In this document: in pieces, positions 1 to 64,000 of the stretch
Layout of the letters: every line of letters starts with the position of its first letter
Position numbering within the stretch: the stretch's first letter is position 1
NCBI GenBank assembly: GCA_934133175.1
Contig: CAKPAX010000002.1
Coordinates: 18,022-82,021, forward strand
Reading direction: 5' to 3'
Length of the DNA: 64,000 nucleotides
Source: an uncultured Clostridia bacterium
GTDB lineage: Bacteria > Bacillota > Clostridia > TANB77 > CAG-508
Notes under the pieces: model-generated
What the model was told of the DNA's origin: nothing
Database searches by the model: none
Seen by the model: the letters and a program-made list of their open reading frames with translations, nothing else
Translations under genes and position numbers: made by a program

Positions 1-135
1 TTCTACATTTGCATGAACTTTAAAATCTGACAATTTTGCAATTTCTGATACTCCTGCCCAATTTTCATATGCCTTTTTTGCATCTGCCAATTTAAATTTT
101 CTTAATACTAAATTATTTGTTTCTAATTCTTTCAT
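1..135 (-). CDS. GNAT-family N-acetyltransferase (RimJ/RimL-like), N-terminal part only; the gene runs off the window edge
   Basis: Reverse translation reads MKELETNNLVLRKFKLADAKKAYENWAGVSEIAK, a typical GNAT N-terminus. An AGGAGG RBS sits 7 nt upstream of the ATG at 133-135. Confidence 0.5.
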   Translation of the reverse strand, partial: MKELETNNLVLRKFKLADAKKAYENWAGVSEIAKLSDFKVHANVE

Positions 136-337
136 ATTTATTCCTCCTAAGTTTATTAAAGTATGCATAGTAAATATATTTAACACTTCTTATTACTTTT
201 TACAATTTTATTTTACAAAAAGCATGATTTTTTATATTTTTTTGCTATTTTTTATTTTTATAAAAATTTTTTTACATAACATAATAAATATTAAAATAAG
301 GTAAAGACAATTTAATTATCATTACCTTATTTTTCCT

Positions 338-898
338 TTAATTTTCTTTATATAAATAACATCCTTTTTGATGTGAATAAATAACTCCTATTGCTTGTAA
401 ATAAGAATATATAATTGTTGATCCAACAAACTTCATACCTCTTTTTTGCAAATCTTTAGAAATTTTATCTGATAACTCAGATGTTGTTTTATCTGATTCA
501 TATATTATTTTATTTTCTGTAAAATTCCATATATAATTAGAAAATGTTTTATATTCTTTTTGAATCAATTTAAAAATTTTACTATTATTTATTACAGCAT
601 TTATTTTTAATTTATTTCTAATTATATCTTTATTATTTATTAATTCTATGATTTTGTTTTCATTATAATTACATATTTTATTAATATCAAAATTATCAAA
701 AGCTTTTCTAAAAGCCTCTCTTTTGTTTAAAACACACTCCCAAGACAACCCAGCTTGAAATGATTCTAATATTAACAATTCATACAATTTTTTATCATCA
801 TATTCTGGTTTTCCCCATTCTTTATCGTGATATTCTATATATTTATCATTTTTAGGATTACACCATTTACATCTATTTTTATTATCTTTGTATTGCAT
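338..898 (-). CDS. tag: DNA-3-methyladenine glycosylase I
   Basis: 186 aa with YHDKEWGKP and ESFQAGLSW, the hallmark Tag motifs. Confidence 0.85.
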   Translation of the reverse strand: MQYKDNKNRCKWCNPKNDKYIEYHDKEWGKPEYDDKKLYELLILESFQAGLSWECVLNKREAFRKAFDNFDINKICNYNENKIIELINNKDIIRNKLKINAVINNSKIFKLIQKEYKTFSNYIWNFTENKIIYESDKTTSELSDKISKDLQKRGMKFVGSTIIYSYLQAIGVIYSHQKGCYLYKEN

Positions 899-1056
899 TG
901 CTTCTCCTATTCTATTTTTACATTAAAATAAAATTATATTTAGTTCTAATAATATTTTTACTCCTAAAAGAAATATAATTTTCTTTTATATATACCATAT
1001 AAAAATATAGTTTATAACTTGTATCTTCATCGTCTAAAGATTAACATATAATCACC

Positions 1057-2808
1057 TTATAAAAGCTTTTTTTCTAATTCTTCTTTAGAAATTTTAATTG
1101 TAGTTGGTCTTCCATGCGGACATGTATATGGATTTTTTAACTGAAGTAATTCATCTATTAATTCATGAACTTCTCTTTCTGTAAGATCCATATTAGCTTT
1201 AACTGCTGCTTTACATGCAACTGTTGCAATAAATCTTTCTTCTATATCTTTCATTGAACTTCTTTCTTTTGTTATCATTTCATCTAATATATCTAAAAAT
1301 ATAGTTTTATTATCTTTTACTTTAACTTTATATTCTATATTTGGTATTCCATTTATCTTAATTGAGTTTTCTCCAAATGTTTCAATATCAAATCCATAAT
1401 TTTTAAAAAGTTGTAAATTTTCCTGCACAAAATTTATTTCTTTATGCGTTAATGTTACAACCTCTGGAAACAACATCATTTGGCTGTTATTTTGAATATG
1501 ATTTTTATAGTTTTCTTTTATTTTTTCATATAATAATCTTTCGTGTGCAGCGTGTTGATCTACTAAAAATATTTCATTATCTATTTCTATAATAATAAAT
1601 GTTCTAAACAATATTCCAATAAATTTATAATCAATTTTTCTTTTATTTTCTCTAAGAATTAATTCATCTTGTTTTGTTTCTTCTATTTCAGTTTCCTCAG
1701 TAGTAATTTTTTCATTTACTTTTTCTGTTATTTTGTTTTCAAAATGATTTGTTAAAAATTTGTATTCATTATCTATATAATCTTTTTTATTTACTTCTAT
1801 TTCTTTATTTCCTAAAAAATCTTTATTTAAAATTGCTTCTTTTATTGCATGATACACAGCCCTATAAATTGTACTTTCATCTTTAAATCTAACTTCTTTT
1901 TTAGTTGGATGTACATTTATATCATATAAATCTGCTGGCATTTCTATATTTAATATATAAAATCCAAATTTTCCTATACCAGTTCCACCTTTAAAGGCTT
2001 GATCAGCACTATTTATTATAACTTGATTTTTTATATTTCTTTTATTTAAGAATACTATTTGATCTTTTCTAGTATCTTTTGCAATTATAGTATTTCCGAT
2101 TACTCCTGTAATTTTTATATTTCCTTCTTCATAATTAACATTTATGATATTTTCTTTAATTTCTTTACCATAAATTAAATATACAACATCTGTTAAATTG
2201 CCACTACCATTAGTATGTAAGATTGTTTTTCCTTCATTTATAAATTTAAAAGATACAGATGGATTAGCAAGTGCTGCTTTTTGTATAAAGTCTTTTATGT
2301 ATCTTAATTCTGTAGAATCTTGTTTTAAAAATTTATATCTAACAGGCGTATTAAAAAATAAATCTTCTACAATAATAGTTGTTCCTGTTTTAGCTGATAC
2401 TTCTTCTTTTTGAAAAATCTCTCCTGCTTCTGATAACATTTTTATTCCGGTTTGCTCATCAGCTGTTTTTGATATTATAGTTAATCTTGATATAGATGCA
2501 ATACTTGCTAATGCCTCACCTCTAAATCCCATTGTATATGTTTTTTCTAAATCTTCTACATAATGAATTTTAGATGTTGCATGTCTCTCTATTGATATGT
2601 CCATATCATCACTTCTAATCCCTTTTCCATCATCAACTATTTTTATAAGAGTTTTTCCACCCTTCTTTATTTCTACTACTATGTTTTTAGCTCCAGCATC
2701 TATAGAGTTTTCTACTAATTCCTTTACTACATTTGCTGGTCTTTCTATAACTTCACCAGCAGCTATTTGATTTATTGTTAAATCATCTAATAATACTATA
2801 TTTCCCAT
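1057..2808 (-). CDS. mutL: DNA mismatch repair protein MutL
   Basis: N-terminal GHKL ATPase motifs (NQIAAGEVIERPANVVKELVENSIDAGA) and a C-terminal dimerisation region. The start is placed at MGNIV; the ORF track extends 16 codons further upstream. Confidence 0.9.
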   Translation of the reverse strand: MGNIVLLDDLTINQIAAGEVIERPANVVKELVENSIDAGAKNIVVEIKKGGKTLIKIVDDGKGIRSDDMDISIERHATSKIHYVEDLEKTYTMGFRGEALASIASISRLTIISKTADEQTGIKMLSEAGEIFQKEEVSAKTGTTIIVEDLFFNTPVRYKFLKQDSTELRYIKDFIQKAALANPSVSFKFINEGKTILHTNGSGNLTDVVYLIYGKEIKENIINVNYEEGNIKITGVIGNTIIAKDTRKDQIVFLNKRNIKNQVIINSADQAFKGGTGIGKFGFYILNIEMPADLYDINVHPTKKEVRFKDESTIYRAVYHAIKEAILNKDFLGNKEIEVNKKDYIDNEYKFLTNHFENKITEKVNEKITTEETEIEETKQDELILRENKRKIDYKFIGILFRTFIIIEIDNEIFLVDQHAAHERLLYEKIKENYKNHIQNNSQMMLFPEVVTLTHKEINFVQENLQLFKNYGFDIETFGENSIKINGIPNIEYKVKVKDNKTIFLDILDEMITKERSSMKDIEERFIATVACKAAVKANMDLTEREVHELIDELLQLKNPYTCPHGRPTTIKISKEELEKKLL

Positions 2809-2892
2809 AACTTTTCCTTCATTTTTTACTTCTTTTATATTATAAATAAAAATCAATAAAATGTAAATTACATTTTATTGATTTTTGTATTA

Positions 2893-5265
2893 TTATTCAT
2901 TTCCTTTTAAACTTGTTACCATATCTATTTTCTTAACTTTTCTAGCTAATATTTTTGATGTTAAATATGATACAATAAATGTTCCTATAATAGCATATAT
3001 ATATGATAAAATTCCTATATATGCACTAAAATCATATGTATCATTTAATGCTGCTTTAAATATATAATCTAACATAAAATATCCTATAGGTAATCCAATA
3101 ATAATTGAAATAACTGTTATCCAATTATTTTGTTTAATATAAATATTTTTAATCTTTTTGTCTTTAAATCCTAATACCTTTAATGTAGCAAATTGATATT
3201 GTTTTTCTGTAAATGATAATATTCCTAAGTTATAAATTATAACACTACCTAATAATGCTGCTACAACAATTAAAAGTATAATCATTGTTTTCATTGTATT
3301 TAACATACTAGCAATTCCTTCTTCTAAAGCTTTAATATCTTGTATTAGGTTTACTCCATCAATTTGTTTTGTATTACTTAAATCCTCTCTTGTATATACT
3401 GTATCTGCTTTGTATGTTAATCCTAATGATTCCATATATTTTCTTGTCATTTTTACATTTTGATTTTGTGGATCTCTATCAAATCCAACTATTTCTGTTT
3501 CATAATATTTATCTTCACCATATATATGCCAAGTAATTTTATCTCCTATTTTATATCCATTTGTTTCTGCAAGTTTTTGTGTAACATAAATTCCATCATC
3601 TTTTAAATCAATTAAATCATAATTTTTATCTGCAAATCTTATATAATCATTTGCATCTGTTACAAATATGTTGTTTGCTTCTCTTGTATCACCTTTTTTA
3701 ATTTCTATTCCTAAAGTTTCTGATGTATTTTTTCCATATTGATCAATAATTTTTTGATATTGTTCATCTGTATAATCTTCATTTAAAGAAAGTTTGTATT
3801 TAAAATTATATAATTTTTTGAATTGAATATCTATAAAATTATTCATTGTATCTAACATTCCAAAAGCACATAATATAAGCATACAACATCCTGTTATTCC
3901 TGCAATTCCCATTAATGTTCTAATTTTATTTCTTACTATATCTCTTATATTCCATTTTGATGAAAAACCTAATTTTTTAAATATTCCCTTTGTTGTTAGA
4001 TTTAAACTATTTCTTTTTACTTTAGGTAATTGTGTTCTTAAAGTTTCTGCTGGATTTTCTCTTAATTCACTTCTACATGTTAAATATGTAACTAGTGATA
4101 CTGCAAGTACAACTAATGCTCCTATTACAAAACTACTATTAGCAACAGCTGCATGACCATTTGGTACTTGGAAATATGACATCTCCATTTGAATAAATAA
4201 ATTACCTATAAATAATGGACCTGCTATTAATCCTAAAATTGTAGCAATTAATGAAATCCAAAATCCATATCCAACATAATGTGCTGTAATTTTTCTATTT
4301 TTAAATCCAAGAGCTTTTAATGTTCCAATTTGTACTCTTTGTTTTTTTATTACTCTTGTCATTGTTGTAATTACAGATAGCATTGCTATAAATAAGAATA
4401 ATCCAGAGAAGATTCCAACATATGTTTCTCCTTCTTCAATTTCTCCTTGATATGTAGAATAAGAAACAGAATCTTTAAAATCTGTTATTGCAAGTGCATC
4501 TTTAACATTATCTTCAATTTCATTTTTCACACTACTTTTATTTTCTTCATTATTTACATCTACCATTATATAGTTAAATGTTAAATAATCTTTTGCATTA
4601 AAATCTTTTACTAATAAATCAAATGTTTCTTCATTTAATATATTCATTTGTGACATTACTTGTTTTTTTATGTAATGTTCTGGAAATTCATTTATAGATA
4701 AATAACAAAATCCGTAATCTATATGATTTGGAAATAATGATGATTCATCTTTTATATCATATATATGATCAGGAACTTTTATTAATCCTAAAACTTTTTC
4801 TTCAAAAGTCTCTTTATCATAAGTTAATTTGATTGTATCTCCAACTTTTATATTGTTATTTTTTGCATAAAACTCATCAAGCCATGCTCCTTTTGCATTT
4901 TTATCAAATCCAACTCCATCTGCCACATAAAATTTAGAAATATCATTACTTTCTATAAAGTTTAATTGTAATGTTCTGTCTTCATCTGCTTCCATATTTG
5001 CTACTATTGTTAATTTTCGTTCTGCATTATTTACATTATCTAAAGATTTAATTTTATCTAAATCTTCTTTAGAAAAATTTGAACCAACTACATCTAAGTC
5101 TTGAACATTGTTTTCTTTATAAAAGACATCAGCTGTTTGAACCATTCCATCCATATAAGAACGAATTCCACCATATACCATAACTCCCATAAAGACCATT
5201 AACAATATAGTTATAAATTGTGATAGGTTTATTTTTATATCACGAAACATCTTTCTTTTTAGCAT
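2893..5265 (-). CDS. ABC transporter permease, FtsX/MacB-like with duplicated FtsX domains
   Basis: 790 aa with N-terminal and late TM clusters typical of two-FtsX-domain permeases. It is paired in an operon with the ATPase and the two reading frames overlap by 1 nt. Confidence 0.75.
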
Positions 5266-5266
5266 T

Positions 5267-5977
5267 TTACCATTTCACCTCATCAATCTTTTTAGGATTT
5301 TCGTTTATTTCATTGCTTTCAATCTTTCCATTTTTTACTCTTATAACTCTATCTGCAACTTCTGCAATCAAGCTATTATGTGTTACTATAACTACAGTAT
5401 TCTTTTTATTTTCATCTTCACATTGTTTCTTTAATAATTTTAAAACTTCAACACCTGTTTTTGAATCTAATGCTCCTGTTGGTTCATCACATAACAACAA
5501 TAATGGATCTTTAGCTATAGCTCTTGCAATTGAAACTCTTTGTTGTTCTCCTCCTGATAATTGATTTGGAAATTTATTATAATGTTTTTCAAGTCCAACT
5601 TCTTTTAATATTTCTTTAGCATCTTTAGGATTTTTTACTATATCATCAATTAACTCAACATTTTCTAAAACTGTTAATGTTGGTAATATGTTATAAAATT
5701 GGAATATAAATCCTATATTTTCTGCTCTATAATCTGTAAGTTTGCTATCATTAAATTCTGATATAACTTGATCTCCTACTTTAATTTCACCACTTGTAAC
5801 TTTATCCATTCCACCTAATAAATTTAATAATGTAGATTTTCCTGCTCCTGATGGTCCAAGTATTACTACAAATTCTCCTTTGTTAATTGAAAAAGATACA
5901 CCATCTAATGCATTAAAGCTTTTTTCTCCAATGGTATATGTTTTCTTTACATTTTTTAATTTTATAAGTTCTTCCAT
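5267..5977 (-). CDS. ABC transporter ATP-binding protein (MacB/LolD family)
   Basis: Walker [10 protein letters not shown], the [14 protein letters not shown] signature and Walker B LLLCDEPT. Confidence 0.85.
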
Positions 5978-6102
5978 TAATTTTACCTCTTTCTTTATAT
6001 ATTAAATATCAAATATGAATGATTATTCACATTTCTTAAATATTATACTTCTATTTAATTATGAAGTCAATAAAAATATGAAACTTTTTTCACATTTTTA
6101 TA

Positions 6103-6131
6103 TTGCTTTTTAATTTTTTACAGTGTATAAT
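6103..6131 (+). promoter_or_regulatory. Sigma-A-type promoter for the TetR gene (-35 TTGCTT, 17-bp spacer, -10 TATAAT)
   Basis: TTGCTT at 6103-6108 and TATAAT at 6126-6131. RBS GAGGTGA at 6141-6147 precedes a GTG at 6153. Confidence 0.5.
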
Positions 6132-6152
6132 AATATTTATGAGGTGATTAAA

Positions 6153-6776
6153 GTGTCAGAAACTAGAATGCCAACACAAAAAAGATCAATTGAAAAAAGA
6201 AATAGAATTATAGAAAAAGGCTTTTATCTTATGTGTGAAGAAGGATATTACAATACGAACACAACACAAATTGCAGAATATGCTGGTGTTTCTACTGGCA
6301 TTATTTATCAATATTTTAATGACAAAAAAGATATTTTTATTGAAGGAGTAAAAAATTATTCTGATCAAATTATGTTTCCAATGTTAAATATATTAGAAAC
6401 ACAAAAAATTGATATAAACAATATGCAAAATGTAAAAAAATTGTTACATAATATTATAGATAAATTTATCGAAAGTCACACTATTTCTAAAAAAGCTCAT
6501 GAAGAATTAATTGCTATGTCGCACTTAGATGCTGATGTTGCAGCAATTTTTAAAAATTCTGAAATTAATATAACAAAAAAAGTTGTATCCTTATTAGAAG
6601 AAAATAATATTATTATAGATAATGCAAATGAAAAAGTTCATATAATAATTGGTGTTGTTGATAATTTATGTCATGAAATAGTTTATCATAAACATAGTAT
6701 TATAAATTATGATATTATGGTTGATGAAGTTATTAATATAATAATTATGCTTTTACAAACAAAAACGAATCAATAG
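6153..6776 (+). CDS. TetR/AcrR family transcriptional regulator, divergent from the ABC exporter
   Basis: N-terminal HTH with the TetR signature (RNRIIEKGFYLMCEEGYYNTNTTQIAEYAGVSTGIIYQYF). The start is taken as the GTG after the RBS; the ORF track begins at an upstream ATG at 6123. Confidence 0.75.
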   Translation: MSETRMPTQKRSIEKRNRIIEKGFYLMCEEGYYNTNTTQIAEYAGVSTGIIYQYFNDKKDIFIEGVKNYSDQIMFPMLNILETQKIDINNMQNVKKLLHNIIDKFIESHTISKKAHEELIAMSHLDADVAAIFKNSEINITKKVVSLLEENNIIIDNANEKVHIIIGVVDNLCHEIVYHKHSIINYDIMVDEVINIIIMLLQTKTNQ

Positions 6777-6800
6777 AATTTCTATAGATTCGTTTTTTAT

Positions 6801-7853
6801 TTATATTATTTTTCCTCCACCTACAACAATATCATCAATATAAAATACTGCAGATTGTCCTGGTGTTATTGCTCTTTGAGGTTCATCAAATTCAATTTTA
6901 ATATTATTACCTTCTTGAATAATATTAGCTTTTGCAGATTTAGAAGAATATCTTGTTTTTACTTCAACTTCTAGCTTTTCATTTATTTCATCAAAAAGTA
7001 ATAAATTTATATCTGTAACAATTACTTCTTTTTTGTATAATTCCTTTTCTTCTCCTACTATTACTTCATTTTTTTGTTTATCAAAACCAACAACAAACAA
7101 TGGAACCTTGTAGGATATACCCAAACCTTTACGTTGTCCTATTGTATAATTATATAAACCTGTATGTTTTCCTAAAACTTCTCCTTTAGTATTTACAATA
7201 TTTCCTTGTTTTGGTTTTATATTAGAATTATTTTCTAAAAATTTTTTATAATTGCCATCTGGCACAAAACAAATATCTTCACTATCTGGCTTATTAGCAA
7301 CCTTTAAATTATTTTCTCTTGCTATTTCTCTTATATTATCTTTACTTTCAAAATCAGATAAAGGAAATAATATATGTTCAACTAAATCTTTAGGAATATT
7401 CCATAAAACATAACTTTGATCTTTTTTTCCTGCATTAGATTTTTTTAATACCCATCTATTATATTTTTCACTATATTCCGTTTTAGCATAATGTCCTGTT
7501 GCTATGTAATTACATCCTAATTTTTTTGCTTTTTCCCACATAAAACCAAATTTCATATATTTATTACATTCTATACATGGATTTGGTGTTTTACAACAAG
7601 AATAACAATTTATAAAGTCATCAATAACGTATGTTTTAAATATATCTTTACAATTATAAATAAAATGTGGCATTCCTATTTGATTACATACATTTTTTGC
7701 ATCCATATATGTTTCTGTATTACAACAACTACTACCTGTAAATAATTCTAATGTTGTACCAATTACTTCATAACCTCTTTGTTTTAAAAGCAAAGCAGAT
7801 ACAGAACTATCTACTCCACCACTCATACCTAATAATACTTTTTTATTCTCCAT
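6801..7853 (-). CDS. mnmA: tRNA-specific 2-thiouridylase MnmA
   Basis: PP-loop LLGMSGGVDSSVSALLL and conserved MnmA Cys residues. AGGAAG RBS before ATG (MENKK). Last gene of the suf-sufU cluster. Confidence 0.9.
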   Translation of the reverse strand: MENKKVLLGMSGGVDSSVSALLLKQRGYEVIGTTLELFTGSSCCNTETYMDAKNVCNQIGMPHFIYNCKDIFKTYVIDDFINCYSCCKTPNPCIECNKYMKFGFMWEKAKKLGCNYIATGHYAKTEYSEKYNRWVLKKSNAGKKDQSYVLWNIPKDLVEHILFPLSDFESKDNIREIARENNLKVANKPDSEDICFVPDGNYKKFLENNSNIKPKQGNIVNTKGEVLGKHTGLYNYTIGQRKGLGISYKVPLFVVGFDKQKNEVIVGEEKELYKKEVIVTDINLLLFDEINEKLEVEVKTRYSSKSAKANIIQEGNNIKIEFDEPQRAITPGQSAVFYIDDIVVGGGKII

Positions 7854-7867
7854 ATTTTCTTCCTTTA

Positions 7868-8335
7868 CTAATGACAACAATTAATATTTCCGCTTCCATT
7901 ATTATCATTTTTATTCAATATATCTTCTAATGTATGCCATGCTAAAAGAGCACATTTAACTCTTGCTGGCATATTAGATATATTTCTAAATGCTATTGCA
8001 TCTTCTAATTTTTTTAGTTTTTCTTCATCTTTTTCTTCTCTTTTTATCATAGCTATAAAAGTACTTATAATATCTTTAGCTTCTTTAATTGTCTTTCCTC
8101 TCAAGGTATCAATCATTATAGATGTTGATGCTTGTGAAATAGCACATCCATGTCCTAAAAAAGCCATATCTTCAATTATATCTCCATTTAATTTTAACTC
8201 TAATGTTATTTCATCTCCGCAATTTGGATTGTGTCCAATTTCTTCATAATCTACATCATCTAATTTTTTCTTATTATACGAATTCATGCTATGTTCCATT
8301 ATTAATTCATTATATACATCTGTTAACTCGTCCAT
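7868..8335 (-). CDS. sufU: SUF-type Fe-S cluster scaffold SufU (NifU/IscU-like)
   Basis: Three conserved Cys (GDEITLELKL..., LGHGCAIS, RVKCALLA), as in SufU. Confidence 0.8.
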   Translation of the reverse strand: MDELTDVYNELIMEHSMNSYNKKKLDDVDYEEIGHNPNCGDEITLELKLNGDIIEDMAFLGHGCAISQASTSIMIDTLRGKTIKEAKDIISTFIAMIKREEKDEEKLKKLEDAIAFRNISNMPARVKCALLAWHTLEDILNKNDNNGSGNINCCH

Positions 8336-8347
8336 ATTAACCTCTTT

Positions 8348-9562
8348 TTATTTTATAATATATTTTTTAAACATGTCATAAGCTTTATTTAATGCTTTAA
8401 CTAATCTATCTACATCTTCTTTTGTGTTGTAAAAATAGAAACTTGCTCTACATGTAGAATCAATACCTAAAAATCTAAGTAGTGGCTGTGCACAATGATT
8501 TCCAGATCTAACACATACTCCTTCTGAATCTAATATACTTGCAACATCATGTGGGTGTACTCCATTTATATTAAATGAAATTACACTTGAATGATTTTCT
8601 TTATTAGGTGTTAAATATAGTGTTAAGAAATCTAATTTTGATAGTTCTTCTCTTGCATAAGAAAGTAAATCATTTTCTATTTTTTGTATATTATCATATC
8701 CAAAATTATTTATATAATCAATAGCTGAGCCTAATCCTATTACTCCTTCTATATTTTGTGTTCCTGCTTCAAATTTATTTGGAAGCGGAGCAAATGTAGT
8801 ATTTTGTTCATATACATACTCTATCATATCTCCACCCATTAAAAATGGAGTCATATCATTTAATATTTCTCTTTTACCATATAACACACCTATACCTAAA
8901 GGTGCTAACATTTTGTGTCCAGAAAATACTAAAAAGTCACAATCTAAATCTTGTACATCTATTTTCATATGAGGTATACTTTGAGATGCATCAACAATAA
9001 CTATAGCACCTTTTTTATGTGCATATTTTATAATTTTTTTAATATTATTTATTGTTCCTAGGACATTAGAAACATGTGTAATTCCAACTATTTTAGTTTT
9101 ATCTGTAATTTTATTTTCTATTTCTTCATCAGAAATTTCAAATTCATCATTTATATACATATAGTTTAATTTAGCATCTGTTTGCTTTGCAACCTTTTGC
9201 CAAGGAACCAAATTAGAATGATGTTCCATTATTGATATAACAATTTCATCATCTTTTTTTAGTTTGTCTAAACCATATGAGTATGCAATTAAATTTAAAC
9301 TTTCTGTTGCATTTTTAGAAAAAATTATTTCTTCTCTATGTTTTGCATTTATAAAATTTGCAATTTTTGTTCTTGTATCTTCATATATAGCACTTGCTTC
9401 TGTACTTAAAGAATACGCTCCTCTATGCACATTAGCATTATAATTTTCGTAAAAATCTTCTATTGCTTTTATTACTTGTTTTGGCTTTTGAGTTGTAGCT
9501 CCACTATCTAAATAGGCTATATTTCTATTTTTTAAAATTGGAAAATCATCTCTTATATCCAT
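8348..9562 (-). CDS. sufS: Cysteine desulfurase SufS (class V aminotransferase)
   Basis: 404 aa. PLP-lysine region SGHKM and active-site Cys loop RSGNHCAQP. Confidence 0.85.
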   Translation of the reverse strand: MDIRDDFPILKNRNIAYLDSGATTQKPKQVIKAIEDFYENYNANVHRGAYSLSTEASAIYEDTRTKIANFINAKHREEIIFSKNATESLNLIAYSYGLDKLKKDDEIVISIMEHHSNLVPWQKVAKQTDAKLNYMYINDEFEISDEEIENKITDKTKIVGITHVSNVLGTINNIKKIIKYAHKKGAIVIVDASQSIPHMKIDVQDLDCDFLVFSGHKMLAPLGIGVLYGKREILNDMTPFLMGGDMIEYVYEQNTTFAPLPNKFEAGTQNIEGVIGLGSAIDYINNFGYDNIQKIENDLLSYAREELSKLDFLTLYLTPNKENHSSVISFNINGVHPHDVASILDSEGVCVRSGNHCAQPLLRFLGIDSTCRASFYFYNTKEDVDRLVKALNKAYDMFKKYIIK

Positions 9563-9589
9563 TTCTTACACTTCCCATTTTTATATTTA

Positions 9590-10654
9590 TTAATCTAATC
9601 TTTTATCTATTTCTTGTAAAATTTTTTCTTTTAATTCTTCATTTTTTATGTTTTCTAAGATTTTATTAAATCTTGCTCTTACCATTAATTTCATAGCTTC
9701 TTTTAATTCAAAACCTCTACTCATAATGTAAAATAATTCTTTTTCTTCCATTTTTCCTGCTGATGTACTATGATTTCCTTCTACATCTTCTTCTGAACAT
9801 AAAAGCATTGGTAATGCAAGTGATTTAGCTTTATCAGACAACAACATACATGCTTCGTTTTCATTTCCTTTGGCTTTTTTACATCCTCTTTTAAAATCAA
9901 TTGTTCCTTTAAAATGTTTTCTAGCATTATCTTTTAATGCTCCTTGAACATCTATATCTATATTTGATTTTTTACCTCTTAATTCTCCTATATAATTCAA
10001 GTCAAATAATTGATTTTCTTTTCCTAAATATATTGTATTTAATATATTATTTGAACAATCTCCAATTAAATTCGAATAATAGTTTGTAATACTATTTTTT
10101 CCACCAAAATCTACTATTGTAAATTTTGCATCTGCATTTTCTTCAAAAGTATTTTGTATACTTAAAAAGTTATTTGAATTTTGGCTTAATAAATTAATTA
10201 TTATAACATTTATTTTAGAATTTTGTTTTGCTATTAAATTAATAATTCCATTATGAAATGCTTCTATATCATTAATAGATTCATATTTTAAAATAATAGT
10301 TGATTTTGTATTTTCGTTTGCCACAATTTCTATATTTTCAATAAAATTTAAGTTTTTTTCATCTATATTAAAATTAATTTGTAAATCATTTTTTATTTTA
10401 GAATTTACTACTATTTTCATTTTTTTATTTGATTTTGCTTTTACTTGACTTGTTAATATTTCTCCCAAACCATATGTTAAATTAAAATCATCAACATTTG
10501 TCTGTATATCTATTTTTGAATCTTGTCCAATTATTTCTATATTATTAAATTCTTCAACATCTTCAGGAATATTTATATTTTCTAATTTTATATTATTAAT
10601 ATTAAAATTTCTTGAAGTTCTAACTGGTGTTTCATTTAATTTTAATTCTTCCAT
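9590..10654 (-). CDS. sufD: Fe-S cluster assembly protein SufD
   Basis: 354 aa with a C-terminal SufB/SufD beta-helix region similar to the preceding SufB. Position between sufB and sufS. Confidence 0.75.
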   Translation of the reverse strand: MEELKLNETPVRTSRNFNINNIKLENINIPEDVEEFNNIEIIGQDSKIDIQTNVDDFNLTYGLGEILTSQVKAKSNKKMKIVVNSKIKNDLQINFNIDEKNLNFIENIEIVANENTKSTIILKYESINDIEAFHNGIINLIAKQNSKINVIIINLLSQNSNNFLSIQNTFEENADAKFTIVDFGGKNSITNYYSNLIGDCSNNILNTIYLGKENQLFDLNYIGELRGKKSNIDIDVQGALKDNARKHFKGTIDFKRGCKKAKGNENEACMLLSDKAKSLALPMLLCSEEDVEGNHSTSAGKMEEKELFYIMSRGFELKEAMKLMVRARFNKILENIKNEELKEKILQEIDKRLD

Positions 10655-10682
10655 TTTTGTTCCTTTCCAAAATAAAGTTTAA

Positions 10683-19932: not shown

Positions 19933-20982
19933 TTATTCTTCAGTATCATCTTCGTCTTCCTGTATTTCTTCTCCTAAACTTTGTTCAAAAGCTTTTGCAA
20001 AATTATCTCTAACTTTATTTTCCACTTCTGCCAAAATTTCTGGATTTTCTTTTAAATATTTTTTAACATTTTCTCTACCTTGACCTATTCTATCTCCATT
20101 ATAGCTAAACCAAGATCCACTTTTTTCAATAATATCTAGATTAACAGCCATATCTAATATATTTCCAGCTTTTGAAATTCCTTCTCCATATACTATATCA
20201 AATTCTGCCTCTCTAAATGGTGGAGCAACTTTATTTTTTATAACTTTAACTCTTACTCTATTTCCTTTTACTTCTCCATCTTGTTTTATATTTTCTATTT
20301 TTCTTATATCAAGTCTTACAGATGCATAGAATTTAAGAGCTCTACCACCTGTTGTTGTTTCTGGATTTCCAAACATAACTCCAATTTTTTCTCTTAATTG
20401 GTTTATAAATATAATAACAGTTTTTGATTTGTTAATAGCTCCTGCTAATTTTCTTAAAGCTTGTGACATAAGTCTTGCTTGTAATCCCATATGAGAATCT
20501 CCCATATCTCCATCTATTTCTGCTTTTGGTACTAATGCAGCAACAGAGTCTACTACTATTACATCTAATGCACCACTTCTAACTAATGCTTCTGTTATTT
20601 CTAATGCTTGTTCTCCTGTATCTGGTTGAGATACTATTAAATTATCTATATCTACTCCTAATTTTTTTGCATATACTGGATCCAAAGCATGTTCTGCATC
20701 TATAAACGCTGCTTCTCCACCCATTTTTTGTGCTTCCGCTATTACATGTAAAGCAAGTGTTGTTTTACCAGATGATTCTGGTCCAAATACTTCTATTATT
20801 CTTCCTCTAGGTAATCCTCCTATTCCTAATGCTATATCTAAACTCAATGCTCCAGTAGGTATTGCTTCTACTTCCATTGTTTTAAATTCTCCTAATTTCA
20901 TTACTGAACCTTTTCCAAATTGTTTTTCTATTTGGCTCATTGCCATTTCTAGTGCTTTCATTTTTTCTGTATTTTCTCCCAT
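19933..20982 (-). CDS. recA: Recombinase RecA
   Basis: Walker [10 protein letters not shown] and the full conserved RecA core. AGGAGG RBS 6 nt before the ATG of MGENTEK; the ORF track extends 17 codons further upstream. Confidence 0.95.
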
Positions 20983-21021
20983 GTTTTTTCCTCCTATATT
21001 AAACTTTTGTTTGGTATCTGT

Positions 21022-21049
21022 ATTATATACCAAATTTTTGTTTTGTCAA
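21022..21049 (-). promoter_or_regulatory. recA sigma-A promoter (-35 TTGACA, 16 bp, -10 TATAAT); no Cheo/LexA box seen
   Basis: Reverse complement reads TTGACAaaacaaaaatttggtaTATAAT. Confidence 0.55.
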
Positions 21050-21065
21050 TACTTTTATAAAAAAA

Positions 21066-22646
21066 TTATTTATACCATGATTTTATATTATTATATAAAT
21101 TAAACCAATTTGAATTTATGTTTCCTGTTAAGCTATCACTAAACAATGCCATTGTTTTTCCTGTGCATATACTAATATATGGTATATCATTTTTATATAT
21201 TTCTTCTAATTTTGAAAATTTTTCTTTTAATATTTTTTCATCAGTTATATTATTTAATTCTTCTACTATTTTTTTTGTTTCTTCATTACTATAATTTGCT
21301 AAATTACTTTCTCCAAAAAAAGTTGTTAAATCAGGATTTACAGACATATAAGTTGTACTTAATAACATATCATAACTTTTGTTTTGCAAATAATTATTAT
21401 ATTGCTCTTCATTTGCTTTTATTATATTTATTCTAATACCCTGATTATCTAATTGTGTTCTAATATTTTCAGCAATTAATATTCCATCTGAATTACTTGA
21501 TTTTACTACCAAATTAAATGATAATTTTTGATATTGTCCATCTATATTTTTTTGCCAATATGTATTTTTATAATTCCATCCATTTTCTACTAAAAGCTGT
21601 TTAGCATTATCTGTGTTATATTCATATCCCAATTTTAAATCATTGTATAGCCAACTACCATAATCTAATGGATATGAAACTAAATAAGCTTTATTTGCTA
21701 ACACACCTGAAACTATATTTTGCTTGTCAATTGAAGATGCTATAGCTTGTCTTACTTCTATTTCTGATAAAGCATTATTTTGCATATTAAAAGCAATAAA
21801 TGTGTGTTCTCTATTTTTCATTTCTTTGTAATTATAACCTATTGTTCCTACATAATCTTGAAAATTTGCATTTGATGTACTTATAAAATCTACACTTCCT
21901 AATTTAAATGCATTATAGACTTCTCCCATTGATGAGTATAGATTTATAGAAATTTTCTGTAAAAATAAATTCTCTTTTTTCCACCAATTTAAATTTTGTT
22001 CCAATACAATTATTTTATCTTGTGCGTCAGAGATTTTATACATACCTGTACCAACTATTGTCTTATTTTTTGATGTATTCACAAAATCTTCTCCTTCAAA
22101 ATACTCCTTACTTAATATAGGAAATGTCAAATTATATTCAAAAAATGGTACATTTCTATCTAATTTAATTTTTATTGTATTTTTATCTACAACTTCTACT
22201 CCAGTTACATATTGAACATTATATGAATAAATAGAACTAGTATCTTTTAATCTATCTATAGTAAATCTTACGTCATCTGCTGTAAATTGATTTCCATTTG
22301 ACCATTTAACATCTTCTCTTAATTTTATTATATATGTATTATCCGCTGTTTTCGCCCATTCAGTTGCTAACGCTCCTTCTAATTTAAAATCCTCAGATAT
22401 ATTTATTAGTGGATCAAATATTAATTTTGATATTTCTTGTACATTTCTATTTTTACTAATAATTGGATTTATATTATCTAATTGTGATATTGCTAAATTA
22501 AGTTCTTTAGTTTTTCCTTTATCACTGATTTCTTCTTGATTTATTCCTTTGGTTTCAGTTTTATTGTTACTTATTTTGTATACAGAAAAAGCTATTATGA
22601 TTACTACAAATAACAAAAATATATATTTAAAAAAACTACTTTTCAT
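21066..22646 (-). CDS. Orphan family-5 solute-binding protein (OppA/DppA-like), probable lipoprotein
   Basis: 526 aa with a signal/TM N-terminus and an SBP_bac_5-type core. No adjacent permease or ATPase genes. Confidence 0.7.
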   Translation of the reverse strand: MKSSFFKYIFLLFVVIIIAFSVYKISNNKTETKGINQEEISDKGKTKELNLAISQLDNINPIISKNRNVQEISKLIFDPLINISEDFKLEGALATEWAKTADNTYIIKLREDVKWSNGNQFTADDVRFTIDRLKDTSSIYSYNVQYVTGVEVVDKNTIKIKLDRNVPFFEYNLTFPILSKEYFEGEDFVNTSKNKTIVGTGMYKISDAQDKIIVLEQNLNWWKKENLFLQKISINLYSSMGEVYNAFKLGSVDFISTSNANFQDYVGTIGYNYKEMKNREHTFIAFNMQNNALSEIEVRQAIASSIDKQNIVSGVLANKAYLVSYPLDYGSWLYNDLKLGYEYNTDNAKQLLVENGWNYKNTYWQKNIDGQYQKLSFNLVVKSSNSDGILIAENIRTQLDNQGIRINIIKANEEQYNNYLQNKSYDMLLSTTYMSVNPDLTTFFGESNLANYSNEETKKIVEELNNITDEKILKEKFSKLEEIYKNDIPYISICTGKTMALFSDSLTGNINSNWFNLYNNIKSWYK

Positions 22647-22825
22647 ATTTCACCTCTTTTATCAATTGTAATAATACATTAAACTAATATTTTTTTCAAG
22701 ATTTTTTAGAACAAATCTAAAAAAATCAAAGATTTTTTCAGTAATTTGTTCGTGTATGAAAATTTGTAAAACAAATTTTCTGTGTAGTATAATTTATATA
22801 TTATAAAATATACATAACTTTCTTA

Positions 22826-22876
22826 ATATATAAAAAAGGCAACTACATTAAATTAAAATCTTTAATGTAAATTGCC
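22826..22876 (-). terminator. Rho-independent terminator of spoVS
   Basis: 16-bp imperfect hairpin GGCAACTACATTAAA...TTTAATGTAAATTGCC followed by a T-run on the minus strand. Confidence 0.55.
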
Positions 22877-22895
22877 CCCACATTTTATATAAAAT

Positions 22896-23159
22896 TTACT
22901 TTCTAGATTCCACTATAAGTTTTATACCTGTTCTATCTTCTCCTTCAACTTCTACCTCTGCAAATGCAGGTATACATACTAAATCTACTCCGGCTGGTGC
23001 TACAAATCCTCTTGCTATAGCTACTGCTTTTACTGCTTGATTTAGAGCTCCAGCTCCAATTGCTTGCATTTCTGCTTTTTGTGATTCTTTAACCAAACCT
23101 GCAATAGCTCCTGCTACTGAATTTGGGTTTGATTTTGATGAAATTTTTAAAATTTCCAT
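22896..23159 (-). CDS. spoVS: Stage V sporulation protein S
   Basis: 87 aa; MEILKISSKSNPNSVAGAIAG...GAGALNQAVKAVAIARGF is the SpoVS consensus. Confidence 0.9.
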   Translation of the reverse strand: MEILKISSKSNPNSVAGAIAGLVKESQKAEMQAIGAGALNQAVKAVAIARGFVAPAGVDLVCIPAFAEVEVEGEDRTGIKLIVESRK

Positions 23160-23356
23160 TTTCTTTTGCCTCCTATAATATTAAATTTTAATTGCAACTT
23201 CTTTTTGCATTTTGTATTTTACATTATATGGAAATATATGTCTAGTGTTTTTTGGAAATTTTTTACATTTTTCATCGTACATTTTCACTCATTTTCGACA
23301 AATATCATTTTATATTTTTATTATTTTTTATTATTTCTTTAATTAATACAACTTAT

Positions 23357-24127
23357 TTATACTTTTACTCTTTTAATTTTTACAACCTTATTAGTTTCAT
23401 CATCAATTTCAAAGATACATCCATTAAATATACTAGTTCCACCAGCAATTTTATATCTTTCTGGCAATGTTGTTTCAAATCTTTTTATTGATGCTGATAT
23501 ATCCATACCAATAACCGAATGCTCAGGCCCTGTCATTCCAATATCCGTTATATATCCAGTTCCATTTGGTAATATTTTTTCATCCGCCGTTTGAACATGT
23601 GTATGTGTACCAAACATTGCTGTTATTTTTCCATCTAAATAATAACCCATAGCAATTTTTTCTGCTGTTGCTTCTGCATGAAAATCTATTATTATTATAT
23701 CTGCTTTTTCTTTAATATTAGATATTATTTCTTTGGCTTTTAAAAATGGATTTTCTGATAAAACTCCCATATCTACTCTTCCTATTAAATTTATTACAGC
23801 AATCTTTTTATCTTTACAATTATAAATTGCAAATCCCTTTCCTACAACATCTTTTGGATAATTGGCTGGTCTTATTAATTGAGGATTATCTATAAATTTA
23901 AATATATCTTTCTTACCCCAAGTATGATTTCCCATGGTTATAACATCAGTACCTGCATTTATTAAATCATTAAAATTTTTTTCTGTTATTCCCATACCTT
24001 CTGCTGCATTTTCTCCATTTGTTATTACAAAATCTATATTTTCTTGCTTCTTTAAACCTTTTAATATTTCCTTTACTTTTCTTACCCCTATATCTCCAAC
24101 AATATCTCCAATAGCTAAAATTTTCAA
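23357..24127 (-). CDS. ymdB: YmdB-family metallophosphoesterase (2',3'-cyclic-nucleotide 2'-phosphodiesterase)
   Basis: KILAIGDIVGDIG...NGENAAEGMGIT...GNHTW, downstream of rny as in Bacillus. Confidence 0.8.
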   Translation of the reverse strand: MKILAIGDIVGDIGVRKVKEILKGLKKQENIDFVITNGENAAEGMGITEKNFNDLINAGTDVITMGNHTWGKKDIFKFIDNPQLIRPANYPKDVVGKGFAIYNCKDKKIAVINLIGRVDMGVLSENPFLKAKEIISNIKEKADIIIIDFHAEATAEKIAMGYYLDGKITAMFGTHTHVQTADEKILPNGTGYITDIGMTGPEHSVIGMDISASIKRFETTLPERYKIAGGTSIFNGCIFEIDDETNKVVKIKRVKV

Positions 24128-24280
24128 TTCATTTCCTTCTTCCTTTTTAATTTACATTATCATACTATATATTTTTAATTTAATCAAGCTTGTATTTTTA
24201 TAATACCATGTCAATTTAAATATAATTTATTAATTTTTTTCTATATAAGAAAAAAGATTGTGACTTAAGTCACAATCTTT

Positions 24281-25828
24281 CTATTTTGCATAATCTATTA
24301 CTCTTGATTCTCTAATAACATTTACTTTTATTTGTCCTGGATAATCCATTTCATTTTCTACTTTTTTAGCTACTTCTCTGGCTAGTATAGTCATTTTATC
24401 ATCATTTATTTCGTCTGGTTTTACTATTATTCTTATTTCACGTCCAGCTTGTATTGCAAAAGATTTTTCAACTCCTTCAAAAGAATCTGCTATTTCTTCT
24501 AAGTTTTGTAATCTCTTAATATATGTTTCTAAAGTTTCTCTTCTAGCACCTGGTCTTGAAGCTGATATAGCATCTGCTGCTTGTACTAAAACAGCCTCCA
24601 ATGTTTGTGGTTCAACATCTCCATGGTGTGCTTCAACAGCATTTATTACTATTGGATTTTCTTTATACTTTTTAAGTATATCAACACCTATTTCTACGTG
24701 TGTTCCTTCCATATCATGATCTAATGCCTTTCCAATATCATGTAAAAGCCCAGCTCTTCTAGCTAATTTCGGATCTAATCCTAATTCTTCTGCCATAATT
24801 CTTGCTAAGTTTGATACTTCTATTGAATGATTTAAAACATTTTGTCCATAACTCGTCCTATACTTTAATTTACCAATTAATTTTATAACATCTGGATGTA
24901 AACCATTTACACCTGTTTCTAAAATAGCTCTTTCTCCTTCTGCTTTAATTGTTGCTTCCACTTCTTCTTTTGCTTTTTCTACCATTTCTTCTATTTTTGC
25001 AGGATGAATTCTTCCATCATCTATTAATTTTTCTAACGCAATTTTAGCAACTTCTCTTCTTAATGGATCAAAACCTGATAGAATTACAGCTTCTGGTGTA
25101 TCATCAATTATTAAATCTATTCCTGTAAGTGTTTCTAATGCTTTAATATTTCTACCTTCTCTACCAATAATTCTTCCTTTCATATCATCATTTGGAAGTG
25201 ATACTATTGATACAGTAGTTTCTTGTGAATGATCTGCTGCACATTTTTGAATTGCATATGTAATTAATTCTTTTGCATTTTTGCCAGCATCTTCTTTTGC
25301 TTTTTGATCTAAATCTCTAATAATAGCTGCTTTTTCACTTGTTATTTGTTTTTCAATTTCATCTAACAATCTTTCTTTTGCAGCTTCTTTTGTTAAGCCA
25401 GATATTCTTTGTAATTCTTCCATCTCTTTTTCATACAATGATTCTAATTCTTGACTTCTTGTATCAAGATCTTGTCTTGTTTGTTCTATTTGTCTTTCTT
25501 TTTTCTCAAAATTTTCAGAACGTCTTTCTAAATTTTCTTCTTTCTGAATTACTCTAGCTTCTTGTTTTTGTATTTCGCCTCTTCTTTCTTTAATCTCCTG
25601 ATCTAATTCTTTTCTACTACTCATGATTTCTTCTTTAGCCTTAAAAATTTCTTCTTTTTTCATATTTTCTGCTTCAATTTTAGCTAAATCGATTAATCTT
25701 TTAGCCTCTTGTTCAGCACTTTCTATTTTAGATTCAGCAATCTTTTTTCTTATTGTCATTCCTACTGGTATTCCTATTGCTAGTGAGATTAAGACAGTGG
25801 CAATTATGATTAAAATATTCATAATCAT
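24281..25828 (-). CDS. rny: Ribonuclease Y
   Basis: N-terminal TM segment, coiled coil, KH domain ([15 protein letters not shown]) and HD domain (LLHDIGKA). Confidence 0.9.
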
Positions 25829-26109
25829 ACACCTCTTTCTTATTAAATTTTCAATGTTCGAATAAATATATAAATTTAAAATTATTATTTTAATATATTT
25901 CTTCCTATTCTATTTTATATTTATTATTGTAAACTGTCAAGTATTTATTTAATATGAATTGTATTTTATTCAAATTTATTAACTTTTTCAATAATCTTAT
26001 TTGCAATAATATTTTTATTAAACTACAATACACATATTAAATTTTTAAACACTACCAAAGGAAATGTCATAAAAAACAACATTTCCCTCAGTAGTGTTTA
26101 AAAATCATT

Positions 26110-26481
26110 TCATGCGTTCATACTTTCTTTTGCAACTTTCAGTCTTGTGGCTGCTATTTTCTCTTCTTCTTTACTCAACTCACGACCAAGTTTAGGGCAA
26201 TAAAGTGGCTTGCGAATATTAGTCCATTCGCTAGGTCTCTCAAGAGATTCTTCAATTACTCCACCAACTTCAAGGCATACAGCCTTCATATCTCCATCCC
26301 TGAAATCATCATAAGGATCAGGATCGGGAAGTAATTTAAATGATATACATTGATCACAGTAGTCGTTGCCACCCATACCTTGAGTAGAATACTTTAATGC
26401 TCCGCCACTGTCAATAACAACGACATCAACACCAGCTTTTTCAAGTTCTTTAATTTCCCGCAGATCTTTTTCATTCAACAT
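26110..26481 (-). CDS. Hypothetical 123-aa protein with four Cys (CDQC...C...CP); compositionally foreign at about 40% GC
   Basis: Strong RBS AGGAGGAAAAGTGAATG. GC is 38-42% over 120 nt sampled against about 25% around it. Lies immediately downstream of the giant AAA+ gene. Confidence 0.45.
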   Translation of the reverse strand: MLNEKDLREIKELEKAGVDVVVIDSGGALKYSTQGMGGNDYCDQCISFKLLPDPDPYDDFRDGDMKAVCLEVGGVIEESLERPSEWTNIRKPLYCPKLGRELSKEEEKIAATRLKVAKESMNA

Positions 26482-26656
26482 TCACTTTTCCTCCTTAAAA
26501 TAATAATTTTACAATGTACGCTATATATCAAACTGTAAAACAGGATTAAAAAGAATTTAACATTAGTATTATATCATTTTTTATTATTTTTTTCAAGTTT
26601 TTCAGTATTTTGATTATATATGGTATGTGTCAACTAAATGTAAGCATTTTTTTATT

Positions 26657-29600
26657 CTACTTATTATTCATGATTTCAACAAATTGTTTTTCGTTAATTT
26701 CTTTATTTTTTAATAAATATTCAACTGCTTTTTCCGTTTTTCCTTTATTTTCTGTCAAAATTTTAATTGTTTTCTCATAACATTCTGAAAGAATTTTATT
26801 GGCTTCCTCATATATATATTTATCTATATTTTCTTCATAAGGAAATGTATATAATCCTAATTCTGACATACCATATTTTGTAATCATATTTCTTACCATT
26901 TTAGAAGCATTATTTAAATCAGTATTATTTCCAGACTCATGTTCACCTAAATAAACAATTTCATTACACATTCCACCTAAACAGCGACAAATCTTATTCA
27001 AATACTCTTGTCTACTTAAATTTTTTATTTTTTCATTATATCTAACATATCCCAATACGCCTCTGCCCTCAGCATTAATTGTTATTTTTTCTATTCCAGG
27101 ATTTTTTCCTAATATATAACTAATAGCTGCATGTCCAATTTCATGAATAGCTGTTCTTCTTTGAGATTCTTCATCTATTAAATCAGGATTTATCATATAT
27201 TCTCCTGTATATATATTTTTTATCATGTCTTGAATTGTTGGTATACATTCTTTTGTTATAGTTTTTATATCTCCTTTTTTAGTAGCTAATTTTAGCAATG
27301 TATTTTGTACAACTTTATCAACAAATCTTCCATTTCCTATGTTTTCTACATTACAGAAATACTTCATTAATCTTTTTAAATTTTCCTTTGCATCATCTTC
27401 TATTTGTAAGCCAATATCATGTATTTTTTTATAATATATTTCACAATATTCATCATCTGTATAATCAACAAAATTAAATGTATATCCAACTCTTGATGAA
27501 ATTCCTGGATTTATTTTTAAAAATTCACCCATTTCATTTTTATATCCAGCAAATACTACTACAAATTCACCTTTATGGTCTTCCATTGCTTTAATTAATG
27601 TTGCAATAGCTTCTGATCCAAAATCATATTGAGCATTATGTCCTTGAGCCAAACTATAAGCCTCGTCTATAAATAATACTCCTCCCATTGCTTTTTCAAT
27701 TACTTCTGCTGTTTTTATAGCTGTCTGCCCTACATATCCTGCAACCAAATCTTTTCTTTCTACTTCTATTAATTTATTTTCATGAATAATTCCAATATCA
27801 AATAAAACTTTAGCAATAATTCTTGCTACTGTTGTTTTACCTGTACCAGGATTGCCTGTAAAAATCATATGTAGATTTTGCCTAGGAATTACTAAATTTT
27901 GTTCTTCTGCTTTTTTAAAAAATTTTATATATTTTTCAAATTCAATAATTTTTTCTTTTATTTCTTTTAATCCAATCAAGTTATCAAGCATATCTTTTGC
28001 ATTATATTTAGAATAATTTGTATTATTTAGCTCTTCTATTGTTGGAATATCTTCTATTGTTATCATTTTTATATTTTTAGTTTCCCTTAAAGCATGTTTC
28101 ATAATTACTTCTTGTATCAATTTATCTACAAAACGCCCATTACCAAAATTTTTTTTACTACTATAATACTCAAAAATTTTTGATAAATCTTTATCTACTT
28201 TTGAGTTCATAGAATATCCCATATTATTCATCTTAAGCATAAACATTTGCTTAAGTTCATCCTCAGAGTAATCCTCAAAATTGAATGTATAACCTATTCT
28301 AGAAGAAATTCCCGGATTTATATCTAAAAATGTCTTCATTTCATCTTTATACCCAGCAAAAATAACAACAAAATTATTTTTATGGTCTTCCATTGCTTTA
28401 ATTAATGTTGCAATAGATTCTGATCCATAATCATTTTGAGAATTATGCCCTTGAGCCAAACTATAAGCCTCATCTATAAATAATACTCCTCCCATTGCTT
28501 TCTCAATTACTTCTGCCGTTTTTATAGCTGTCTGCCCTACATATCCTGCAACCAAATCTTTTCTTTCTACTTCTATTAATTTATTTTCATGAATAATTCC
28601 AATATCAAATAAAACTTTAGCAATAATTCTTGCTACTGTTGTTTTACCTGTACCAGGATTGCCTGTAAAAATCATATGTAGATTTTGCCTAGGAATTACT
28701 AAATTTTGTTCTTCTGCTTTTTTAAAAAATTTTATATATTTTTCAAATTCAATAATTTTTTCTTTTATTTCTTTTAATCCAATCAAGTTATCAAGCATAT
28801 CTTTTGCATTATATTTAGAATAATTTGTATTATTTAGCTCTTCTATTGTTGGAATATCTTCTATTGTTATCATTTTTATATTTTTAGTTTCCCTTAAAGC
28901 ATGTTTCATAATTACTTCTTGTATCAATTTATCTACAAAACGCCCATTACCAAAATTTTTTTTACTACTATAATACTCAAAAATTTTTGATAAATCTTTA
29001 TCTACTTTTGAGTTCATAGAATATCCCATATTATTCATCTTAAGCATAAACATTTGCTTAAGTTCATCCTCAGAGTAATCCTCAAAATTGAATGTATAAC
29101 CTATTCTAGAAGAAATTCCCGGATTTATATCTAAAAATGTCTTCATTTCATCTTTATACCCAGCAAAAATAACAACAAAATTATTTTTATGGTCTTCCAT
29201 TGCTTTAATTAATGTTGCAATAGATTCTGATCCATAATCATTTTGAGAATTATGCCCTTGAGCCAAACTATAAGCCTCATCTATAAATAATACTCCTCCC
29301 ATTGCTTTCTCAATTACTTCTGCCGTTTTTGGTGCTGTTTGTCCTATATATTCTGCAACTAGATCTTTTCTTTCTACTTCCACTAATTTATTTTCATAAA
29401 CCAATCCTAAATCATATAACATTTTTGCCATTATTCTTGCTACAGTTGTCTTTCCTGTACCAGGATTACCTGTAAAGATCATATGTAAATTAGATTCTGT
29501 AGTTTTTAATCCTAAGTTTTGGGCTTTTAATGTATATAATGCATATTTTTCAAATTTTTTTATATTATCTTTAACAGAATTTAATCCTATTATATTTTTT

Positions 29601-31372
29601 AGGCTTTCTTCTACTGTCTCTCTTTTATATATATTATCTGGAAAAATAAAACCTTTTTTACTAATACTATAATTAGATAAATATTTAGCTAATTCTTCAT
29701 TATAAAACGGAAAGAATTCTGCATTCATACTTACATATTCTATAAATTGTTCTTTTACTATTTTTCTAAGTTTTTGATTATTTCTCAATTTCATTGATAA
29801 CTCATTATTTAAGTTTTTGTAATATAACTCGAACAATTCGTCTATTGATAAGTTTGAGATTTTATATCTATTGTTTTGATATACAAACTTTATTTTTGTA
29901 TCTAATGATAATAATTCATCTACTGAATTTTTGTCAGATGCTATTATTACATAATCTTCATTAAATATTGATGTAATCAATTCTACTATTCTATTAACCC
30001 TTCTTAACTCTAGATATCTTGAAGTTCTTCCATTTTTAATTCTTCTATATTCATTAACAAATTCTTTTACATCTGTTAAAACATATAAATGTCTATCCAA
30101 AATTGAATTTTCTTCAACAGTCCATACATTAGTGCCAGGTTTTCCCTGTAATTCATAAGTATTTTCTAAAGCTAAATTATATAAACTCAAATACTCTGGT
30201 TCATCATTATCAATCTTTTTCCAAGCTTTTAATAATTTACAAATTTTATTAGCTAAATCAAACTTTCCACTTCCTCTATCTCCCTCTATAGAAATATGTA
30301 GACCGTTTTCTGTATTTACTTTATCAACTAATTCTTCAATGTTTTCAATTTTATTTCTGTATTCTAAAATTTTATTAATTTCTTGTATTCTGTCTTCTTT
30401 TTTCTTTTTCTCTATATTTTCAAATTGTTCTTCTTGTTTTTTTATACTCTGATTTTCTATTTCTTCTTGGTGCTCATTATAGTATTTTCTATCTTCTTCT
30501 ACCTTGCTCCATTGATTGCTTTTTTTCAAATAATAGAGATAACCTGCAACATCAAATATACAATATGGTCTAGTACAATTCCACCTATTACATTTATATA
30601 ATAACTCTTTCGTATTTCTATTAACATATATCCAATCACTTTCAGATATATATTTATATTTTAATACACTATTAACATCTTCATCATATCTAGTTTCATA
30701 TGCATTACAATTATATGGTAACCATATTTTAATATATTCTTTTTTTTCCTGTTCTACAAATACCATATCATTTTTTAACAATTCTAATGCTATATTAAAA
30801 GTTTTTTCAGGCACATTTTTTAATCCATCTTTAGGATTCCATTCAAAAGTAAAATAATCACTTTTAAAAACATTTCTTCTATATTCTTCTCTGTCTTTTA
30901 AAACATCTATTAGTAATCCTTTATTTTTTAAATATAATATATATCCAGCATAAAATTCAGGACATCTACTAAATTTACATTTAGCACAATTAACATTATT
31001 TTTATTTTCATATGCCTTAGGTGTAGTTGTAAATTTACTTTTTTTTGTTATACATTCACCATTTTCTATTTTGTTTTTTAATATTGTATCATCCACTTCT
31101 TTATCTCTTGTTTTGTAATCACATAAATTGTATATGTTATTTGAAATTTCAATTTTTTCTTTTTCATCTACTATAACTTTTTTTAAAGATATATCACCAT
31201 TAGCAAGAATTGCAATACACAATTTAATAAACTCAATAGAAGTAAATCTTAATCCATTAACTAAATTCCATTCAAAATCATAATCTACAACTTCTAAATT
31301 ATCTAATTTATTTATTTGGTTTATTATTTCCTTAGTTTCTTTTGAAAATTCATCACTTTTAACTTCACTCAT
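26657..31372 (-). CDS. 1571-aa soluble multi-AAA+ ATPase/FtsH-like protease: duplicated Cys-motif N-domain, one degenerate plus three intact SpoVK/CbbX-type AAA+ modules, C-terminal M41 zinc-metallopeptidase domain
   Basis: Three copies of GNPGTGKTTVARI Walker A with DEAY Walker B. An upstream module has the degenerate P-loop GDRGSGKF. The C-terminus has TAIHEIGHA (HExxH) and GNNTDLNNASKMVRNMITKYGMSELG matching the FtsH third-ligand region. No TM segments. Confidence 0.8.
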   Translation of the reverse strand: MSEVKSDEFSKETKEIINQINKLDNLEVVDYDFEWNLVNGLRFTSIEFIKLCIAILANGDISLKKVIVDEKEKIEISNNIYNLCDYKTRDKEVDDTILKNKIENGECITKKSKFTTTPKAYENKNNVNCAKCKFSRCPEFYAGYILYLKNKGLLIDVLKDREEYRRNVFKSDYFTFEWNPKDGLKNVPEKTFNIALELLKNDMVFVEQEKKEYIKIWLPYNCNAYETRYDEDVNSVLKYKYISESDWIYVNRNTKELLYKCNRWNCTRPYCIFDVAGYLYYLKKSNQWSKVEEDRKYYNEHQEEIENQSIKKQEEQFENIEKKKKEDRIQEINKILEYRNKIENIEELVDKVNTENGLHISIEGDRGSGKFDLANKICKLLKAWKKIDNDEPEYLSLYNLALENTYELQGKPGTNVWTVEENSILDRHLYVLTDVKEFVNEYRRIKNGRTSRYLELRRVNRIVELITSIFNEDYVIIASDKNSVDELLSLDTKIKFVYQNNRYKISNLSIDELFELYYKNLNNELSMKLRNNQKLRKIVKEQFIEYVSMNAEFFPFYNEELAKYLSNYSISKKGFIFPDNIYKRETVEESLKNIIGLNSVKDNIKKFEKYALYTLKAQNLGLKTTESNLHMIFTGNPGTGKTTVARIMAKMLYDLGLVYENKLVEVERKDLVAEYIGQTAPKTAEVIEKAMGGVLFIDEAYSLAQGHNSQNDYGSESIATLIKAMEDHKNNFVVIFAGYKDEMKTFLDINPGISSRIGYTFNFEDYSEDELKQMFMLKMNNMGYSMNSKVDKDLSKIFEYYSSKKNFGNGRFVDKLIQEVIMKHALRETKNIKMITIEDIPTIEELNNTNYSKYNAKDMLDNLIGLKEIKEKIIEFEKYIKFFKKAEEQNLVIPRQNLHMIFTGNPGTGKTTVARIIAKVLFDIGIIHENKLIEVERKDLVAGYVGQTAIKTAEVIEKAMGGVLFIDEAYSLAQGHNSQNDYGSESIATLIKAMEDHKNNFVVIFAGYKDEMKTFLDINPGISSRIGYTFNFEDYSEDELKQMFMLKMNNMGYSMNSKVDKDLSKIFEYYSSKKNFGNGRFVDKLIQEVIMKHALRETKNIKMITIEDIPTIEELNNTNYSKYNAKDMLDNLIGLKEIKEKIIEFEKYIKFFKKAEEQNLVIPRQNLHMIFTGNPGTGKTTVARIIAKVLFDIGIIHENKLIEVERKDLVAGYVGQTAIKTAEVIEKAMGGVLFIDEAYSLAQGHNAQYDFGSEAIATLIKAMEDHKGEFVVVFAGYKNEMGEFLKINPGISSRVGYTFNFVDYTDDEYCEIYYKKIHDIGLQIEDDAKENLKRLMKYFCNVENIGNGRFVDKVVQNTLLKLATKKGDIKTITKECIPTIQDMIKNIYTGEYMINPDLIDEESQRRTAIHEIGHAAISYILGKNPGIEKITINAEGRGVLGYVRYNEKIKNLSRQEYLNKICRCLGGMCNEIVYLGEHESGNNTDLNNASKMVRNMITKYGMSELGLYTFPYEENIDKYIYEEANKILSECYEKTIKILTENKGKTEKAVEYLLKNKEINEKQFVEIMNNK
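27583..30003. repeat. Three tandem in-frame 807-bp direct repeat units inside the giant gene. The middle unit is a mosaic: about 115 nt identical to one neighbour, about 690 nt identical to the other.
   Basis: The anchor ccattgctttaattaatgttgcaatag starts at 27583, 28390 and 29197, giving a period of 807 bp. Long stretches are 100% identical when read side by side. Confidence 0.85.
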
Positions 31373-31684
31373 TATTTTTCTCCTTTGATATTTTTATGAC
31401 ATAATAATTATATATAAAATAAAACAAAAAAGAAACCTCTTTCGAGGAAAAGAAATATTTTTCTTTTTAGTATAGGCTATTAACCTACACTGGCAGTCAG
31501 CACAGTAGGATTGACAACGCCATCTCCTTTATACCATACTGTTTGTTGTGTAAAACTCGGAGTTATTCTCACTATTTCCAGACCTGTGATAAGATATCTG
31601 CAGAACACCCATACATAAAGCTTGAATACCATTTGCATCTGCATAGAAAGATGCTATTTCTGAGTGAGATTTTGGTGTCTTTTC

Positions 31685-32017
31685 TTATTCTTTCTGTCTT
31701 GCTTCTTTATATTTCTTTTCCCAACCATCTTCAAACATTTTAAGAATGGTGTCAACTTGAGCATTTTTTGCATTGACAGAAATATAGACGCCGTTGAAAT
31801 CAAATTCAATAGCTTTCAAGCCATTAAGATTCGATTCCTCATCAAAACACCCTGCTACAATAGCAGCGATTTCCTGGATATTTCTTCCAGCCATGGAATT
31901 AATTACCATTACACCGTCATTAAGAGACTTTACTCTTAAAATCTTATTGTCACAAGTCCGAAAACAAAGAGAACCGTCGTGTGAAAAAACTTCCTGAATT
32001 CTAACCATTGTTGCCAT
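31685..32017 (-). CDS. Hypothetical 110-aa protein, compositionally foreign (about 37% GC). The frame reopens for 51 codons after a single TAA (31532-31684).
   Basis: Codon usage differs from the host (gacggt, cgg, ctg). The downstream continuation ...EKTPKSHSEIASFYADANGIQALCMGVLQISYHRSGNSENNSEFYTTNSMV reads like protein. Confidence 0.35.
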   Translation of the reverse strand: MATMVRIQEVFSHDGSLCFRTCDNKILRVKSLNDGVMVINSMAGRNIQEIAAIVAGCFDEESNLNGLKAIEFDFNGVYISVNAKNAQVDTILKMFEDGWEKKYKEARQKE

Positions 32018-32294
32018 AATAAATTCCTCCTTAATTTGTTGTTTTATTCTGTTAATATGGCTTGCTGACTTTCAAAGTCTACTATAAATATATTATATAA
32101 CAATTTTACATAAATTGCAAATATAACATACATTATGTATAAAAGAAAATAATTTCGTTCAATTTTAGTTATTATTTAATTATCTTTCAAACGCCATTCT
32201 TTCTTTTTGAATAGCAATTTTACAACAAAAAATACCATCCTTTTCAGAATGATATTTGTATCGTCTGTTCTATTAATTCGAACAGATCCGTTAT

Positions 32295-32378
32295 TGGTGC
32301 GGATGAGAGGACTCGAACCTCCACGCCGTTGGCACTGGTTCCTAAGACCAGCGCGTCTGCCAGTTCCGCCACATCCGC
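32295..32378 (-). tRNA. tRNA-Leu(UAG)
   Basis: Reverse complement folds as acceptor GCGGATG/CATCCGC, anticodon stem CTGGT/ACCAG with loop CTTAGGA (anticodon TAG), long variable arm, T-loop TTCGAGT, and encoded CCA. Confidence 0.8.
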
Positions 32379-32476
32379 ATAACAATGTGTTATCTTTGTC
32401 ATAACACATTATATATTAGCACAACCTTTATTACATTGTCAACTAATTTTATAAAAATATTATTAAGTTTTTAAAT

Positions 32477-32914
32477 TTAAAATTTATTACTTTTCACATC
32501 TTCTACGAATTTATCTCTAATTTCTGTTGGTAGAAGAGTTATTTTTTCTATATCTCTTCTGTCTATTATTTCTGGAATATATTGTCCTCTGTCTGCATAT
32601 TTAGGATCATTAGAAAATTCTGGTCCATCTCCTGTACCAAATTTTCCACCTATATATTTGCATAAATAAAAATATTCTTTTTTATTTACTTCACCATTTT
32701 CCAAACTATACAATTGTTTTACAACTTCTACATCTATTCCAAATTCTTCTTTTATTTCTCTTTTTGTTCCATCTTCTAATGTTTCATTACCTTCTCTTCC
32801 TCCTCCTGGGAAAGTATAATAATCCCCTATCGGATGATTTTTCACTCCAACTCTATGCATAAACGCAAATCCATTTTCTATTGGTAAAATACCAGCAACT
32901 CTTATTCTTTCCAT
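32477..32914 (-). CDS. NUDIX hydrolase
   Basis: Nudix box GGGREGNETLEDGTKREIKEEFGI. Confidence 0.8.
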   Translation of the reverse strand: MERIRVAGILPIENGFAFMHRVGVKNHPIGDYYTFPGGGREGNETLEDGTKREIKEEFGIDVEVVKQLYSLENGEVNKKEYFYLCKYIGGKFGTGDGPEFSNDPKYADRGQYIPEIIDRRDIEKITLLPTEIRDKFVEDVKSNKF

Positions 32915-33068
32915 TATATTTCCTCCTTTAAAACCGTTGTTATTATATTCTTGTTTTAAAAAAAATACAATAATTTTATAATAATTGTTTCATAATAAAA
33001 ATATAGTGGTATAATTTTAAAGAATTAAAATATTTATAAAATTAAATTTACGAAAGAAGGAATTAATA

Positions 33069-35678
33069 ATGTCTAATGCAAAAAAAGAAGAAGTTGATGT
33101 TGTTAAATTATATGGTAATGAAGCCACATTATCAAAAGAAATTTTTATAAAAAATTATAATGTTAATTTAGATGGTCTTACACAAAATATTGCCGAAGAA
33201 AAAATATCTAAATATGGTTTAAATGAAATTTCACAGGGCAAACCTAAAAAATGGTATAATTATTTTTTACAAAGTTTATTTAGCCCTTTTAATAGTATTT
33301 TAATAGGTATATCCTTTTTATTAATATATACAGATGTAATTTTACCGGAAAATCCGAGCTTTGCAAATATTTTGGTTATTATTCTTTTAGTCACAGTAAG
33401 TACTTTTTTAGAATTTTTTGAAGAATACAGATCAAACAAGGCTGCTGAAAAACTAAAAGAATTAGTTGCGACTACTACAACAGTTATTAGAGATGGCAAA
33501 AAGGTAAATTTACCAATGAAAGAAATAACTATTGGTGATATTGTTGTTCTTTCCGCAGGTGATATGATTCCTGCTGATTTAAGAGTTTTAGAATCTAAAG
33601 ATTTATATGTTAGCCAATCATCTTTAACTGGAGAATCTGATTCTGTAAAAAAACTTTCAAATACAGAAATAACTTTAAACGATATTGATAGTATATCAGA
33701 TTTAGATACAATCTGTTTTATGGGTACTAATGTATTAAGTGGTAGTGCAAAATGTGTTGTAATAAAAACTGCTGACAATACTTATTTTGGAAAAATTGCT
33801 CACACATTATCACTTGGAAAACCAAAAACTGATTTTCAAAAAGGCATCGAAAGTATTAGTAAATTATTAATAAGATTTATGTTAGTTATGATTCCTGTTG
33901 TTTTTTTATTAAACTTTTGGAAACATGATATTGTAACAGCATTTACATTTGCTGTAGCAATTGCAATTGGTATAACCCCTTTACTTCTTCCTGTTATTTT
34001 ATCTTCTAGTTTATCTAAAGGTGCTGTACGTATGTCTAAAAAGAAAACTATTATTAAAAGATTAGATTCTATTCAAGGTTTTGGTGGAATGAATATTTTA
34101 TGTACAGATAAAACAGGAACTTTAACAGAAGATAAAATTGTTTTAGAAAAATATTTAAACATTAATGGTGATGAAGATATTCGTATTTTAAAACATGCAT
34201 TTTTAAATTCATATTTTCAAACCGGCCTAAAAGGAAATATTGATGAAGCAGTAATTCACAGAGCTTTAAATACTGATATGAGTAAATATACAGAAATATA
34301 TAAAAAAATTGATGAAATTCCATTTGATTTTACAAGAAGGCGTCTTTCTGTTGTTGTTTCTGACGGTAATAAAGCTCAAATGATTACCAAAGGTGCCGTT
34401 GAAGAAATTCTAAGTATTTGTACTTTAGTAGATTATAAAGGTGAAGTTTCTAAACTAACAAATACAATAAAAGATAATATAAGAAAAATCAGTAAATCAC
34501 TTAACAAGGAAGGTTTACGTGTAATTGCAGTTTGTCAAAAAAATGATATTAATGATATAAAAGAATTTGGAGTAGAAAATGAAAAAAATATGGTTCTTCT
34601 TGGATTTATTGGATTTCTAGATCCACCAAAAGAATCTGCAAAAGAATCAATAGAAAAATTAAACAAAGCTGGTATTAGGGTTATTGTTTTAACTGGTGAT
34701 AATGCTGATGTAACTAGATGTGTGTGTAATAAAGTTGGTATTGCATCAAAAAGAATTGTTACAGGAAGCGATATTGACAAATTAGCAGATATTGGCGTTA
34801 TTAGACTTTTAAGAAAAACTAATATTTTTGCAAAACTTTCTCCTATTCAAAAAGCAAGAGTTGTAAGACTTTTAAAAGAATCAGGAAATGTTGTTGGATA
34901 TATGGGTGATGGAATAAATGACAGTCCTTCCCTTACAAATTCTGACATTGGTATTTCCGTTGATACAGCTGTTGATATTGCCAAAGAATCAGCTGATATT
35001 ATATTACTTGAAAAAGATTTAAATGTTTTATTAGATGGTATAACAGAAGGAAGAAGAACATTTGCAAATTTGATGAAATATATTAAAATGGCTATTAGTT
35101 TTAACTTTGGTGAAGTTGTTTCTGTAATTATTGCAAGTGTTTTATTACCATTTTTACCTGAAACTCCTATACAATTATTAGTTGAAGGATTGTTATATGA
35201 TTTTGGGCAATTAACTTTACCTTTTGATAATGTTGACAAGGAATATTTACAAAAACCAAGAAGATTAGATGTTAATAGTTTAAAAAAATTTATGTTATTT
35301 ATGGGTCCTTTAAGCTCCGCATTTGATATGATTGTCTTTGCCTCTGTATTATTCTTATTTAAAATTAAAGATGTTGCAACATTTCAAACAATTTGGTTTA
35401 GTTATAGTATAGTATCAAATCTTATGGGAATGCATATAATTAGAACTGCTAAAGCACCATTTATTCAAAGTAATGCTAATAAAGTTGTTTATTTTTCATC
35501 AATTTTACTTAGCATTATAGGAATATTAGTTCCTTATACTCCATTCGGTCATATGATTGGTTTAGTGTCTTTAGCTTTAAAAGATTTATTAATTATACTA
35601 GGAGTTCCTGTAATTTATTGTATTGTGGCATTATTTGCAAAGAAATTCTATATTAAAAAATTTGGAGAATGGATATAA
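33069..35678 (+). CDS. mgtA: Magnesium-importing P-type ATPase (MgtA/MgtB type)
   Basis: DKTGTLT phosphorylation motif, GDGINDSP hinge, TGES actuator motif, 10 TM segments, 869 aa. Confidence 0.85.
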   Translation: MSNAKKEEVDVVKLYGNEATLSKEIFIKNYNVNLDGLTQNIAEEKISKYGLNEISQGKPKKWYNYFLQSLFSPFNSILIGISFLLIYTDVILPENPSFANILVIILLVTVSTFLEFFEEYRSNKAAEKLKELVATTTTVIRDGKKVNLPMKEITIGDIVVLSAGDMIPADLRVLESKDLYVSQSSLTGESDSVKKLSNTEITLNDIDSISDLDTICFMGTNVLSGSAKCVVIKTADNTYFGKIAHTLSLGKPKTDFQKGIESISKLLIRFMLVMIPVVFLLNFWKHDIVTAFTFAVAIAIGITPLLLPVILSSSLSKGAVRMSKKKTIIKRLDSIQGFGGMNILCTDKTGTLTEDKIVLEKYLNINGDEDIRILKHAFLNSYFQTGLKGNIDEAVIHRALNTDMSKYTEIYKKIDEIPFDFTRRRLSVVVSDGNKAQMITKGAVEEILSICTLVDYKGEVSKLTNTIKDNIRKISKSLNKEGLRVIAVCQKNDINDIKEFGVENEKNMVLLGFIGFLDPPKESAKESIEKLNKAGIRVIVLTGDNADVTRCVCNKVGIASKRIVTGSDIDKLADIGVIRLLRKTNIFAKLSPIQKARVVRLLKESGNVVGYMGDGINDSPSLTNSDIGISVDTAVDIAKESADIILLEKDLNVLLDGITEGRRTFANLMKYIKMAISFNFGEVVSVIIASVLLPFLPETPIQLLVEGLLYDFGQLTLPFDNVDKEYLQKPRRLDVNSLKKFMLFMGPLSSAFDMIVFASVLFLFKIKDVATFQTIWFSYSIVSNLMGMHIIRTAKAPFIQSNANKVVYFSSILLSIIGILVPYTPFGHMIGLVSLALKDLLIILGVPVIYCIVALFAKKFYIKKFGEWI

Positions 35679-35686
35679 ATAAAAAT

Positions 35687-35722
35687 AAATCTAATCAGTA
35701 TAACTGATTAGATTTATTTTTT
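35687..35722 (+). terminator. Rho-independent terminator of mgtA
   Basis: AAATCTAATCAGT-ataa-CTGATTAGATTT hairpin followed by ATTTTTTG. Confidence 0.7.
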
Positions 35723-35750
35723 GATATTTTGTATATAAAATATCGCATTT

Positions 35751-35966
35751 TTAAATGAGTAATAGTTTTCTCAGATCAATACTAGATATATTGGTCTCTA
35801 TAATCCTATTATATCCTTTTATTATGCATTCTGTTGCATTTTCGGGATTATCTAATAAAATGGGATAATACAACATTATAATGTCAAATACCATTTGTAT
35901 ATCACCATTTTCTGTTGCCAACTGTTTTAATTTGCCAACTTTTTCCCGTATCAATCTTGCATCCAT
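35751..35966 (-). CDS. Hypothetical 71-aa protein
   Basis: ORF with modest coding look; no family recognised and no clear RBS checked. Confidence 0.25.
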   Translation of the reverse strand: MDARLIREKVGKLKQLATENGDIQMVFDIIMLYYPILLDNPENATECIIKGYNRIIETNISSIDLRKLLLI

Positions 35967-36150
35967 AAGAATCCTCCTTTAAAAAATGTCAGTTACAGGT
36001 AATCCCCTATAACTAATTATGTAAAATTTGCTATATTATAATATCATTTTCTTTCTTTTTTGTCAATCTTACTATATTAGTTGTAAAAAGCATGTAATCA
36101 TGATATAATAATTAAGTAACTTATTTTTATTGCACTTTAGGAGGTAATTT

Positions 36151-36513
36151 ATGCTTGAATTACGGAATTTACAAAATGCTACTAAGATCTATAACTACTA
36201 TTTAGATAGTGATTCTGCTTATATTAGAGAACATTTAGATTATTGCATTAAAGATGTAATAAATCTATCTAATCTTTCTCGAATTTGTATTTTAGAATAT
36301 GCAGATACTTTAGAGTTATACTGCAATCTAATTGCATATTTTTCAGAAATTGATAAGTCTTCTTTGCTTGTAAAATTAATAATTTTATGTGCAAATAAAA
36401 TTATTAATTTCAAATTTAATCGGCTTAATACCAAAATATATCAAGCTGGAATCTGTTATTATAGCTTTTTATCTATTTTAAAACGATTAAAACAGATAAA
36501 AGCTTTATCTTAG
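36151..36513 (+). CDS. Hypothetical 120-aa protein
   Basis: Strong RBS TAGGAGGTAATTTATG; no recognisable domain. Confidence 0.4.
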   Translation: MLELRNLQNATKIYNYYLDSDSAYIREHLDYCIKDVINLSNLSRICILEYADTLELYCNLIAYFSEIDKSSLLVKLIILCANKIINFKFNRLNTKIYQAGICYYSFLSILKRLKQIKALS

Positions 36514-36554
36514 CCCACACATTTTGTAAACAATCTTAAAAAGTCTCGATATTA

Positions 36555-39500
36555 TTATATCGGGACTTCTTCAATATTTACTCTTTCTTTTCCTAAAATT
36601 TCTTCAAAAACTTTTAAAATCTCATCTGTCACAAATATTGCTCCACACGGTTTAAATTCATTATCTATTCTTATTTTAACACTTATATTATTTCTCTCAC
36701 CAGAAAAATATTTAATAGCTCCCCTCAATTTTGCTTTTGTTTCTTCTTCTAACTCTGTTATATCAAAAATTAAAACTTTGTGTTTCTTTACTCCAAAATC
36801 TGTAATTTGTTTTGCAATAATTTTTGTTTCTTCATTTTCTCTTATACTTAATCTACCATCTACCAAAACAATATTTTCTTCTATTAAGCTTTTTTGTGAT
36901 GATAAATATGCATTTTCAAATACTATTATTTCTGCTTGTCCAAATAAATCTTCTACAGTAACAAATGCCATAATTTTATTTGTTTTAGTATATTTTTTCT
37001 TTACAGCTGTTATTATTCCAGCATATTTAACATTTTGTCCATCTTTAAATTGCAATTTTTCTGTTTGTTCTTCTTTTGACATTTCTTCATCTATTTCTTT
37101 TATTTGCTTAGTATTTATATTTGTTTCATGTTCAATTTGATCTCTTAATTTTTCTAATGGATGTCCTGAAACATATATACCTAACATTTCTTTTTCCATA
37201 GATAATAATTCTTTTTCTGTAAATTCTTGTTGATTGTAATATGTATATTTTATTTTATCATTTTTTTCTTCATCTTCTTCATTTCCGATATCAAACATTG
37301 ATACTTGTCCATCTAACCCTTTTTTCTTACTACTTTGGATTGTATCAATTATTGTTTCAAAAGAAGCTAATAATGTGGCTCTATTTTCTGGAAATTCTTG
37401 AAATGCACCCGCTCTTATTAAACTTTCTATACATTTTTTATTAACCGCTTCATCTGCAATTCTTTCACAAAAATCTGTAAAACTTTTAAATTTACCATTT
37501 TCATTTCTTTCTTTTATAATACTATCAATTGGTACTAAACCAACATTTTTAATACTACCTAATCCAAATCTAATTTTTCCTATTTTTTGTCCACCATCTA
37601 TATTTTCAACAGTAAATTTGGAATTACTTTTATTTATATCTGGTTTTAATATCTCAATTCCCAATAATTTGCATTCATCTATATATTGAGGAATTTTGTC
37701 TAAATTTCCTAAAAAGCTATTTAACGTAGCAGCCATAAATTCTGCTGGATAATATGCCTTCAAGTATGCTGTTCTATATGCCACAACAGCATAACATGCA
37801 GCATGAGATTTGTTGAATGCATATTTTGCAAATTCAGCCATTTCATCAAATATTTTATTTGCAGATTCTTTGTCTATACCATTTCTTACGCATCCTGGTA
37901 CTATAATGTTTCCATTTTCATCAACTTGACCATTTATAAAGATCTCTCTTTCTTTTGCCATAACATCTAGCTTTTTCTTTCCCATTGCTCTTCTTACTAA
38001 GTCTGCTCTTCCTAGTGAATATCCAGCTAAATCTCTTACTATTTGCATAACTTGCTCTTGATAAACCATACAACCATATGTAACATTTAATATTGGCTCT
38101 AGTCTTGGGTGTGTATATTCATTATGACCTGGATGCAATTTTCCTTTTATATATCTTGGTATTTGATCCATAGGACCAGGTCTATATAGAGAAACACCAG
38201 CTATTAAATCTTCAAGACAATCTGGTTTTAGCTCTTTCATAAAGTTTGTCATACCTTGTGATTCAAATTGGAAAATACCACATGTTTTTCCTTCTTGCCA
38301 TAATTTATATACTTTAGGATCTGCCATTTCTTTATCAAATTCTACATCTATACCTCTGTTTTGTTTTACTAAATCTATTGTGTCTTTTATAACTGTTAAT
38401 GTTCTAAGTCCCAAAAAATCCATTTTTAATAGACCTAATTCTTCTAATGTCGTCATTATATATTGTGTAGATATTTGATTATCTCTTACATATAATGGCA
38501 CATAAGTATCTACAGGATCTTTTGTTATAACAATACCACAAGCATGTGTAGATGCTTGTCTTGGCATTCCTTCTAATCCCATAGCTATGTCTAATAAATT
38601 TTTAATATTTCCATCATTTTCATATAAGTTATTTAATTCTTTGTTTTGTTCTAATGCTTTTTTTATTGTTATATGTAATTCATTTGGTATCATTTTTGCA
38701 AGTTTGTCCGCTTCCGAATAAGGAAAATCTAATGCTCTTGCTACATCTCTTATTACCATTCTAGCTGACATAGTTCCAAATGTAATTATCTGTGAAACAT
38801 GATCATGTCCATATTTTCTAGAAACATAGTCTATTACATCTTGTCTATGCTCATAACAAAAATCAACATCAAAATCAGGCATGCTTATTCTTTCCGGATT
38901 TAAAAATCTTTCAAAAAGTAGACCATATTTTATTGGGTCAATATCTGTTATTTCTATTGCATATGCAATTATTGATCCAGCACCAGATCCACGTCCCGGT
39001 CCTACTGGTATATCATGAGTTTTTGCATAATGAATAAAGTCCCAAACTATTAAGAAATAATCAACATATCCCATTTTTTTAATTATACTTAATTCATATT
39101 CAGCTCTTTCTAATATTTCTTTAGATGGATTATCCCCATATCTATTTTTTATTCCATCATCACATAACTTTTTAAAATAATCATAATGAGTTTCAAATTC
39201 TGGTGGAACATCATAATTCGGCAAAATAGTATGTCCAAATTCAAATTCCACATTACATTTTTCCGCTATTTTTACAGTATTTTCTATTGCATCTGGAAAA
39301 TTACTAAAATATTCTGACATTTCTTCTGGAGATTTTACATATAATTCATCTGTTTCAAATCTCATTCTATCGCTATCACTCATTCTTTTTCCTGTTTGAA
39401 TACAAAGTAATACCTCATGATTATATGCATCTTCTCTTTTTAAATAATGAGCATCATTTGTTGCTGCAAGTGGTATATCTAATTTTCTTGCTAACTGAAT

Positions 39501-40067
39501 TAATTTTTGATTTGCTAATACTTGTTCTTGTAACCCATTATTTTGTACTTCTATATAATAATCTTCTCCAAAAACTTTTTTATGCCATAATGCTATTTCT
39601 TCTGCTTTTTCATTATTTCCATTTAATAAAGCCTGATTTAAACTTCCAGCTAAACATCCGCTTAAGCATATTAATCCTTCATGATATTTTTCTAGCACTT
39701 CTAAATCAATACGTGGTTTATAATAATATCCATCAACAAATCCAATTGATACTAATTTACTTAAATTCTTATACCCTTCATTATTTTTAGCAAGCAATAT
39801 AAGATGATTATATTTGTTGTCTATATTTGGTTCTTTATCGAATCTACTCCTAGGCGCAACATATACCTCACATCCTATAATTGGCTTTATTCCTTCTTTT
39901 TTACAAGCTTTATAAAAGTCTATTACACCATACATAACTCCATGATCAGTAAGAGCTATGGCATTCATTCCAAGCTCTTTTGCTCTTACTGGTAAATCCT
40001 TTATTCTATTAGCTCCATCTAGCAAACTAAATTCACTATGTATATGTAAATGAACAAAATCTGACAT
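36555..40067 (-). CDS. dnaE: DNA polymerase III alpha subunit (DnaE type)
   Basis: N-terminal PHP domain (HLHIHSEFSLLDGA), polymerase core and OB fold; 1170 aa. Confidence 0.95.
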   Translation of the reverse strand: MSDFVHLHIHSEFSLLDGANRIKDLPVRAKELGMNAIALTDHGVMYGVIDFYKACKKEGIKPIIGCEVYVAPRSRFDKEPNIDNKYNHLILLAKNNEGYKNLSKLVSIGFVDGYYYKPRIDLEVLEKYHEGLICLSGCLAGSLNQALLNGNNEKAEEIALWHKKVFGEDYYIEVQNNGLQEQVLANQKLIQLARKLDIPLAATNDAHYLKREDAYNHEVLLCIQTGKRMSDSDRMRFETDELYVKSPEEMSEYFSNFPDAIENTVKIAEKCNVEFEFGHTILPNYDVPPEFETHYDYFKKLCDDGIKNRYGDNPSKEILERAEYELSIIKKMGYVDYFLIVWDFIHYAKTHDIPVGPGRGSGAGSIIAYAIEITDIDPIKYGLLFERFLNPERISMPDFDVDFCYEHRQDVIDYVSRKYGHDHVSQIITFGTMSARMVIRDVARALDFPYSEADKLAKMIPNELHITIKKALEQNKELNNLYENDGNIKNLLDIAMGLEGMPRQASTHACGIVITKDPVDTYVPLYVRDNQISTQYIMTTLEELGLLKMDFLGLRTLTVIKDTIDLVKQNRGIDVEFDKEMADPKVYKLWQEGKTCGIFQFESQGMTNFMKELKPDCLEDLIAGVSLYRPGPMDQIPRYIKGKLHPGHNEYTHPRLEPILNVTYGCMVYQEQVMQIVRDLAGYSLGRADLVRRAMGKKKLDVMAKEREIFINGQVDENGNIIVPGCVRNGIDKESANKIFDEMAEFAKYAFNKSHAACYAVVAYRTAYLKAYYPAEFMAATLNSFLGNLDKIPQYIDECKLLGIEILKPDINKSNSKFTVENIDGGQKIGKIRFGLGSIKNVGLVPIDSIIKERNENGKFKSFTDFCERIADEAVNKKCIESLIRAGAFQEFPENRATLLASFETIIDTIQSSKKKGLDGQVSMFDIGNEEDEEKNDKIKYTYYNQQEFTEKELLSMEKEMLGIYVSGHPLEKLRDQIEHETNINTKQIKEIDEEMSKEEQTEKLQFKDGQNVKYAGIITAVKKKYTKTNKIMAFVTVEDLFGQAEIIVFENAYLSSQKSLIEENIVLVDGRLSIRENEETKIIAKQITDFGVKKHKVLIFDITELEEETKAKLRGAIKYFSGERNNISVKIRIDNEFKPCGAIFVTDEILKVFEEILGKERVNIEEVPI

Positions 40068-40128
40068 TTTCTTTCTCCTTATTTTCCACTCATTATATGA
40101 AATTCTTATAATTTTGTCAATTTAGTAA

Positions 40129-41571
40129 TTATTTTTCTACCCATACAGACACAGTTCTATTTTTTACTTTAAATACTCCGAATCCATCTTCATCAATTGT
40201 AACTTCTTCTTCAAAATTTCCTAATGCATCTATAAAAGTTTCTTCTGCAAATTTTTCTCCTATGTACATTCTTTTTTCTCCATCTATCTTATTAGATGCT
40301 ATAACTGCTAAGCCAGATTTTATATGTTCATTGTCTCCTTCACGAGTAAAACCTATTACACTATCGTGATCAAAATAATCATGTTCTAATCCATATGCCT
40401 TATCTTTTCTTAGTATCATTAGATCTTCTAATTTATCCATTTTTTCTATATTACTATATGGTATTCCATAATAATCACCATAAAATACACATGGATATCC
40501 ATCATTTTTTAATAAAATTATTGAATATGCAATTTGTTTAAACCATGGTTCTATAAAACTTTGTAACGCTTGCCCTGGTTGAGTATCATGATTATCTACA
40601 AATGTTACTGCTTTAAGTGGATTTTCCTTTAATAATGTATTATCTAATAATCTTGACATATCATAATTAGGGTCTTGTGATGCTGTATAAAAATTATAAT
40701 GTAATGGTACATCAAATAAAGAAATTTGTCCTTCTGTTTCTGTTATATATCTATGTAGTTTTTGTACATCACCTGTCCAATATTCTCCAACTGCAAATAT
40801 ATTTCTTTTTTTATATTCTTTTAAATATTTCATCCATTCATTATAAAATGATGATGGAATATGTTTTACAGCATCCAATCTAAAACCATCTACATCTGTA
40901 AAATCCATATACCATTTTCCCCAATTTTTACATTCTTCAACTACTTCTGGATTATAAAAATCTAAATCTGCTCCCATCAAATAATCATAATTTCCGTTTT
41001 CATCATCAACTTCATTTTGCCATTGTTTATCCTTAAACTTAAAAATTGAGTGTTCACCTGTTGCATTATTATAATCAATTCCATCAAAGTGTGTCCAATT
41101 CCATTTAAAATTTGAATATTTATTTTTTCTATTTGGAAATGTAAATTTTGTTGCTGCTTGTAATGTTTCATTTTGTGAAATTTCTACATTGTGATTAGCC
41201 CACTCTACTTTATTTGCTTTTATTATTTGTAAAAAATCTGCTCCCATTTTATGATTTAAAACAATATCTGCATAACTTTCTATACCTGCTTGTTTTAAAA
41301 CTTGTATTGCTTCTAAATATTCATCTTTTGTTCCATATTTTGTTGCAATAGAACCTTGTTGATCAAATTCTCCTAAATCATATAAATCATATGGACCATA
41401 TCCCACTTCATTTTTCCCACCAATTCCTTTATAAGCTGGAGGTAACCATAAAGCAGTAACTCCAACTCTTGATAATTTTTCTGATTCTTCTATTACTTTA
41501 TTCCATAAACCTTTTTCACAGTTCAAATACCATTCAAAATATTGCATTATTATCCCATTTATTTTTTTCAT
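40129..41571 (-). CDS. Cytoplasmic alpha-amylase (GH13)
   Basis: GH13 regions GFRLDAVKH and FVDNHD; no signal peptide. AAGGAGA RBS before ATG (MKKINGI); the track extends upstream to a TTG. Confidence 0.85.
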   Translation of the reverse strand: MKKINGIIMQYFEWYLNCEKGLWNKVIEESEKLSRVGVTALWLPPAYKGIGGKNEVGYGPYDLYDLGEFDQQGSIATKYGTKDEYLEAIQVLKQAGIESYADIVLNHKMGADFLQIIKANKVEWANHNVEISQNETLQAATKFTFPNRKNKYSNFKWNWTHFDGIDYNNATGEHSIFKFKDKQWQNEVDDENGNYDYLMGADLDFYNPEVVEECKNWGKWYMDFTDVDGFRLDAVKHIPSSFYNEWMKYLKEYKKRNIFAVGEYWTGDVQKLHRYITETEGQISLFDVPLHYNFYTASQDPNYDMSRLLDNTLLKENPLKAVTFVDNHDTQPGQALQSFIEPWFKQIAYSIILLKNDGYPCVFYGDYYGIPYSNIEKMDKLEDLMILRKDKAYGLEHDYFDHDSVIGFTREGDNEHIKSGLAVIASNKIDGEKRMYIGEKFAEETFIDALGNFEEEVTIDEDGFGVFKVKNRTVSVWVEK

Positions 41572-41699
41572 TTCATATCTCCTTCTTTCACAGGATATTA
41601 TATCATTATAAGATTTCAATGTACATAAATTGACATTTTTTTTTAATTTTTATATAATCACATATGGTTAATAAAATATAATATAAGGAAGCGATTTTT

Positions 41700-42116
41700 T
41701 TGGAACATATTTTTGAAAGAACTATAAACTATTATGAAACAGATAAAATGGGAATTGTACACCATTCTAACTACATTAGATTCTTAGAAGAAGCTCGTTG
41801 TGAATTTTTAAAAGCAATTGATTTACCTTATGAAACTTTAGAAAATAATGGAATTATGATACCTGTTTTAGAAGTTCACTGCAAATACAAATATCACGTA
41901 AGCTTTGGAGACACAATTGTTATAAAAAGTAAAATTTCAACCTTTACAGGCGTTAAAATGATTGTTGACTATGAAATAATTAACAAAGCTAATTCTAATT
42001 TAGTTATGACAGCTCAAACCAAACATTGTTTTACAAATAACTCTTTACAACCTATCAACCTAAAAAAACATTATATAGAAGGTTACGAAAAAATAATAAA
42101 TGCTTTAGAAAATTAA
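41700..42116 (+). CDS. Acyl-CoA thioesterase, 4HBT/YbgC family
   Basis: Hotdog-fold signature YYETDKMGIVHHSNYIRFLEEAR. Confidence 0.7.
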   Translation: MEHIFERTINYYETDKMGIVHHSNYIRFLEEARCEFLKAIDLPYETLENNGIMIPVLEVHCKYKYHVSFGDTIVIKSKISTFTGVKMIVDYEIINKANSNLVMTAQTKHCFTNNSLQPINLKKHYIEGYEKIINALEN

Positions 42117-42224
42117 AATATAGTAATTTATAAAAAATACTTTATATTTTATATGTTTTATGGTACAATATTGTAAATTTATAAATTATAATGTCAAAAG
42201 ATAAAATATTAGGAGGAATTTTTT

Positions 42225-42512
42225 ATGGAATTTAGTAAATGTAATCGTTGTGGTAACTTCTATATTTCAGATAGTAATGTATGCCCTAAATGTGCAGCAA
42301 AAGATAATTTAGAATTTTCTGCATTTAAAAATTATATACAAGAAAATGGTTTTGAAGAATCATTAGGAGCTATATCTTCTGAAACAGGTATTTCAGAAAA
42401 AAATTTAAGTAGATTTTTAAATTATGACGAATTTAAACAATTTCAACAAGAAAATAGAAATATAAACTTAAATAACAATAAATTTGGAAATAATGGAATA
42501 AATTTAGATTAA
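42225..42512 (+). CDS. Small zinc-ribbon protein, likely TIGR03826 (YvyF-like flagellar-operon protein) family
   Basis: N-terminal CNRCGNF...CPKC zinc ribbon and a helical tail; AGGAGG RBS. Confidence 0.4.
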   Translation: MEFSKCNRCGNFYISDSNVCPKCAAKDNLEFSAFKNYIQENGFEESLGAISSETGISEKNLSRFLNYDEFKQFQQENRNINLNNNKFGNNGINLD

Positions 42513-42577
42513 TTTTTATATTATAGCCATATTATATATATGGCTACTTTTATTAATTATACTAGGAGGATTTATAT

Positions 42578-43792
42578 ATGAAAAATGTATTTGATATATT
42601 AGATGAAAGAGGATATGTTGAACAAATGACTCATCCTCAAGAAATCAAAGAATTATTTGCTAAGGAATCTGTACCTTTCTACATAGGAATAGATCCAACA
42701 GCTGATAGTTTGCATATTGGTCACTTTATATCTTTAATGGTTGCTTCTCATATGCAAAAATGTGGTCACAAACCAATTATATTAGTTGGTGGTGGTACTG
42801 CTATTATAGGTGACCCATCAGGAAAAACTGATATGAGAAAAATGCTATCTAAAGAAGAAATAAATCATAATGTTGAATCAATAAAAAAACAAATAGCTAA
42901 GTTTTTAAGTTTTGAAGGTGAAAATGCAGCTATTATTGTTAATAATGCTGATTGGATATTAGATTTAAATTATGTTGATTTTATGCGTGAAATAGGAAGT
43001 TTATTTTCAGTAAATAAAATGCTTGCAGCAGATTGTTATAAACAAAGATTAGATACAGGTCTTACATTTTTTGAAATGGGATATATGCTTATGCAATCTT
43101 ATGACTTTTTATATTTGTACAACAAATATGGATGTAAATTAGAAATGGGCGGAAACGATCAATGGTCTAATATCATAGGCGGTGTTGATCTTATAAGAAA
43201 AATTGGTAAAGATGATTCTTTTGGTTTAACATTTAAACTTCTTACAACTAAAGAAGGTAAAAAAATGGGAAAAACTGAAAAGGGTGCTTTATGGCTTGAT
43301 GCAGAAAAAACTTCTCCTTATGAATTTTATCAATATTGGAGAAATGTTGCTGACGATGATATAAAAACTGTTTTATCATTACTTACATTCTTACCTATGG
43401 ATAAAATAAATGAACTTACATCTTATAATGATGAAAGAATAAATGAAGCAAAAAAAGTAGCTGCTTTTGAAATAACAAAATTAATTCACGGTGAAGAAGA
43501 AGCAAAAAAAGCTGAGCAAGCTTCACTAGCCTTATTTGAAGGTCAAGGTAATTTAGATAATATGCCTTCTACAAAATTAGAAAATATTGATATTTCTATT
43601 GTTGATGCTATTGTTTTATCAGGCATTGCACCATCAAAAGGTCAAGCTAGAACTTTAATTGCTCAGGGTGGAATTTCTTTAAATGATGAAAAAGTAACTG
43701 ATGTTTCTTATAAATTATCAGAAAACGATTTTAATGATGGATATGCTATATTAAAAAAAGGTAAAAAAATATACCATAAATTAGAAAAATAA
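42578..43792 (+). CDS. tyrS: Tyrosine--tRNA ligase
   Basis: HIGH motif (SLHIGH), KMSKS variant (KMGKT) and C-terminal S4 domain. Confidence 0.95.
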
Positions 43793-43800
43793 TTTAATAA

Positions 43801-43836
43801 AAACCTCTTAGATAAATTCTAAGAGGTTTTTATTTT
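43801..43836. terminator. Bidirectional terminator between the convergent tyrS and UPF0182 genes
   Basis: AAACCTCTTAG-ataaatt-CTAAGAGGTTT with T-runs on both sides. Confidence 0.7.
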
Positions 43837-43845
43837 TAATATTTC

Positions 43846-46674
43846 TTATCTACTTGTATTTGTATCAACTGCAATATTTTCGTCAATTACTGAATTAATC
43901 TCATTCGCATCTGTATTATTTGTTGTATTACTGTTTTTCTTGTTCTTCTTCTCTTTTTCTTGTAAATTTTCTAACGAATTAACTAAACCTTGAAGCTTTT
44001 TAATATCAGATCCCATCATTTCCCAATCATTATTTTTATTTGATTCTGTTAAATTATTATTAGCTTTTATAATTGCATCTATTAATCCCTGAAGGTCATC
44101 TGTGTTTTCTACTTCTATATCAACAGCATATTGTGAAAGTAAGTTTTTTATTGCTTCATTAATATTATTTCCAATTGCAACTTTATTTCCTGATGCTACA
44201 ATAATTTTCTTAAGAACTGGTACATCTGATTCATTAATCATTGTTTGATATATTGGTTCTATATATAAAAGAGTATTTTGTATTGGAACTATAATCATTT
44301 GTTTTGTTATTTTTGTTCCTGTTACATTTAATGCATCTAATTCTTTTGAAATTGTTTCATCTTGACTAATTTGTGTATCTAATTGCATTGGCCCTAATAT
44401 ATTATTGTCTGATGCATATTTATATAGTTTTAATTTACTAGTTCCATCTTCATATGCCCCAACTAAATATGATATTATATTTTGTTTTCCACTTGGTGTA
44501 AATGTTTGAACTAGTCCTAATGTATCTTTATCTGAATCTGTTGTTTTTAACATTGTGTAATATGGACTAAGTACTGTTCCTGTTGCTTTTGTTGTTTGCA
44601 TTGTTGTATTATATTTTGCTTGTTCCCATATATCATCACTTCTATATAACACATCTGGTTTTACATTATGATATAATGTAATCATTTTTGATTGAATATT
44701 ATATAAATATTGTGGATATATAAAATTCTTTGATACATCTTCTGGTATTTTACTATCTATATCTTCAAATAATGTTTTATATGTATTTCTATATGCCATA
44801 GCTATTGGATCTGTTCTATCTGTTATATAAAATTTCATAGTTCCATCATAACTATTTATTAATACTTTTACAGAATTTCTTATATAATTAATTTTTTGTT
44901 TAGAGCCATTATAAACTATATTGCTATAAGATGAGTATGGATAATTGCTAGATACTGTATATGCATCTAATACCCAAATAATATTTCCATTATCATCTAT
45001 TACTGAATATGGATTTTCATCATACAATAAATATGGTAATGCTTTTTTTGCTCTTTCTCTTATATTTCTATTTATTAGTATTTTACTATCGTTTGTTATA
45101 GAATTAGAAAACGCTAAATTTATATTTCCTTCTTTTATTGCAAGTACAATTCTATCTAAAAATCCTAAACTTAAACCTGCTTTTCCATTATAAGAATACT
45201 CATAATCTTTTCCACTTTCATCTGTATAATCGTATTCTGATTTATTCTTTGTATTTGTAACTATTGTCCCATCTGTTTCTAATCCAAAATATATTCTAGG
45301 TTGAGAGATTTTTATTTTATCACTTGATGTTGCTTTTTGCACATATTCTACATTTCCTGTTTCTGTACTTTTACTTGCAGATGTTATTATTTCTCCATAT
45401 CCATGTGTATATTCATATGTTTTATTATTATAAGTTCTGTCTCCGCTTGAAATTTCTCTAGGAGAAAGATATACTAATTTTTCTTTTCCATCTATGTTGT
45501 ATTTTCCTATATTTGCATTTCTATATGTATAATATCCTGTATTTGTTTGACTATCTTCTAATGTTTTTACAACCGCATCTGTATTTATTATTGCAATATT
45601 ATCTAAAATATCTTCATTATTGTCTACTTCATCTACAGTAATTGTTCCAGAATAGTTTAAATTTTCTTCTTTCACATTTATTCCATATGCATTTTTTGTA
45701 TAGTCAATATTATAAGCAATATATTGTTTTTCTTTATCTAATTCATTTGAATTTACAAATACAGCATCAAATATTACCATTACAAAGAATAATGAAACTA
45801 AATATACTGGAAGAGTAGCTAAACTTATTAATACTTTCTTCATGTTTGATTGTTTAAAATATTTTATAGCTGTAAATATTGATGCAACTATGACAACTGC
45901 AAATATTCTATATCCCCATAATTTAACTGTTGATTCTGTAAAACCTGCTCCTGTAAGTTCCACATCATCTTCTAATGTTATAAATTTTTGTAAAATAATA
46001 TTTTGAGTATTAAGCAATGTTAATAAAGCAATACCTATAGTAACTAACTTTAAATTTCTTATTCCCTTTTTCATTAATTTACTTTGTTTTAGTGTTTTTC
46101 TATCAATTCCATCAAATTGGCTATTAAATACTATTATATAATATAATACCATATATATAGTTAAACCTACTATTAAACCAATAAAATATATTATAAAAAA
46201 TTCAATAATTGGTTTTATAAACATATAATAAGAAATATCTAAATTAAATATTGGATCAGTAATACCAAATGATGTATTGCTTGATAAAAGTAATATTTTA
46301 TTTAATAACAAATTTGAAACAACAACACTTCCTATAGCAGAAATAACCAAAGCAAGTGATTTATTTAATAATTTAGGCATTTCTTTTTTTTCTTCATCAA
46401 AAAATTCTTTTAAACCTTTTTTTATACCAATGTTTGTAAAATACATTACTATATATAAAAATACAAAATTAATTCCCATTATAATATACTTGTATTTTAA
46501 ATTTGTTTGATATATATTTATGTAATTTGATCCTAGTTCTTGATATTCTAAATAGCTTCCTCTTAATGAAACATAATTTCCTATTGCAAAGATTATCAAA
46601 AATAATATTACTAATATCATTCTTGTTTTATTTTTCTTTTTTCGTACTTTATTTTCCTGTTTTATTTCTTCCAT
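43846..46674 (-). CDS. UPF0182-family large membrane protein
   Basis: 942 aa with an N-terminal cluster of about 7 TM helices plus a large extracytoplasmic domain; typical size and architecture of UPF0182. Confidence 0.65.
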   Translation of the reverse strand: MEEIKQENKVRKKKNKTRMILVILFLIIFAIGNYVSLRGSYLEYQELGSNYINIYQTNLKYKYIIMGINFVFLYIVMYFTNIGIKKGLKEFFDEEKKEMPKLLNKSLALVISAIGSVVVSNLLLNKILLLSSNTSFGITDPIFNLDISYYMFIKPIIEFFIIYFIGLIVGLTIYMVLYYIIVFNSQFDGIDRKTLKQSKLMKKGIRNLKLVTIGIALLTLLNTQNIILQKFITLEDDVELTGAGFTESTVKLWGYRIFAVVIVASIFTAIKYFKQSNMKKVLISLATLPVYLVSLFFVMVIFDAVFVNSNELDKEKQYIAYNIDYTKNAYGINVKEENLNYSGTITVDEVDNNEDILDNIAIINTDAVVKTLEDSQTNTGYYTYRNANIGKYNIDGKEKLVYLSPREISSGDRTYNNKTYEYTHGYGEIITSASKSTETGNVEYVQKATSSDKIKISQPRIYFGLETDGTIVTNTKNKSEYDYTDESGKDYEYSYNGKAGLSLGFLDRIVLAIKEGNINLAFSNSITNDSKILINRNIRERAKKALPYLLYDENPYSVIDDNGNIIWVLDAYTVSSNYPYSSYSNIVYNGSKQKINYIRNSVKVLINSYDGTMKFYITDRTDPIAMAYRNTYKTLFEDIDSKIPEDVSKNFIYPQYLYNIQSKMITLYHNVKPDVLYRSDDIWEQAKYNTTMQTTKATGTVLSPYYTMLKTTDSDKDTLGLVQTFTPSGKQNIISYLVGAYEDGTSKLKLYKYASDNNILGPMQLDTQISQDETISKELDALNVTGTKITKQMIIVPIQNTLLYIEPIYQTMINESDVPVLKKIIVASGNKVAIGNNINEAIKNLLSQYAVDIEVENTDDLQGLIDAIIKANNNLTESNKNNDWEMMGSDIKKLQGLVNSLENLQEKEKKNKKNSNTTNNTDANEINSVIDENIAVDTNTSR

Positions 46675-46683
46675 AATATCCTC

Positions 46684-47589
46684 CTATATTATTGCATTTA
46701 CAAAGTCTTCTTTATTAAATATTTCCATATCATCTATTTGTTCACCAACACCAATAAATTTAACCGGTATTTTATTTTCTTCTACAATTCCTATAACAGC
46801 TCCACCTTTTGCTGTTCCATCCAATTTTGTTAATACTAATCCTGTTATATCAGCTTCTTCTTTAAATGCTTTTACTTGTGATATTGCATTTTGACCAGTT
46901 GTTCCATCAATTACTAATAATACTTCTTTTGCACTATCTGGCATTTCTTTATTTATTACTTTTTGTATTTTATTTAATTCATCCATTAGGTATTTTTTAT
47001 TATGCAATCTACCAGCAGTATCTACTATTAATATATCTGCATTTTTCTCTTTAGTAATTTTTATTGCATCATATACAACAGATGCTGGATCTACACCTTC
47101 TTCTCTTTTAACTATTTCTGAGCCTGATCTTTTTGCCCATATTTCTAGTTGCTCAACTGCTGCTGCTCTAAATGTATCTGCTGCTGCTACCACTACCTTT
47201 TTTCCATTTTTTACTAATCTATTTGCTATTTTACCTATTGAAGTTGTTTTTCCTACACCATTTACTCCAACAACTAGTATTACTGATGGTTTTGTATCTA
47301 ATTTTAAACTACTATCAGTTGCATCAAATATTGTCATTATTTCTTCTCTTAATGCTTTTTTTACTTCTTCTTCATCTTGTATATTATCTCTTTTTATCCT
47401 TTTTCTTAAATTATCTATTATTTTTACAGATGTATCCATTCCAATGTCTGACATTATTAATATTTCTTCTAATTCTTCTAAAAATTCTTCATCTACTTTT
47501 CTAAATGTACTAAATATTCCATTTATTTTTTCATCTAATGAATTTTTGGTTTTGCTTAATCCATTTTTTAATTTATCAAAAAAGCCCAT
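46684..47589 (-). CDS. ftsY: Signal recognition particle receptor FtsY
   Basis: NG domain with GVNGVGKTT, DTAGR and TKLDGTAKGG. Confidence 0.9.
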   Translation of the reverse strand: MGFFDKLKNGLSKTKNSLDEKINGIFSTFRKVDEEFLEELEEILIMSDIGMDTSVKIIDNLRKRIKRDNIQDEEEVKKALREEIMTIFDATDSSLKLDTKPSVILVVGVNGVGKTTSIGKIANRLVKNGKKVVVAAADTFRAAAVEQLEIWAKRSGSEIVKREEGVDPASVVYDAIKITKEKNADILIVDTAGRLHNKKYLMDELNKIQKVINKEMPDSAKEVLLVIDGTTGQNAISQVKAFKEEADITGLVLTKLDGTAKGGAVIGIVEENKIPVKFIGVGEQIDDMEIFNKEDFVNAII

Positions 47590-47670
47590 ATAATCTCTCC
47601 TTAAAATTAATCTATAATGTATTTTAACATATTTTTTGTAATATGTGTACTGTTAAATGAATTTTTATTA

Positions 47671-47718
47671 AAAAAGCTTTTTATGACAAAGTAAAAGCAC
47701 TGATTTTCATCAGTGCTT
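47671..47718 (-). terminator. Rho-independent terminator downstream of the 47778-48221 gene
   Basis: 10-bp perfect stem AAGCACTGAT/ATCAGTGCTT with a 4-nt loop, then a T-rich tract on the minus strand. Confidence 0.6.
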
Positions 47719-47777
47719 GAGGGATACCTTGCATTTTCCTCCCAAAATTCCGGTTACTTATACATACTCTATATAGC

Positions 47778-48221
47778 TTACAGCTTGAATATGTAGATTT
47801 TAACTGCCTCCTCCTCATCTTTAATCGTTACCAGAAATCTTTCATCCTGTAACAGACTTATTCCAGAATGAGGATCGAGGTTTATCCAGTCTTCATTGTT
47901 ATAAACAATTTCGCCCATTAACTGATTAGGATTTATTACATCCACACAAGAAATTTTCTTTCCTATGTTTTCCAGGTAATTGCACTCCGGGATAAGACAT
48001 CTCAAATGAGATGCAATCTCAATTCCTAGAGATCCTGTTGATTCAGCTATTGCTGAAACCACATATGCCCCTGTGCTGTACGAAACCGAATCGGTTTCAT
48101 ATACCATGTAACCTATCCGATCTCCAAGAATCTCTAAAGCTCTTTTTCCTGCATCAGTTTTATGTTCGCACCATCCGAACGCGTTGTTTGGGCAATAGCC
48201 CAATTCTTCATATTTTGCCAT
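47778..48221 (-). CDS. Hypothetical 147-aa protein with Cys pairs (YCPNNAFGWCEH, CLIPEC), foreign composition (about 38-40% GC)
   Basis: AAGGAGG RBS 8 nt before the ATG of MAKYEEL; the track ORF starts 10 codons earlier. GC is well above the local background. Confidence 0.45.
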   Translation of the reverse strand: MAKYEELGYCPNNAFGWCEHKTDAGKRALEILGDRIGYMVYETDSVSYSTGAYVVSAIAESTGSLGIEIASHLRCLIPECNYLENIGKKISCVDVINPNQLMGEIVYNNEDWINLDPHSGISLLQDERFLVTIKDEEEAVKIYIFKL

Positions 48222-48339
48222 TTTTTTGTCCTCCTTATGTTTTTTATTCATTGCTTTAATGGCAATACAAGGTTTACGAGTTACTAGTTATATTATAGCA
48301 CTTTTTGTTTATGTAGTCAAATTATGTAAATTTTTTACT

Positions 48340-48388
48340 TTTTAATAATATAAAAAAACTGCTGACAAATAAACATTATGTCAGCAGT
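48340..48388 (-). terminator. Rho-independent terminator downstream of the 48437-48712 gene
   Basis: ACTGCTGACA-(11 nt)-TGTCAGCAGT followed on the minus strand by TTTTTTTATATT. Confidence 0.6.
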
Positions 48389-48436
48389 CCAACACTAGAT
48401 ATTAATATCCGGTGTTTTGGGTTTGAAGAAATACGA

Positions 48437-48712
48437 TTAATATCTTAATCTTACACAGCTTTTTTTAGGCACCATAAAATCATCCACAAATGCAATCCCA
48501 AACGGATTCTTATCTGTATCGATTTCTAACAAAACATCTTCTACAGAATGCATACATCTTTGACAATAAAAGCATCTATGTATACTTTTATTCTCTCCAT
48601 ACCTAAAAAAAGTCCATACTCTTTCTCTTCCAACAATGTCCTTACATGAGCAACATTGTTTTTTGAAAATGCAATATCTTAATTTTATTGCATTTAACCG
48701 CCTTTCTTCCAA
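48437..48712 (-). CDS. Hypothetical 91-aa Cys-rich zinc-ribbon-like protein (CCSC...16...CFYCQRC), TTG start, higher GC than the host
   Basis: RBS AAGGAGG 8 nt before TTG. Two CxxC-type clusters. GC is about 35%. Confidence 0.4.
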   Translation of the reverse strand: MEERRLNAIKLRYCIFKKQCCSCKDIVGRERVWTFFRYGENKSIHRCFYCQRCMHSVEDVLLEIDTDKNPFGIAFVDDFMVPKKSCVRLRY

Positions 48713-48863
48713 AGTTACTACCTCCTTAAAATTATTTAATGGATTCTATTGTTTTTAAGCTACGCATTTTATTGTATCATAAATATATTAATTATACAAT
48801 AATTTATTACTTAAATATCTATTTCGTTTTTAATTATAATAACATAAACAATTTTTTGATATA

Positions 48864-48892
48864 TTGAATTTTAAGCTGTTTTGTGGCATAAT
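48864..48892 (+). promoter_or_regulatory. mutS2 sigma-A promoter (-35 TTGAAT, 17 bp, -10 CATAAT with upstream TG)
   Basis: Seen directly in ttgaattttaagctgttttgtggcataat. Confidence 0.5.
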
Positions 48893-48924
48893 ATATAGAG
48901 TTTATTAATTAGGAGATTTTAAAA

Positions 48925-51276
48925 ATGAAACAAACATATTTAAATAAATTAGAATATTTTAAAATAATAAATATACTTTCAGGTTATTGTAAAACATATG
49001 TAGGAAAAAATCTTGTAGCAAATTTGGTACCATCTAACAACAAAGATGAAGTACTAAAATTATTACAAGAAACTGAAGAAGCAGTAAATTTAACATATAG
49101 AATATCAACTGCCCCTATGTCAGAGATAGCAAACATTTCAGAAAACTTATTAACATTAGAAAGTTTTGGAGTTCTATCTATAAAATCTATTTTAGAAATA
49201 AAAAATATTTTACAATTATCACAAGAATTAAAAAATTATTTTTACACAGAAACAATTGATACCTCTTCTTTTACATTACTTGAACAATATTTTTCTAAAT
49301 TATATACAAATAAAAGTATTGTTGAAAAAATATCAAAAATAATAATTGACGAAAATACAATAGCAGATGATGCTTCTTCAAATTTAAAAAACATTAGAAG
49401 AAAACAAAGAAATTTAGAACAAGATATTAAAGAAAAATTAAACTCATTTATACATTCATCAAGTTACTCTAAATATATACAAGAAAATATAATAACAATT
49501 AAAAATGACAGATACGTAATCCCTGTAAAAGAAGAATACAGAAGTATGATAAAAGGATTTGTACATGATATATCAAGTAGTGGTTCAACTGTTTTTATAG
49601 AACCTATATCAATATTTGAAACAAATAATGATATAAATAACTTAAAAATTGAAGAACATCTTGAAATTGAAAAAATTCTTAAAGACCTATCTTTACTGCT
49701 ATCTCCTATAACAAATGAGTTAAAAACAAATATAGAAACTATAGGATATCTTGATTATATATTTGCAAAGTCAAGTTACTCTAAAGATATAAAAGGAATT
49801 ACACCAAATATTAATGATAATAAAAATATAAAATTAATAAATGCTAAGCACCCATTAATAGATCAAAATAAAGTAGTACCAATTTCAGTAAATATTGGAG
49901 AAGATTTTTCTACCTTAGTAATAACTGGTCCTAATACAGGTGGAAAAACTGTTACTTTAAAAACAATTGGACTTTTAGCGTGTATGGCATGTAGTGGTTT
50001 AAACATTCCAGCTGATGAACAATCTAGCATATTTGTTTTTGATGAAATATTTGCAGATATTGGTGATGACCAAAGTATTTCAGAATCATTAAGTACTTTT
50101 TCTGCTCATATGACAAACATTGTAGATATTGTAAATACAGCAACTGATAAAAGTTTAATATTACTAGATGAATTAGCCTCTGGAACAGATCCTTTAGAAG
50201 GTGCAAATTTAGCAATTAGTATTTTAGATTATTTTAAAAACATTCATGCACTAACCATTTCAACTACACATTATCAAGAATTAAAAGAATATGCTTTAGT
50301 TACAAAAGGTGTTGAAAACGCAAGTGTTGAATTTAATTTAGAAACTTTAAGTCCTACTTATAAACTATTAATTGGAGTTCCAGGAAAAAGTAATGCATTT
50401 GAAATAAGCAAAAAATTAGGATTAAAACAAGAAATAATAACATATGCAAAAAGTATGTTAAACAGTGATGACGTAAGTATTGAAGAATTATTAAAAAATA
50501 TATATGACAATAAAGCTAAAATTGAAGCTGAAAAGCAAGAAACAGAAAAATATTTAGAAGAAATTAAAACTTTAAAAGCTAGTCTTATACAAGATAATAG
50601 TAATTTAGAAAAACAGAAAATTGATTTAATTAATAATGCAAAAATTGAAGCAAGAAAAATTCTTCTTAATGCAAAAGATGAAGCAAATGAAATTATAAAG
50701 AATTTAAATAATTCTAGTGATATAAAAACTCAAAATAATTTAAGAAACAAATTAAATAACGATATTAATAGTATTTCTTTACAAAACTATGAAACAAAAT
50801 CAACATCAAATGCATTAGATATTTCACAAATAAAACAAAATGAAACAGTTTTTGTTGCAACTTTAAAACAAAATGGAATTGTATTATCAAATATATCAAA
50901 ATCAAATGAAGTTATTGTTCAAATTGGTAGCATAAAAATGAATATTCCTATTAAATATTTAGAAAAAGCTCATAAGGAAACTACTACAAAAAAAGATACA
51001 AAAAATTATACTAGTATTTCTAAAACTAGAAATGCAAAAACAGAAATAAATGTTATTGGTTATACTGTTGAAGAAGCTACATTTGTAGTTGACAAGTTTT
51101 TAGATGACTGTGCTTTAGCTAAAATCAAAACAGCAAGAATTGTACATGGTAAAGGTACTGGAAAGTTGAAAAATGGTATACATCAATTTTTAAAAAATCA
51201 CCCTCATGTGGCATCATATAGAATGGGAACATATGGTGAAGGTGAAATGGGTGTAACTGTAGTAGAAGTTAAATAG
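48925..51276 (+). CDS. mutS2: Endonuclease MutS2
   Basis: 783 aa with Walker A GPNTGGKT, a long coiled-coil, and a C-terminal Smr domain (INVIGYTVEEA...HGKGTG). Confidence 0.9.
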   Translation: MKQTYLNKLEYFKIINILSGYCKTYVGKNLVANLVPSNNKDEVLKLLQETEEAVNLTYRISTAPMSEIANISENLLTLESFGVLSIKSILEIKNILQLSQELKNYFYTETIDTSSFTLLEQYFSKLYTNKSIVEKISKIIIDENTIADDASSNLKNIRRKQRNLEQDIKEKLNSFIHSSSYSKYIQENIITIKNDRYVIPVKEEYRSMIKGFVHDISSSGSTVFIEPISIFETNNDINNLKIEEHLEIEKILKDLSLLLSPITNELKTNIETIGYLDYIFAKSSYSKDIKGITPNINDNKNIKLINAKHPLIDQNKVVPISVNIGEDFSTLVITGPNTGGKTVTLKTIGLLACMACSGLNIPADEQSSIFVFDEIFADIGDDQSISESLSTFSAHMTNIVDIVNTATDKSLILLDELASGTDPLEGANLAISILDYFKNIHALTISTTHYQELKEYALVTKGVENASVEFNLETLSPTYKLLIGVPGKSNAFEISKKLGLKQEIITYAKSMLNSDDVSIEELLKNIYDNKAKIEAEKQETEKYLEEIKTLKASLIQDNSNLEKQKIDLINNAKIEARKILLNAKDEANEIIKNLNNSSDIKTQNNLRNKLNNDINSISLQNYETKSTSNALDISQIKQNETVFVATLKQNGIVLSNISKSNEVIVQIGSIKMNIPIKYLEKAHKETTTKKDTKNYTSISKTRNAKTEINVIGYTVEEATFVVDKFLDDCALAKIKTARIVHGKGTGKLKNGIHQFLKNHPHVASYRMGTYGEGEMGVTVVEVK

Positions 51277-51301
51277 ATAAAAACTAAAAGAAAAAATAAA
51301 A

Positions 51302-51430
51302 TTTCTATATATTGTTTTTCTATGCCTTGTTGTCGCATCCCTCGGAATCCTTCGGGAAGGATGCTCCATTCGCCCTCCGCTGACGCTCCGGTTGGTCGCT
51401 ACGCGGCATTTAAAAAACAATATATAGAAA
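51302..51430. repeat. GC-rich (about 60% GC) 93-bp core bracketed by perfect 18-bp AT-only terminal inverted repeats (TTTCTATATATTGTTTTT ... AAAAACAATATATAGAAA). Could be a MITE-like element or a structured small RNA.
   Basis: Inverted repeats read directly. The core contains the nested hairpins GCATCC...GGATGC and CC-UUCG-GG. It lies between the convergent 3' ends of mutS2 and tsaC. Confidence 0.6.
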
Positions 51431-51458
51431 TTATTAAAATATAATATTTTATATAATT

Positions 51459-52463
51459 TTATTTAACTTCTACTACATTATCTTTGCATACATTTTTTAA
51501 TCTATTCATTATAGCTACTGCTAGTCCTCTTTCCTCTATTCCTTTAATAAGTACTATTTCTGGATTTAATTGATTTATTTTTCTTAAATTTTTAAATAAC
51601 TTTTTAGAAATTTCTTCTAAATTTTCTTTAGTTCCCATTGATATAACATTTTTAGAGTCAATTTTGTTAACATCTTCTTCTAAACAAAAAACTACTGCAT
51701 TGTTATATTTTTTAATTTCATAATTTATTTTTGAAATTACTTTTTTGTTATCATTCCCATATATTAGAACACTTTCACAATTTAAAGAATAATGTTTTAG
51801 TTTTTGACTTGGTAATAATTTATTATTTTGTTCATAATCTTTCTCAATATTTGGAGTTATTTTTAATATATCGTCATAAGTTACAGCCCCTGGTCTTAAT
51901 ATATGCACAACATTATCAATTACTTCTACAATTGTTGATTCTAAACCTATTTTACATTCTCCTCCATCAACTATATAATCAATATCTTCTACAAAGTCTA
52001 ATTTTATATCATCAAAATTTGTCCCACTTGGTCTACCAGATATATTAGCACTTGGTGCAGAAATTGGTACTCCAGCCTTACTTATTATTTCTAATGCAAT
52101 TTTATTATCTGGAACTCTAACTCCAACTTTATTTTTTCCAGCAGTTACAATATCTGGCACTATATCTTTTTTGTTTAATATAATTGTAAATGGACCCGGA
52201 AAAAATTTTTCCATTAACTTATATTCTAATTCTGTTATATTTTGTGTAATTTTTTCTATCATATTAATATTATTTACTAATAAGTTTATTGGGTTTTTAT
52301 AGTCTCTTTTTTTAATATCATATAATTTTTTTACAGCATTAGCATCTAATCCATTTGTTCCAATTGCATATACTGTTTCTGTTGGAAATATTACTATTTT
52401 TCCTTCTTTTATTTTTTCTCCTACTTCTTCTAAATCTTTTTCATTATTTATATATTTATACAT
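51459..52463 (-). CDS. tsaC: L-threonylcarbamoyladenylate synthase (Sua5/TsaC family with C-terminal SUA5 domain)
   Basis: YrdC-domain motifs (VIFPTETVYAIG; SAPSANISGRPS) plus a C-terminal extension of about 130 aa. Confidence 0.8.
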   Translation of the reverse strand: MYKYINNEKDLEEVGEKIKEGKIVIFPTETVYAIGTNGLDANAVKKLYDIKKRDYKNPINLLVNNINMIEKITQNITELEYKLMEKFFPGPFTIILNKKDIVPDIVTAGKNKVGVRVPDNKIALEIISKAGVPISAPSANISGRPSGTNFDDIKLDFVEDIDYIVDGGECKIGLESTIVEVIDNVVHILRPGAVTYDDILKITPNIEKDYEQNNKLLPSQKLKHYSLNCESVLIYGNDNKKVISKINYEIKKYNNAVVFCLEEDVNKIDSKNVISMGTKENLEEISKKLFKNLRKINQLNPEIVLIKGIEERGLAVAIMNRLKNVCKDNVVEVK

Positions 52464-52511
52464 AATTAGTACCTCAAAAACATATCCCTAATTAATATTA
52501 GGGACTTTTCT

Positions 52512-53018
52512 TTATTTTAAATCTATTATTATTTCTTTTTCTTTATCTAATTCTATTTTGTTATACTTAACACCACATTCATCAAATAATCTTCTTGATG
52601 CTATATTATTTTCAGAATTAGCATATTTATCAGATAAATAAATTACTTCTTTTATTCCTGATTGAATTATAATTTTTGCACATTCGTTACATGGAAATAA
52701 ATCTACATATATTTTAGCATTTTCTAAATCTTTCTTACTTCCTCTATAATTCAATATTGCATTCATTTCAGCGTGACAGACATATGGATATTTCGTATCC
52801 AAATTATCCCCTTCTCTAGCCCAAGGAAATTTTTCATCACTAAATCCATTAGGAGCTCCGTTATATCCTATAGATAATATTCTGTTGTCATTGCTTACAA
52901 TACATGCTCCGACTTGTGTTGATGGATCTTTACTTCTCATTGCTGAAAGTTTCGCTATAGACATAAAATATTCATCCCAACTTATATAATTAGTTCTTTT
53001 TACATTTTTATTATCCAT
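52512..53018 (-). CDS. dCMP deaminase (ComEB-like cytidine/deoxycytidylate deaminase)
   Basis: Zinc motifs HAEMNAI and PCNECAKII. Confidence 0.8.
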
Positions 53019-53125
53019 ATATATTCCCCCTTAATTTATGTGATTATATCACATTTTGAGTATATATGACAATAAAAAACAGAGGAATTTCATGTGAATT
53101 TCCTCATCTATATTAATAATTTTAA

Positions 53126-54124
53126 TTATACTATATACATTATTTCATTATTTGGAAAATATTTTTTCATATTTTCTCTAAAAAATTGTTCTCCATCTTC
53201 TCTCAAACCATTTTTATACATATATTTTCCTTTACCTCTTCCTGTCATCAATTCTTTATTATATAAGTTAATTGCATTAGGAAATGCCTCCTCATTAATT
53301 TTAGTATGGACAAAACTATAAGTCATAAATATTATTTCAAAAAACACATCATTTTTTACTTTTTCAGATAATTCTTCACTTAATCTTTGTATTAATTCTA
53401 AATATAGTTCTTTCCAATTCTCTACCATTATAACAGGCGCTATTAATATTCCTATTTTATATCCAGCTTCTTTTAATTTATTTATTGCTTCAATTCTTCC
53501 TTTTAATCTAGAAGTTCCAAATTCTACTTTGTTTATAATTTCTTCTGGATTAACACTAACTCTAACAATAACTTTTCCATTATGATTTAAACTTAAAATA
53601 TCATCAACCATATCAAATTTTGTTGGAAATGTTAAATATCCTTTTTGTGTATTTGCAAAATTTTCTATTGTCCATTTTAAATTACCAGTTATTGTGTTTT
53701 CTAATATTAAATCACTATTACTTCCTATTTCAAATGTTAATTCTTTTTCAGATTTCTCTGCAGTTTTTATTATTTTTTGTAGCATTTCTTCTCTATTTAC
53801 AAACAATCTTAAGTATGCACATTTATTGTAATTACACACTAAATAACAATACATACACATTGCTGTACAACCTGAAGATGTATATGGTACTAAATAATCC
53901 GAAGTTTTATGATTTTCTACAAACTTATGTGTTTTACGTACTCCAATTATTAAATTTCTTTTCATGTCTGCAAATTCTGAATTTTGTTTTTTTCTCATTT
54001 CTTCTATATTGTTATGATTTTCTATAACCACTTTTGGAACGTCTTTATATTTTTCTAAAAGTTCTCTTCCTAACTGATAGTTTTCTATATTTTTTTCATA
54101 ATAAATTGCTTTAGGTTTAAACAT
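53126..54124 (-). CDS. splB: Spore photoproduct lyase (radical SAM)
   Basis: 332 aa with a CTAMCMYC (Cx3Cx2C) cluster and conserved downstream Cys; overall SplB length and motif order. Confidence 0.7.
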   Translation of the reverse strand: MFKPKAIYYEKNIENYQLGRELLEKYKDVPKVVIENHNNIEEMRKKQNSEFADMKRNLIIGVRKTHKFVENHKTSDYLVPYTSSGCTAMCMYCYLVCNYNKCAYLRLFVNREEMLQKIIKTAEKSEKELTFEIGSNSDLILENTITGNLKWTIENFANTQKGYLTFPTKFDMVDDILSLNHNGKVIVRVSVNPEEIINKVEFGTSRLKGRIEAINKLKEAGYKIGILIAPVIMVENWKELYLELIQRLSEELSEKVKNDVFFEIIFMTYSFVHTKINEEAFPNAINLYNKELMTGRGKGKYMYKNGLREDGEQFFRENMKKYFPNNEIMYIV

Positions 54125-54170
54125 ATTTTTCCTCCTAAAATTAGTTTAACCTAAATATTTTATAAAATTC

Positions 54171-54209
54171 AAAAACACACTTCAAATTTTAAACTTAAAG
54201 TGTGTTTTT
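54171..54209 (-). terminator. Terminator of the thyA-dfrA operon: 12-bp perfect stem AAAAACACACTT/AAGTGTGTTTTT with T-runs on both sides
   Basis: Seen directly. On the minus strand it is followed by TTTTTGAATTTT. Confidence 0.7.
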
Positions 54210-54219
54210 CTTTTTAATG

Positions 54220-54260
54220 GTTGTCAAAAAACTACGTCCCCATTGACACCCATTGACAAC
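54220..54260. repeat. Second copy of the GTTGTCAA-aaaactacgtcccca-TTGACA element, carrying a 10-bp internal duplication (cccattgaca) of the right arm
   Basis: 29 nt are identical to copy 1 (13461-13491), including the 15-nt spacer. Located between the dfrA stop codon and its terminator. Confidence 0.8.
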
Positions 54261-54263
54261 TAT

Positions 54264-54752
54264 TTATATTTTCTCATATGTTACATATTCATAATCAAAT
54301 GGATTTTCTTCGTCTTTTAATCCTTTTTCTCTTTCAGTAACTTTCCATTCACTCATATTAATTTCTGGAAAAGATACATCTCCATCAAATTCTTGATTTA
54401 TTTCTGTTATGTACATTTTTGTACAATATGGCATTAACAATCTGTACATTGTAGCTCCACCTATTACAAAATGCTCTTCTTCATCTTTTATGTATTTATC
54501 TAATAATGATATATCTTCTAATATTTCAACATTTTCATTATTTATTTCCATATTAGCATCATTACATAAAACAATATGATGTCTATTTGGTAAAACTCTT
54601 CCTAATGATTCAAATGTTTTTCTTCCCATTATTATTGTATGTCCTGTTGTTAATCTTTTAAATCTTTTTAAATCTTCTGGCAAGTGCCATATTAATTGAT
54701 TATCTTTTCCTATAACATTATTCTTTGCTTTGGCTACTATTAAACTTAACAT
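54264..54752 (-). CDS. dfrA: Dihydrofolate reductase
   Basis: VIGKDNQLIWHLPEDLKRFKRLTTGHTIIMGRKTFESL matches the DHFR consensus. Confidence 0.85.
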   Translation of the reverse strand: MLSLIVAKAKNNVIGKDNQLIWHLPEDLKRFKRLTTGHTIIMGRKTFESLGRVLPNRHHIVLCNDANMEINNENVEILEDISLLDKYIKDEEEHFVIGGATMYRLLMPYCTKMYITEINQEFDGDVSFPEINMSEWKVTEREKGLKDEENPFDYEYVTYEKI

Positions 54753-54767
54753 TTTATTCCTCCTAAA

Positions 54768-55625
54768 TTATATAGCTACTGGTATTTTTCCTAATTTTAT
54801 ATCTTTATTGTAATCATAACCTTGTATCTCAAAATCTTCTACTTTAAAGTCATAGAAATTTTTTGTTGGATTGTTTATTACTAATTTTGGACTTACATCC
54901 ATTGATTCTGCTTGTATTAATTTTTCTATTAAAGGAACATGTCTATCATATATATGACAATCTCCTATATTATGTGTTAGTGTTCCAACTTCTAATCCTG
55001 CAACTTGTGCAAACATACATAAAAGTGCCGCATATTGCATTGTATTCCATCCATTTGCAGCAAGCATATCTTGTGAACGTTGATTTAATATTAAATGTAA
55101 TTTTCCTCCCTTTACTAACCATTGTGTTCCATATGCACATGGTTCTAAGTTCATATCTTTTAATTCTTCATGATTAAATATATTTGTCATTATTCTACGA
55201 CTTGCTTGATCATTGTTTAATAAATATAAAACATAATCAACTTGATCCATTTCTTTTATTCCATCTTTTGTTTTAAATTTATATTTTTTTGCCATTTGAT
55301 ATCCATATGCTTTTCCTATTGATCCATCTGGATCTGCCCATTGATCCCATATGTGTGAATTTAAGTCATTTACATTGTTTGATTTTTTTTGCCAAATCCA
55401 CAAAATTTCGTCAATTGCTCTTTTTACTGTTCCTGAATTATTACGTAATGTAATCATAGGAAATTCTTTTCCTACATCATATTTATTTGTAACTCCAACT
55501 ATTGAAAAATAATTTGCTTCTTCTCCATCTTCCCATCTTGTTCTTACTCCTGTTCCTTTTGATGAATATCCATGTTCTAATATTTCTTTACATGTATCTA
55601 TAAAATTTTTATCTGCTTCTGTCAT
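54768..55625 (-). CDS. thyA: Thymidylate synthase
   Basis: Catalytic Cys region LEPCAYGTQW and the rest of the ThyA core. GGAGG RBS before the second ATG (MTEADKNF). Confidence 0.9.
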   Translation of the reverse strand: MTEADKNFIDTCKEILEHGYSSKGTGVRTRWEDGEEANYFSIVGVTNKYDVGKEFPMITLRNNSGTVKRAIDEILWIWQKKSNNVNDLNSHIWDQWADPDGSIGKAYGYQMAKKYKFKTKDGIKEMDQVDYVLYLLNNDQASRRIMTNIFNHEELKDMNLEPCAYGTQWLVKGGKLHLILNQRSQDMLAANGWNTMQYAALLCMFAQVAGLEVGTLTHNIGDCHIYDRHVPLIEKLIQAESMDVSPKLVINNPTKNFYDFKVEDFEIQGYDYNKDIKLGKIPVAI

Positions 55626-55740
55626 AACAACCTCCAATTTATATTATTTTATGATAATATATCATATGAATAAAAAAAAGTATAGCATTTTTATACAAAA
55701 TACTACACTTTTTTTAACAAGATTTGGTATCTATATTAGC

Positions 55741-57465
55741 TTATTTTTCTACTGAATTTATTAGTTTCATTTCTTCATTTCTTTTTACCTTTTTGGTTGT
55801 TGTTTTTATTAACTCTTTATCTGTTATAATCATGTTTTTTATGTATTTATATGGTGGAAATGTTTTATTTATTTCTTTTACTTTTTGCCATAAAATCTCT
55901 CTTATTTCCTCTTCGGTAATGTTTGGATTTTCTTTTGATAAATAATCTTTGTTGTAAACTATTTTTACTGATAATTTTATATCATTTTTGTCCTTTTTAT
56001 CTGGTATTCCATAAACCATACATTCTTCTACTTCTTCTAATTGATTAATTACAGCTTCTAATTCTTCTGGAAATACTTTTTTACCATTTTTTAATACTAT
56101 CATATCTTTTTTTCTTCCAGTTATAAATACATATCCTTTTTTATCCATATATCCTAAGTCACCTGTATGGAACCATCCGTTTTTTATAACCGCTTCTGTT
56201 GCTTCTTCATTTTCATAATATCCAAGCATAACATTTGGACCTCTTGCAATTAACTCCCCAATTCCATTTTCATCTTTATTTTCAAATTTTATTTCTACAT
56301 TTGCCATAGGAACACCTATTGAACCATACTTTTGTTTAAAACTATTTTCTGCACATATAACTGGTGCTGTTTCTGTTAATCCATATCCTTGAACTAATTC
56401 TATTCCTAATTCATTAAATCCTTTAGCAACTTCTTTTCTTAATGGTGCTCCACCAGATATAACAAATCTTAAACTTCCACCTAACTCGTCTATAATTGCT
56501 TTAAATAATTTTTTTCTAATATCTATATGGAATTTTAAAAGTACATTACTTAATTTTTTTGCAAATGCAATAGCTTTTGTTTTTCCCTTTTTTTCTATTC
56601 CTTTTTGTATATTCTTGTAAATTGCCTCAACTAACAAAGGAACACCTACAAACACAGATACCTTATATTCTTTTAAGTTTTGTGCTACATATCTTAAACC
56701 ATCTGGAAATGCTGTTGCTACTCCACATGCTAACATCATTATCATTTCTGTTGATCCAAATATATGGTGAAATGGTAAAAATGCTAAATTAACATCTGTT
56801 GGAAAAATTCCTTCTACTAATTGCATAGCATATATATTTGATGCTATATTCCTTTGTGATAACATTACTGCTTTTGATTTTGATGTTGTTCCTGATGTAA
56901 ATAATAATATATTCATTTTATAGCAATCTATTGATGTGTTTATATATTCATCATTTCCAAAGTCTATTTCTTTTCTTCCTTGTTCTATTAATTTATAAAT
57001 ATCTAAATAATTTTCTTTTTCATTCATACAAATATATTCTTTAATACTTGTGTTATTTCTTTCTTTTATTTGTTCTATATTTTCTATATATTTTTCATCA
57101 AAAACTACAACTTCTGCTTTACTTCTTTTTAAACTATTTTCTAATTCTTCTAGTTGTAATTCTTTATCTATAGGAACAGATACTATTCCACCTAATAAAT
57201 TTGCTAAATGTGTTAATACCCATTCATATTTATTTCTACCAACTATAGCAACTCTTTTGTCTTTATAGCCTAGTTTAAATAAAGCTGTTCCTAAACAGTT
57301 TACTTCTTGTAATAATCTTTCATATGAAATATTTTCATATTCTATTCCTTCTTTTGTTTTATGTTTTAATATAAATGCTGTATTATCTTTGTACTTTTCA
57401 GCTGAATGGTACAGAATTTCTTTTACACTATTAAATTCTGTTGCTTCAAAATATTCTTTTTTCAT
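55741..57465 (-). CDS. Long-chain fatty acid--CoA ligase (AMP-binding enzyme)
   Basis: AMP-binding motif TSGTTSKSKAV and GYGLTE; 574 aa. Confidence 0.8.
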   Translation of the reverse strand: MKKEYFEATEFNSVKEILYHSAEKYKDNTAFILKHKTKEGIEYENISYERLLQEVNCLGTALFKLGYKDKRVAIVGRNKYEWVLTHLANLLGGIVSVPIDKELQLEELENSLKRSKAEVVVFDEKYIENIEQIKERNNTSIKEYICMNEKENYLDIYKLIEQGRKEIDFGNDEYINTSIDCYKMNILLFTSGTTSKSKAVMLSQRNIASNIYAMQLVEGIFPTDVNLAFLPFHHIFGSTEMIMMLACGVATAFPDGLRYVAQNLKEYKVSVFVGVPLLVEAIYKNIQKGIEKKGKTKAIAFAKKLSNVLLKFHIDIRKKLFKAIIDELGGSLRFVISGGAPLRKEVAKGFNELGIELVQGYGLTETAPVICAENSFKQKYGSIGVPMANVEIKFENKDENGIGELIARGPNVMLGYYENEEATEAVIKNGWFHTGDLGYMDKKGYVFITGRKKDMIVLKNGKKVFPEELEAVINQLEEVEECMVYGIPDKKDKNDIKLSVKIVYNKDYLSKENPNITEEEIREILWQKVKEINKTFPPYKYIKNMIITDKELIKTTTKKVKRNEEMKLINSVEK

Positions 57466-57614
57466 AATTTTCTCCTTCTAATATATTAGATACTAAATTA
57501 TCACAAAACATGCCTTTCTGTCAATTAACTGACCGCATCTTCTAAAAGCAAATCTTACTTTACCAAACTTTTATATCACAAATAAAAAACAGTTAATTTT
57601 ATAACTGCTTTTTA

Positions 57615-58511
57615 TTATACATCCCATTTTGGTACATATTCTTCTTCATGTTCTCCTAATTCTTGAATATATCCATTTTCTATATCTAGGTCATATAAAT
57701 AATTTTCTATTTCTTCATATTCTTCTTTTGTTAATTTTCTATTTATGTTTTCTATTTGTTTTGCTTTGTATGTTGGAAAATATTGTGCCATTACACTAAC
57801 ATAAACATCTTTATCCATATTTTCTTTTATCCATTTTAATACTTTTTTACTATTTTCTATGTTACTTGGTAATATTAAATGTCTTATTATTAAACCTTTT
57901 TCTATTATTCCATCATTATTTAATTTAGGACTTCCTACTTGTCTATACATTTCTTTTATAGCAGTAGTTGCTATTTCAAAATAGTTTTTAACTTTAGAAT
58001 ATTCTAAACCTAAATTATCTTCTGCATATTTTAAATCCGGTAAATATATATCTATATAACCTTCTAACATTTTTAGAGTTTCTACATTTTCGTATCCATT
58101 TGTATTATAAACAATTGGAATTTTTAATCCGTTTACTCTTGCAATTTTTATTGCTTCTATTATTTGTGGCACATAGCTCGTTGGTGTTACTAAATTTATA
58201 TTATTTACATTTCTATTTTGTTGTTCTAAAAATATCTCCGCTAATCTTTCTATTGTTATTTCTTTTCCTTTTCCCTGCTGACTTATTTCATAATTTTGAC
58301 AAAACACACAATTCATATTGCAATTAGAAAAAAACACTGTTCCAGAACCATTTTCTCCACTAATACATGGTTCTTCAAAATCATGCACTGAATATAATGC
58401 AATTTTTACTTTATTGCTTGATTTACATCTTCCTACTTGTCCGTTATTTCTATTTATTCCACACATATGTGGACATATACTACATTTTTCTAGTTCTTTA
58501 CAATTTACCAT
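57615..58511 (-). CDS. Radical SAM protein, PflA/AmrS-like activating-enzyme family
   Basis: Cx3Cx2C cluster (CNMNCVFC) plus the N-terminal Cys motif CSICPHMCGINRNNGQVGRC. Confidence 0.6.
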   Translation of the reverse strand: MVNCKELEKCSICPHMCGINRNNGQVGRCKSSNKVKIALYSVHDFEEPCISGENGSGTVFFSNCNMNCVFCQNYEISQQGKGKEITIERLAEIFLEQQNRNVNNINLVTPTSYVPQIIEAIKIARVNGLKIPIVYNTNGYENVETLKMLEGYIDIYLPDLKYAEDNLGLEYSKVKNYFEIATTAIKEMYRQVGSPKLNNDGIIEKGLIIRHLILPSNIENSKKVLKWIKENMDKDVYVSVMAQYFPTYKAKQIENINRKLTKEEYEEIENYLYDLDIENGYIQELGEHEEEYVPKWDV

Positions 58512-58523
58512 TTTCTACCTCTT

Positions 58524-64000: not shown

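What the first reader, a model, noticed from the sequence alone, without database searches (positions are those of the whole stretch)
26041..32378. tRNA-Leu(UAG)-proximal block delimited by foreign-GC genes: candidate integrated island or novel locus
The giant AAA+/M41 gene sits between two small genes whose GC (about 37-42%) is far above the roughly 25% of the surrounding chromosome. The block ends at the 3' end of a tRNA-Leu gene (32295), the classic integration side for genomic islands. It begins right after the rny promoter region. Both outer ends carry GC-rich structured sequence: a 58-nt nested hairpin at 26041-26098, and a GC-rich 240-nt tail at 31440-31684 ending in a CCTC-gaaa-GAGG plus T-run terminator. 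No integrase or direct repeat of the tRNA 3' end was seen, so if this is an island it is degraded or was acquired by another route.
Basis: partly seen in the sequence, partly recalled or inferred. Interest (0 to 1): 0.65.

Follow-up and report, generated by a model that had tools for sequence, protein, structure and literature searches.

The report
Mosaic accessory islet beside tRNA-Leu
A 6.2-kb stretch between a tRNA-Leu gene and the RNase Y gene of an uncultured gut Clostridia bacterium is a species-specific patchwork of three separately acquired genes, one of them a decayed phage anti-immunity (Tad4-type) gene; it is a real but fairly ordinary genomic islet.

Summary
orf123 (39% GC, GC3 0.26) and orf110 (35% GC, GC3 0.29) are strong outliers in a 25.7% GC window whose median GC3 is 0.107. 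The hairpin, the GC-richer tail and the tRNA-Leu(UAG) are all present.

The closest related genome (flanks 94-97% identical) has mgtA-nudix-tRNA-Leu-rny but lacks window 25949-32240. It carries an unrelated 966-nt segment there. All conspecific contigs that were read carry the block.

The block is a mosaic of three separate transcription units, not one island:
- **orf110 plus the tail** are one decayed gene. Its family is an N-domain fused to the phage Thoeris inhibitor domain Tad4 (PF25186). The tail is the Tad4 C-terminal relic, with three in-frame stops and frameshifts, not a structured RNA.
- **The giant gene** is a multi-AAA+/M41 protease of native composition. Its only distant copy found lies beside recombinase-bearing prophage-like DNA.
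- **orf123** is a promoter-ORF-terminator cassette. It is GC-richer than every host examined and has short relatives in 56 viral contigs.

No integrase or att repeat remains. The tRNA-side boundary lies about 135 nt past the tRNA. tRNA-Leu is nonetheless a live attachment site in a conspecific strain. This is a known kind of feature, of moderate-low interest.

The parts
32295..32378 (-). tRNA-Leu(UAG). This native gene flanks the islet. It is a live attachment site in this clade.
   Evidence: ARAGORN and Rfam identify it (56.7 bits). Junctions with foreign DNA begin at the anticodon loop in the conspecific contig L086 and in related-species loci L203 and L212.
32161..32294 (-). Native tRNA-Leu trailer with two hairpins and a U-run. 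It is not part of the insertion.
   Evidence: Other species' loci L173, L194, L214 and L215 are 88-92% identical to the window from the tRNA down to 32161-32196. The first part of the trailer is conserved in 62 metagenome loci.
31685..32155 (-). orf110 module: a promoter-like site (32092-32121) plus a 110-aa ORF (31685-32017). The ORF is the N-terminal domain of a two-domain N-domain+Tad4 family and is cut short by a nonsense codon.
   Evidence: DNA is 92% identical to L096 over exactly 31700-32155. A profile search finds 160 representative clusters, and all nine two-domain long members scanned (a tenth, P0322, is cadherin-like without Tad4) carry a C-terminal Tad4 domain, PF25186. tblastn alignments of full-length homologues run through the stop codon ('QKE*EKTPK' against 'KTPE'). 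GC3 is 0.29. dN/dS against homologues is 0.24-0.43. The AF2 model has pLDDT 88 and no PDB fold match.
31483..31684 (-). Pseudogene relic of the C-terminal roughly 65 residues of a Tad4 (type I Thoeris inhibitor) domain.
   Evidence: tblastn of P0226 residues 227-263 matches window 31643-31533 (49% identity, three in-frame stops) and residues 264-280 match 31533-31483 (76% identity), combined E = 4.5e-10. The frameshift-corrected translation hits PF25186 at 39.3 bits (cut-off 25), E = 8.6e-10, covering profile positions 60-111 of 113. The same stops occur in conspecific contigs L081 and L086, and L221 is 98% identical there. There is no Rfam family and the fold z-score is only -1.9.
31421..31468 (-). 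Intrinsic terminator that ends the orf110/Tad4-relic transcription unit.
   Evidence: The MFE fold shows two adjacent hairpins, including CCUC-gaaa-GAGG, followed by a U-run.
26657..31372 (-). Giant 1571-aa gene. Its parts, in order: a Cys-rich repeated N-terminal region, a degenerate P-loop module (GDRGSGKF at residue 364), three SpoVK/CbbX-type AAA+ modules, and a C-terminal M41 metalloprotease (HEIGH at residue 1410). No transmembrane segment was detected.
   Evidence: Pfam finds AAA x3, AAA_lid_6 x3 and Peptidase_M41. NCBIfam matches spore_V_K and CbbX. GC is 24.9% and GC3 0.127, which is native-like. A copy 77-80% identical in nucleotides lies in IMG/VR contig L164 next to HTH_38, serine-recombinase fragments, RNase_T and KilA-N.
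27711..29330 (-). Exact 807-bp tandem duplication inside the giant gene, adding a third AAA+ module.
   Evidence: 813 nt are identical at a lag of 807 nt. Most conspecific proteins are 1302 aa with two modules; the 1571-aa form was seen on a single contig.
26036..26612 (-). orf123 cassette: promoter (26568-26596, 11 of 12 consensus positions plus TG), leader, a 123-aa ORF (26110-26481) with four invariant Cys, and a 31-bp-stem terminator hairpin (26036-26106).
   Evidence: DNA is 79% identical to L087-L089 over 26053-26612, covering hairpin, ORF and promoter. The homologues are solitary genes in variable, integrase-, toxin- and defence-rich contexts. They are 40-43% GC in hosts of 27-30% GC. 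Relatives of 64-81 aa occur in 56 viral contigs. Promoter evidence is and hairpin evidence.
25949..26035 (-). AT-rich spacer unique to the block. The rny-side junction lies at its lower end.
   Evidence: Alignment with L001: identity resumes at window 25948, just upstream of the rny -35 box at 25940.

Best explanation
Window about 25949-32160 is a species-specific accessory islet. It sits in a variable intergenic slot between the tRNA-Leu(UAG) trailer and the rny promoter.

It is a mosaic of three self-contained transcription units on the same strand, each derived from mobile-element gene pools:
1. A decayed phage-type anti-defence gene. Its ancestor was an N-domain fused to a Tad4 Thoeris-inhibitor domain. 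A nonsense codon, an internal deletion of about 95 codons, frameshifts and further stops have left a 110-aa N-domain ORF plus a non-coding Tad4 relic.
2. A giant cytosolic multi-AAA+/M41 protease whose number of AAA+ modules varies by tandem duplication.
3. A moron-like cassette (promoter, small Zn-binding-type ORF, strong hairpin terminator) whose core domain is widespread in phages.

Shown: the block is absent from the sister genome; it is present in all conspecific contigs that were read; the Tad4 homology is real; each module has independent homologues elsewhere; and no integrase or att repeats remain.

Inferred: the modules arrived by recombination with phage, prophage or other mobile DNA at a slot made recombination-prone by repeated prophage integration into the adjacent tRNA-Leu. 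The islet is now immobile. The three coding sequences show purifying selection in comparisons with their homologues. Their cellular roles are untested. The most likely roles are in phage-host conflict: the giant gene as a candidate defence or proteolytic effector, and the two small genes as former phage accessory or anti-defence proteins.
For: - Sister genome: L001 has flanks 94-97% identical to the window, but carries 966 unrelated nucleotides in place of 25949-32240.
- Fixation: every conspecific context read carries the block. That is the ten contexts shown for the exact nudix protein, the six shown for orf123, and L221.
- Absence elsewhere: none of 79 further related rny loci, and none of 61 other tRNA-Leu loci, carries any of the three genes.
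- Composition: GC3 is 0.26 and 0.29 against a median of 0.107 (robust sd 0.03), while recA and spoVS stay low.
- Tad4 relic: tblastn E = 4.5e-10 and Pfam 39.3 bits. All nine two-domain long family members scanned carry Tad4. The Tad4 domain is about 52% identical to proteins of 33 isolated phages.
- Module boundaries: independent homologies place them at 31700-32155, 26664-31354 and 26053-26612.
- Contexts of homologues: an orf110 homologue lies among Mob_Pre, TnpV and Bro-N genes. orf123 homologues lie next to integrase fragments, KAP NTPase, Fic, PemK and an Apyc1-like gene, and short relatives occur in 56 viral contigs. The giant's homologue lies beside serine-recombinase and KilA-N genes.
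- Live attachment site: tRNA-Leu anticodon-loop junctions occur in L086, L203 and L212.
- Selection: dN/dS is 0.19-0.43 for the three coding sequences.
Against: - Polarity is not proven. More distant relatives have no synteny at this locus, so no outgroup shows whether the window lineage gained the block or L001 lost or replaced it. L001's own segment also has atypical GC3 (0.255).
- The giant gene has native composition, so its foreign origin rests only on its patchy distribution and on one prophage-adjacent copy.
- No mobility gene or repeat links the block to any mechanism.
- The roles proposed for the giant gene and orf123 have no direct support. PADLOC hits are generic AAA+ matches only. 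Neither small protein has a significant PDB fold match; for orf123 a viral-library search also gave only one weak hit, to an uncharacterised phage protein.
Confidence: 0.7

Rival explanations
1. The block is ancestral to the window/L001 clade. L001 lost it by deletion or replacement, so nothing was inserted in the window lineage.
For: No outgroup with conserved synteny was found, so polarity is open. The giant gene has native GC and GC3. The block is present in every conspecific contig read. L001's substitute segment also looks foreign, with GC3 0.255.
Against: Two of the three modules have strongly atypical synonymous-site composition. One module is a relic of a phage-type gene. Each module has homologues in unrelated mobile contexts. 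Even if L001 lost the block, the block was foreign at an earlier date, so this rival changes the timing rather than the nature.
Confidence: 0.15
2. The block is a single classical genomic island or prophage remnant. It integrated as one unit by a tyrosine integrase into tRNA-Leu, and later lost its integrase and its distal att site.
For: It lies next to the 3' side of a tRNA gene that is demonstrably used as an attachment site in the same species (L086) and in relatives. The gene nearest the tRNA is a relic of a phage anti-defence gene.
Against: The proximal junction lies about 135 nt past the tRNA, beyond a trailer shared with other species, not inside the tRNA where the live elements cross over. 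There is no tRNA-fragment repeat or other direct repeat. The three modules differ in composition (GC3 0.29, 0.13 and 0.26) and have separate homologues that never co-occur.
Confidence: 0.1
3. The three genes form one functional system, for example an anti-phage defence operon in which the giant AAA+/M41 protease works with two small partner proteins.
For: All three lie on one strand and are fixed together in the species. The giant gene has weak matches to the defence ATPases IetA and TRIP13. Homologues of both small genes sit in defence- or anti-defence-rich neighbourhoods.
Against: orf123 homologues in L087-L093 and orf110 homologues in L094-L097 never have a giant AAA+/M41 neighbour. The giant's homologue in L164 has neither small gene. 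Each unit has its own promoter-like site and terminator. The unit next to the giant gene is partly a pseudogene. The PADLOC matches are generic AAA+ similarity, far below family thresholds.
Confidence: 0.05
4. The 245-nt GC-richer tail is a structured non-coding RNA (an sRNA or 3'-UTR element).
For: It is GC-richer than its surroundings (36.7%), sits between an ORF and a terminator, and has several predicted hairpins.
Against: There is no Rfam match at the gathering threshold or with a meaningful E-value. The folding z-score is only -1.9. The conservation with L094 follows a codon pattern, and the translated sequence matches the Tad4 domain.
Confidence: 0.03

Closest known systems
tRNA-adjacent genomic islets and integration hot spots (variable accessory regions next to tRNA genes)
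   Same: It is next to the 3' side of a tRNA gene. It is absent from the closest relative. Two of its three genes have atypical composition. It contains mobile-element remnants. The same tRNA is used as an attachment site by a prophage-like element in a conspecific strain.
   Different: It has no integrase and no att direct repeats. Its junction lies about 135 nt beyond the tRNA. Its content is three unrelated single-gene modules, not one element.
Tad4, phage type I Thoeris inhibitor (Pfam PF25186). It is reported to bind ThsB and block its TIR active site with a flexible loop (PMC13402655, citing Yirmiya et al., Cell 2025; bioRxiv 10.64898/2026.01.28.702374).
   Same: The corrected translation of 31483-31684 matches the C-terminal half of the Tad4 model above the Pfam cut-off. 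Full-length relatives of orf110 carry a complete Tad4 domain.
   Different: Here the domain is a relic. Its first roughly 50-60 positions are deleted and the rest is broken by three stops and by frameshifts. It follows an extra N-terminal domain that is absent from the Bacillus-phage Tad4 proteins. It lies in a bacterial chromosome.
Phage morons (autonomous promoter-ORF-terminator units with deviant composition)
   Same: The orf123 cassette has a near-consensus extended -10 promoter, a single small ORF and a very stable terminator hairpin. Its GC is well above every host examined. It sits in different neighbourhoods in different genomes.
   Different: Here and in L087-L093 it lies in chromosomal variable regions, not inside an identifiable prophage. 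The phage relatives are shorter (64-81 aa) and share only the Cys-rich core.
FtsH (AAA+ plus M41 protease) and the SpoVK/CbbX/EccA class of AAA+ ATPases
   Same: The giant protein has intact Walker A and B motifs with AAA_lid_6 lids of the SpoVK/CbbX type, and an M41 domain with the HEXXH motif.
   Different: It has three tandem AAA+ modules plus a degenerate fourth. It has no membrane anchor. It has a 350-aa Cys-rich N-terminal region of unknown fold. The number of modules varies from 1 to 3 between homologues.

Membership tests
Integrase-mediated tRNA-linked genomic island | Lies at the 3' side of a tRNA gene, with the junction inside or at the end of the tRNA | tested here: not met
   The block is adjacent to the tRNA. 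However, sequence shared with other species continues to 32161-32196, about 100-135 nt past the tRNA 3' end, and the orf110 module begins at 32155. Live elements cross over in the anticodon loop.
Integrase-mediated tRNA-linked genomic island | Integrase or recombinase gene | tested here: not met
   The only ORFs in 25949-32160 are orf123, the giant gene and orf110. None matches a recombinase in Pfam, NCBIfam or PHROGs.
Integrase-mediated tRNA-linked genomic island | Flanking direct repeats derived from the tRNA 3' part | tested here: not met
   There is no second match to the tRNA or its trailer in the window beyond chance 9-15-mers, and no direct repeat of 8 nt or more between the junction regions.
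Integrase-mediated tRNA-linked genomic island | Absent from close relatives, with atypical composition | tested here: met
   It is absent from L001. GC3 of orf123 and orf110 lies 5-6 robust sd above the median, although the giant gene is native-like.
Tad4 (PF25186) | Sequence match to the family model above the curated cut-off | tested here: met
   The frameshift-corrected translation of the tail scores 39.3 bits against a cut-off of 25 (E = 8.6e-10), but only over profile positions 60-111 of 113. An uncorrected tblastn with P0226 gives E = 4.5e-10.
Tad4 (PF25186) | Intact open reading frame covering the whole domain | tested here: not met
   There are three in-frame stops, at least two frame changes, and a deletion of the linker plus the first half of the domain. 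The same defects are seen in conspecific contigs.
Tad4 (PF25186) | Inhibition of ThsB/Thoeris | not testable with these tools
   This needs an experiment. Whether the host genome has a Thoeris system could not be checked outside the 64-kb window.
FtsH-family AAA+/M41 protease | AAA+ module followed by an M41 domain with an HEXXH zinc site | tested here: met
   PF00004 is found three times and PF01434 matches at 98.6 bits. The HEIGH motif is at residue 1410.
FtsH-family AAA+/M41 protease | N-terminal transmembrane anchor, single AAA+ module, and the FtsH equivalog score | tested here: not met
   The maximum 19-residue hydropathy is 1.39, so there is no transmembrane segment. There are three or four modules. 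TIGR01241 scores 116.8 bits against a cut-off of 600.
SpoVK/CbbX-class AAA+ | AAA plus AAA_lid_6 architecture, with a score above the NCBIfam cut-off | tested here: inconclusive
   TIGR02881 scores 755 bits against a cut-off of 423, and TIGR02880 scores 655 against 459. These scores are summed over three modules of a much larger fusion protein, so class resemblance is shown but orthology is not.
Phage moron | Own promoter, single ORF, own terminator, and composition unlike the surroundings | tested here: met
   The promoter matches 11 of 12 consensus positions with TG. The hairpin has z = -10.9. GC is 39% against 25.7% here, and 40-43% against 27-30% in six other hosts. DNA homology covers exactly promoter to terminator.
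Phage moron | Located within a phage or prophage genome | tested here: not met
   Here and in L087-L093 the cassette is chromosomal. Only shorter core-domain relatives lie in viral contigs. There is no match in isolated-phage or plasmid collections.
Integron gene cassette (attC) | Imperfect palindrome with extrahelical bases and R/L core sites, plus an integron integrase nearby | tested here: not met
   The hairpin pairs continuously over 31 bp with no bulges. The termini TTTAAAC and GTTTAAA do not fit the RYYYAAC / GTTRRRY core sites (read directly from the sequence; the consensus is from general knowledge). There is no integrase in the block.

The most novel reading that the evidence does not exclude
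The islet may be a fossil of phage-host conflict that still holds working parts. The orf110-type N-domain forms about 160 representative clusters. It occurs alone, in tandem, or fused to Tad4, and sometimes to other C-termini. It could be a new, independently acting anti-defence (or immunity-modulating) domain that the bacterium retained after the Tad4 half decayed. The neighbouring giant multi-AAA+/M41 protease, with its copy-number-variable ATPase modules, could be an undescribed anti-phage effector. The orf123 Cys4 family, with short relatives in many gut phages, could be a third uncharacterised conflict protein.
Probability: 0.2. Interest if true: 0.6.

Novelty: new member of a known kind. 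Interest (0 to 1): 0.35.

Why it matters
- It gives a clean, bounded example of how small accessory islets are assembled next to a tRNA attachment site in reduced, AT-rich gut Clostridia known only from metagenomes.
- It shows that compositional outliers at synonymous sites correctly flag foreign genes in such genomes.
- It exposes a Tad4-type Thoeris-inhibitor relic in a bacterial chromosome, together with an uncharacterised N-terminal domain family that is repeatedly fused to Tad4.
- That domain, the Cys4 orf123 family and the multi-AAA+/M41 protein are inexpensive candidates for defence and anti-defence screens.
- The islet itself is not a new kind of element.

Tried and rejected
- **Tail as a structured RNA.** Rfam at gathering and at E-value thresholds gave nothing relevant, and the fold z-score was -1.9. 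Rejected in favour of the Tad4 relic.
- **Tail as the continuation of a longer orf110.** P0177 (189 aa) was the model for this idea, but its C-terminus is unrelated to the tail.
- **att-type repeats.** No tRNA fragment or direct repeat was found at the block ends.
- **High expression as the cause of raised GC3.** Rejected: recA, spoVS, ackA-like and other native genes have GC3 of 0.07-0.13.
- **The window-type tRNA trailer as a phage attP footprint.** Rejected: the other species that share it (L194, L214) have, by inspection of their translations, housekeeping-looking genes downstream and no obvious integrase.
- **Integron attC reading of the hairpin.** Rejected: the stem is perfect, there are no core sites, and there is no integron integrase.
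- **Polarising gain against loss with an outgroup.** Failed. Loci L002-L080 and the P0045 nudix lineage have no synteny at this site.
- **Homologue search with the giant protein's N-terminal 597 aa.** It was swamped by low-complexity words and gave only 3 hits among 8000 candidates scored, so it says nothing about distribution. tblastn against isolated phages gave no match. Viral-contig scans found one contig only.
- **orf123 and the orf110 family in other collections.** orf123 had no match in isolated phages or plasmids. The orf110 family and P0226 were not found in viral contigs by pattern scan.
- **Family libraries.** Pfam, NCBIfam, PHROGs and PADLOC gave no family for orf123 or orf110. Pfam and PHROGs gave none for the phage mini-proteins.

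Full report
**Setting**

The window is 25.7% GC. Its genes match uncultured gut Clostridia genomes assembled from metagenomes; the best genome-collection hit is CAKPIA010000003 (locus L001), with RNase Y 96% identical.

On the minus strand the order is:
- nudix (32477-32914)
- tRNA-Leu(UAG) (32295-32378)
- orf110 (31685-32017)
- a 245-nt non-coding tail
- a 1571-aa gene (26657-31372)
- orf123 (26110-26481)
- rny (24281-25828)

**Checking the observation**

The composition claim holds, with slightly lower numbers than stated. orf123 is 39.2% GC, orf110 35.1% and the tail 36.7%, while the giant gene is 24.9%.

The signal is at synonymous sites. Among 52 non-overlapping ORFs the median GC3 is 0.107 with a robust sd of 0.03. 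Only orf123 (0.26), orf110 (0.29) and an unrelated ORF at 47781-48251 (0.357) exceed 0.2. recA (0.08) and spoVS (0.09) do not, so expression level is not the cause.

The hairpin after orf123 is a 31-bp stem at about 26036-26106, with free energy -37.5 kcal/mol and z = -10.9. The tail ends in two small hairpins and a U-run at 31421-31468. No integrase, no second tRNA fragment and no junction direct repeat exists in the window.

**Synteny test**

L001 matches the window at 94-97% nucleotide identity across mgtA, nudix and tRNA-Leu, and again from the rny promoter onward. Between window 32241 and 25948 it carries only 966 unrelated nucleotides, with one 136-aa lipoprotein-like ORF on the other strand. 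That ORF is itself compositionally atypical, with GC3 0.255.

Identity resumes 8 nt upstream of the rny -35 hexamer.

Every conspecific context that was read carries the block: six contexts of the exact orf123 protein, ten of the exact nudix protein, and metagenome locus L221.

None of 79 further rny loci from related species, and none of 61 other tRNA-Leu loci recovered with a trailer pattern, has any of the three genes. These more distant relatives share no synteny at this site, so gain in the window lineage cannot be formally separated from loss or replacement in L001.

**The block is three modules, not one island**

Independent DNA homologies delimit the modules:
- 31700-32155 is 92% identical to L096. 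This is orf110 plus its upstream region.
- 26664-31354 is 77-80% identical to L164. This is the giant coding sequence only.
- 26053-26612 is 79% identical to L087-L089. This covers the orf123 promoter, ORF and hairpin.

The homologues lie in unrelated contexts and never together.

The tRNA trailer down to 32161-32196 is shared with other species. The tRNA-side junction is therefore at about 32156-32161, roughly 135 nt past the tRNA.

**Module 1: orf110 and the tail**

orf110 has few close homologues, but a profile search finds 160 representative clusters. Many are stand-alone proteins of 95-140 aa. All nine two-domain long members that were scanned carry one or two orf110-like domains followed by a C-terminal Pfam Tad4 domain (PF25186, type I Thoeris inhibitor). 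A tenth long hit, the weak match P0322, is a cadherin-like protein without Tad4.

tblastn of these full-length proteins against the window gives two results:
- It aligns through the orf110 stop codon ('QKE*EKTPK' against the 'KTPE' linker motif).
- It places the last roughly 55 residues of Tad4 on the tail. P0226 residues 227-263 match 31643-31533 with three in-frame stops, and residues 264-280 match 31533-31483 at 76% identity, with a combined E of 4.5e-10.

Upstream of that, 'SEIASFYADANGIQ' lies in a different reading frame, which indicates a frameshift. The corrected translation scores 39.3 bits on PF25186 (cut-off 25) over profile positions 60-111 of 113.

The Tad4 domain of P0226 is about 52% identical to proteins of 33 isolated phages, mostly large Bacillus phages. 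According to the literature held here, Tad4 is a phage protein that binds ThsB and blocks its TIR active site (PMC13402655, citing Yirmiya et al., Cell 2025; bioRxiv 10.64898/2026.01.28.702374).

The tail is therefore a pseudogene relic, not a structured RNA. There is no Rfam hit and the fold z-score is -1.9. The same lesions are present in conspecific contigs.

The surviving N-domain ORF has dN/dS of 0.24-0.43 against homologues. Its AF2 model is confident (pLDDT 88) and has no PDB fold match. A distant homologue sits among Mob_Pre, TnpV and Bro-N genes.

**Module 2: the giant gene**

Its parts, in order:
- A Cys-rich, internally repeated N-terminal region.
- A degenerate P-loop (GDRGSGKF, residue 364).
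- Three SpoVK/CbbX-type AAA+ modules (GNPGTGKT and VLFIDE motifs).
- An M41 domain with HEIGH.
- No transmembrane segment.

The third AAA+ module comes from an exact 807-bp tandem duplication: 813 nt are identical at a lag of 807. Most conspecific proteins are 1302 aa with two modules, and a 53%-identical relative (P0183) has one canonical module.

Its composition is native-like. Its only non-conspecific full-length copy found lies at the edge of an IMG/VR contig next to HTH_38, serine-recombinase fragments, RNase_T and KilA-N genes. PADLOC matches (IetA, TRIP13) are generic AAA+ similarity.

**Module 3: orf123**

More than 130 homologue clusters at 55-79% identity share four invariant Cys residues and an LLPDPDPxDWFRDGDMKAVC core.

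In other genomes the gene is solitary, in variable regions with integrase fragments, Fic, KAP NTPase, SLFN/AlbA, PemK or an Apyc1-like gene. It is 40-43% GC in hosts of 27-30% GC.

Proteins of 64-81 aa with the same core occur in 56 viral contigs. The only fold match is an uncharacterised Myoviridae protein.

With a near-consensus extended -10 promoter and the strong terminator, the unit has the anatomy of a phage moron. dN/dS is 0.19-0.27.

**The tRNA as an attachment site**

In conspecific contig L086 the DNA upstream of orf110 keeps only the 3' 53 nt of tRNA-Leu, starting in the anticodon loop. In place of nudix and mgtA, that fragment is preceded by prophage-like genes: an HTH protein, a Panacea-domain protein and a C39/SH3 lysin-like protein. 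The same crossover point is seen in two related-species loci.

The slot is therefore repeatedly visited by integrating elements. This is a plausible, though inferred, source of the recombination that built the islet.

**Verdict**

This is a real, sharply bounded, species-specific mosaic islet of mobile-element origin. It has no remaining mobility functions. It is a new member of a known kind.

The points of interest are secondary: the Tad4 relic and its uncharacterised partner domain, the copy-number-variable multi-AAA+/M41 protein, and the phage-related Cys4 cassette.

Noticed in passing
window 27711-29330: There is an exact 807-bp tandem duplication inside the giant gene, giving a third AAA+ module (1571 aa). 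Most other conspecific proteins are 1302 aa, and a 53%-identical relative has a single canonical module. This could be recent module-number variation or an assembly artefact.
   Followed up: partly
window 47781-48251 (-): A 157-aa ORF with the highest GC3 in the window (0.357; GC 38%) and no Pfam family. It is followed by an unusually long intergenic region. It may be another foreign-composition gene.
   Followed up: no
L086:1-4998, L203, L212: Prophage-like elements are joined to the 3' half of tRNA-Leu(UAG), with the crossover in the anticodon loop. This is seen in one conspecific strain and in two related species.
   Followed up: partly
L001:8915-9880: The sister genome's replacement segment encodes a 136-aa lipoprotein-like ORF on the opposite strand. 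It has atypical GC3 (0.255), no Pfam family and no relative in any fetched locus.
   Followed up: partly
window 26490-26600; L092:9781-9892; L076:15178-15259: The orf123 promoter/leader region is about 76-77% similar to a second site in L092, just upstream of a different 259-aa gene, and to a site in L076. This may be a shared promoter or leader, or merely AT-rich resemblance.
   Followed up: no
window 31426-31468; L214:5213-5253; L004:8178-8222: The terminator after the Tad4 relic is 87-93% identical to short sequences in two other species' loci. It may be a recurrent terminator or a mini-repeat.
   Followed up: no
window 32161-32294 and L165-L226: The tRNA-Leu(UAG) trailer, with two hairpins and a U-run, is conserved across 62 metagenome loci of the clade in two main sequence variants. 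The window and L001 carry different variants, although their tRNAs are identical.
   Followed up: partly
L096:252-821 (P0177): An orf110 homologue is 92% identical in DNA up to 15 nt before the window's stop codon, then continues into an unrelated 80-aa C-terminus. The N-domain is therefore recombined with different C-terminal modules.
   Followed up: no
L092:4799-5575: One orf123 homologue lies 2.4 kb from a gene matching the anti-Pycsar Apyc1 family, and near a PemK-like toxin. This suggests an anti-defence or toxin-rich neighbourhood.
   Followed up: no
L214 (as oriented) 2294-2381 and 2721-2908: One related species has two tRNA-Leu-like copies about 430 nt apart.
   Followed up: no

What the first reader, a model, noticed from the sequence alone, without database searches (positions are those of the whole stretch)
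26657..31372. Giant soluble FtsH-like protease with stacked SpoVK/CbbX-type AAA+ modules and a duplicated Cys-motif N-domain
A single 1571-aa ORF combines several parts. (i) An N-terminal region of about 350 aa carries two tandem copies of a C-x2-C...C...AGY-x2-YLK motif (CAKCKFSRCPEFYAGYILYLK and CNRWNCTRPYCIFDVAGYLYYLK). (ii) A degenerate AAA-like module follows, with P-loop GDRGSGKF. (iii) Three intact AAA+ modules of the SpoVK/CbbX/EccA clade carry GNPGTGKTTVARI and DEAY. (iv) The C-terminal domain has HEIGH plus GNNTDLNNASKMVRNMITKYGMSELG, which aligns to the FtsH M41 HEAGH zinc site and the NDL third-ligand region; this suggests an active metalloprotease. There is no TM anchor. FtsH normally pairs one classic-clade AAA with M41 and a membrane anchor. 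A cytoplasmic, multi-ring CbbX-type unfoldase fused to M41 with a zinc-finger-like substrate/nucleic-acid sensing head is not an architecture I can assign to a described system. Its location next to a tRNA gene and between foreign-GC genes suggests an accessory function (defence, sporulation quality control or toxin processing).
Basis: partly seen in the sequence, partly recalled or inferred. Interest (0 to 1): 0.8.

Follow-up and report, generated by a model that had tools for sequence, protein, structure and literature searches.

The report
Soluble multi-ring FtsH-like protease family
This gene encodes a giant, membrane-free relative of the FtsH protease, built from several SpoVK/CbbX-type ATPase motors, an intact zinc-protease domain and two copies of a four-cysteine domain found in no other protein family; the motor type was thought to act only as a chaperone, so the architecture is unusual and undescribed, but its cellular role is unknown.

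Summary
ORF 26657-31372 (-) encodes a 1571-aa soluble protein. It has two copies of a family-specific four-Cys domain, a long helix and a decayed AAA+ module. These are followed by three intact SpoVK/CbbX/EccA-clade AAA+ modules and a full Peptidase_M41 domain with HEIGH and the third-ligand Asp.

The last AAA module plus M41 aligns colinearly with the whole cytosolic part of FtsH. Catalytic residues are invariant in 22 diverse relatives.

The family is rare. The N-domain is found in 50 of 1.84 billion cluster representatives and in 15 of 185,579 species genomes, all uncultured Clostridia (or Eubacteriales) from gut samples where the source is named. Sources that name it call it only "AAA family ATPase". 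A 2024 survey of this AAA+ clade states that it found no peptidase association.

Module number varies from 1 to 4 across the family. Here the third module comes from an exact 807-bp tandem duplication seen on one contig only; listed near-identical strains carry two modules (1302 aa).

No neighbouring gene is conserved and GC is uniform, so the "foreign-GC island" argument fails. Patchy distribution still marks the gene as accessory.

Best reading: a hexameric, stacked-ring, ATP-dependent zinc protease with Zn-domain substrate recruitment. The biological role (specialised proteolysis versus conflict or defence) is unresolved.

The parts
26657..31372 (-). Whole ORF, 1571 aa plus stop codon. RBS AAAGGAG lies 8 nt upstream of the ATG.
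30875..31303 (-). N-domain repeat 1 (aa 24-166): F-x-W, invariant C84/C129/C132/C137, AGYILYL. Probable CCCC zinc site.
30455..30874 (-). [not shown]
30353..30469 (-). Long predicted helix (aa 302-340) linking the N-domains to the ATPase part.
29618..30340 (-). Degenerate AAA+ module (aa 345-585). The P-loop remnant GDRGSGKF is not conserved in the family; Walker B Glu, sensor-1 GY and SRH Arg are lost.
28811..29617 (-). AAA+ module 1 ('first' type; aa 586-854): GNPGTGKT, YIG pore loop, DEAY, AGY, NPGISSR, GNGR.
28004..28810 (-). AAA+ module 2 (aa 855-1123). It is a chimera: the N-part of the last module joined to the C-part of the first module, created by the duplication.
27197..28003 (-). 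AAA+ module 3 ('last', M41-proximal type; aa 1124-1392). Closest solved structures are CbbX (E 2e-48) and EccA1.
26660..27196 (-). Peptidase_M41 domain (aa 1393-1571).
27131..27145 (-). HEIGH zinc-binding/catalytic motif (aa 1410-1414).
26918..26920 (-). Asp1485, aligned with the third zinc ligand of FtsH (the D of A-N-D-I in T. maritima FtsH).
27711..29330 (-). Perfectly periodic tract: an exact tandem duplication of an 807-nt unit (813 consecutive positions identical at offset 807).

Best explanation
The gene encodes a soluble ATP-dependent zinc metalloprotease of an undescribed family that works like FtsH without the membrane anchor.

Shown:
- The constant core is one SpoVK/CbbX/EccA-clade AAA+ module fused directly to an M41 peptidase. 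It has the same order and the same length as the cytosolic part of FtsH.
- N-terminal to the core the family adds one to three further active modules of a distinct 'first-position' type, then a decayed AAA+ module, a long helix and one to six copies of a family-specific four-Cys domain.

Inferred mechanism:
- Six chains assemble into a hexamer in which each module forms its own ring, stacked on a hexameric M41 chamber.
- The Zn-binding N-domains recruit a specific substrate or adaptor.
- The pore-loop tyrosines (Y-[IV]-G) of the active rings thread the unfolded chain into the M41 chamber, where it is cut.

Shown for this window: a very recent unequal crossover between module 1 and module 2 duplicated exactly 807 bp and added a third ring.

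Biological role (inferred, weak): specialised proteolysis of a narrow substrate set in an accessory, lineage-restricted function.
For: Domain calls:
- Pfam AAA x3, AAA_lid_6 x3 and Peptidase_M41 at 98.6 bits over the full profile.
- Each single module scores best on SpoVK, then CbbX and EccA.
- PDB: CbbX E 2e-48 and EccA1.
- The last module plus M41 (455 aa) aligns in one stretch, residues 23-448, with residues 22-452 of T. maritima FtsH 2ce7.

Catalytic competence:
- HExxH, the third-ligand Asp and the GG..E Glu are invariant in 22 sequences that are 35-73% identical to the window sequence.
- Walker A, Walker B (DE), the sensor-1 GY, the SRH Arg and the sensor-2 GNGR are present in nearly every module of about 45 family proteins. 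An aromatic pore loop is kept in first and last modules.

Position-specific conservation: last modules form one clade and first modules another, as in two-ring AAA+ unfoldases.

Module number of 1-4 is tolerated. This fits independent stacked rings better than a fixed in-chain ring.

No TM segment.

N-domain:
- Four invariant Cys per repeat.
- Confident model, pLDDT 88.8.
- Found only in this family (50 hits in 1.84 billion representatives; all long hits inspected share the architecture).

The gene is kept intact at 98.6% DNA identity in another human-gut metagenome with the same synteny.
Against: - No biochemical data exist for any member.
- Oligomeric state and ring stacking are inferred by analogy only.
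- Several lineages have lost or split off M41: P0021, P0059 and P0065 end after the last lid; P0020 is frameshifted inside HExxH; P0117 is split. The ATPase part may therefore function, or decay, without proteolysis.
- Characterised members of the SpoVK/CbbX/EccA clade are non-proteolytic remodellers (PMC11513918).
- Some middle modules lack the pore-loop aromatic residue.
- No substrate, adaptor or regulator can be named. No neighbour is conserved.
Confidence: 0.65

Rival explanations
1. It is a conflict or defence effector. The N-terminal sensor domains detect an invader or a stress signal and unleash ATP-driven proteolysis of host or phage proteins, by analogy with ATPase-plus-protease defence pairs such as IetAS. 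This rival concerns the role. It is compatible with the protease mechanism above.
For: - Very patchy distribution: 15 of 185,579 species.
- A different genomic location in almost every lineage.
- Rapid repeat-number variation in both N-domains and AAA modules.
- Frequent inactivation by frameshift.
- Some loci sit among defence or mobile-type genes: HicB, NERD, UvrD fragments, an ABC ATPase and MerR in L012; an integrase in L006; HipA_C in L003; a WYL regulator plus NUDIX, MazG and Ham1 in L029.
- SUFU/SseB immunity-like proteins lie directly upstream in L006, L009, L025 and L031.
- An N-terminal 'X' domain is shared between many family members and an adjacent X-MazG protein.
Against: - PADLOC hits are only generic AAA matches (IetA, TRIP13) to the ATPase modules.
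- No partner gene is conserved.
- In this window the gene sits among core genes with uniform GC.
- It is stably present in many assemblies of the same species.
- PHROGs has no family for the N-domain, the X domain or the two flanking small ORFs; only the M41 domain matches one (phrog_30773).
- The single IMG/VR hit lies at a contig edge beside a serine recombinase, probably host flank.
Confidence: 0.2
2. It is a remodelling chaperone like SpoVK, CbbX or EccA. The M41 domain serves only as a hexamerisation scaffold or is catalytically silent, as in the chloroplast FtsHi proteins.
For: - All characterised clade members are non-proteolytic (PMC11513918).
- Some lineages lack M41 altogether.
- FtsHi proteins appear among the PDB matches.
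Against: - HExxH, the third-ligand Asp and the structural Glu are invariant in 22 diverse members.
- They are conserved in every complete M41-bearing member inspected.
- FtsHi-type pseudoproteases typically lose these residues (background knowledge).
Confidence: 0.1
3. It is a sporulation-specific paralogue of SpoVK that degrades or remodels a spore-assembly factor in the mother cell.
For: - The SpoVK model is the best-scoring NCBIfam model for each module.
- The host is a spore-former lineage: spoVS is at 22896-23159, and ORFs near 17.3-18.5 kb resemble YtfJ/YtfI (judged from memory).
- All carriers are Clostridia or Eubacteriales MAGs.
Against: - Each module scores 256-267 bits against the SpoVK cut-off of 423, so it is not a SpoVK equivalog.
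- Fifteen species is far too few for a core sporulation function.
- No sporulation gene is a conserved neighbour.
- Promoter-like sites occur at chance frequency, so no sigma-factor assignment is possible.
Confidence: 0.08
4. The three-module form is an assembly artefact. The real gene in this strain has two AAA+ modules (1302 aa).
For: - The duplication is base-perfect over 807 nt.
- The 1571-aa form is on a single contig. The other listed members of the 90% cluster are almost all 1302 aa, on dozens of contigs.
Against: - Assemblers usually collapse exact tandem repeats rather than expand them (background knowledge).
- The junction is exactly what unequal crossover between modules 1 and 2 predicts, and it stays in frame.
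- Natural three- and four-module relatives exist: P0004, P0006, P0015, P0029.
Confidence: 0.15

Closest known systems
FtsH (AAA+ / M41 membrane protease; e.g. T. maritima 2ce7/3kds, T. thermophilus 2dhr)
   Same: - One AAA+ module is followed directly by an M41 peptidase with HExxH and an Asp third ligand.
- The last module plus M41 is colinear with, and about as long as, the cytosolic FtsH fragment.
- Pore-loop aromatic-hydrophobic-Gly motif.
   Different: - No transmembrane or periplasmic N-terminus.
- The AAA+ domain belongs to the SpoVK/CbbX/EccA clade (sensor-1 GY, sensor-2 Arg, AAA_lid_6).
- The FtsH NCBIfam model scores 117 bits against a cut-off of 600.
- One to three extra active AAA+ modules, a dead module and Zn-domain repeats are added.
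SpoVK / CbbX / EccA higher-order AAA+ clade (PMC11513918; CbbX 3syl/3zuh, EccA1 9lur)
   Same: - Each module matches these models best.
- It carries the clade signatures: sensor-1 GY, the Asn-containing NPG motif before the SRH Arg, and the sensor-2 Arg.
- Variable N-terminal recruiting domains are typical of the clade.
   Different: - All three equivalog cut-offs are missed by a single module: 256 vs 423, 205-240 vs 459, 206-209 vs 467 bits.
- Modules occur in tandem.
- A peptidase is fused, which the clade survey explicitly did not find.
Two-ring (type II) AAA+ unfoldases: ClpA/ClpC, ClpB, p97/Cdc48, NSF
   Same: - Tandem AAA+ modules in one chain.
- Position-specific conservation of first and last modules.
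- An N-terminal substrate or adaptor domain.
- Handing substrate to a protease chamber, as ClpA/ClpC do.
   Different: - The modules are recent paralogues of one clade rather than ancient D1/D2 types.
- Module number is variable (1-4).
- The protease is fused in cis rather than being a separate ClpP or 20S particle.
SWIM zinc-finger proteins (ZSWIM8 9rwz, Shu2 6dex)
   Same: - A Cys cluster sits at the start of a helix with a small residue five positions after the last Cys (reading of the sequence against a pattern recalled from memory).
- ZSWIM8 is a substrate receptor in a degradation pathway.
   Different: - No Pfam SWIM hit even at E 10.
- No significant Foldseek hit.
- The ligand pattern is CCCC with a distal first Cys rather than CxCxnCxH.
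- Homology is not established.
IetAS and other ATPase-plus-protease defence systems (PADLOC)
   Same: An AAA+ ATPase is combined with a protease. IetA models give the best PADLOC hits.
   Different: - The hits are generic AAA matches spread over three modules.
- IetS is a separate subtilase, not an M41 peptidase.
- No IetS-like partner is present.
- The NCBIfam anti-phage ATPase model (listed as IteA) scores 118 bits against a cut-off of 510.

Membership tests
Peptidase family M41 (Pfam PF01434), domain level | Profile match above the gathering score over the whole domain | tested here: met
   98.6 bits against a cut-off of 29.9; aa 1398-1567 on profile positions 2-191 of 191.
Peptidase family M41 (Pfam PF01434), domain level | HExxH zinc motif plus a downstream Asp third ligand | tested here: met
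   HEIGH aligns on HEAGH and T-D-L on N-D-I of T. maritima FtsH. These residues are invariant in 22 relatives.
FtsH (TIGR01241 equivalog) | N-terminal membrane anchor (two TM helices flanking a periplasmic domain) | tested here: not met
   The highest 19-residue hydropathy mean is 1.39, within the N-domain.
FtsH (TIGR01241 equivalog) | Whole-protein score above the curated cut-off, with an FtsH-type AAA domain | tested here: not met
   116.8 bits against a cut-off of 600. The AAA modules score far higher on CbbX and SpoVK.
SpoVK-EccA-like higher-order AAA+ clade (PMC11513918) | Conserved Tyr in sensor-1 (GY signature) | tested here: met
   F-A-G-Y in all three modules and in nearly all family modules. 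The definition is quoted.
SpoVK-EccA-like higher-order AAA+ clade (PMC11513918) | Second arginine finger (sensor-2) retained | tested here: met
   G-N-G-R in every module.
SpoVK-EccA-like higher-order AAA+ clade (PMC11513918) | Conserved Asn four residues upstream of the first Arg finger | tested here: inconclusive
   The N-P-G-I-S-S-R motif is present. The residue four positions after the Asn is Ser/Ala here and Arg in CbbX (NPGFRSR), but it varies widely in other SpoVK-like proteins. The paper's numbering could not be checked.
SpoVK proper (TIGR02881), CbbX (TIGR02880), EccA (TIGR03922) equivalogs | A single module reaches the curated cut-off | tested here: not met
   SpoVK 256-267 vs 423; CbbX 205-240 vs 459; EccA 206-209 vs 467 bits.
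SWIM zinc finger (Pfam PF04434) | Profile match and the CxCxnCxH ligand pattern | tested here: not met
   [not shown]
Known anti-phage defence systems (PADLOC-DB 2.0) | Specific match to a system protein plus the system's partner genes | tested here: not met
   Only generic AAA hits (IetA 123 bits over three stretches, TRIP13). The flanking ORFs have no hit. No partner is conserved.
Hexameric stacked-ring AAA+ protease (functional class) | Hexamer formation and ATP-dependent proteolysis | not testable with these tools
   Needs biochemistry, cryo-EM or multimer modelling.

The most novel reading that the evidence does not exclude
This is a new class of bacterial ATP-dependent protease and the first peptidase-coupled member of the SpoVK/CbbX/EccA 'specialised chaperone' clade. 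It forms a soluble tower of two to five AAA+ rings on an M41 chamber. It acts as a triggered effector in a conflict or nucleotide-stress system. Targets are chosen by SWIM-like Zn modules. In many relatives an N-terminal 'X' domain, shared with a neighbouring MazG pyrophosphatase, also takes part in targeting. A variant of this reading: the family preserves the ancestral AAA-M41 fusion from before FtsH and the SpoVK clade diverged.
Probability: 0.2. Interest if true: 0.85.

Novelty: new variant of a known kind. Interest (0 to 1): 0.6.

Why it matters
Bacterial AAA+ proteases are a short, well-studied list: Clp, HslUV, Lon, FtsH and proteasome activators. The SpoVK/CbbX/EccA clade is currently viewed as made of non-proteolytic, narrow-substrate chaperones, and a 2024 survey reports no peptidase link.

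This family combines that motor type with an intact FtsH-type protease in a soluble protein with a variable number of rings.

If it is active, three things follow:
- It adds a new protease architecture.
- It offers a natural system for asking how many stacked AAA+ rings a translocation machine tolerates, because strains differ by exact module duplications.
- It bears on how the FtsH and SpoVK lineages are related.

It occurs in human-gut Clostridia, so it may act on proteins relevant to gut-microbe physiology or phage resistance.

Tried and rejected
- Pfam on the N-terminal 353 aa, on the degenerate module and on all 31 N-domain repeats gave nothing above noise.
- PHROGs gave nothing for the N-domain, the X domain or the flanking ORFs.
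- PADLOC gave only generic AAA hits.
- Foldseek against PDB for the N-domain repeat: best E 0.43.
- The afdb50 fold library was not available.
- A conserved-neighbour search in 21 and then about 24 loci found no universal partner.
- Rfam on 25800-33100 found only tRNA-Leu and one sub-threshold hit.
- Promoter-like sites are at chance frequency (54 found against 51 expected), so no sigma-factor inference is possible.
- A word-indexed search with M41 alone returned only fragments of the family.
- The first full-length word-indexed search was swamped by low-complexity candidates and is not exhaustive.
- An exact look-up of the window protein's contig found nothing on record, so the organism name was not recovered.
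- Literature searches for SpoVK/CbbX plus M41 or metalloprotease, and for soluble or tandem FtsH, found no description. One search on 'SWIM' was useless because the term matched 'swimming'.
- The idea that shorter AAA_lid_6+M41 proteins of 577-645 aa are a separate minimal family was rejected. Those inspected begin in mid-module. P0117, the one whose locus was read, is the 3' piece of a frameshift-split gene.
Full report
**The observation**

ORF 26657..31372 on the minus strand is real and encodes 1571 aa. A good ribosome-binding site (AAAGGAG) lies upstream of the ATG.

Pfam finds three AAA domains, three AAA_lid_6 domains and one complete Peptidase_M41 domain. The M41 match is aa 1398-1567 on profile positions 2-191 of 191, at 98.6 bits against a gathering score of 29.9. 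The NCBIfam models for SpoVK, CbbX and EccA each hit three times.

The protein has no transmembrane segment: the highest 19-residue hydropathy mean is 1.39.

The one side remark that fails is 'foreign GC'. GC is 0.24-0.29 through the gene and its flanks, as in the rest of the window. The tRNA-Leu gene (32295-32378) lies 923 nt upstream, with a 110-aa ORF in between.

**Anatomy of the N-terminal part**

An alignment of 14 homologues shows two tandem copies of a unit of about 140 aa. Each copy has F-x-W, four invariant cysteines (C84/C129/C132/C137 and C222/C261/C266/C271) and A-G-Y-x-x-Y-L.

AlphaFold models are confident. The model of aa 1-586 has pLDDT 83.6. The model of a single repeat, built from 31 repeat sequences, has pLDDT 88.8 and pTM 0.87.

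An exhaustive HMMER scan of 1.84 billion cluster representatives finds the domain in only 50 proteins. Every long hit I inspected shares the N-domain-plus-AAA+ architecture. The domain is therefore specific to this family, and it is probably a CCCC zinc-binding module.

**The degenerate module**

After a long helix (aa 302-340) comes an alpha/beta domain (aa ~345-585). Its best PDB fold match is CbbX (Foldseek E 9e-4). It aligns profile-to-profile with the intact modules, P-loop on P-loop and lid on lid (hhalign E 4e-5, probability 69%).

Its Walker A is not conserved in the family; only G364 and K370 are invariant. The Walker B Glu, the sensor-1 GY and the SRH Arg are gone. It is a dead copy of the same module.

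**The active modules**

- Each module has GNPGTGKT, a Y-[IV]-G pore loop, DEAY, the sensor-1 F-A-G-Y, N-P-G-I-S-S-R and G-N-G-R.
- A single module scores highest on the SpoVK model (256-267 bits), then CbbX (205-240) and EccA (206-209). All are well below the equivalog cut-offs of 423, 459 and 467.
- The closest solved structures are CbbX (E 2e-48) and EccA1.

The modules therefore belong to that clade, but they are not SpoVK, CbbX or EccA themselves.

**The protease**

- HEIGH aligns on HEAGH of T. maritima FtsH.
- G-N-N-T-D-L-N-N-A aligns on G-A-A-N-D-I-E-R-A, which holds the Asp third ligand.
- The last module plus M41 (455 aa) aligns in a single stretch, residues 23-448, with residues 22-452 of the soluble FtsH fragment 2ce7. 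The AAA-M41 unit thus has the same order and length as in FtsH.
- In 22 relatives that are 35-73% identical to the window sequence, H, E, H, the Asp and the Glu of the GG..E motif are invariant.

This pattern is that of an active enzyme, not a pseudoprotease.

**The family**

The architecture recurs with variation. There are one to six N-domain repeats, one decayed module, one to four active modules, then M41.

A distance tree of the modules groups them by position. The M41-proximal 'last' modules form one clade, and single-module proteins join it. 'First' modules form another clade. Middle modules arise from lineage-specific duplications. The ancient core is therefore 'last module + M41', with a specialised upstream ring.

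The distribution and naming of the family are as follows:
- A scan of one genome per species finds the family in 15 of 185,579 species. All are uncultured Clostridia or Eubacteriales MAGs; those whose record names a source come from human, sheep or deer gut, for example Clostridium sp. CAG:567.
- A profile search with the last module plus M41 retrieves further public proteins with AAA_lid_6 plus M41. Where a source gives a name, it is only 'AAA family ATPase'.
- The 'short' hits I inspected start in mid-module; P0117, whose locus was read, is the 3' piece of a frameshift-split gene.
- One hit (P0192, 710 aa) is a genuine minimal form without the N-domain.
- Some lineages lack M41 (P0021, P0059, P0065) or have it split off by a frameshift (P0020 in L009).

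**The third module in this window**

Within the gene, 813 consecutive positions are identical at an offset of 807 nt (window 27711-29330). The protein reads [A-X][B-X][B-Y], which is exactly what an unequal crossover between module 1 and module 2 produces.

In the 90% identity cluster, the listed members that are not fragments are almost all 1302 aa (two modules), on dozens of contigs. The 1571-aa form is on one contig only. A human-gut metagenome contig (L008) has the same synteny and a two-module gene that is 98.6% identical once one unit is removed.

The duplication is either very recent or, less likely, an assembly artefact. Three- and four-module relatives with diverged modules exist elsewhere.

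**Genomic context**

Here the gene lies among core genes:
- recA at 19933-21033
- spoVS at 22896-23159
- a ymdB-like gene at 23357-24127
- rny at 24281-25828
- a NUDIX gene at 32477-32914
- a P-type ATPase
- dnaE

Two unknown small ORFs (123 and 110 aa) flank it directly.

Across 21 to 24 distinct loci no neighbour is universally conserved, and the location differs between lineages. The gene is a stand-alone accessory gene. That conclusion rests on its patchy distribution and variable position, not on GC.

**How it most likely works**

Shown:
- A soluble protein with intact ATPase and protease catalytic residues.
- An FtsH-colinear core.
- Position-specialised tandem modules.
- A family-specific Cys-rich head.

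Inferred by analogy with FtsH and with two-ring unfoldases:
- A hexamer forms in which each module builds a ring stacked over an M41 chamber.
- The N-domains recruit a specific substrate or adaptor.
- The pore-loop tyrosines translocate the chain into the chamber.

The tolerated variation in module number (1-4) fits independent stacked rings better than a fixed ring made within one chain.

I put 0.65 on 'ATP-dependent soluble M41 protease of this design'. The biological role is open. The conflict or defence reading (0.2) draws on several observations:
- patchiness and mobility of the gene;
- repeat plasticity;
- frequent inactivation;
- occasional neighbours of defence or immunity type;
- an N-terminal 'X' domain shared with an adjacent X-MazG protein in L029.

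It has no specific support from PADLOC and no conserved partner. A chaperone with a silent M41 domain (0.1) is contradicted by catalytic-residue conservation. A sporulation role (0.08) is contradicted by the tiny phyletic range.

**Comparison with known systems, and novelty**

It works like FtsH but fails FtsH membership on the membrane anchor, on the AAA type and on the model score (117 against 600).

It belongs to the SpoVK-EccA-like clade at the module level. [quoted passage not shown]

Searches of the open literature found no description of such a fusion.

I therefore class it as a new variant of a known kind, an AAA+ protease. It is already present in public databases but unnamed and uncharacterised.

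Noticed in passing
L020 9533-10000; L029 7745-8623; also P0015, P0020, P0027, P0030 N-termini: About half of the family members carry an extra N-terminal 'X' domain of about 150 aa, which the window protein lacks. The same domain heads a 292-aa X+MazG pyrophosphatase encoded immediately downstream of the (split) family gene in L029. A domain shared between adjacent genes hints at a homotypic or common-ligand link.
   Followed up: partly
window 32477-32914 (-); L029 2703-3149: The NUDIX hydrolase just upstream of the big gene in the window has a homologue (phmmer E 4e-22) in the same position and strand in the distant locus L029. That neighbourhood is packed with house-cleaning nucleotide hydrolases (NUDIX x2, MazG, Ham1, HAD x3, HD) and a WYL regulator.
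   Followed up: partly
L006 5126-7267; L009 4413-7157; L025 3927-5783; L031 1179-3410: Large proteins with SUFU, SseB or DUF4272 domains (immunity-protein-like, some with an N-terminal SpoVG domain) lie directly upstream, on the same strand, of the family gene in four lineages. No counterpart is present in the window.
   Followed up: partly
L009 8001-13401; L029/L030 3840-7734: The family gene is split by frameshifts in some species. The splits recur in many independent assemblies: P0020 breaks inside HExxH, with M41 as a separate 167-aa ORF; P0117 is the 3' half of a gene broken in the first AAA module. This looks like recurrent pseudogenisation or possibly programmed frameshifting.
   Followed up: partly
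P0021, P0059, P0065 (related proteins): A higher-GC sub-branch has up to six N-domain repeats, some of which have lost their cysteines. These proteins end right after the last AAA lid, without any M41 domain.
   Followed up: no
window 31373-31684: The 312-nt spacer upstream of the gene holds a weak terminator-like hairpin: CCTC-GAAA-GAGG at about 31447-31436, followed by a T-run. One sub-threshold Rfam hit overlaps it (31420-31471, E 0.021). This suggests that the big gene has its own promoter in the last ~50 nt.
   Followed up: partly
window 26110-26481 (-) and 31685-32017 (-): The two small ORFs flanking the gene (123 and 110 aa) have no significant Pfam match and no PADLOC or PHROG family (one weak Pfam hit, AcrIIA4, E 0.07). 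They are conserved only in the near-identical locus L008, not in other family loci.
   Followed up: partly
L028 (IMGVR_UViG_3300029106_000323) 1-4482 and 8236-9901: The only IMG/VR hit carries a 1493-aa family member at the very edge of a 53-kb 'viral' contig, a few kb from a serine recombinase (Resolvase plus Zn_ribbon_recom). It is probably host flank next to a prophage end.
   Followed up: partly
window 17283-18460 (-), 22896-23159 (-): spoVS has a strong Pfam hit. ORFs near 17.3-18.5 kb resemble YtfJ/YtfI (judged from memory, not tested). Together these suggest that the roughly 25% GC host is a spore-forming Clostridia lineage.
   Followed up: no

What the first reader, a model, noticed from the sequence alone, without database searches (positions are those of the whole stretch)
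27583..30003. Mosaic 3 x 807-bp in-frame tandem repeat: signature of a recent unequal-crossover module gain, or an assembly artefact
Three AAA+ modules are encoded by 807-bp units whose anchor sequence recurs at 27583, 28390 and 29197. The middle unit matches the upstream unit for its first 115 nt or so and the downstream unit for the remaining 690 nt or so, with 100% identity over those stretches. At protein level module 2 equals the N-half of module 3 plus the C-half of module 1. This is exactly the product expected when an ancestral two-module gene undergoes one unequal crossover (A, B gives A, B/A hybrid, B). Perfect identity over about 0.7 kb means the event is very recent, the copy number may vary in the population (2 versus 3 modules), or a repeat was mis-assembled.
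Basis: seen in the sequence. Interest (0 to 1): 0.6.

Follow-up and report, generated by a model that had tools for sequence, protein, structure and literature searches.

The report
Freshly gained third ATPase module
A gut Clostridia gene for a large ATP-driven protease has very recently gained a third copy of its motor module through one unequal crossover, and near-identical strains still carry the two-module version, so this is an ordinary mechanism caught unusually early.

Summary
Window 27711-28523 is base-for-base identical to 28518-29330. That is a perfect 2.007-copy, in-frame 807-nt tandem duplication laid over an older, diverged two-module repeat. It lies inside one 1571-aa gene (26657-31372, minus strand). 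The gene encodes a duplicated N-domain, a degenerate P-loop module, three SpoVK/CbbX-type AAA+ modules and an FtsH-type M41 peptidase.

The middle module equals the N-part of module 3 plus the C-part of module 1, with a single switch point inside a 6-nt interval.

- All 13 full-length alleles listed from the 28-member same-species protein cluster have two modules.
- One metagenome contig (L039) carries a two-module gene identical over 3909/3909 nt to the window gene minus one unit.
- A separately assembled contig (L034) carries the same three-module allele with the same junction.
- No two-module allele examined contains the junction sequence, so a mis-assembly is unlikely.

Its coordinates and the 115/690 split are somewhat off.

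Relatives carry 1-4 modules, and their internal modules have the same hybrid topology, so gains recur. The mechanism is textbook, so interest is moderate. The more unusual point is the family itself: SpoVK-clade AAA+ modules fused to a peptidase.

The parts
26657..31372 (-). Single ORF of 1571 aa: duplicated N-domain, degenerate P-loop module, three AAA+ modules, M41 peptidase
   Evidence: ORF list, translation, Pfam AAA x3, AAA_lid_6 x3 and Peptidase_M41
27711..29330 (-). Perfect in-frame tandem duplication: two identical 807-nt units plus 6 nt (27711-28523 = 28518-29330)
   Evidence: Exact lag-807 run of 813 nt. It is the only structural difference from conspecific contigs
28518..28523 (-). 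Crossover interval in the middle module (gene nt 2850-2855, codons 950-952). It is bounded by module-3-type TAT (28524-28526) and a module-1-type G (28517)
   Evidence: Five-way alignment of modules. The junction 34-mer is unique in the window
28814..29620 (-). AAA+ module 1 (aa 585-853), 'first'-type; Walker A 29447-29470, Walker B 29270-29293
28007..28813 (-). AAA+ module 2 (aa 854-1122), hybrid: the N-part is identical to module 3 and the C-part is identical to module 1. All ATPase motifs are intact
27200..28006 (-). AAA+ module 3 (aa 1123-1391), 'last'-type. Together with the M41 domain it is collinear with the FtsH cytosolic region
26660..27199 (-). Peptidase_M41 domain (aa 1392-1571). 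HEIGH lies at 27131-27145, and a conserved Asp aligns with the Asp of the FtsH 'GAANDI' stretch
29621..30382 (-). Degenerate P-loop module (aa 331-584; GDRGSGK). It is not part of the DNA repeat
30383..31372 (-). Family-specific N-terminal region. It is internally duplicated and has conserved Cys triads (C129/C132/C137 and C261/C266/C271). No Pfam match and no PDB fold match
27290..29597 (-). Full extent of period-807 similarity (old diverged repeat plus the new perfect duplication)
   Evidence: Lag-807 identity profile
29183..29380 (-). Hot-spot of inter-module exchange in module 1 (gene nt 1993-2190, around the pore loop and Walker B). Gene-conversion tracts here differ between strains, and the crossover point lies inside it

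Best explanation
The gene was a two-module gene (module A 'first-type', module B 'last-type'). The modules are about 59% identical as protein and about 86% identical as DNA over the conserved ATPase core.

One unequal exchange took place between module B on one copy of the chromosome and module A on the sister copy. The switch resolved between two informative sites 6 nt apart, about ten codons upstream of Walker B. The product is A, B/A hybrid, B.

The exchange was in register (807 nt = 269 codons). It fell inside the conserved core, so both inter-module linkers were copied intact. The hybrid therefore keeps Walker A, the pore-loop Tyr, Walker B, the sensor-1 GY motif, the NPGxxSR arginine and the sensor-2 GNGR motif.

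The event is very recent, and the locus is polymorphic (2 versus 3 modules) among near-clonal genomes. The 807-nt perfect repeat will itself recombine readily, so gain and loss are both expected.

Inferred, not shown: the protein is a soluble FtsH-like hexameric protease. Each AAA+ module would form one coaxial ring above the M41 ring, so the duplication would add one more ATPase tier to the translocation channel.
For: Shown:
- An exact 813-nt lag-807 run.
- A single switch point in the middle unit.
- The window with one unit removed is collinear with L001 over 23.9 kb at 99.2% identity.
- The two-module gene on L039 equals the collapsed window gene over 3909/3909 nt. That locus differs from the collapsed window at 2 of 22,610 nt.
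- The three-module allele with the identical junction occurs in a second assembly, L034.
- All 13 full-length conspecific alleles listed have two modules. The window allele is nested within their diversity: 20-29 differences outside the hot-spot, against 13-44 among the others.
- The four closest other-species relatives found (P0002, P0003, P0005, P0007, 66-68% identity) have two modules.
- The junction string is absent from the 10 module copies aligned across five alleles, and the 27-nt junction is absent from the 8 further conspecific loci scanned.
- The same stretch shows polymorphic gene-conversion tracts in both directions. Exact M1=M2 runs range from 38 nt in the window to 138 nt in L025. 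The modules therefore recombine with each other in this species.
- All ATPase motifs are present three times.
- Internal modules of older 3- and 4-module relatives have the same topology (N-part like the last module, C-part like the first) and keep Walker A and B. Gained modules can therefore be retained.

For the stacked-ring inference:
- The last module plus M41 is collinear with FtsH residues 22-452.
- Module counts of 1, 2, 3 and 4 occur, always with one M41 domain.
Against: - No reads are available, so the copy number in the source genome is not measured directly.
- If the assemblies are short-read graph assemblies, the repeat node is traversed twice. The two copies would then be identical by construction, and three modules is only a minimum.
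- The only two differences between the window and L034 in 13.3 kb are the same A/G change at paralogous sites of both copies. This fits an unphased inter-copy SNP as well as gene conversion.
- Within the near-clonal group the direction is not resolved. L039 could be the ancestor or a re-collapsed revertant.
- The switch interval has only 6 nt of identity. The longest exact inter-module tract in this allele is 38 nt, which is short for RecA-driven exchange.
- The ring arrangement is not supported by the model (pTM 0.42).
Confidence: 0.85

Rival explanations
1. Assembly artefact. The source genome has two modules and the assembler went round a repeat loop once too often or joined chimeric reads.
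For: Perfect identity of the copies is what a graph assembler produces when it traverses one node twice. The near-identical contig L039 has two modules. The window's exact protein is not on record.
Against: A loop needs a shared k-mer at the join. At the junction, modules 1 and 3 share only 6 nt, flanked by mismatches. The junction string TAT-AAAAAC-G occurs in none of the 10 module copies aligned across five alleles, and the 27-nt junction is absent from the 8 further conspecific loci scanned. The same junction and module count occur in a different assembly whose contig ends where the window continues. The product is exactly in frame and in register.
Confidence: 0.06
2. The three-module form is the older state in this clone or species. 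It is kept homogeneous by gene conversion, and the two-module alleles are deletions.
For: Perfect 807-nt direct repeats delete easily. The paired A/G difference between the window and L034 could reflect copy homogenisation. L039 could be a revertant.
Against: All 13 diverse full-length conspecific alleles listed have two modules, as do the four closest other-species relatives found. The window allele is nested among them, not basal. Zero differences in 807 nt, against about 0.8-1% between strains, gives a probability of about 0.002 if the copies were as old as the strain divergence. This rival can hold only for the last step inside the clone.
Confidence: 0.07
3. Same product, different mechanism. 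The duplication arose by replication slippage or template switching at the 6-nt microhomology (RecA-independent), not by homologous unequal exchange.
For: The switch interval is only 6 nt, and the longest exact tract between the two modules in this allele is 38 nt.
Against: The switch is exactly in register between two homologous modules, in the most similar part of the repeat (about 86% identity over 350 nt). The same stretch shows gene-conversion tracts in other strains, which points to homology-driven pairing. The 6 nt is only the spacing between informative sites, not the length of homology used.
Confidence: 0.25

Closest known systems
Anti-Lepore-type unequal crossover (haemoglobin delta, beta-delta hybrid, beta) and the haptoglobin Hp2 intragenic duplication. 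Both examples are recalled from my own knowledge.
   Same: Two diverged tandem homologues misalign. One exchange gives A, B/A hybrid, B, with the hybrid collinear with both parents, and the ancestral arrangement still segregates in the population.
   Different: Here the units are domains inside one bacterial ORF, not whole genes or exon blocks. The product is a longer single polypeptide with an extra ATPase module.
FtsH / AFG3L2 / YME1 AAA+ zinc metalloproteases (PDB 2ce7, 3kds, 6nyy)
   Same: The last AAA+ module plus the M41 domain is collinear with the FtsH cytosolic region. HExxH is conserved, as is the Asp that aligns with the Asp of the FtsH 'GAANDI' stretch.
   Different: No transmembrane anchor (maximum 19-residue hydropathy 1.39). 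It has 2-3 (1-4 in the family) ATPase modules instead of one. The modules score as SpoVK/CbbX/EccA-type, not FtsH-type. The FtsH equivalog score is 117 bits against a cut-off of 600.
SpoVK / CbbX / EccA clade of AAA+ chaperones (PDB 3zuh, 3syl, 9lur; PMC11513918)
   Same: Each module aligns end to end with CbbX at about 40% identity, TM-score 0.74-0.77. SpoVK is the best NCBIfam model (257-267 bits per module). FAGY, NPGxxSR and GNGR motifs are present.
   Different: Scores lie below every equivalog cut-off. The modules are tandemly repeated and fused to a peptidase. The 2024 survey of this clade reports finding no peptidase association. The Arg four residues after the conserved Asn (CbbX NPGFR) is Ser here.
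Type II AAA+ proteins with two stacked rings (p97/Cdc48, Rix7, Drg1, ClpB)
   Same: Tandem AAA+ modules in one chain. Two-module stretches of the model align loosely with Rix7, p97 and Drg1 protomers.
   Different: Those matches are poor (rmsd 11-13 A, TM-score 0.35-0.45), and the inter-module geometry of the model is not confident (pTM 0.42). In type II proteins D1 and D2 are ancient and fixed in number. Here the number varies from 1 to 4 and changes within a species.

Membership tests
Tandem duplication by unequal crossover between diverged repeats (anti-Lepore type) | The period of the new repeat equals the spacing of the parental homologues, and the duplication is in register | tested here: met
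   The exact repeat period is 807 nt, equal to the spacing of the old modules, and equals 269 codons
Tandem duplication by unequal crossover between diverged repeats (anti-Lepore type) | The hybrid unit is collinear with the distal parent and then the proximal parent, with a single switch point | tested here: met
   The middle unit equals module 3 up to gene nt 2855 and equals module 1 from nt 2850 onward, with no other switches
Tandem duplication by unequal crossover between diverged repeats (anti-Lepore type) | The unduplicated arrangement with the same parental sequences exists | tested here: met
   The L039 two-module gene is identical over 3909/3909 nt to the window gene minus one unit. 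13 other two-module alleles are listed
Tandem duplication by unequal crossover between diverged repeats (anti-Lepore type) | Physical confirmation of copy number in the source DNA | not testable with these tools
   No reads are available. The only indirect support is a second assembly with the same allele
SpoVK-EccA-like AAA+ clade (as defined in PMC11513918) | Best profile matches are SpoVK, CbbX and EccA rather than FtsH | tested here: met
   Per module: SpoVK 257-267 bits, CbbX 205-240 bits, EccA 206-209 bits. FtsH models are not listed at E <= 1e-5
SpoVK-EccA-like AAA+ clade (as defined in PMC11513918) | GY signature in sensor-1; conserved Asn upstream of the arginine finger; second arginine (sensor-2) | tested here: inconclusive
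   FAGY, NPGISSR and GNGRF are each present three times and align with CbbX AGY, NPGFRSR and the ANAR motif. The Arg four residues after the Asn is Ser here; the Arg six residues after it is kept.
SpoVK (TIGR02881), CbbX (TIGR02880) and EccA (TIGR03922) equivalogs | Score above the curated cut-off for a single module | tested here: not met
   267 against 423, 240 against 459 and 209 against 467 bits. The whole-protein scores exceed the cut-offs only because three modules add up.
FtsH family | N-terminal transmembrane anchor | tested here: not met
   No segment reaches typical transmembrane hydropathy (maximum 1.39 over 19 residues)
FtsH family | M41 peptidase with HExxH and a third zinc ligand Asp | tested here: met
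   HEIGH at aa 1410. 'SGNNTDL' aligns with FtsH 'SGAANDI'. Peptidase_M41 scores 98.6 bits against a cut-off of 29.9. That this Asp is the third zinc ligand in FtsH is recalled from my own knowledge.
FtsH family | Equivalog score (TIGR01241) | tested here: not met
   116.8 bits against a cut-off of 600
IetA / IteA anti-phage ATPase | Score above the family threshold | tested here: not met
   NF042959 scores 118 bits summed over three modules (42 bits for one) against a cut-off of 510. The PADLOC IetA score of 123 bits is also summed over three modules. The flanking ORFs scanned around the gene showed no protease domain.

The most novel reading that the evidence does not exclude
This small family (89 representatives at 50% identity among 1.84 billion proteins) may be a soluble, FtsH-like protease whose unfoldase is a stack of SpoVK/CbbX-clade AAA+ rings. 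The number of tiers (1-4) would be tuned by recurrent unequal crossover and would still be polymorphic within a species. The window and its near-clonal relatives (L039 with two modules, L034 with three) would then be a natural isogenic pair for asking what an extra ATPase ring does. It would also be a counter-example to the published view that this AAA+ clade has no peptidase partners.
Probability: 0.35. Interest if true: 0.6.

Novelty: new variant of a known kind. Interest (0 to 1): 0.4.

Why it matters
Multi-ring AAA+ machines are assumed to have arisen by ancient duplication of the ATPase module, but intermediate steps are rarely seen. Here the step is visible at single-event resolution: the exact parental two-module allele, the hybrid product and the crossover interval, all among near-identical genomes. 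Older relatives show that such gained modules can be kept.

This gives a natural 2-versus-3-module pair for testing what an additional ATPase module does to an AAA+ protease.

It also documents SpoVK/CbbX-type AAA+ modules fused directly to an M41 peptidase. A 2024 survey of that clade reported finding no such association.

Practically, the locus is one where short-read assemblies can mis-state copy number and hide differences between the copies.

Tried and rejected
- Junction-specific 27-mer and a window-specific 32-mer searched in JGI metagenome contigs: no hits. This is uninformative, since the species is probably absent there.
- GTDB representative-genome scan: it did not recover the species itself. 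The best hit was Clostridium sp. CAG:567 at 67%, so the organism is named only as an uncultured gut Clostridia lineage.
- Exact look-ups of the window's 1571-aa protein and of its DnaE: not on record.
- Sigma-70 promoter scan: 51 sites against 46.7 expected, so no signal.
- AlphaFold2 model of aa 585-1571: the domains are confident (pLDDT 81) but the inter-module arrangement is not (pTM 0.42). It cannot decide between stacked rings and an in-plane arrangement.
- Contig L035 ends inside the gene. I considered this as a sign of a second three-module sample. I rejected it because the break falls in the stretch (gene nt 1993-2130) where modules 1 and 2 are identical for up to 138 nt in some two-module alleles (L025). 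A tract of that length could break a k=127 graph without a third module, but the contig holds only module 2, so L035's own tract could not be measured.
- Defence-system reading (IetA/IteA, TRIP13): the scores are sums of weak per-module hits, well below threshold where one is defined (IteA). The neighbours scanned in related species are unrelated or housekeeping genes.
- Conserved operon partners: the flanking 110-aa and 123-aa ORFs and the RNase Y/YmdB synteny are conserved only within the species.
- Literature searches for peptidase fusions in this clade and for AAA+ module gain by unequal crossover found nothing specific beyond PMC11513918.
Full report
**1. What is in the sequence**

The interval lies inside one ORF on the minus strand, 26657-31372, 1571 aa. 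A lag-807 self-comparison shows a perfect run of 813 nt: 27711-28523 equals 28518-29330. Window 27711-29330 is therefore an exact period-807 array of 2.007 copies.

On both sides the lag-807 identity falls to 60-95% and then to background. The whole period-807 region is about 27290-29597. This is the signature of a new, perfect duplication laid over an older, diverged two-unit repeat.

807 nt is 269 codons. At protein level aa 682-977 equals aa 951-1246. There are no N characters in the window.

Three details need correcting:
- The gene is on the minus strand.
- The identical stretches of the middle unit are 134 nt and 679 nt rather than 115 and 690, and the partner labels are mixed between strands.

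The true module array is 27200-29620.

**2. The gene**

Pfam finds three AAA domains, three AAA_lid_6 domains and a C-terminal Peptidase_M41. Scanned alone, each 269-aa module scores best against three models:

| Model | Bits per module | Equivalog cut-off |
|---|---|---|
| SpoVK | 257-267 | 423 |
| CbbX | 205-240 | 459 |
| EccA | 206-209 | 467 |

All scores are below the cut-offs. The whole-protein scores pass only because three modules add up.

- **Modules versus CbbX.** Each module aligns end to end with CbbX (PDB 3zuh/3syl) at about 40% identity. The model superposes with TM-score 0.74-0.77.
- **ATPase motifs.** Walker A, the Tyr that aligns with CbbX 'GQYIGHTA', Walker B, FAGY, NPGISSR and GNGRF are each present three times.
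- **FtsH-like cassette.** The last module plus the M41 domain is collinear with the FtsH cytosolic region (2ce7 residues 22-452).
- **Peptidase site.** The M41 site is intact: HEIGH, plus the Asp that aligns with the Asp of FtsH 'SGAANDI'. That this Asp is the third zinc ligand is recalled from my own knowledge.
- **No membrane anchor.** No transmembrane segment is predicted.
- **Upstream regions.** Upstream of the modules lie a degenerate P-loop module (aa 331-584) and an internally duplicated N-terminal region with conserved Cys triads. The latter has no Pfam match. Its confident model (pLDDT 85.6, pTM 0.80) has no PDB fold match.

**3. The middle module is a clean hybrid**

I aligned the three window modules with the two modules of a conspecific contig. 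The middle module is identical to module 3 up to gene nt 2855 and identical to module 1 from nt 2850 onward, with no other switch.

The switch interval is AAAAAC (window 28518-28523). It is bounded by module-3-type TAT on one side and a module-1-type G on the other. It lies about ten codons upstream of Walker B.

Both inter-module linkers are exact copies of the pre-existing linker. The only new junction is inside the conserved ATPase core.

**4. Related strains**

The closest database protein, P0001, is 1302 aa, which is exactly 1571 minus 269. Its contig L001 is syntenic and about 99% identical to the window over 24 kb. The neighbours are DnaE, a cation ATPase, NUDIX, RNase Y, YmdB, SpoVS and RecA. 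The only structural difference is the 807-nt unit. After removing one unit the genes are collinear, with 54 mismatches in 3909 nt.

The 90%-identity cluster has 28 members. All 13 full-length alleles listed have two modules. The window allele is nested within their diversity.

Looking up contigs that encode the window's neighbouring proteins gave two decisive loci.

- **L039** (ENA ERZ27287307, k141 contig of 65 kb) has a two-module gene identical over 3909/3909 nt to the window gene minus one unit. It includes sites that were otherwise private to the window. Over the 22,610-nt locus it differs from the collapsed window at only two sites (window 38328 and 40804).
- **L034** (ENA ERZ28613878, 56.9-kb scaffold) has a 1571-aa three-module gene with the same exact 813-nt run and the same junction. 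Its contig ends at about window 20172, where the window continues, so it is a separate assembly.

Two-module and three-module alleles therefore coexist among genomes that differ by about 1e-4 per site (2 of 13,310 nt and 2 of 22,610 nt).

**5. Is it an assembly artefact?**

A graph or overlap assembler can over-traverse a loop only if the two modules share a k-mer at the join. Here they share 6 nt. The junction string TAT-AAAAAC-G occurs in none of the 10 module copies aligned across five alleles. The 27-nt junction is also absent from the 8 further conspecific loci scanned. Reads containing the junction must therefore exist, and a second assembly has it too. I put the artefact reading at about 6%.

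Two caveats remain.

- If the assemblies are short-read, the repeat node is traversed twice. The copies are then identical by construction, and three modules is a minimum.
- The only two differences between the window and L034 in 13.3 kb are the same A/G change at paralogous positions of both copies (gene nt 2411 and 3218; K804R and K1073R). This is either true homogenisation by gene conversion or an unphased inter-copy SNP that the two assemblies resolved differently.

**6. Mechanism and timing**

The product is exactly what one unequal exchange between module B and module A gives (A, B/A, B).

The same stretch (gene nt 1993-2190) is a hot-spot of inter-module exchange in this species. Strains differ in gene-conversion tracts in both directions. 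Exact module 1 = module 2 runs range from 38 nt (window) to 138 nt (L025). Outgroup proteins show that the window's module 1 keeps the older first-type residues (APKT) around the switch point. Most other strains carry last-module-type residues there.

Homology-driven mispairing is thus the best explanation. Template switching at microhomology cannot be excluded.

Strain divergence is about 0.8-1%. Zero differences in 807 nt would have a probability of about 0.002 if the copies were as old as the strains. The near-identity of L039 puts the event within the history of one clone.

Within that clone, direction (gain, or gain followed by re-loss in L039) cannot be resolved. At species level two modules is ancestral. 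The four closest other-species relatives found (66-68% identity) have two modules.

**7. The wider family**

Relatives have 1, 2, 3 or 4 modules, always with one M41 domain.

In every 3- or 4-module relative except P0021, the C-part of the internal module resembles the first module. In all except P0021 and L016, its N-part resembles the last module. In P0004, for example, the N-part is 64% identical to the last module and 27% to the first, while the C-part is 58-61% identical to the first and 29-44% to the last. This is the same hybrid topology, only older.

Nearest-neighbour analysis suggests at least three further gains: the P0004 lineage, the P0006/P0015/P0020 clade with an extra gain in P0006, and L016. 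Those internal modules keep Walker A and B, so gained modules can be maintained.

The family-specific N-region has only 89 representatives at 50% identity among 1.84 billion proteins. Synteny is conserved only within the species.

**8. How the protein probably works (inference)**

I propose a soluble FtsH-like hexamer in which each AAA+ module forms one coaxial ring above the M41 ring. The duplication would add a tier.

The arguments are:
- collinearity of the last module plus M41 with FtsH;
- one M41 domain per chain, whatever the module number;
- the occurrence of four modules, which cannot tile a six-membered ring.

The AlphaFold model does not settle the arrangement (pTM 0.42; two-module matches to Rix7 and p97 have rmsd 11-13 A).

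**9. Comparison with what is known**

The genetic event is the bacterial, intragenic counterpart of anti-Lepore-type unequal crossover (recalled from my own knowledge). It is a known kind of event.

The protein is not an FtsH, SpoVK, CbbX, EccA or IetA/IteA equivalog by score. It combines SpoVK/CbbX-clade modules with an M41 peptidase. The 2024 analysis of that clade states that no fusion or association with peptidases was found (PMC11513918).

**10. Verdict**

The artefact reading is unlikely but not formally excluded.

Interest is moderate (0.4). The mechanism is ordinary, but it is caught at single-event resolution with the parental allele in hand, in an uncharacterised protease family whose module number is evolutionarily labile.

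Noticed in passing
window 26657-31372 (whole gene) and relatives P0001-P0022, P0046-P0132: SpoVK/CbbX/EccA-clade AAA+ modules are fused directly to an intact FtsH-type M41 peptidase in a soluble protein. A 2024 survey of this clade (PMC11513918) reports finding no peptidase fusions or associations. The family is small: 89 representatives at 50% identity.
   Followed up: partly
L002-L006 (gene nt 846, equivalent to window ~30527): A 1-nt deletion allele (TATTTGAAAAAAAGC to TATTTAAAAAAAGC) splits the gene into 290-aa and 908-aa ORFs. The 290-aa product is encoded on six contigs, shown at five places in five different samples, including an NCBI assembly, so the gene appears dispensable in some strains.
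   Followed up: partly
window 28962 and 28155 (gene nt 2411 and 3218) versus L034: The only two differences between the window and the other three-module contig over 13.3 kb are the same A/G substitution at paralogous positions of both repeat copies. This is either concerted evolution of the copies or an unphased inter-copy SNP merged by the assemblers.
   Followed up: partly
window 29183-29380 (module 1, gene nt 1993-2190) and the paralogous stretch of the last module: There is a mosaic of inter-module gene-conversion tracts that differ between strains and run in both directions. Exact module 1 = module 2 runs range from 38 to 138 nt. A k=127 contig (L035) ends in this stretch (gene nt 1993-2130), where some two-module alleles have a 138-nt identical tract.
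   Followed up: yes
window 30383-31372 (aa 1-330): The N-terminal region is an internal duplication (about aa 30-165 versus 173-300) with conserved Cys triads C129/C132/C137 and C261/C266/C271. The AlphaFold model is confident (pLDDT 85.6, pTM 0.80), but there is no Pfam match and no PDB fold match.
   Followed up: partly
window ~32.1-32.5 kb (tRNA at 32298-32378, minus strand) versus L023 and L032: Synteny upstream of the 110-aa ORF breaks in some strains. RelA_SpoT-like and methyltransferase genes (L023), or SocA_Panacea and HTH genes (L032), replace the NUDIX and cation-ATPase genes. This is a variable spot next to a tRNA gene.
   Followed up: no
window 61993-63183 and 63205-64000 (minus strand): Two tandem acetate kinase paralogues, about 77% identical at DNA level with 1215-nt spacing. 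The second runs off the window.
   Followed up: no
L016 (MAG CALXVT010000011.1), gene 5398-10638: A three-module relative in which modules 1 and 3 are 98% identical over one 45-aa window of the core while their flanks are diverged. This suggests inter-module gene conversion in another species too.
   Followed up: no

What the first reader, a model, noticed from the sequence alone, without database searches (positions are those of the whole stretch)
51302..51430. GC-rich hairpin-dense core flanked by perfect 18-bp AT-only inverted repeats between convergent genes
TTTCTATATATTGTTTTT and its exact reverse complement bracket a 93-bp core of about 60% GC in a roughly 25% GC genome. The core contains GCATCC...GGATGC enclosing a CC-UUCG-GG tetraloop motif, and a second GC-rich arm. 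This is far more elaborate than a bidirectional terminator needs to be. It is consistent with a MITE-like mobile element with TIRs, a stable structured small RNA (the UUCG/GGAAGGA motif loosely recalls SRP domain IV but the ends do not), or a recombination site.
Basis: seen in the sequence. Interest (0 to 1): 0.55.

Follow-up and report, generated by a model that had tools for sequence, protein, structure and literature searches.

The report
Small dispersed palindromic repeat that flips
The GC-rich hairpin between mutS2 and sua5 is one copy of a small, non-coding, probably mobile palindromic repeat found at six or more places in one uncultured gut Clostridia species, and the intergenic block that holds it occurs in both orientations among strains; it is a new example of a familiar kind of bacterial "junk" repeat, not a known RNA gene.

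Summary
The perfect inverted repeat is 20 nt (51300-51319 / 51413-51432). It encloses a 93-nt core of 59% GC in a 25.7% GC window. No Markov shuffle reaches 18 nt.

It is not a single-copy terminator and matches no Rfam family. Near-identical cores occur at six or more unrelated intergenic loci of the same species; core identity between loci is 93%. Two of these loci lie on one 490-kb scaffold. A sister species has empty sites at both loci I could compare, and each empty site is a plain hairpin.

Within the species, core diversity (0.029) equals diversity at third codon positions (0.023-0.031), so the core evolves about neutrally. The arms are invariant.

Helices P1, P2 and P3 carry compensatory double changes. 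The outer 6-7 nt of each arm are locus-specific yet still complementary. No target-site duplication is visible.

At both loci with population data, the whole intergenic cassette is found in both orientations among near-identical strains. The flip is bounded by short inverted repeats at or next to the ends of the two convergent genes, not by the element's own arms.

Best reading: a lineage-restricted MITE/ERIC/REPIN-like palindromic repeat sitting in hairpin loops and prone to repeat-mediated inversion. It is a new member of a known kind, of moderate interest.

The parts
48925..51276 (+). mutS2 (context gene, 783 aa); its last codons form the left arm of the outer inverted repeat
   Evidence: ORF; Pfam MutS_V, MSSS and Smr domains
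51258..51275 (.). Outer inverted repeat, left arm: TGTAGTAGAAGTTAAATA. It covers codons VVEVK and most of the mutS2 stop. One boundary of the strain-to-strain inversion lies here.
   Evidence: I13; orientation variants
51277..51299 (.). AT-rich spacer 1 (A-rich). It travels with the core when the cassette is inverted. On the minus strand it supplies a U-rich run just after the long stem.
51300..51319 (.). Left arm of the element (helix P1 5' side): AATTTCTATATATTGTTTTT. The inner 14 nt are homologous between copies; the outer 6 nt are locus-specific.
51320..51412 (+). Conserved asymmetric GC-rich core: 93 nt, 59% GC, about 93% identical between copies at different loci.
51322..51333 (+). P2 5' side (ATGCC.TGT.GT), pairing with 51398-51409 (GC.ACG.GGCAT). 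One copy (L013b) has the compensatory change ATACC/GGTAT.
51335..51364 (+). P3 hairpin: GCATCC-CTCGGA-ATCC-TTCGGG-AA-GGATGC. The outer stem is GCATCC/GGATGC here and GCAGCC/GGCTGC in all other loci, a compensatory change.
51365..51397 (+). C-rich, weakly structured 3' half of the core. It holds most of the substitutions between copies and between strains.
51413..51432 (.). Right arm of the element (helix P1 3' side): AAAAACAATATATAGAAATT
51433..51458 (.). AT-rich spacer 2; it travels with the core when the cassette is inverted
51460..51477 (.). Outer inverted repeat, right arm: TATTTAACTTCTACTACA. It covers codons VVEVK and most of the sua5 stop on the minus strand. The other inversion boundary lies here.
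   Evidence: I13
51459..52463 (-). sua5/tsaC-like gene (context, 334 aa)
   Evidence: Pfam Sua5_yciO_yrdC and Sua5_C

Best explanation
The feature is one copy of a lineage-restricted, non-coding, non-autonomous dispersed palindromic repeat of about 133 bp. It is MITE-, ERIC- or REPIN-like: two roughly 20-bp AT-rich inverted arms around a conserved 93-nt GC-rich core.

The family spread recently within one uncultured gut Clostridia species. Copies lodge in intergenic 'safe' spots, mostly in or next to hairpins between convergent genes. In this window the cassette occupies the loop of an ancestral hairpin made from the last codons of mutS2 and sua5.

Because the copy lies inside nested inverted repeats, the whole intergenic cassette has been inverted by recombination between the outer repeats. 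Both orientations now segregate among strains.

Shown here: multicopy status, empty sites in a sister species, neutral-like core diversity, invariant arms, compensatory changes, and inversion with its breakpoints.

Inferred: (a) the element is or was mobilised in trans by an unidentified enzyme, probably into hairpin loops or palindromic targets and without an obvious target duplication; (b) the perfect arms, their locus-specific extension and the compensatory changes come from constraint on hairpin formation in a single strand and/or from template-switch correction of quasi-palindromes, not from an RNA function; (c) any effect on the host is incidental, such as a large hairpin acting as a transcription or RNA-decay barrier for the two convergent genes.
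For: Multicopy and dispersed.
- The core 21-mer hit two contigs of one MAG at unrelated loci.
- A core pattern hit six metagenome contigs, and a second copy on L013 was found by blastn.
- In total there are six or more loci: mutS2/sua5, ylmH/rimI, L009, L013a, L013b and AspRS/HD.
- The sua5 and ylmH copies lie on one scaffold, 212 kb apart.

Empty sites in a sister species.
- In L008 the two stop codons are 3 nt apart inside a 14-nt gene-end hairpin.
- In L028 the 18-nt gap lies within a compact bidirectional terminator hairpin that runs into the rimI stop.

Narrow distribution.
- The 21-mer hit no other species among 185,579 species genomes.
- The covariance model found nothing in about 141 kb from relatives.
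- Plasmids, phages and viral contigs gave nothing.

Recent spread rather than ancient conservation.
- Cores at different loci are 92.6% identical, inner arms 83.5%, outer arms 44%, which is about random.
- Among 14 strains at this locus, pi(core) = 0.029, against 0.031 and 0.023 at third codon positions. Spacers give 0.048 and the arms 0.000.

No coding potential. The only ORF through the core loses its ATG and its frame in L013b, and it has no protein homologue.

No Rfam family matches.

Hairpin constraint. 95.6% of cells are paired, 9 pairs have changes on both sides, and 0 of 500 shuffles reach the observed covariation score.

Inversion.
- mutS2/sua5 locus: window orientation in 13 contigs and the inverse in 7. 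This includes 9 versus 1 among strains with an identical Sua5 protein.
- ylmH/rimI locus: about 50:50 among strains with an identical YlmH protein.
- Spacers and stop codons move with the core, so the breakpoints lie in the outer repeats of 18 nt and 13 nt.

Precedent. The Delihas 2011 review (PMC3184786) describes bacterial MITEs as TIRs around a core that folds into a long stem-loop, compensatory changes in bcr1, and a bias of SPRITE and REP elements towards convergent gene ends.
Against: - No direct-repeat target-site duplication is visible. Only a 'TA' inside the TATATA run could serve, and that is uninformative.
- No transposase, RAYT, reverse transcriptase or recombinase gene lies next to any copy or in the 64-kb window. 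No parent insertion sequence with matching ends was found. Mobility is therefore inferred from distribution, not shown.
- The locus-specific outer 6-7 nt of each arm are perfectly complementary, which classical cut-and-paste MITE insertion does not explain.
- Two clean compensatory double substitutions in short internal helices (P2, P3) are what one expects of a functional RNA or single-stranded DNA fold.
- Neutral-like diversity was measured at one locus only, with few segregating sites.
Confidence: 0.6

Rival explanations
1. A multicopy structured RNA, either a small RNA gene family or a cis-acting 3'-UTR element. P1 would be a variable closing stem and P2/P3 a conserved core. The RNA would be made from its own promoter or by read-through from the convergent genes.
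For: - Strong predicted folds on both strands, with z-scores of -6 to -7.
- Compensatory double changes in P1, P2 and P3, with 0 of 500 shuffles reaching the covariation score.
- A core far richer in GC than the genome, as in tRNA and other structured RNAs.
- The conservation pattern of a variable P1 and a conserved core resembles that of riboswitch or ribozyme families.
Against: - No Rfam hit near any gathering score. The weak TwoAYGGAY hit of 24.6 bits against a cut-off of 43 is not reproduced on another copy.
- Core diversity within the species equals third-codon-position diversity.
- The family is absent from relatives, including both orthologous sites of the sister species.
- There is no conserved promoter, and no conserved T-run on either side.
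- Both orientations relative to the neighbouring genes persist at intermediate frequency.
- The 3' half of the core has no conserved pairing.
Confidence: 0.17
2. A programmed invertible cassette (inverton). A site-specific recombinase would flip the intergenic block to switch which convergent gene faces the hairpin-plus-U-run, or which strand of the core is transcribed.
For: - Both orientations occur at intermediate frequency at two of two loci with population data, even among strains with identical flanking proteins.
- The cassette is asymmetric. In the window the A-rich spacer 1 puts a U-run after the long stem on the core-minus strand only. At ylmH/rimI a small hairpin with T7 sits only on the 5' side of the core. 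A flip therefore moves a terminator-like signal from one gene to the other.
Against: - The inversion boundaries are locus-specific gene-end repeats (18 nt here, 13 nt at ylmH/rimI). Beyond the motif TTAAAT they do not match each other, and they are not the conserved arms. A dedicated recombinase would be expected to act on conserved sites.
- Each orientation carries its own linked substitutions and indels, so flips look old or rare rather than rapid.
- No recombinase gene lies near any copy. The only one seen belongs to an unrelated prophage about 3 kb or more away in L016.
- No promoter was found in the cassette.
- The Logan contigs run through the outer repeat without branching, so no mixed orientation is seen within those samples.
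Confidence: 0.08
3. A locally evolved, unusually elaborate bidirectional terminator, single-copy and of no wider significance.
For: It lies between convergent genes that have no other predicted terminator. On the minus strand the long stem is followed by a U-rich run.
Against: - It is not single-copy: six or more loci carry the same core.
- Other copies sit beside separate, ordinary terminators (L013a, L009), between divergent genes (L015) or between tandem genes (L013a).
- No consistent T-run follows the stem in other copies.
- The sister species manages with a 3-nt gap at this junction.
Confidence: 0.03

Closest known systems
Bacterial MITEs, for example Correia/NEMIS of Neisseria, RUP of Streptococcus pneumoniae and bcr1 of the Bacillus cereus group (review PMC3184786)
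   Same: Under 200 bp and non-coding. Terminal inverted repeats surround a core, and the whole folds into one long stem-loop. Copies are dispersed and intergenic, with presence/absence differences between close relatives. As in bcr1, compensatory changes keep the fold.
   Different: No direct-repeat target duplication, and no cognate insertion sequence identified. The arms extend into locus-specific sequence as perfect inverted repeats. The core is very GC-rich in a 26% GC genome. Known copy number is low (six or more). The whole host intergenic block is inverted between strains.
ERIC/IRU elements of enterobacteria (own knowledge: roughly 127-bp imperfect palindromes in intergenic regions, found in either orientation)
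   Same: Similar size, imperfect-palindrome architecture, intergenic position near gene ends, either orientation, no coding capacity and an unknown means of spread.
   Different: No sequence relationship and a different phylum. Here a long asymmetric, non-palindromic core lies between the arms.
REP/BIME elements and REPINs mobilised by RAYT transposases
   Same: GC-richer palindromic repeats that lack target duplications and are enriched between convergent genes (PMC3184786). Their hairpin form is what matters, so the arms co-vary. They promote recombination.
   Different: REPs are 20-40 nt hairpins with a conserved 5' tetranucleotide, and REPINs are two inverted REPs. Here the conserved part is a 93-nt asymmetric core and the arms are AT-rich. 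No RAYT gene was seen, and the full genome could not be searched.
Invertons: invertible DNA segments flanked by inverted repeats (for example PMC11892184 and bioRxiv 10.1101/2023.03.11.532203)
   Same: A short segment bounded by inverted repeats is found in both orientations in natural populations of a gut bacterium. The repeats overlap coding sequence, as in intragenic invertons.
   Different: No recombinase or promoter was found. There is no evidence of switching within a clone. The boundaries are ad hoc repeats made of gene ends. Both proteins are unchanged by the flip.
GC clusters and double-hairpin elements of AT-rich fungal mitochondrial genomes (own knowledge)
   Same: Short GC-rich hairpin-forming mobile repeats that stand out in a very AT-rich genome, with no coding capacity.
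   Different: Eukaryotic organelle elements, much shorter, without long AT-rich arms. This is an analogy only.

Membership tests
MITE (miniature inverted-repeat transposable element) | Terminal inverted repeats flanking a short non-coding core | tested here: met
   Perfect 20-nt arms in the window and arms of 19-22 nt in all copies. The only ORF is disrupted in L013b.
MITE (miniature inverted-repeat transposable element) | Several dispersed copies, with presence/absence differences between relatives | tested here: met
   Six or more loci; empty sites in L008 and L028.
MITE (miniature inverted-repeat transposable element) | Direct-repeat target-site duplication flanking the TIRs | tested here: not met
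   The flanks just outside the conserved 14 nt are inverted repeats, not direct repeats, in every copy. Only a 'TA' within the TATATA run could be a duplication, and that cannot be judged.
MITE (miniature inverted-repeat transposable element) | A cognate autonomous insertion sequence with matching TIRs | not testable with these tools
   No transposase in the window or in the held loci. Arm-like motifs occur only at chance level outside the elements. The whole genome was not available to search.
REP/REPIN with RAYT | Hairpin units of 20-40 nt with a conserved 5' tetranucleotide, paired as inverted doublets, plus a RAYT gene in the genome | tested here: inconclusive
   The architecture differs: a 93-nt asymmetric conserved core with AT-rich arms. 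No RAYT-like ORF was recognised by eye in the 64 kb (only six ORFs were scanned against Pfam). The rest of the genome was not searched.
TwoAYGGAY RNA (RF01731) | Score at or above the gathering cut-off, and two hairpin loops carrying AYGGAY | tested here: not met
   24.6 bits against a cut-off of 43, aligned only through the AT stem. The hit is not reproduced on the L010 copy. No AYGGAY motif on either strand (read).
   No SRP family appears even at E-values up to 10.
Inverton / phase-variable invertible element | A segment bounded by inverted repeats and found in both orientations | tested here: met
   the boundaries are the 18-nt and 13-nt outer repeats.
Inverton / phase-variable invertible element | Both orientations within one clonal population, driven by a site-specific recombinase | not testable with these tools
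   No read-level data were available. The Logan contigs show no branching at the outer repeat. No recombinase gene lies nearby.
Intrinsic (Rho-independent) terminator | A compact GC-rich stem-loop followed directly by a T-run | tested here: not met
   The consensus scan finds none in 51000-51700. The stem next to the only U-rich run is a 20-bp A-U helix closing a 93-nt insert, and other copies have no consistent T-run.

The most novel reading that the evidence does not exclude
The cassette could be a reversible, one-directional 3'-end module. Its conserved GC-rich core plus long stem, with a U-run or small terminator on one side only, would be flipped between two convergent housekeeping genes through inverted repeats built from their own last codons. 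The flip would switch which gene is efficiently terminated and which reads antisense into its neighbour. That would be phase variation acting at gene 3' ends rather than at promoters, carried by a mobile repeat family.
Probability: 0.08. Interest if true: 0.7.

Novelty: new member of a known kind. Interest (0 to 1): 0.36.

Why it matters
Small dispersed palindromic repeats are well described in proteobacteria, pneumococci and the Bacillus cereus group. They are hardly described in uncultured, very AT-rich gut Clostridia.

This family is a compact case in which several things can be read directly from metagenome assemblies:
- recent spread within one species;
- apparent preference for hairpin loops between convergent genes;
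- perfect, locus-specific extension of the arms;
- repeated inversion of whole intergenic blocks through repeats made of coding gene ends.

It has practical consequences. It breaks or mis-joins assemblies, as seen in contigs that end inside the core and in the ylmH-element-HD hybrid junctions. Inverton-finding software would flag it as a false 'inverton'.

If the inversion proved to be regulated, it would extend phase variation to gene 3' ends.

Tried and rejected
- **Rfam.** Gathering and permissive E-value scans on two copies gave only sub-threshold, non-reproducible hits: TwoAYGGAY, snoRNA and miRNA models.
- **Public collections.** Plasmid and phage BLAST in distant mode found nothing. Four viral-contig scans with core patterns found nothing.
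- **Harvesting copies through the spurious ORF.** The 40-aa ORF through the core had no candidates in the protein database. Coding is rejected in any case, because L013b loses the ATG and the reading frame.
- **Diverged copies in relatives.** The covariance model R1 found none in about 141 kb from related species. It also found no copies in the held loci of the host species beyond those already known.
- **Solo arms or empty arm-only hairpins.** Matches to the arm motif outside the elements are at chance level.
- **Pairing in the 3' half of the core.** Candidate pairing between columns 85 and 103 holds in only 5 of 10 copies, so it is rejected.
- **Choosing a functional strand.** G-U versus C-A asymmetry is indecisive, because each strand has its own good fold.
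- **Target-site duplication.** None was found. Palindromic flanks make direct and inverted repeats hard to tell apart only for the dinucleotide TA.
- **Promoter or terminator in the cassette.** Nothing above shuffle expectation.
- **Assembly artefact as the cause of the flips.** Rejected. The outer repeats (18 and 13 nt) are shorter than any assembly k-mer, and each orientation carries linked substitutions and swapped stop codons.
- **Literature.** One search for Clostridia GC-rich MITEs returned nothing.

Full report
**1. The observation**

The sequence is as described. The perfect inverted repeat is slightly longer than reported. AATTTCTATATATTGTTTTT lies at 51300-51319 and its reverse complement at 51413-51432, separated by 93 nt (I6).

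The core (51320-51412) is 59% GC in a window of 25.7% GC. Only a tRNA gene reaches comparable local GC anywhere in the 64 kb. None of 60 Markov-1 shuffles of the window produced a perfect inverted repeat of 18 nt or more with a 20-400 nt spacer. Both strands fold far better than shuffled controls, with z-scores of -6.1 and -7.2.

The flanking genes are convergent. mutS2 is 48925-51276 (+) and a sua5/tsaC-type gene is 51459-52463 (-).

It consists of the last five codons (VVEVK) and most of the stop codon of both genes.

**2. It matches no known RNA family**

Rfam at gathering thresholds finds nothing here. A permissive scan gives only a 24.6-bit TwoAYGGAY alignment against a cut-off of 43 bits. 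That alignment rests on the AT stem and does not recur on another copy. No AYGGAY motif is present. No SRP model matches.

**3. It is a dispersed repeat**

One genome-collection scan with a core 21-mer returned two contigs of a single MAG (CAKPIA01, uncultured Clostridia). Both hits lie at unrelated loci: after rimI, and at a second junction.

A metagenome scan with a gapped core pattern returned six contigs. BLAST revealed a second copy on one of them.

The distinct loci are:
- mutS2/sua5;
- ylmH/rimI;
- L009;
- L013a, downstream of uvrA;
- L013b;
- AspRS/HD.

The sua5 and ylmH copies lie on one 490-kb scaffold, 212 kb apart. The window species and the CAKPIA-type organism are therefore one species. 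The matching cluster sizes of their proteins agree with this.

Four of the six loci are between convergent genes, one is between tandem genes and one is between divergent genes. No copy has a transposase, reverse transcriptase or recombinase as a neighbour, and none was recognised in the window.

**4. Distribution and age**

A sister species has empty sites at both loci that could be compared; its genes are 77-90% identical to the window at the nucleotide level.
- At mutS2/sua5 its two stop codons are 3 nt apart. The gene ends form a 14-nt hairpin, GTAGAAATTAAATA-GAT-TATTTAATTTCTAC.
- At ylmH/rimI the 18-nt gap lies within an ordinary bidirectional terminator hairpin that runs into the rimI stop.

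A covariance model built from ten copies finds no further or diverged copies. It was run on 183 kb of held loci, which includes the sister-species locus L008, and on 112 kb plus 13 kb from relatives. Plasmid, phage and viral collections hold nothing similar.

Between loci, the core is 92.6% identical, the inner 14 nt of the arms 83.5%, and the outer 6-7 nt only 44%, which is about random for this composition.

Within the species, 14 strains at the mutS2/sua5 locus give these nucleotide diversities:

| Region | Diversity (pi) |
|---|---|
| Core (93 nt) | 0.029 |
| Third codon positions, sua5 | 0.031 |
| Third codon positions, mutS2 | 0.023 |
| Spacers | 0.048 |
| Arms (40 nt) | 0.000 |

The primary sequence of the core therefore drifts at about the neutral rate. 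The high similarity of cores at different loci then points to recent common ancestry, meaning spread after the split from the sister species, rather than to strong conservation. Only the arms are held constant.

**5. Structure**

The consensus fold has these elements:
- a 19-20 bp AT helix (P1);
- an interrupted helix P2, ATGCC.TGT.GT with GC.ACG.GGCAT;
- a hairpin P3, GCATCC-CTCGGA-(ATCC)-TTCGGG-AA-GGATGC;
- a C-rich, poorly paired 3' half.

In the ten copies, 95.6% of pair cells are standard pairs and nine pairs have changes on both sides. None of 500 column shuffles reaches the observed covariation score, and slid registers collapse to 36-51% pairing.

The clean cases are these:
- P3: GCATCC/GGATGC at this locus, against GCAGCC/GGCTGC at all other loci.
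- P2: ATGCC/GGCAT, against ATACC/GGTAT in L013b.
- P1: G-C to A-U in L013a and L015.

The evidence is real but thin, amounting to a few events among related sequences. Each strand has its own good fold, so the working strand cannot be named.

The only ORF through the core is not coding. L013b loses both its ATG and its frame, and it has no protein homologue.

**6. An unexplained feature of the arms**

The outer 6-7 nt of each arm differ completely between loci:

| Copy | Outer arm |
|---|---|
| window | AATTTC |
| L009 | AAGCTTC |
| L010 | AAGGAT |
| L013a | TAGTTAA |
| L015 | AAAATC |
| L013b | AATTGTC |

Each is nevertheless perfectly complementary to its partner. These are inverted repeats, not direct repeats, so they are not target duplications.

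Weaker, locus-specific inverted symmetry continues further out at several loci: 27 nt at 81% in L009, 34 nt at 82% in L013a and 38 nt at 84% in L015.

Two explanations fit, and I cannot separate them.
- The element inserts into the loop or centre of pre-existing hairpins and palindromes. Both empty sites are hairpins. In the window the cassette sits exactly where the 3-nt loop of the sister species' gene-end hairpin lies.
- Replication template-switching at quasi-palindromes (established knowledge from work in E. coli; inference here) perfects and extends the arms. The same process could generate 'compensatory' changes without any selection.

**7. Inversion**

Oriented by the flanking genes, contigs of the same species carry the whole intergenic block in either orientation.

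At mutS2/sua5 the window orientation is seen in the window, L001, L002, L007, L029-L033 and L035-L038. The inverse is seen in L003-L006, L012, L014 and L034. Among ten strains whose Sua5 protein is identical, nine have one orientation and one has the other.

The AT spacers and even the two stop codons (TAG and TAA) move with the core. The breakpoints therefore lie inside the 18-nt gene-end repeat, and both proteins are unchanged.

At ylmH/rimI the two orientations are about equally frequent among strains with an identical YlmH protein. The flipped unit is again the whole cassette. Here it is bounded by a 13-nt perfect outer repeat next to the ylmH stop and inside the rimI end (L026 I5), not by the 20-nt arms.

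Each orientation carries linked substitutions and indels. The flips are therefore real events and not assembly artefacts, since the repeats are shorter than any assembly k-mer. They are not obviously rapid.

Two independent assemblies also join the ylmH flank to the HD-gene flank through a hybrid element (L011, L044). This suggests recombination between copies at different loci, or else repeat-induced chimeras.

**8. How it most likely works**

The best-supported account (confidence about 0.6) is a selfish or neutral, non-autonomous palindromic repeat. It spread recently in one lineage, lodges in hairpin-rich gaps between convergent genes, is constrained mainly to remain a hairpin, and provokes recombination because it creates nested inverted repeats.

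Host effects are inferred and probably incidental. There is no canonical terminator in 51000-51700. The 133-nt hairpin, followed on the minus strand by UUUUAUUUUUUCUUUU, may therefore act as the transcription or RNA-decay barrier for sua5 in the window orientation and for mutS2 in the inverse orientation. Other copies lie beside separate hairpin-plus-T-run terminators and lack a consistent T-run.

The rivals are a functional structured RNA family (0.17), a programmed inverton (0.08) and an in-situ elaborate terminator (0.03, contradicted by the multicopy result).

**9. Comparison with known systems**

It works like a MITE/ERIC/REPIN-type repeat. The Delihas 2011 review (PMC3184786) gives the MITE definition, the compensatory changes in bcr1, and the bias of SPRITE and REP elements towards convergent gene ends.

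Strict MITE membership fails on one defining feature: no direct-repeat target duplication is found. A second feature, a cognate insertion sequence, could not be tested. 'MITE-like' is therefore the correct label.

It also satisfies the descriptive definition of an inverton, being bounded by inverted repeats and found in both orientations. The mechanistic parts of that definition were either not testable or not found.

**10. Verdict**

It is a previously undescribed family of a known kind, with one uncommon twist: cassette inversion through repeats made of coding gene ends. Interest is 0.36.

Noticed in passing
window 51258-51275 / 51460-51477; L008 10990-11025: Two unrelated convergent genes, mutS2 and sua5, end in the same five codons (VVEVK, then the stop). 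These codons form a perfect 18-nt inverted repeat. In the sister species the same genes end in VEIK with stops 3 nt apart, so the coding ends themselves form a 14-nt hairpin. Sua5 homologues in the clade natively end in ...NYIEI(K), so the two ends seem to have been homogenised.
   Followed up: partly
L011 4300-5023; L044 1500-2204: Independent assemblies join the ylmH flank to the upstream region of an HD-domain gene through a hybrid element. The right arm in L044 equals the arm of the AspRS/HD copy in L015. This is either a chromosomal rearrangement by recombination between copies or a repeat-induced chimera.
   Followed up: partly
L001 end, L002 end, L004-L006 ends, L012 start, L047/L048 ends: Many Logan and metaSPAdes contigs stop inside the element. 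L001 ends exactly 30 nt after a polymorphic C/T site. This is consistent with de Bruijn graph branching caused by the repeat or by strain mixtures, so the element fragments assemblies.
   Followed up: partly
L010 1836-1866; L026 7797-7836: At the ylmH/rimI locus the left arm can also pair with an upstream 11-nt fragment (AACACTATATA). Together with the following T7 run this forms a small terminator-like hairpin. The hairpin stays on the 5' side of the core in both orientations.
   Followed up: partly
window 26657-31372 (-): A 1571-aa protein with three AAA ATPase domains and a C-terminal M41 (FtsH-type) peptidase domain, which is an unusually large FtsH-like architecture.
   Followed up: no
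window 48437-48712 (-), 47778-48251 (-), 36151-36513 (+): Three small ORFs of 91, 157 and 120 aa with no Pfam match. The 91-aa ORF is cysteine-rich and lies just upstream of mutS2.
   Followed up: no
L016 7530-9239 and neighbours: One strain carries a prophage-like insertion with a large serine recombinase near mreB, about 3 kb from the tsaE-tsaB-rimI operon. It is absent from L010 and L026 and appears unrelated to the element.
   Followed up: no
L008 10997-11006 and L028 4916-4925: The two empty-site hairpins of the sister species share the 10-mer ATGTAGAAAT, although one is coding and the other intergenic. This may be chance.
   Followed up: no
L017 6030-6125; L020 4987-5088; L013 5908-6002: Other local GC-rich islands (54-56% GC) occur in related AT-rich contigs. 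The first two lie upstream of a threonyl-tRNA synthetase gene and may be T-box leaders. None matches the element model.
   Followed up: no
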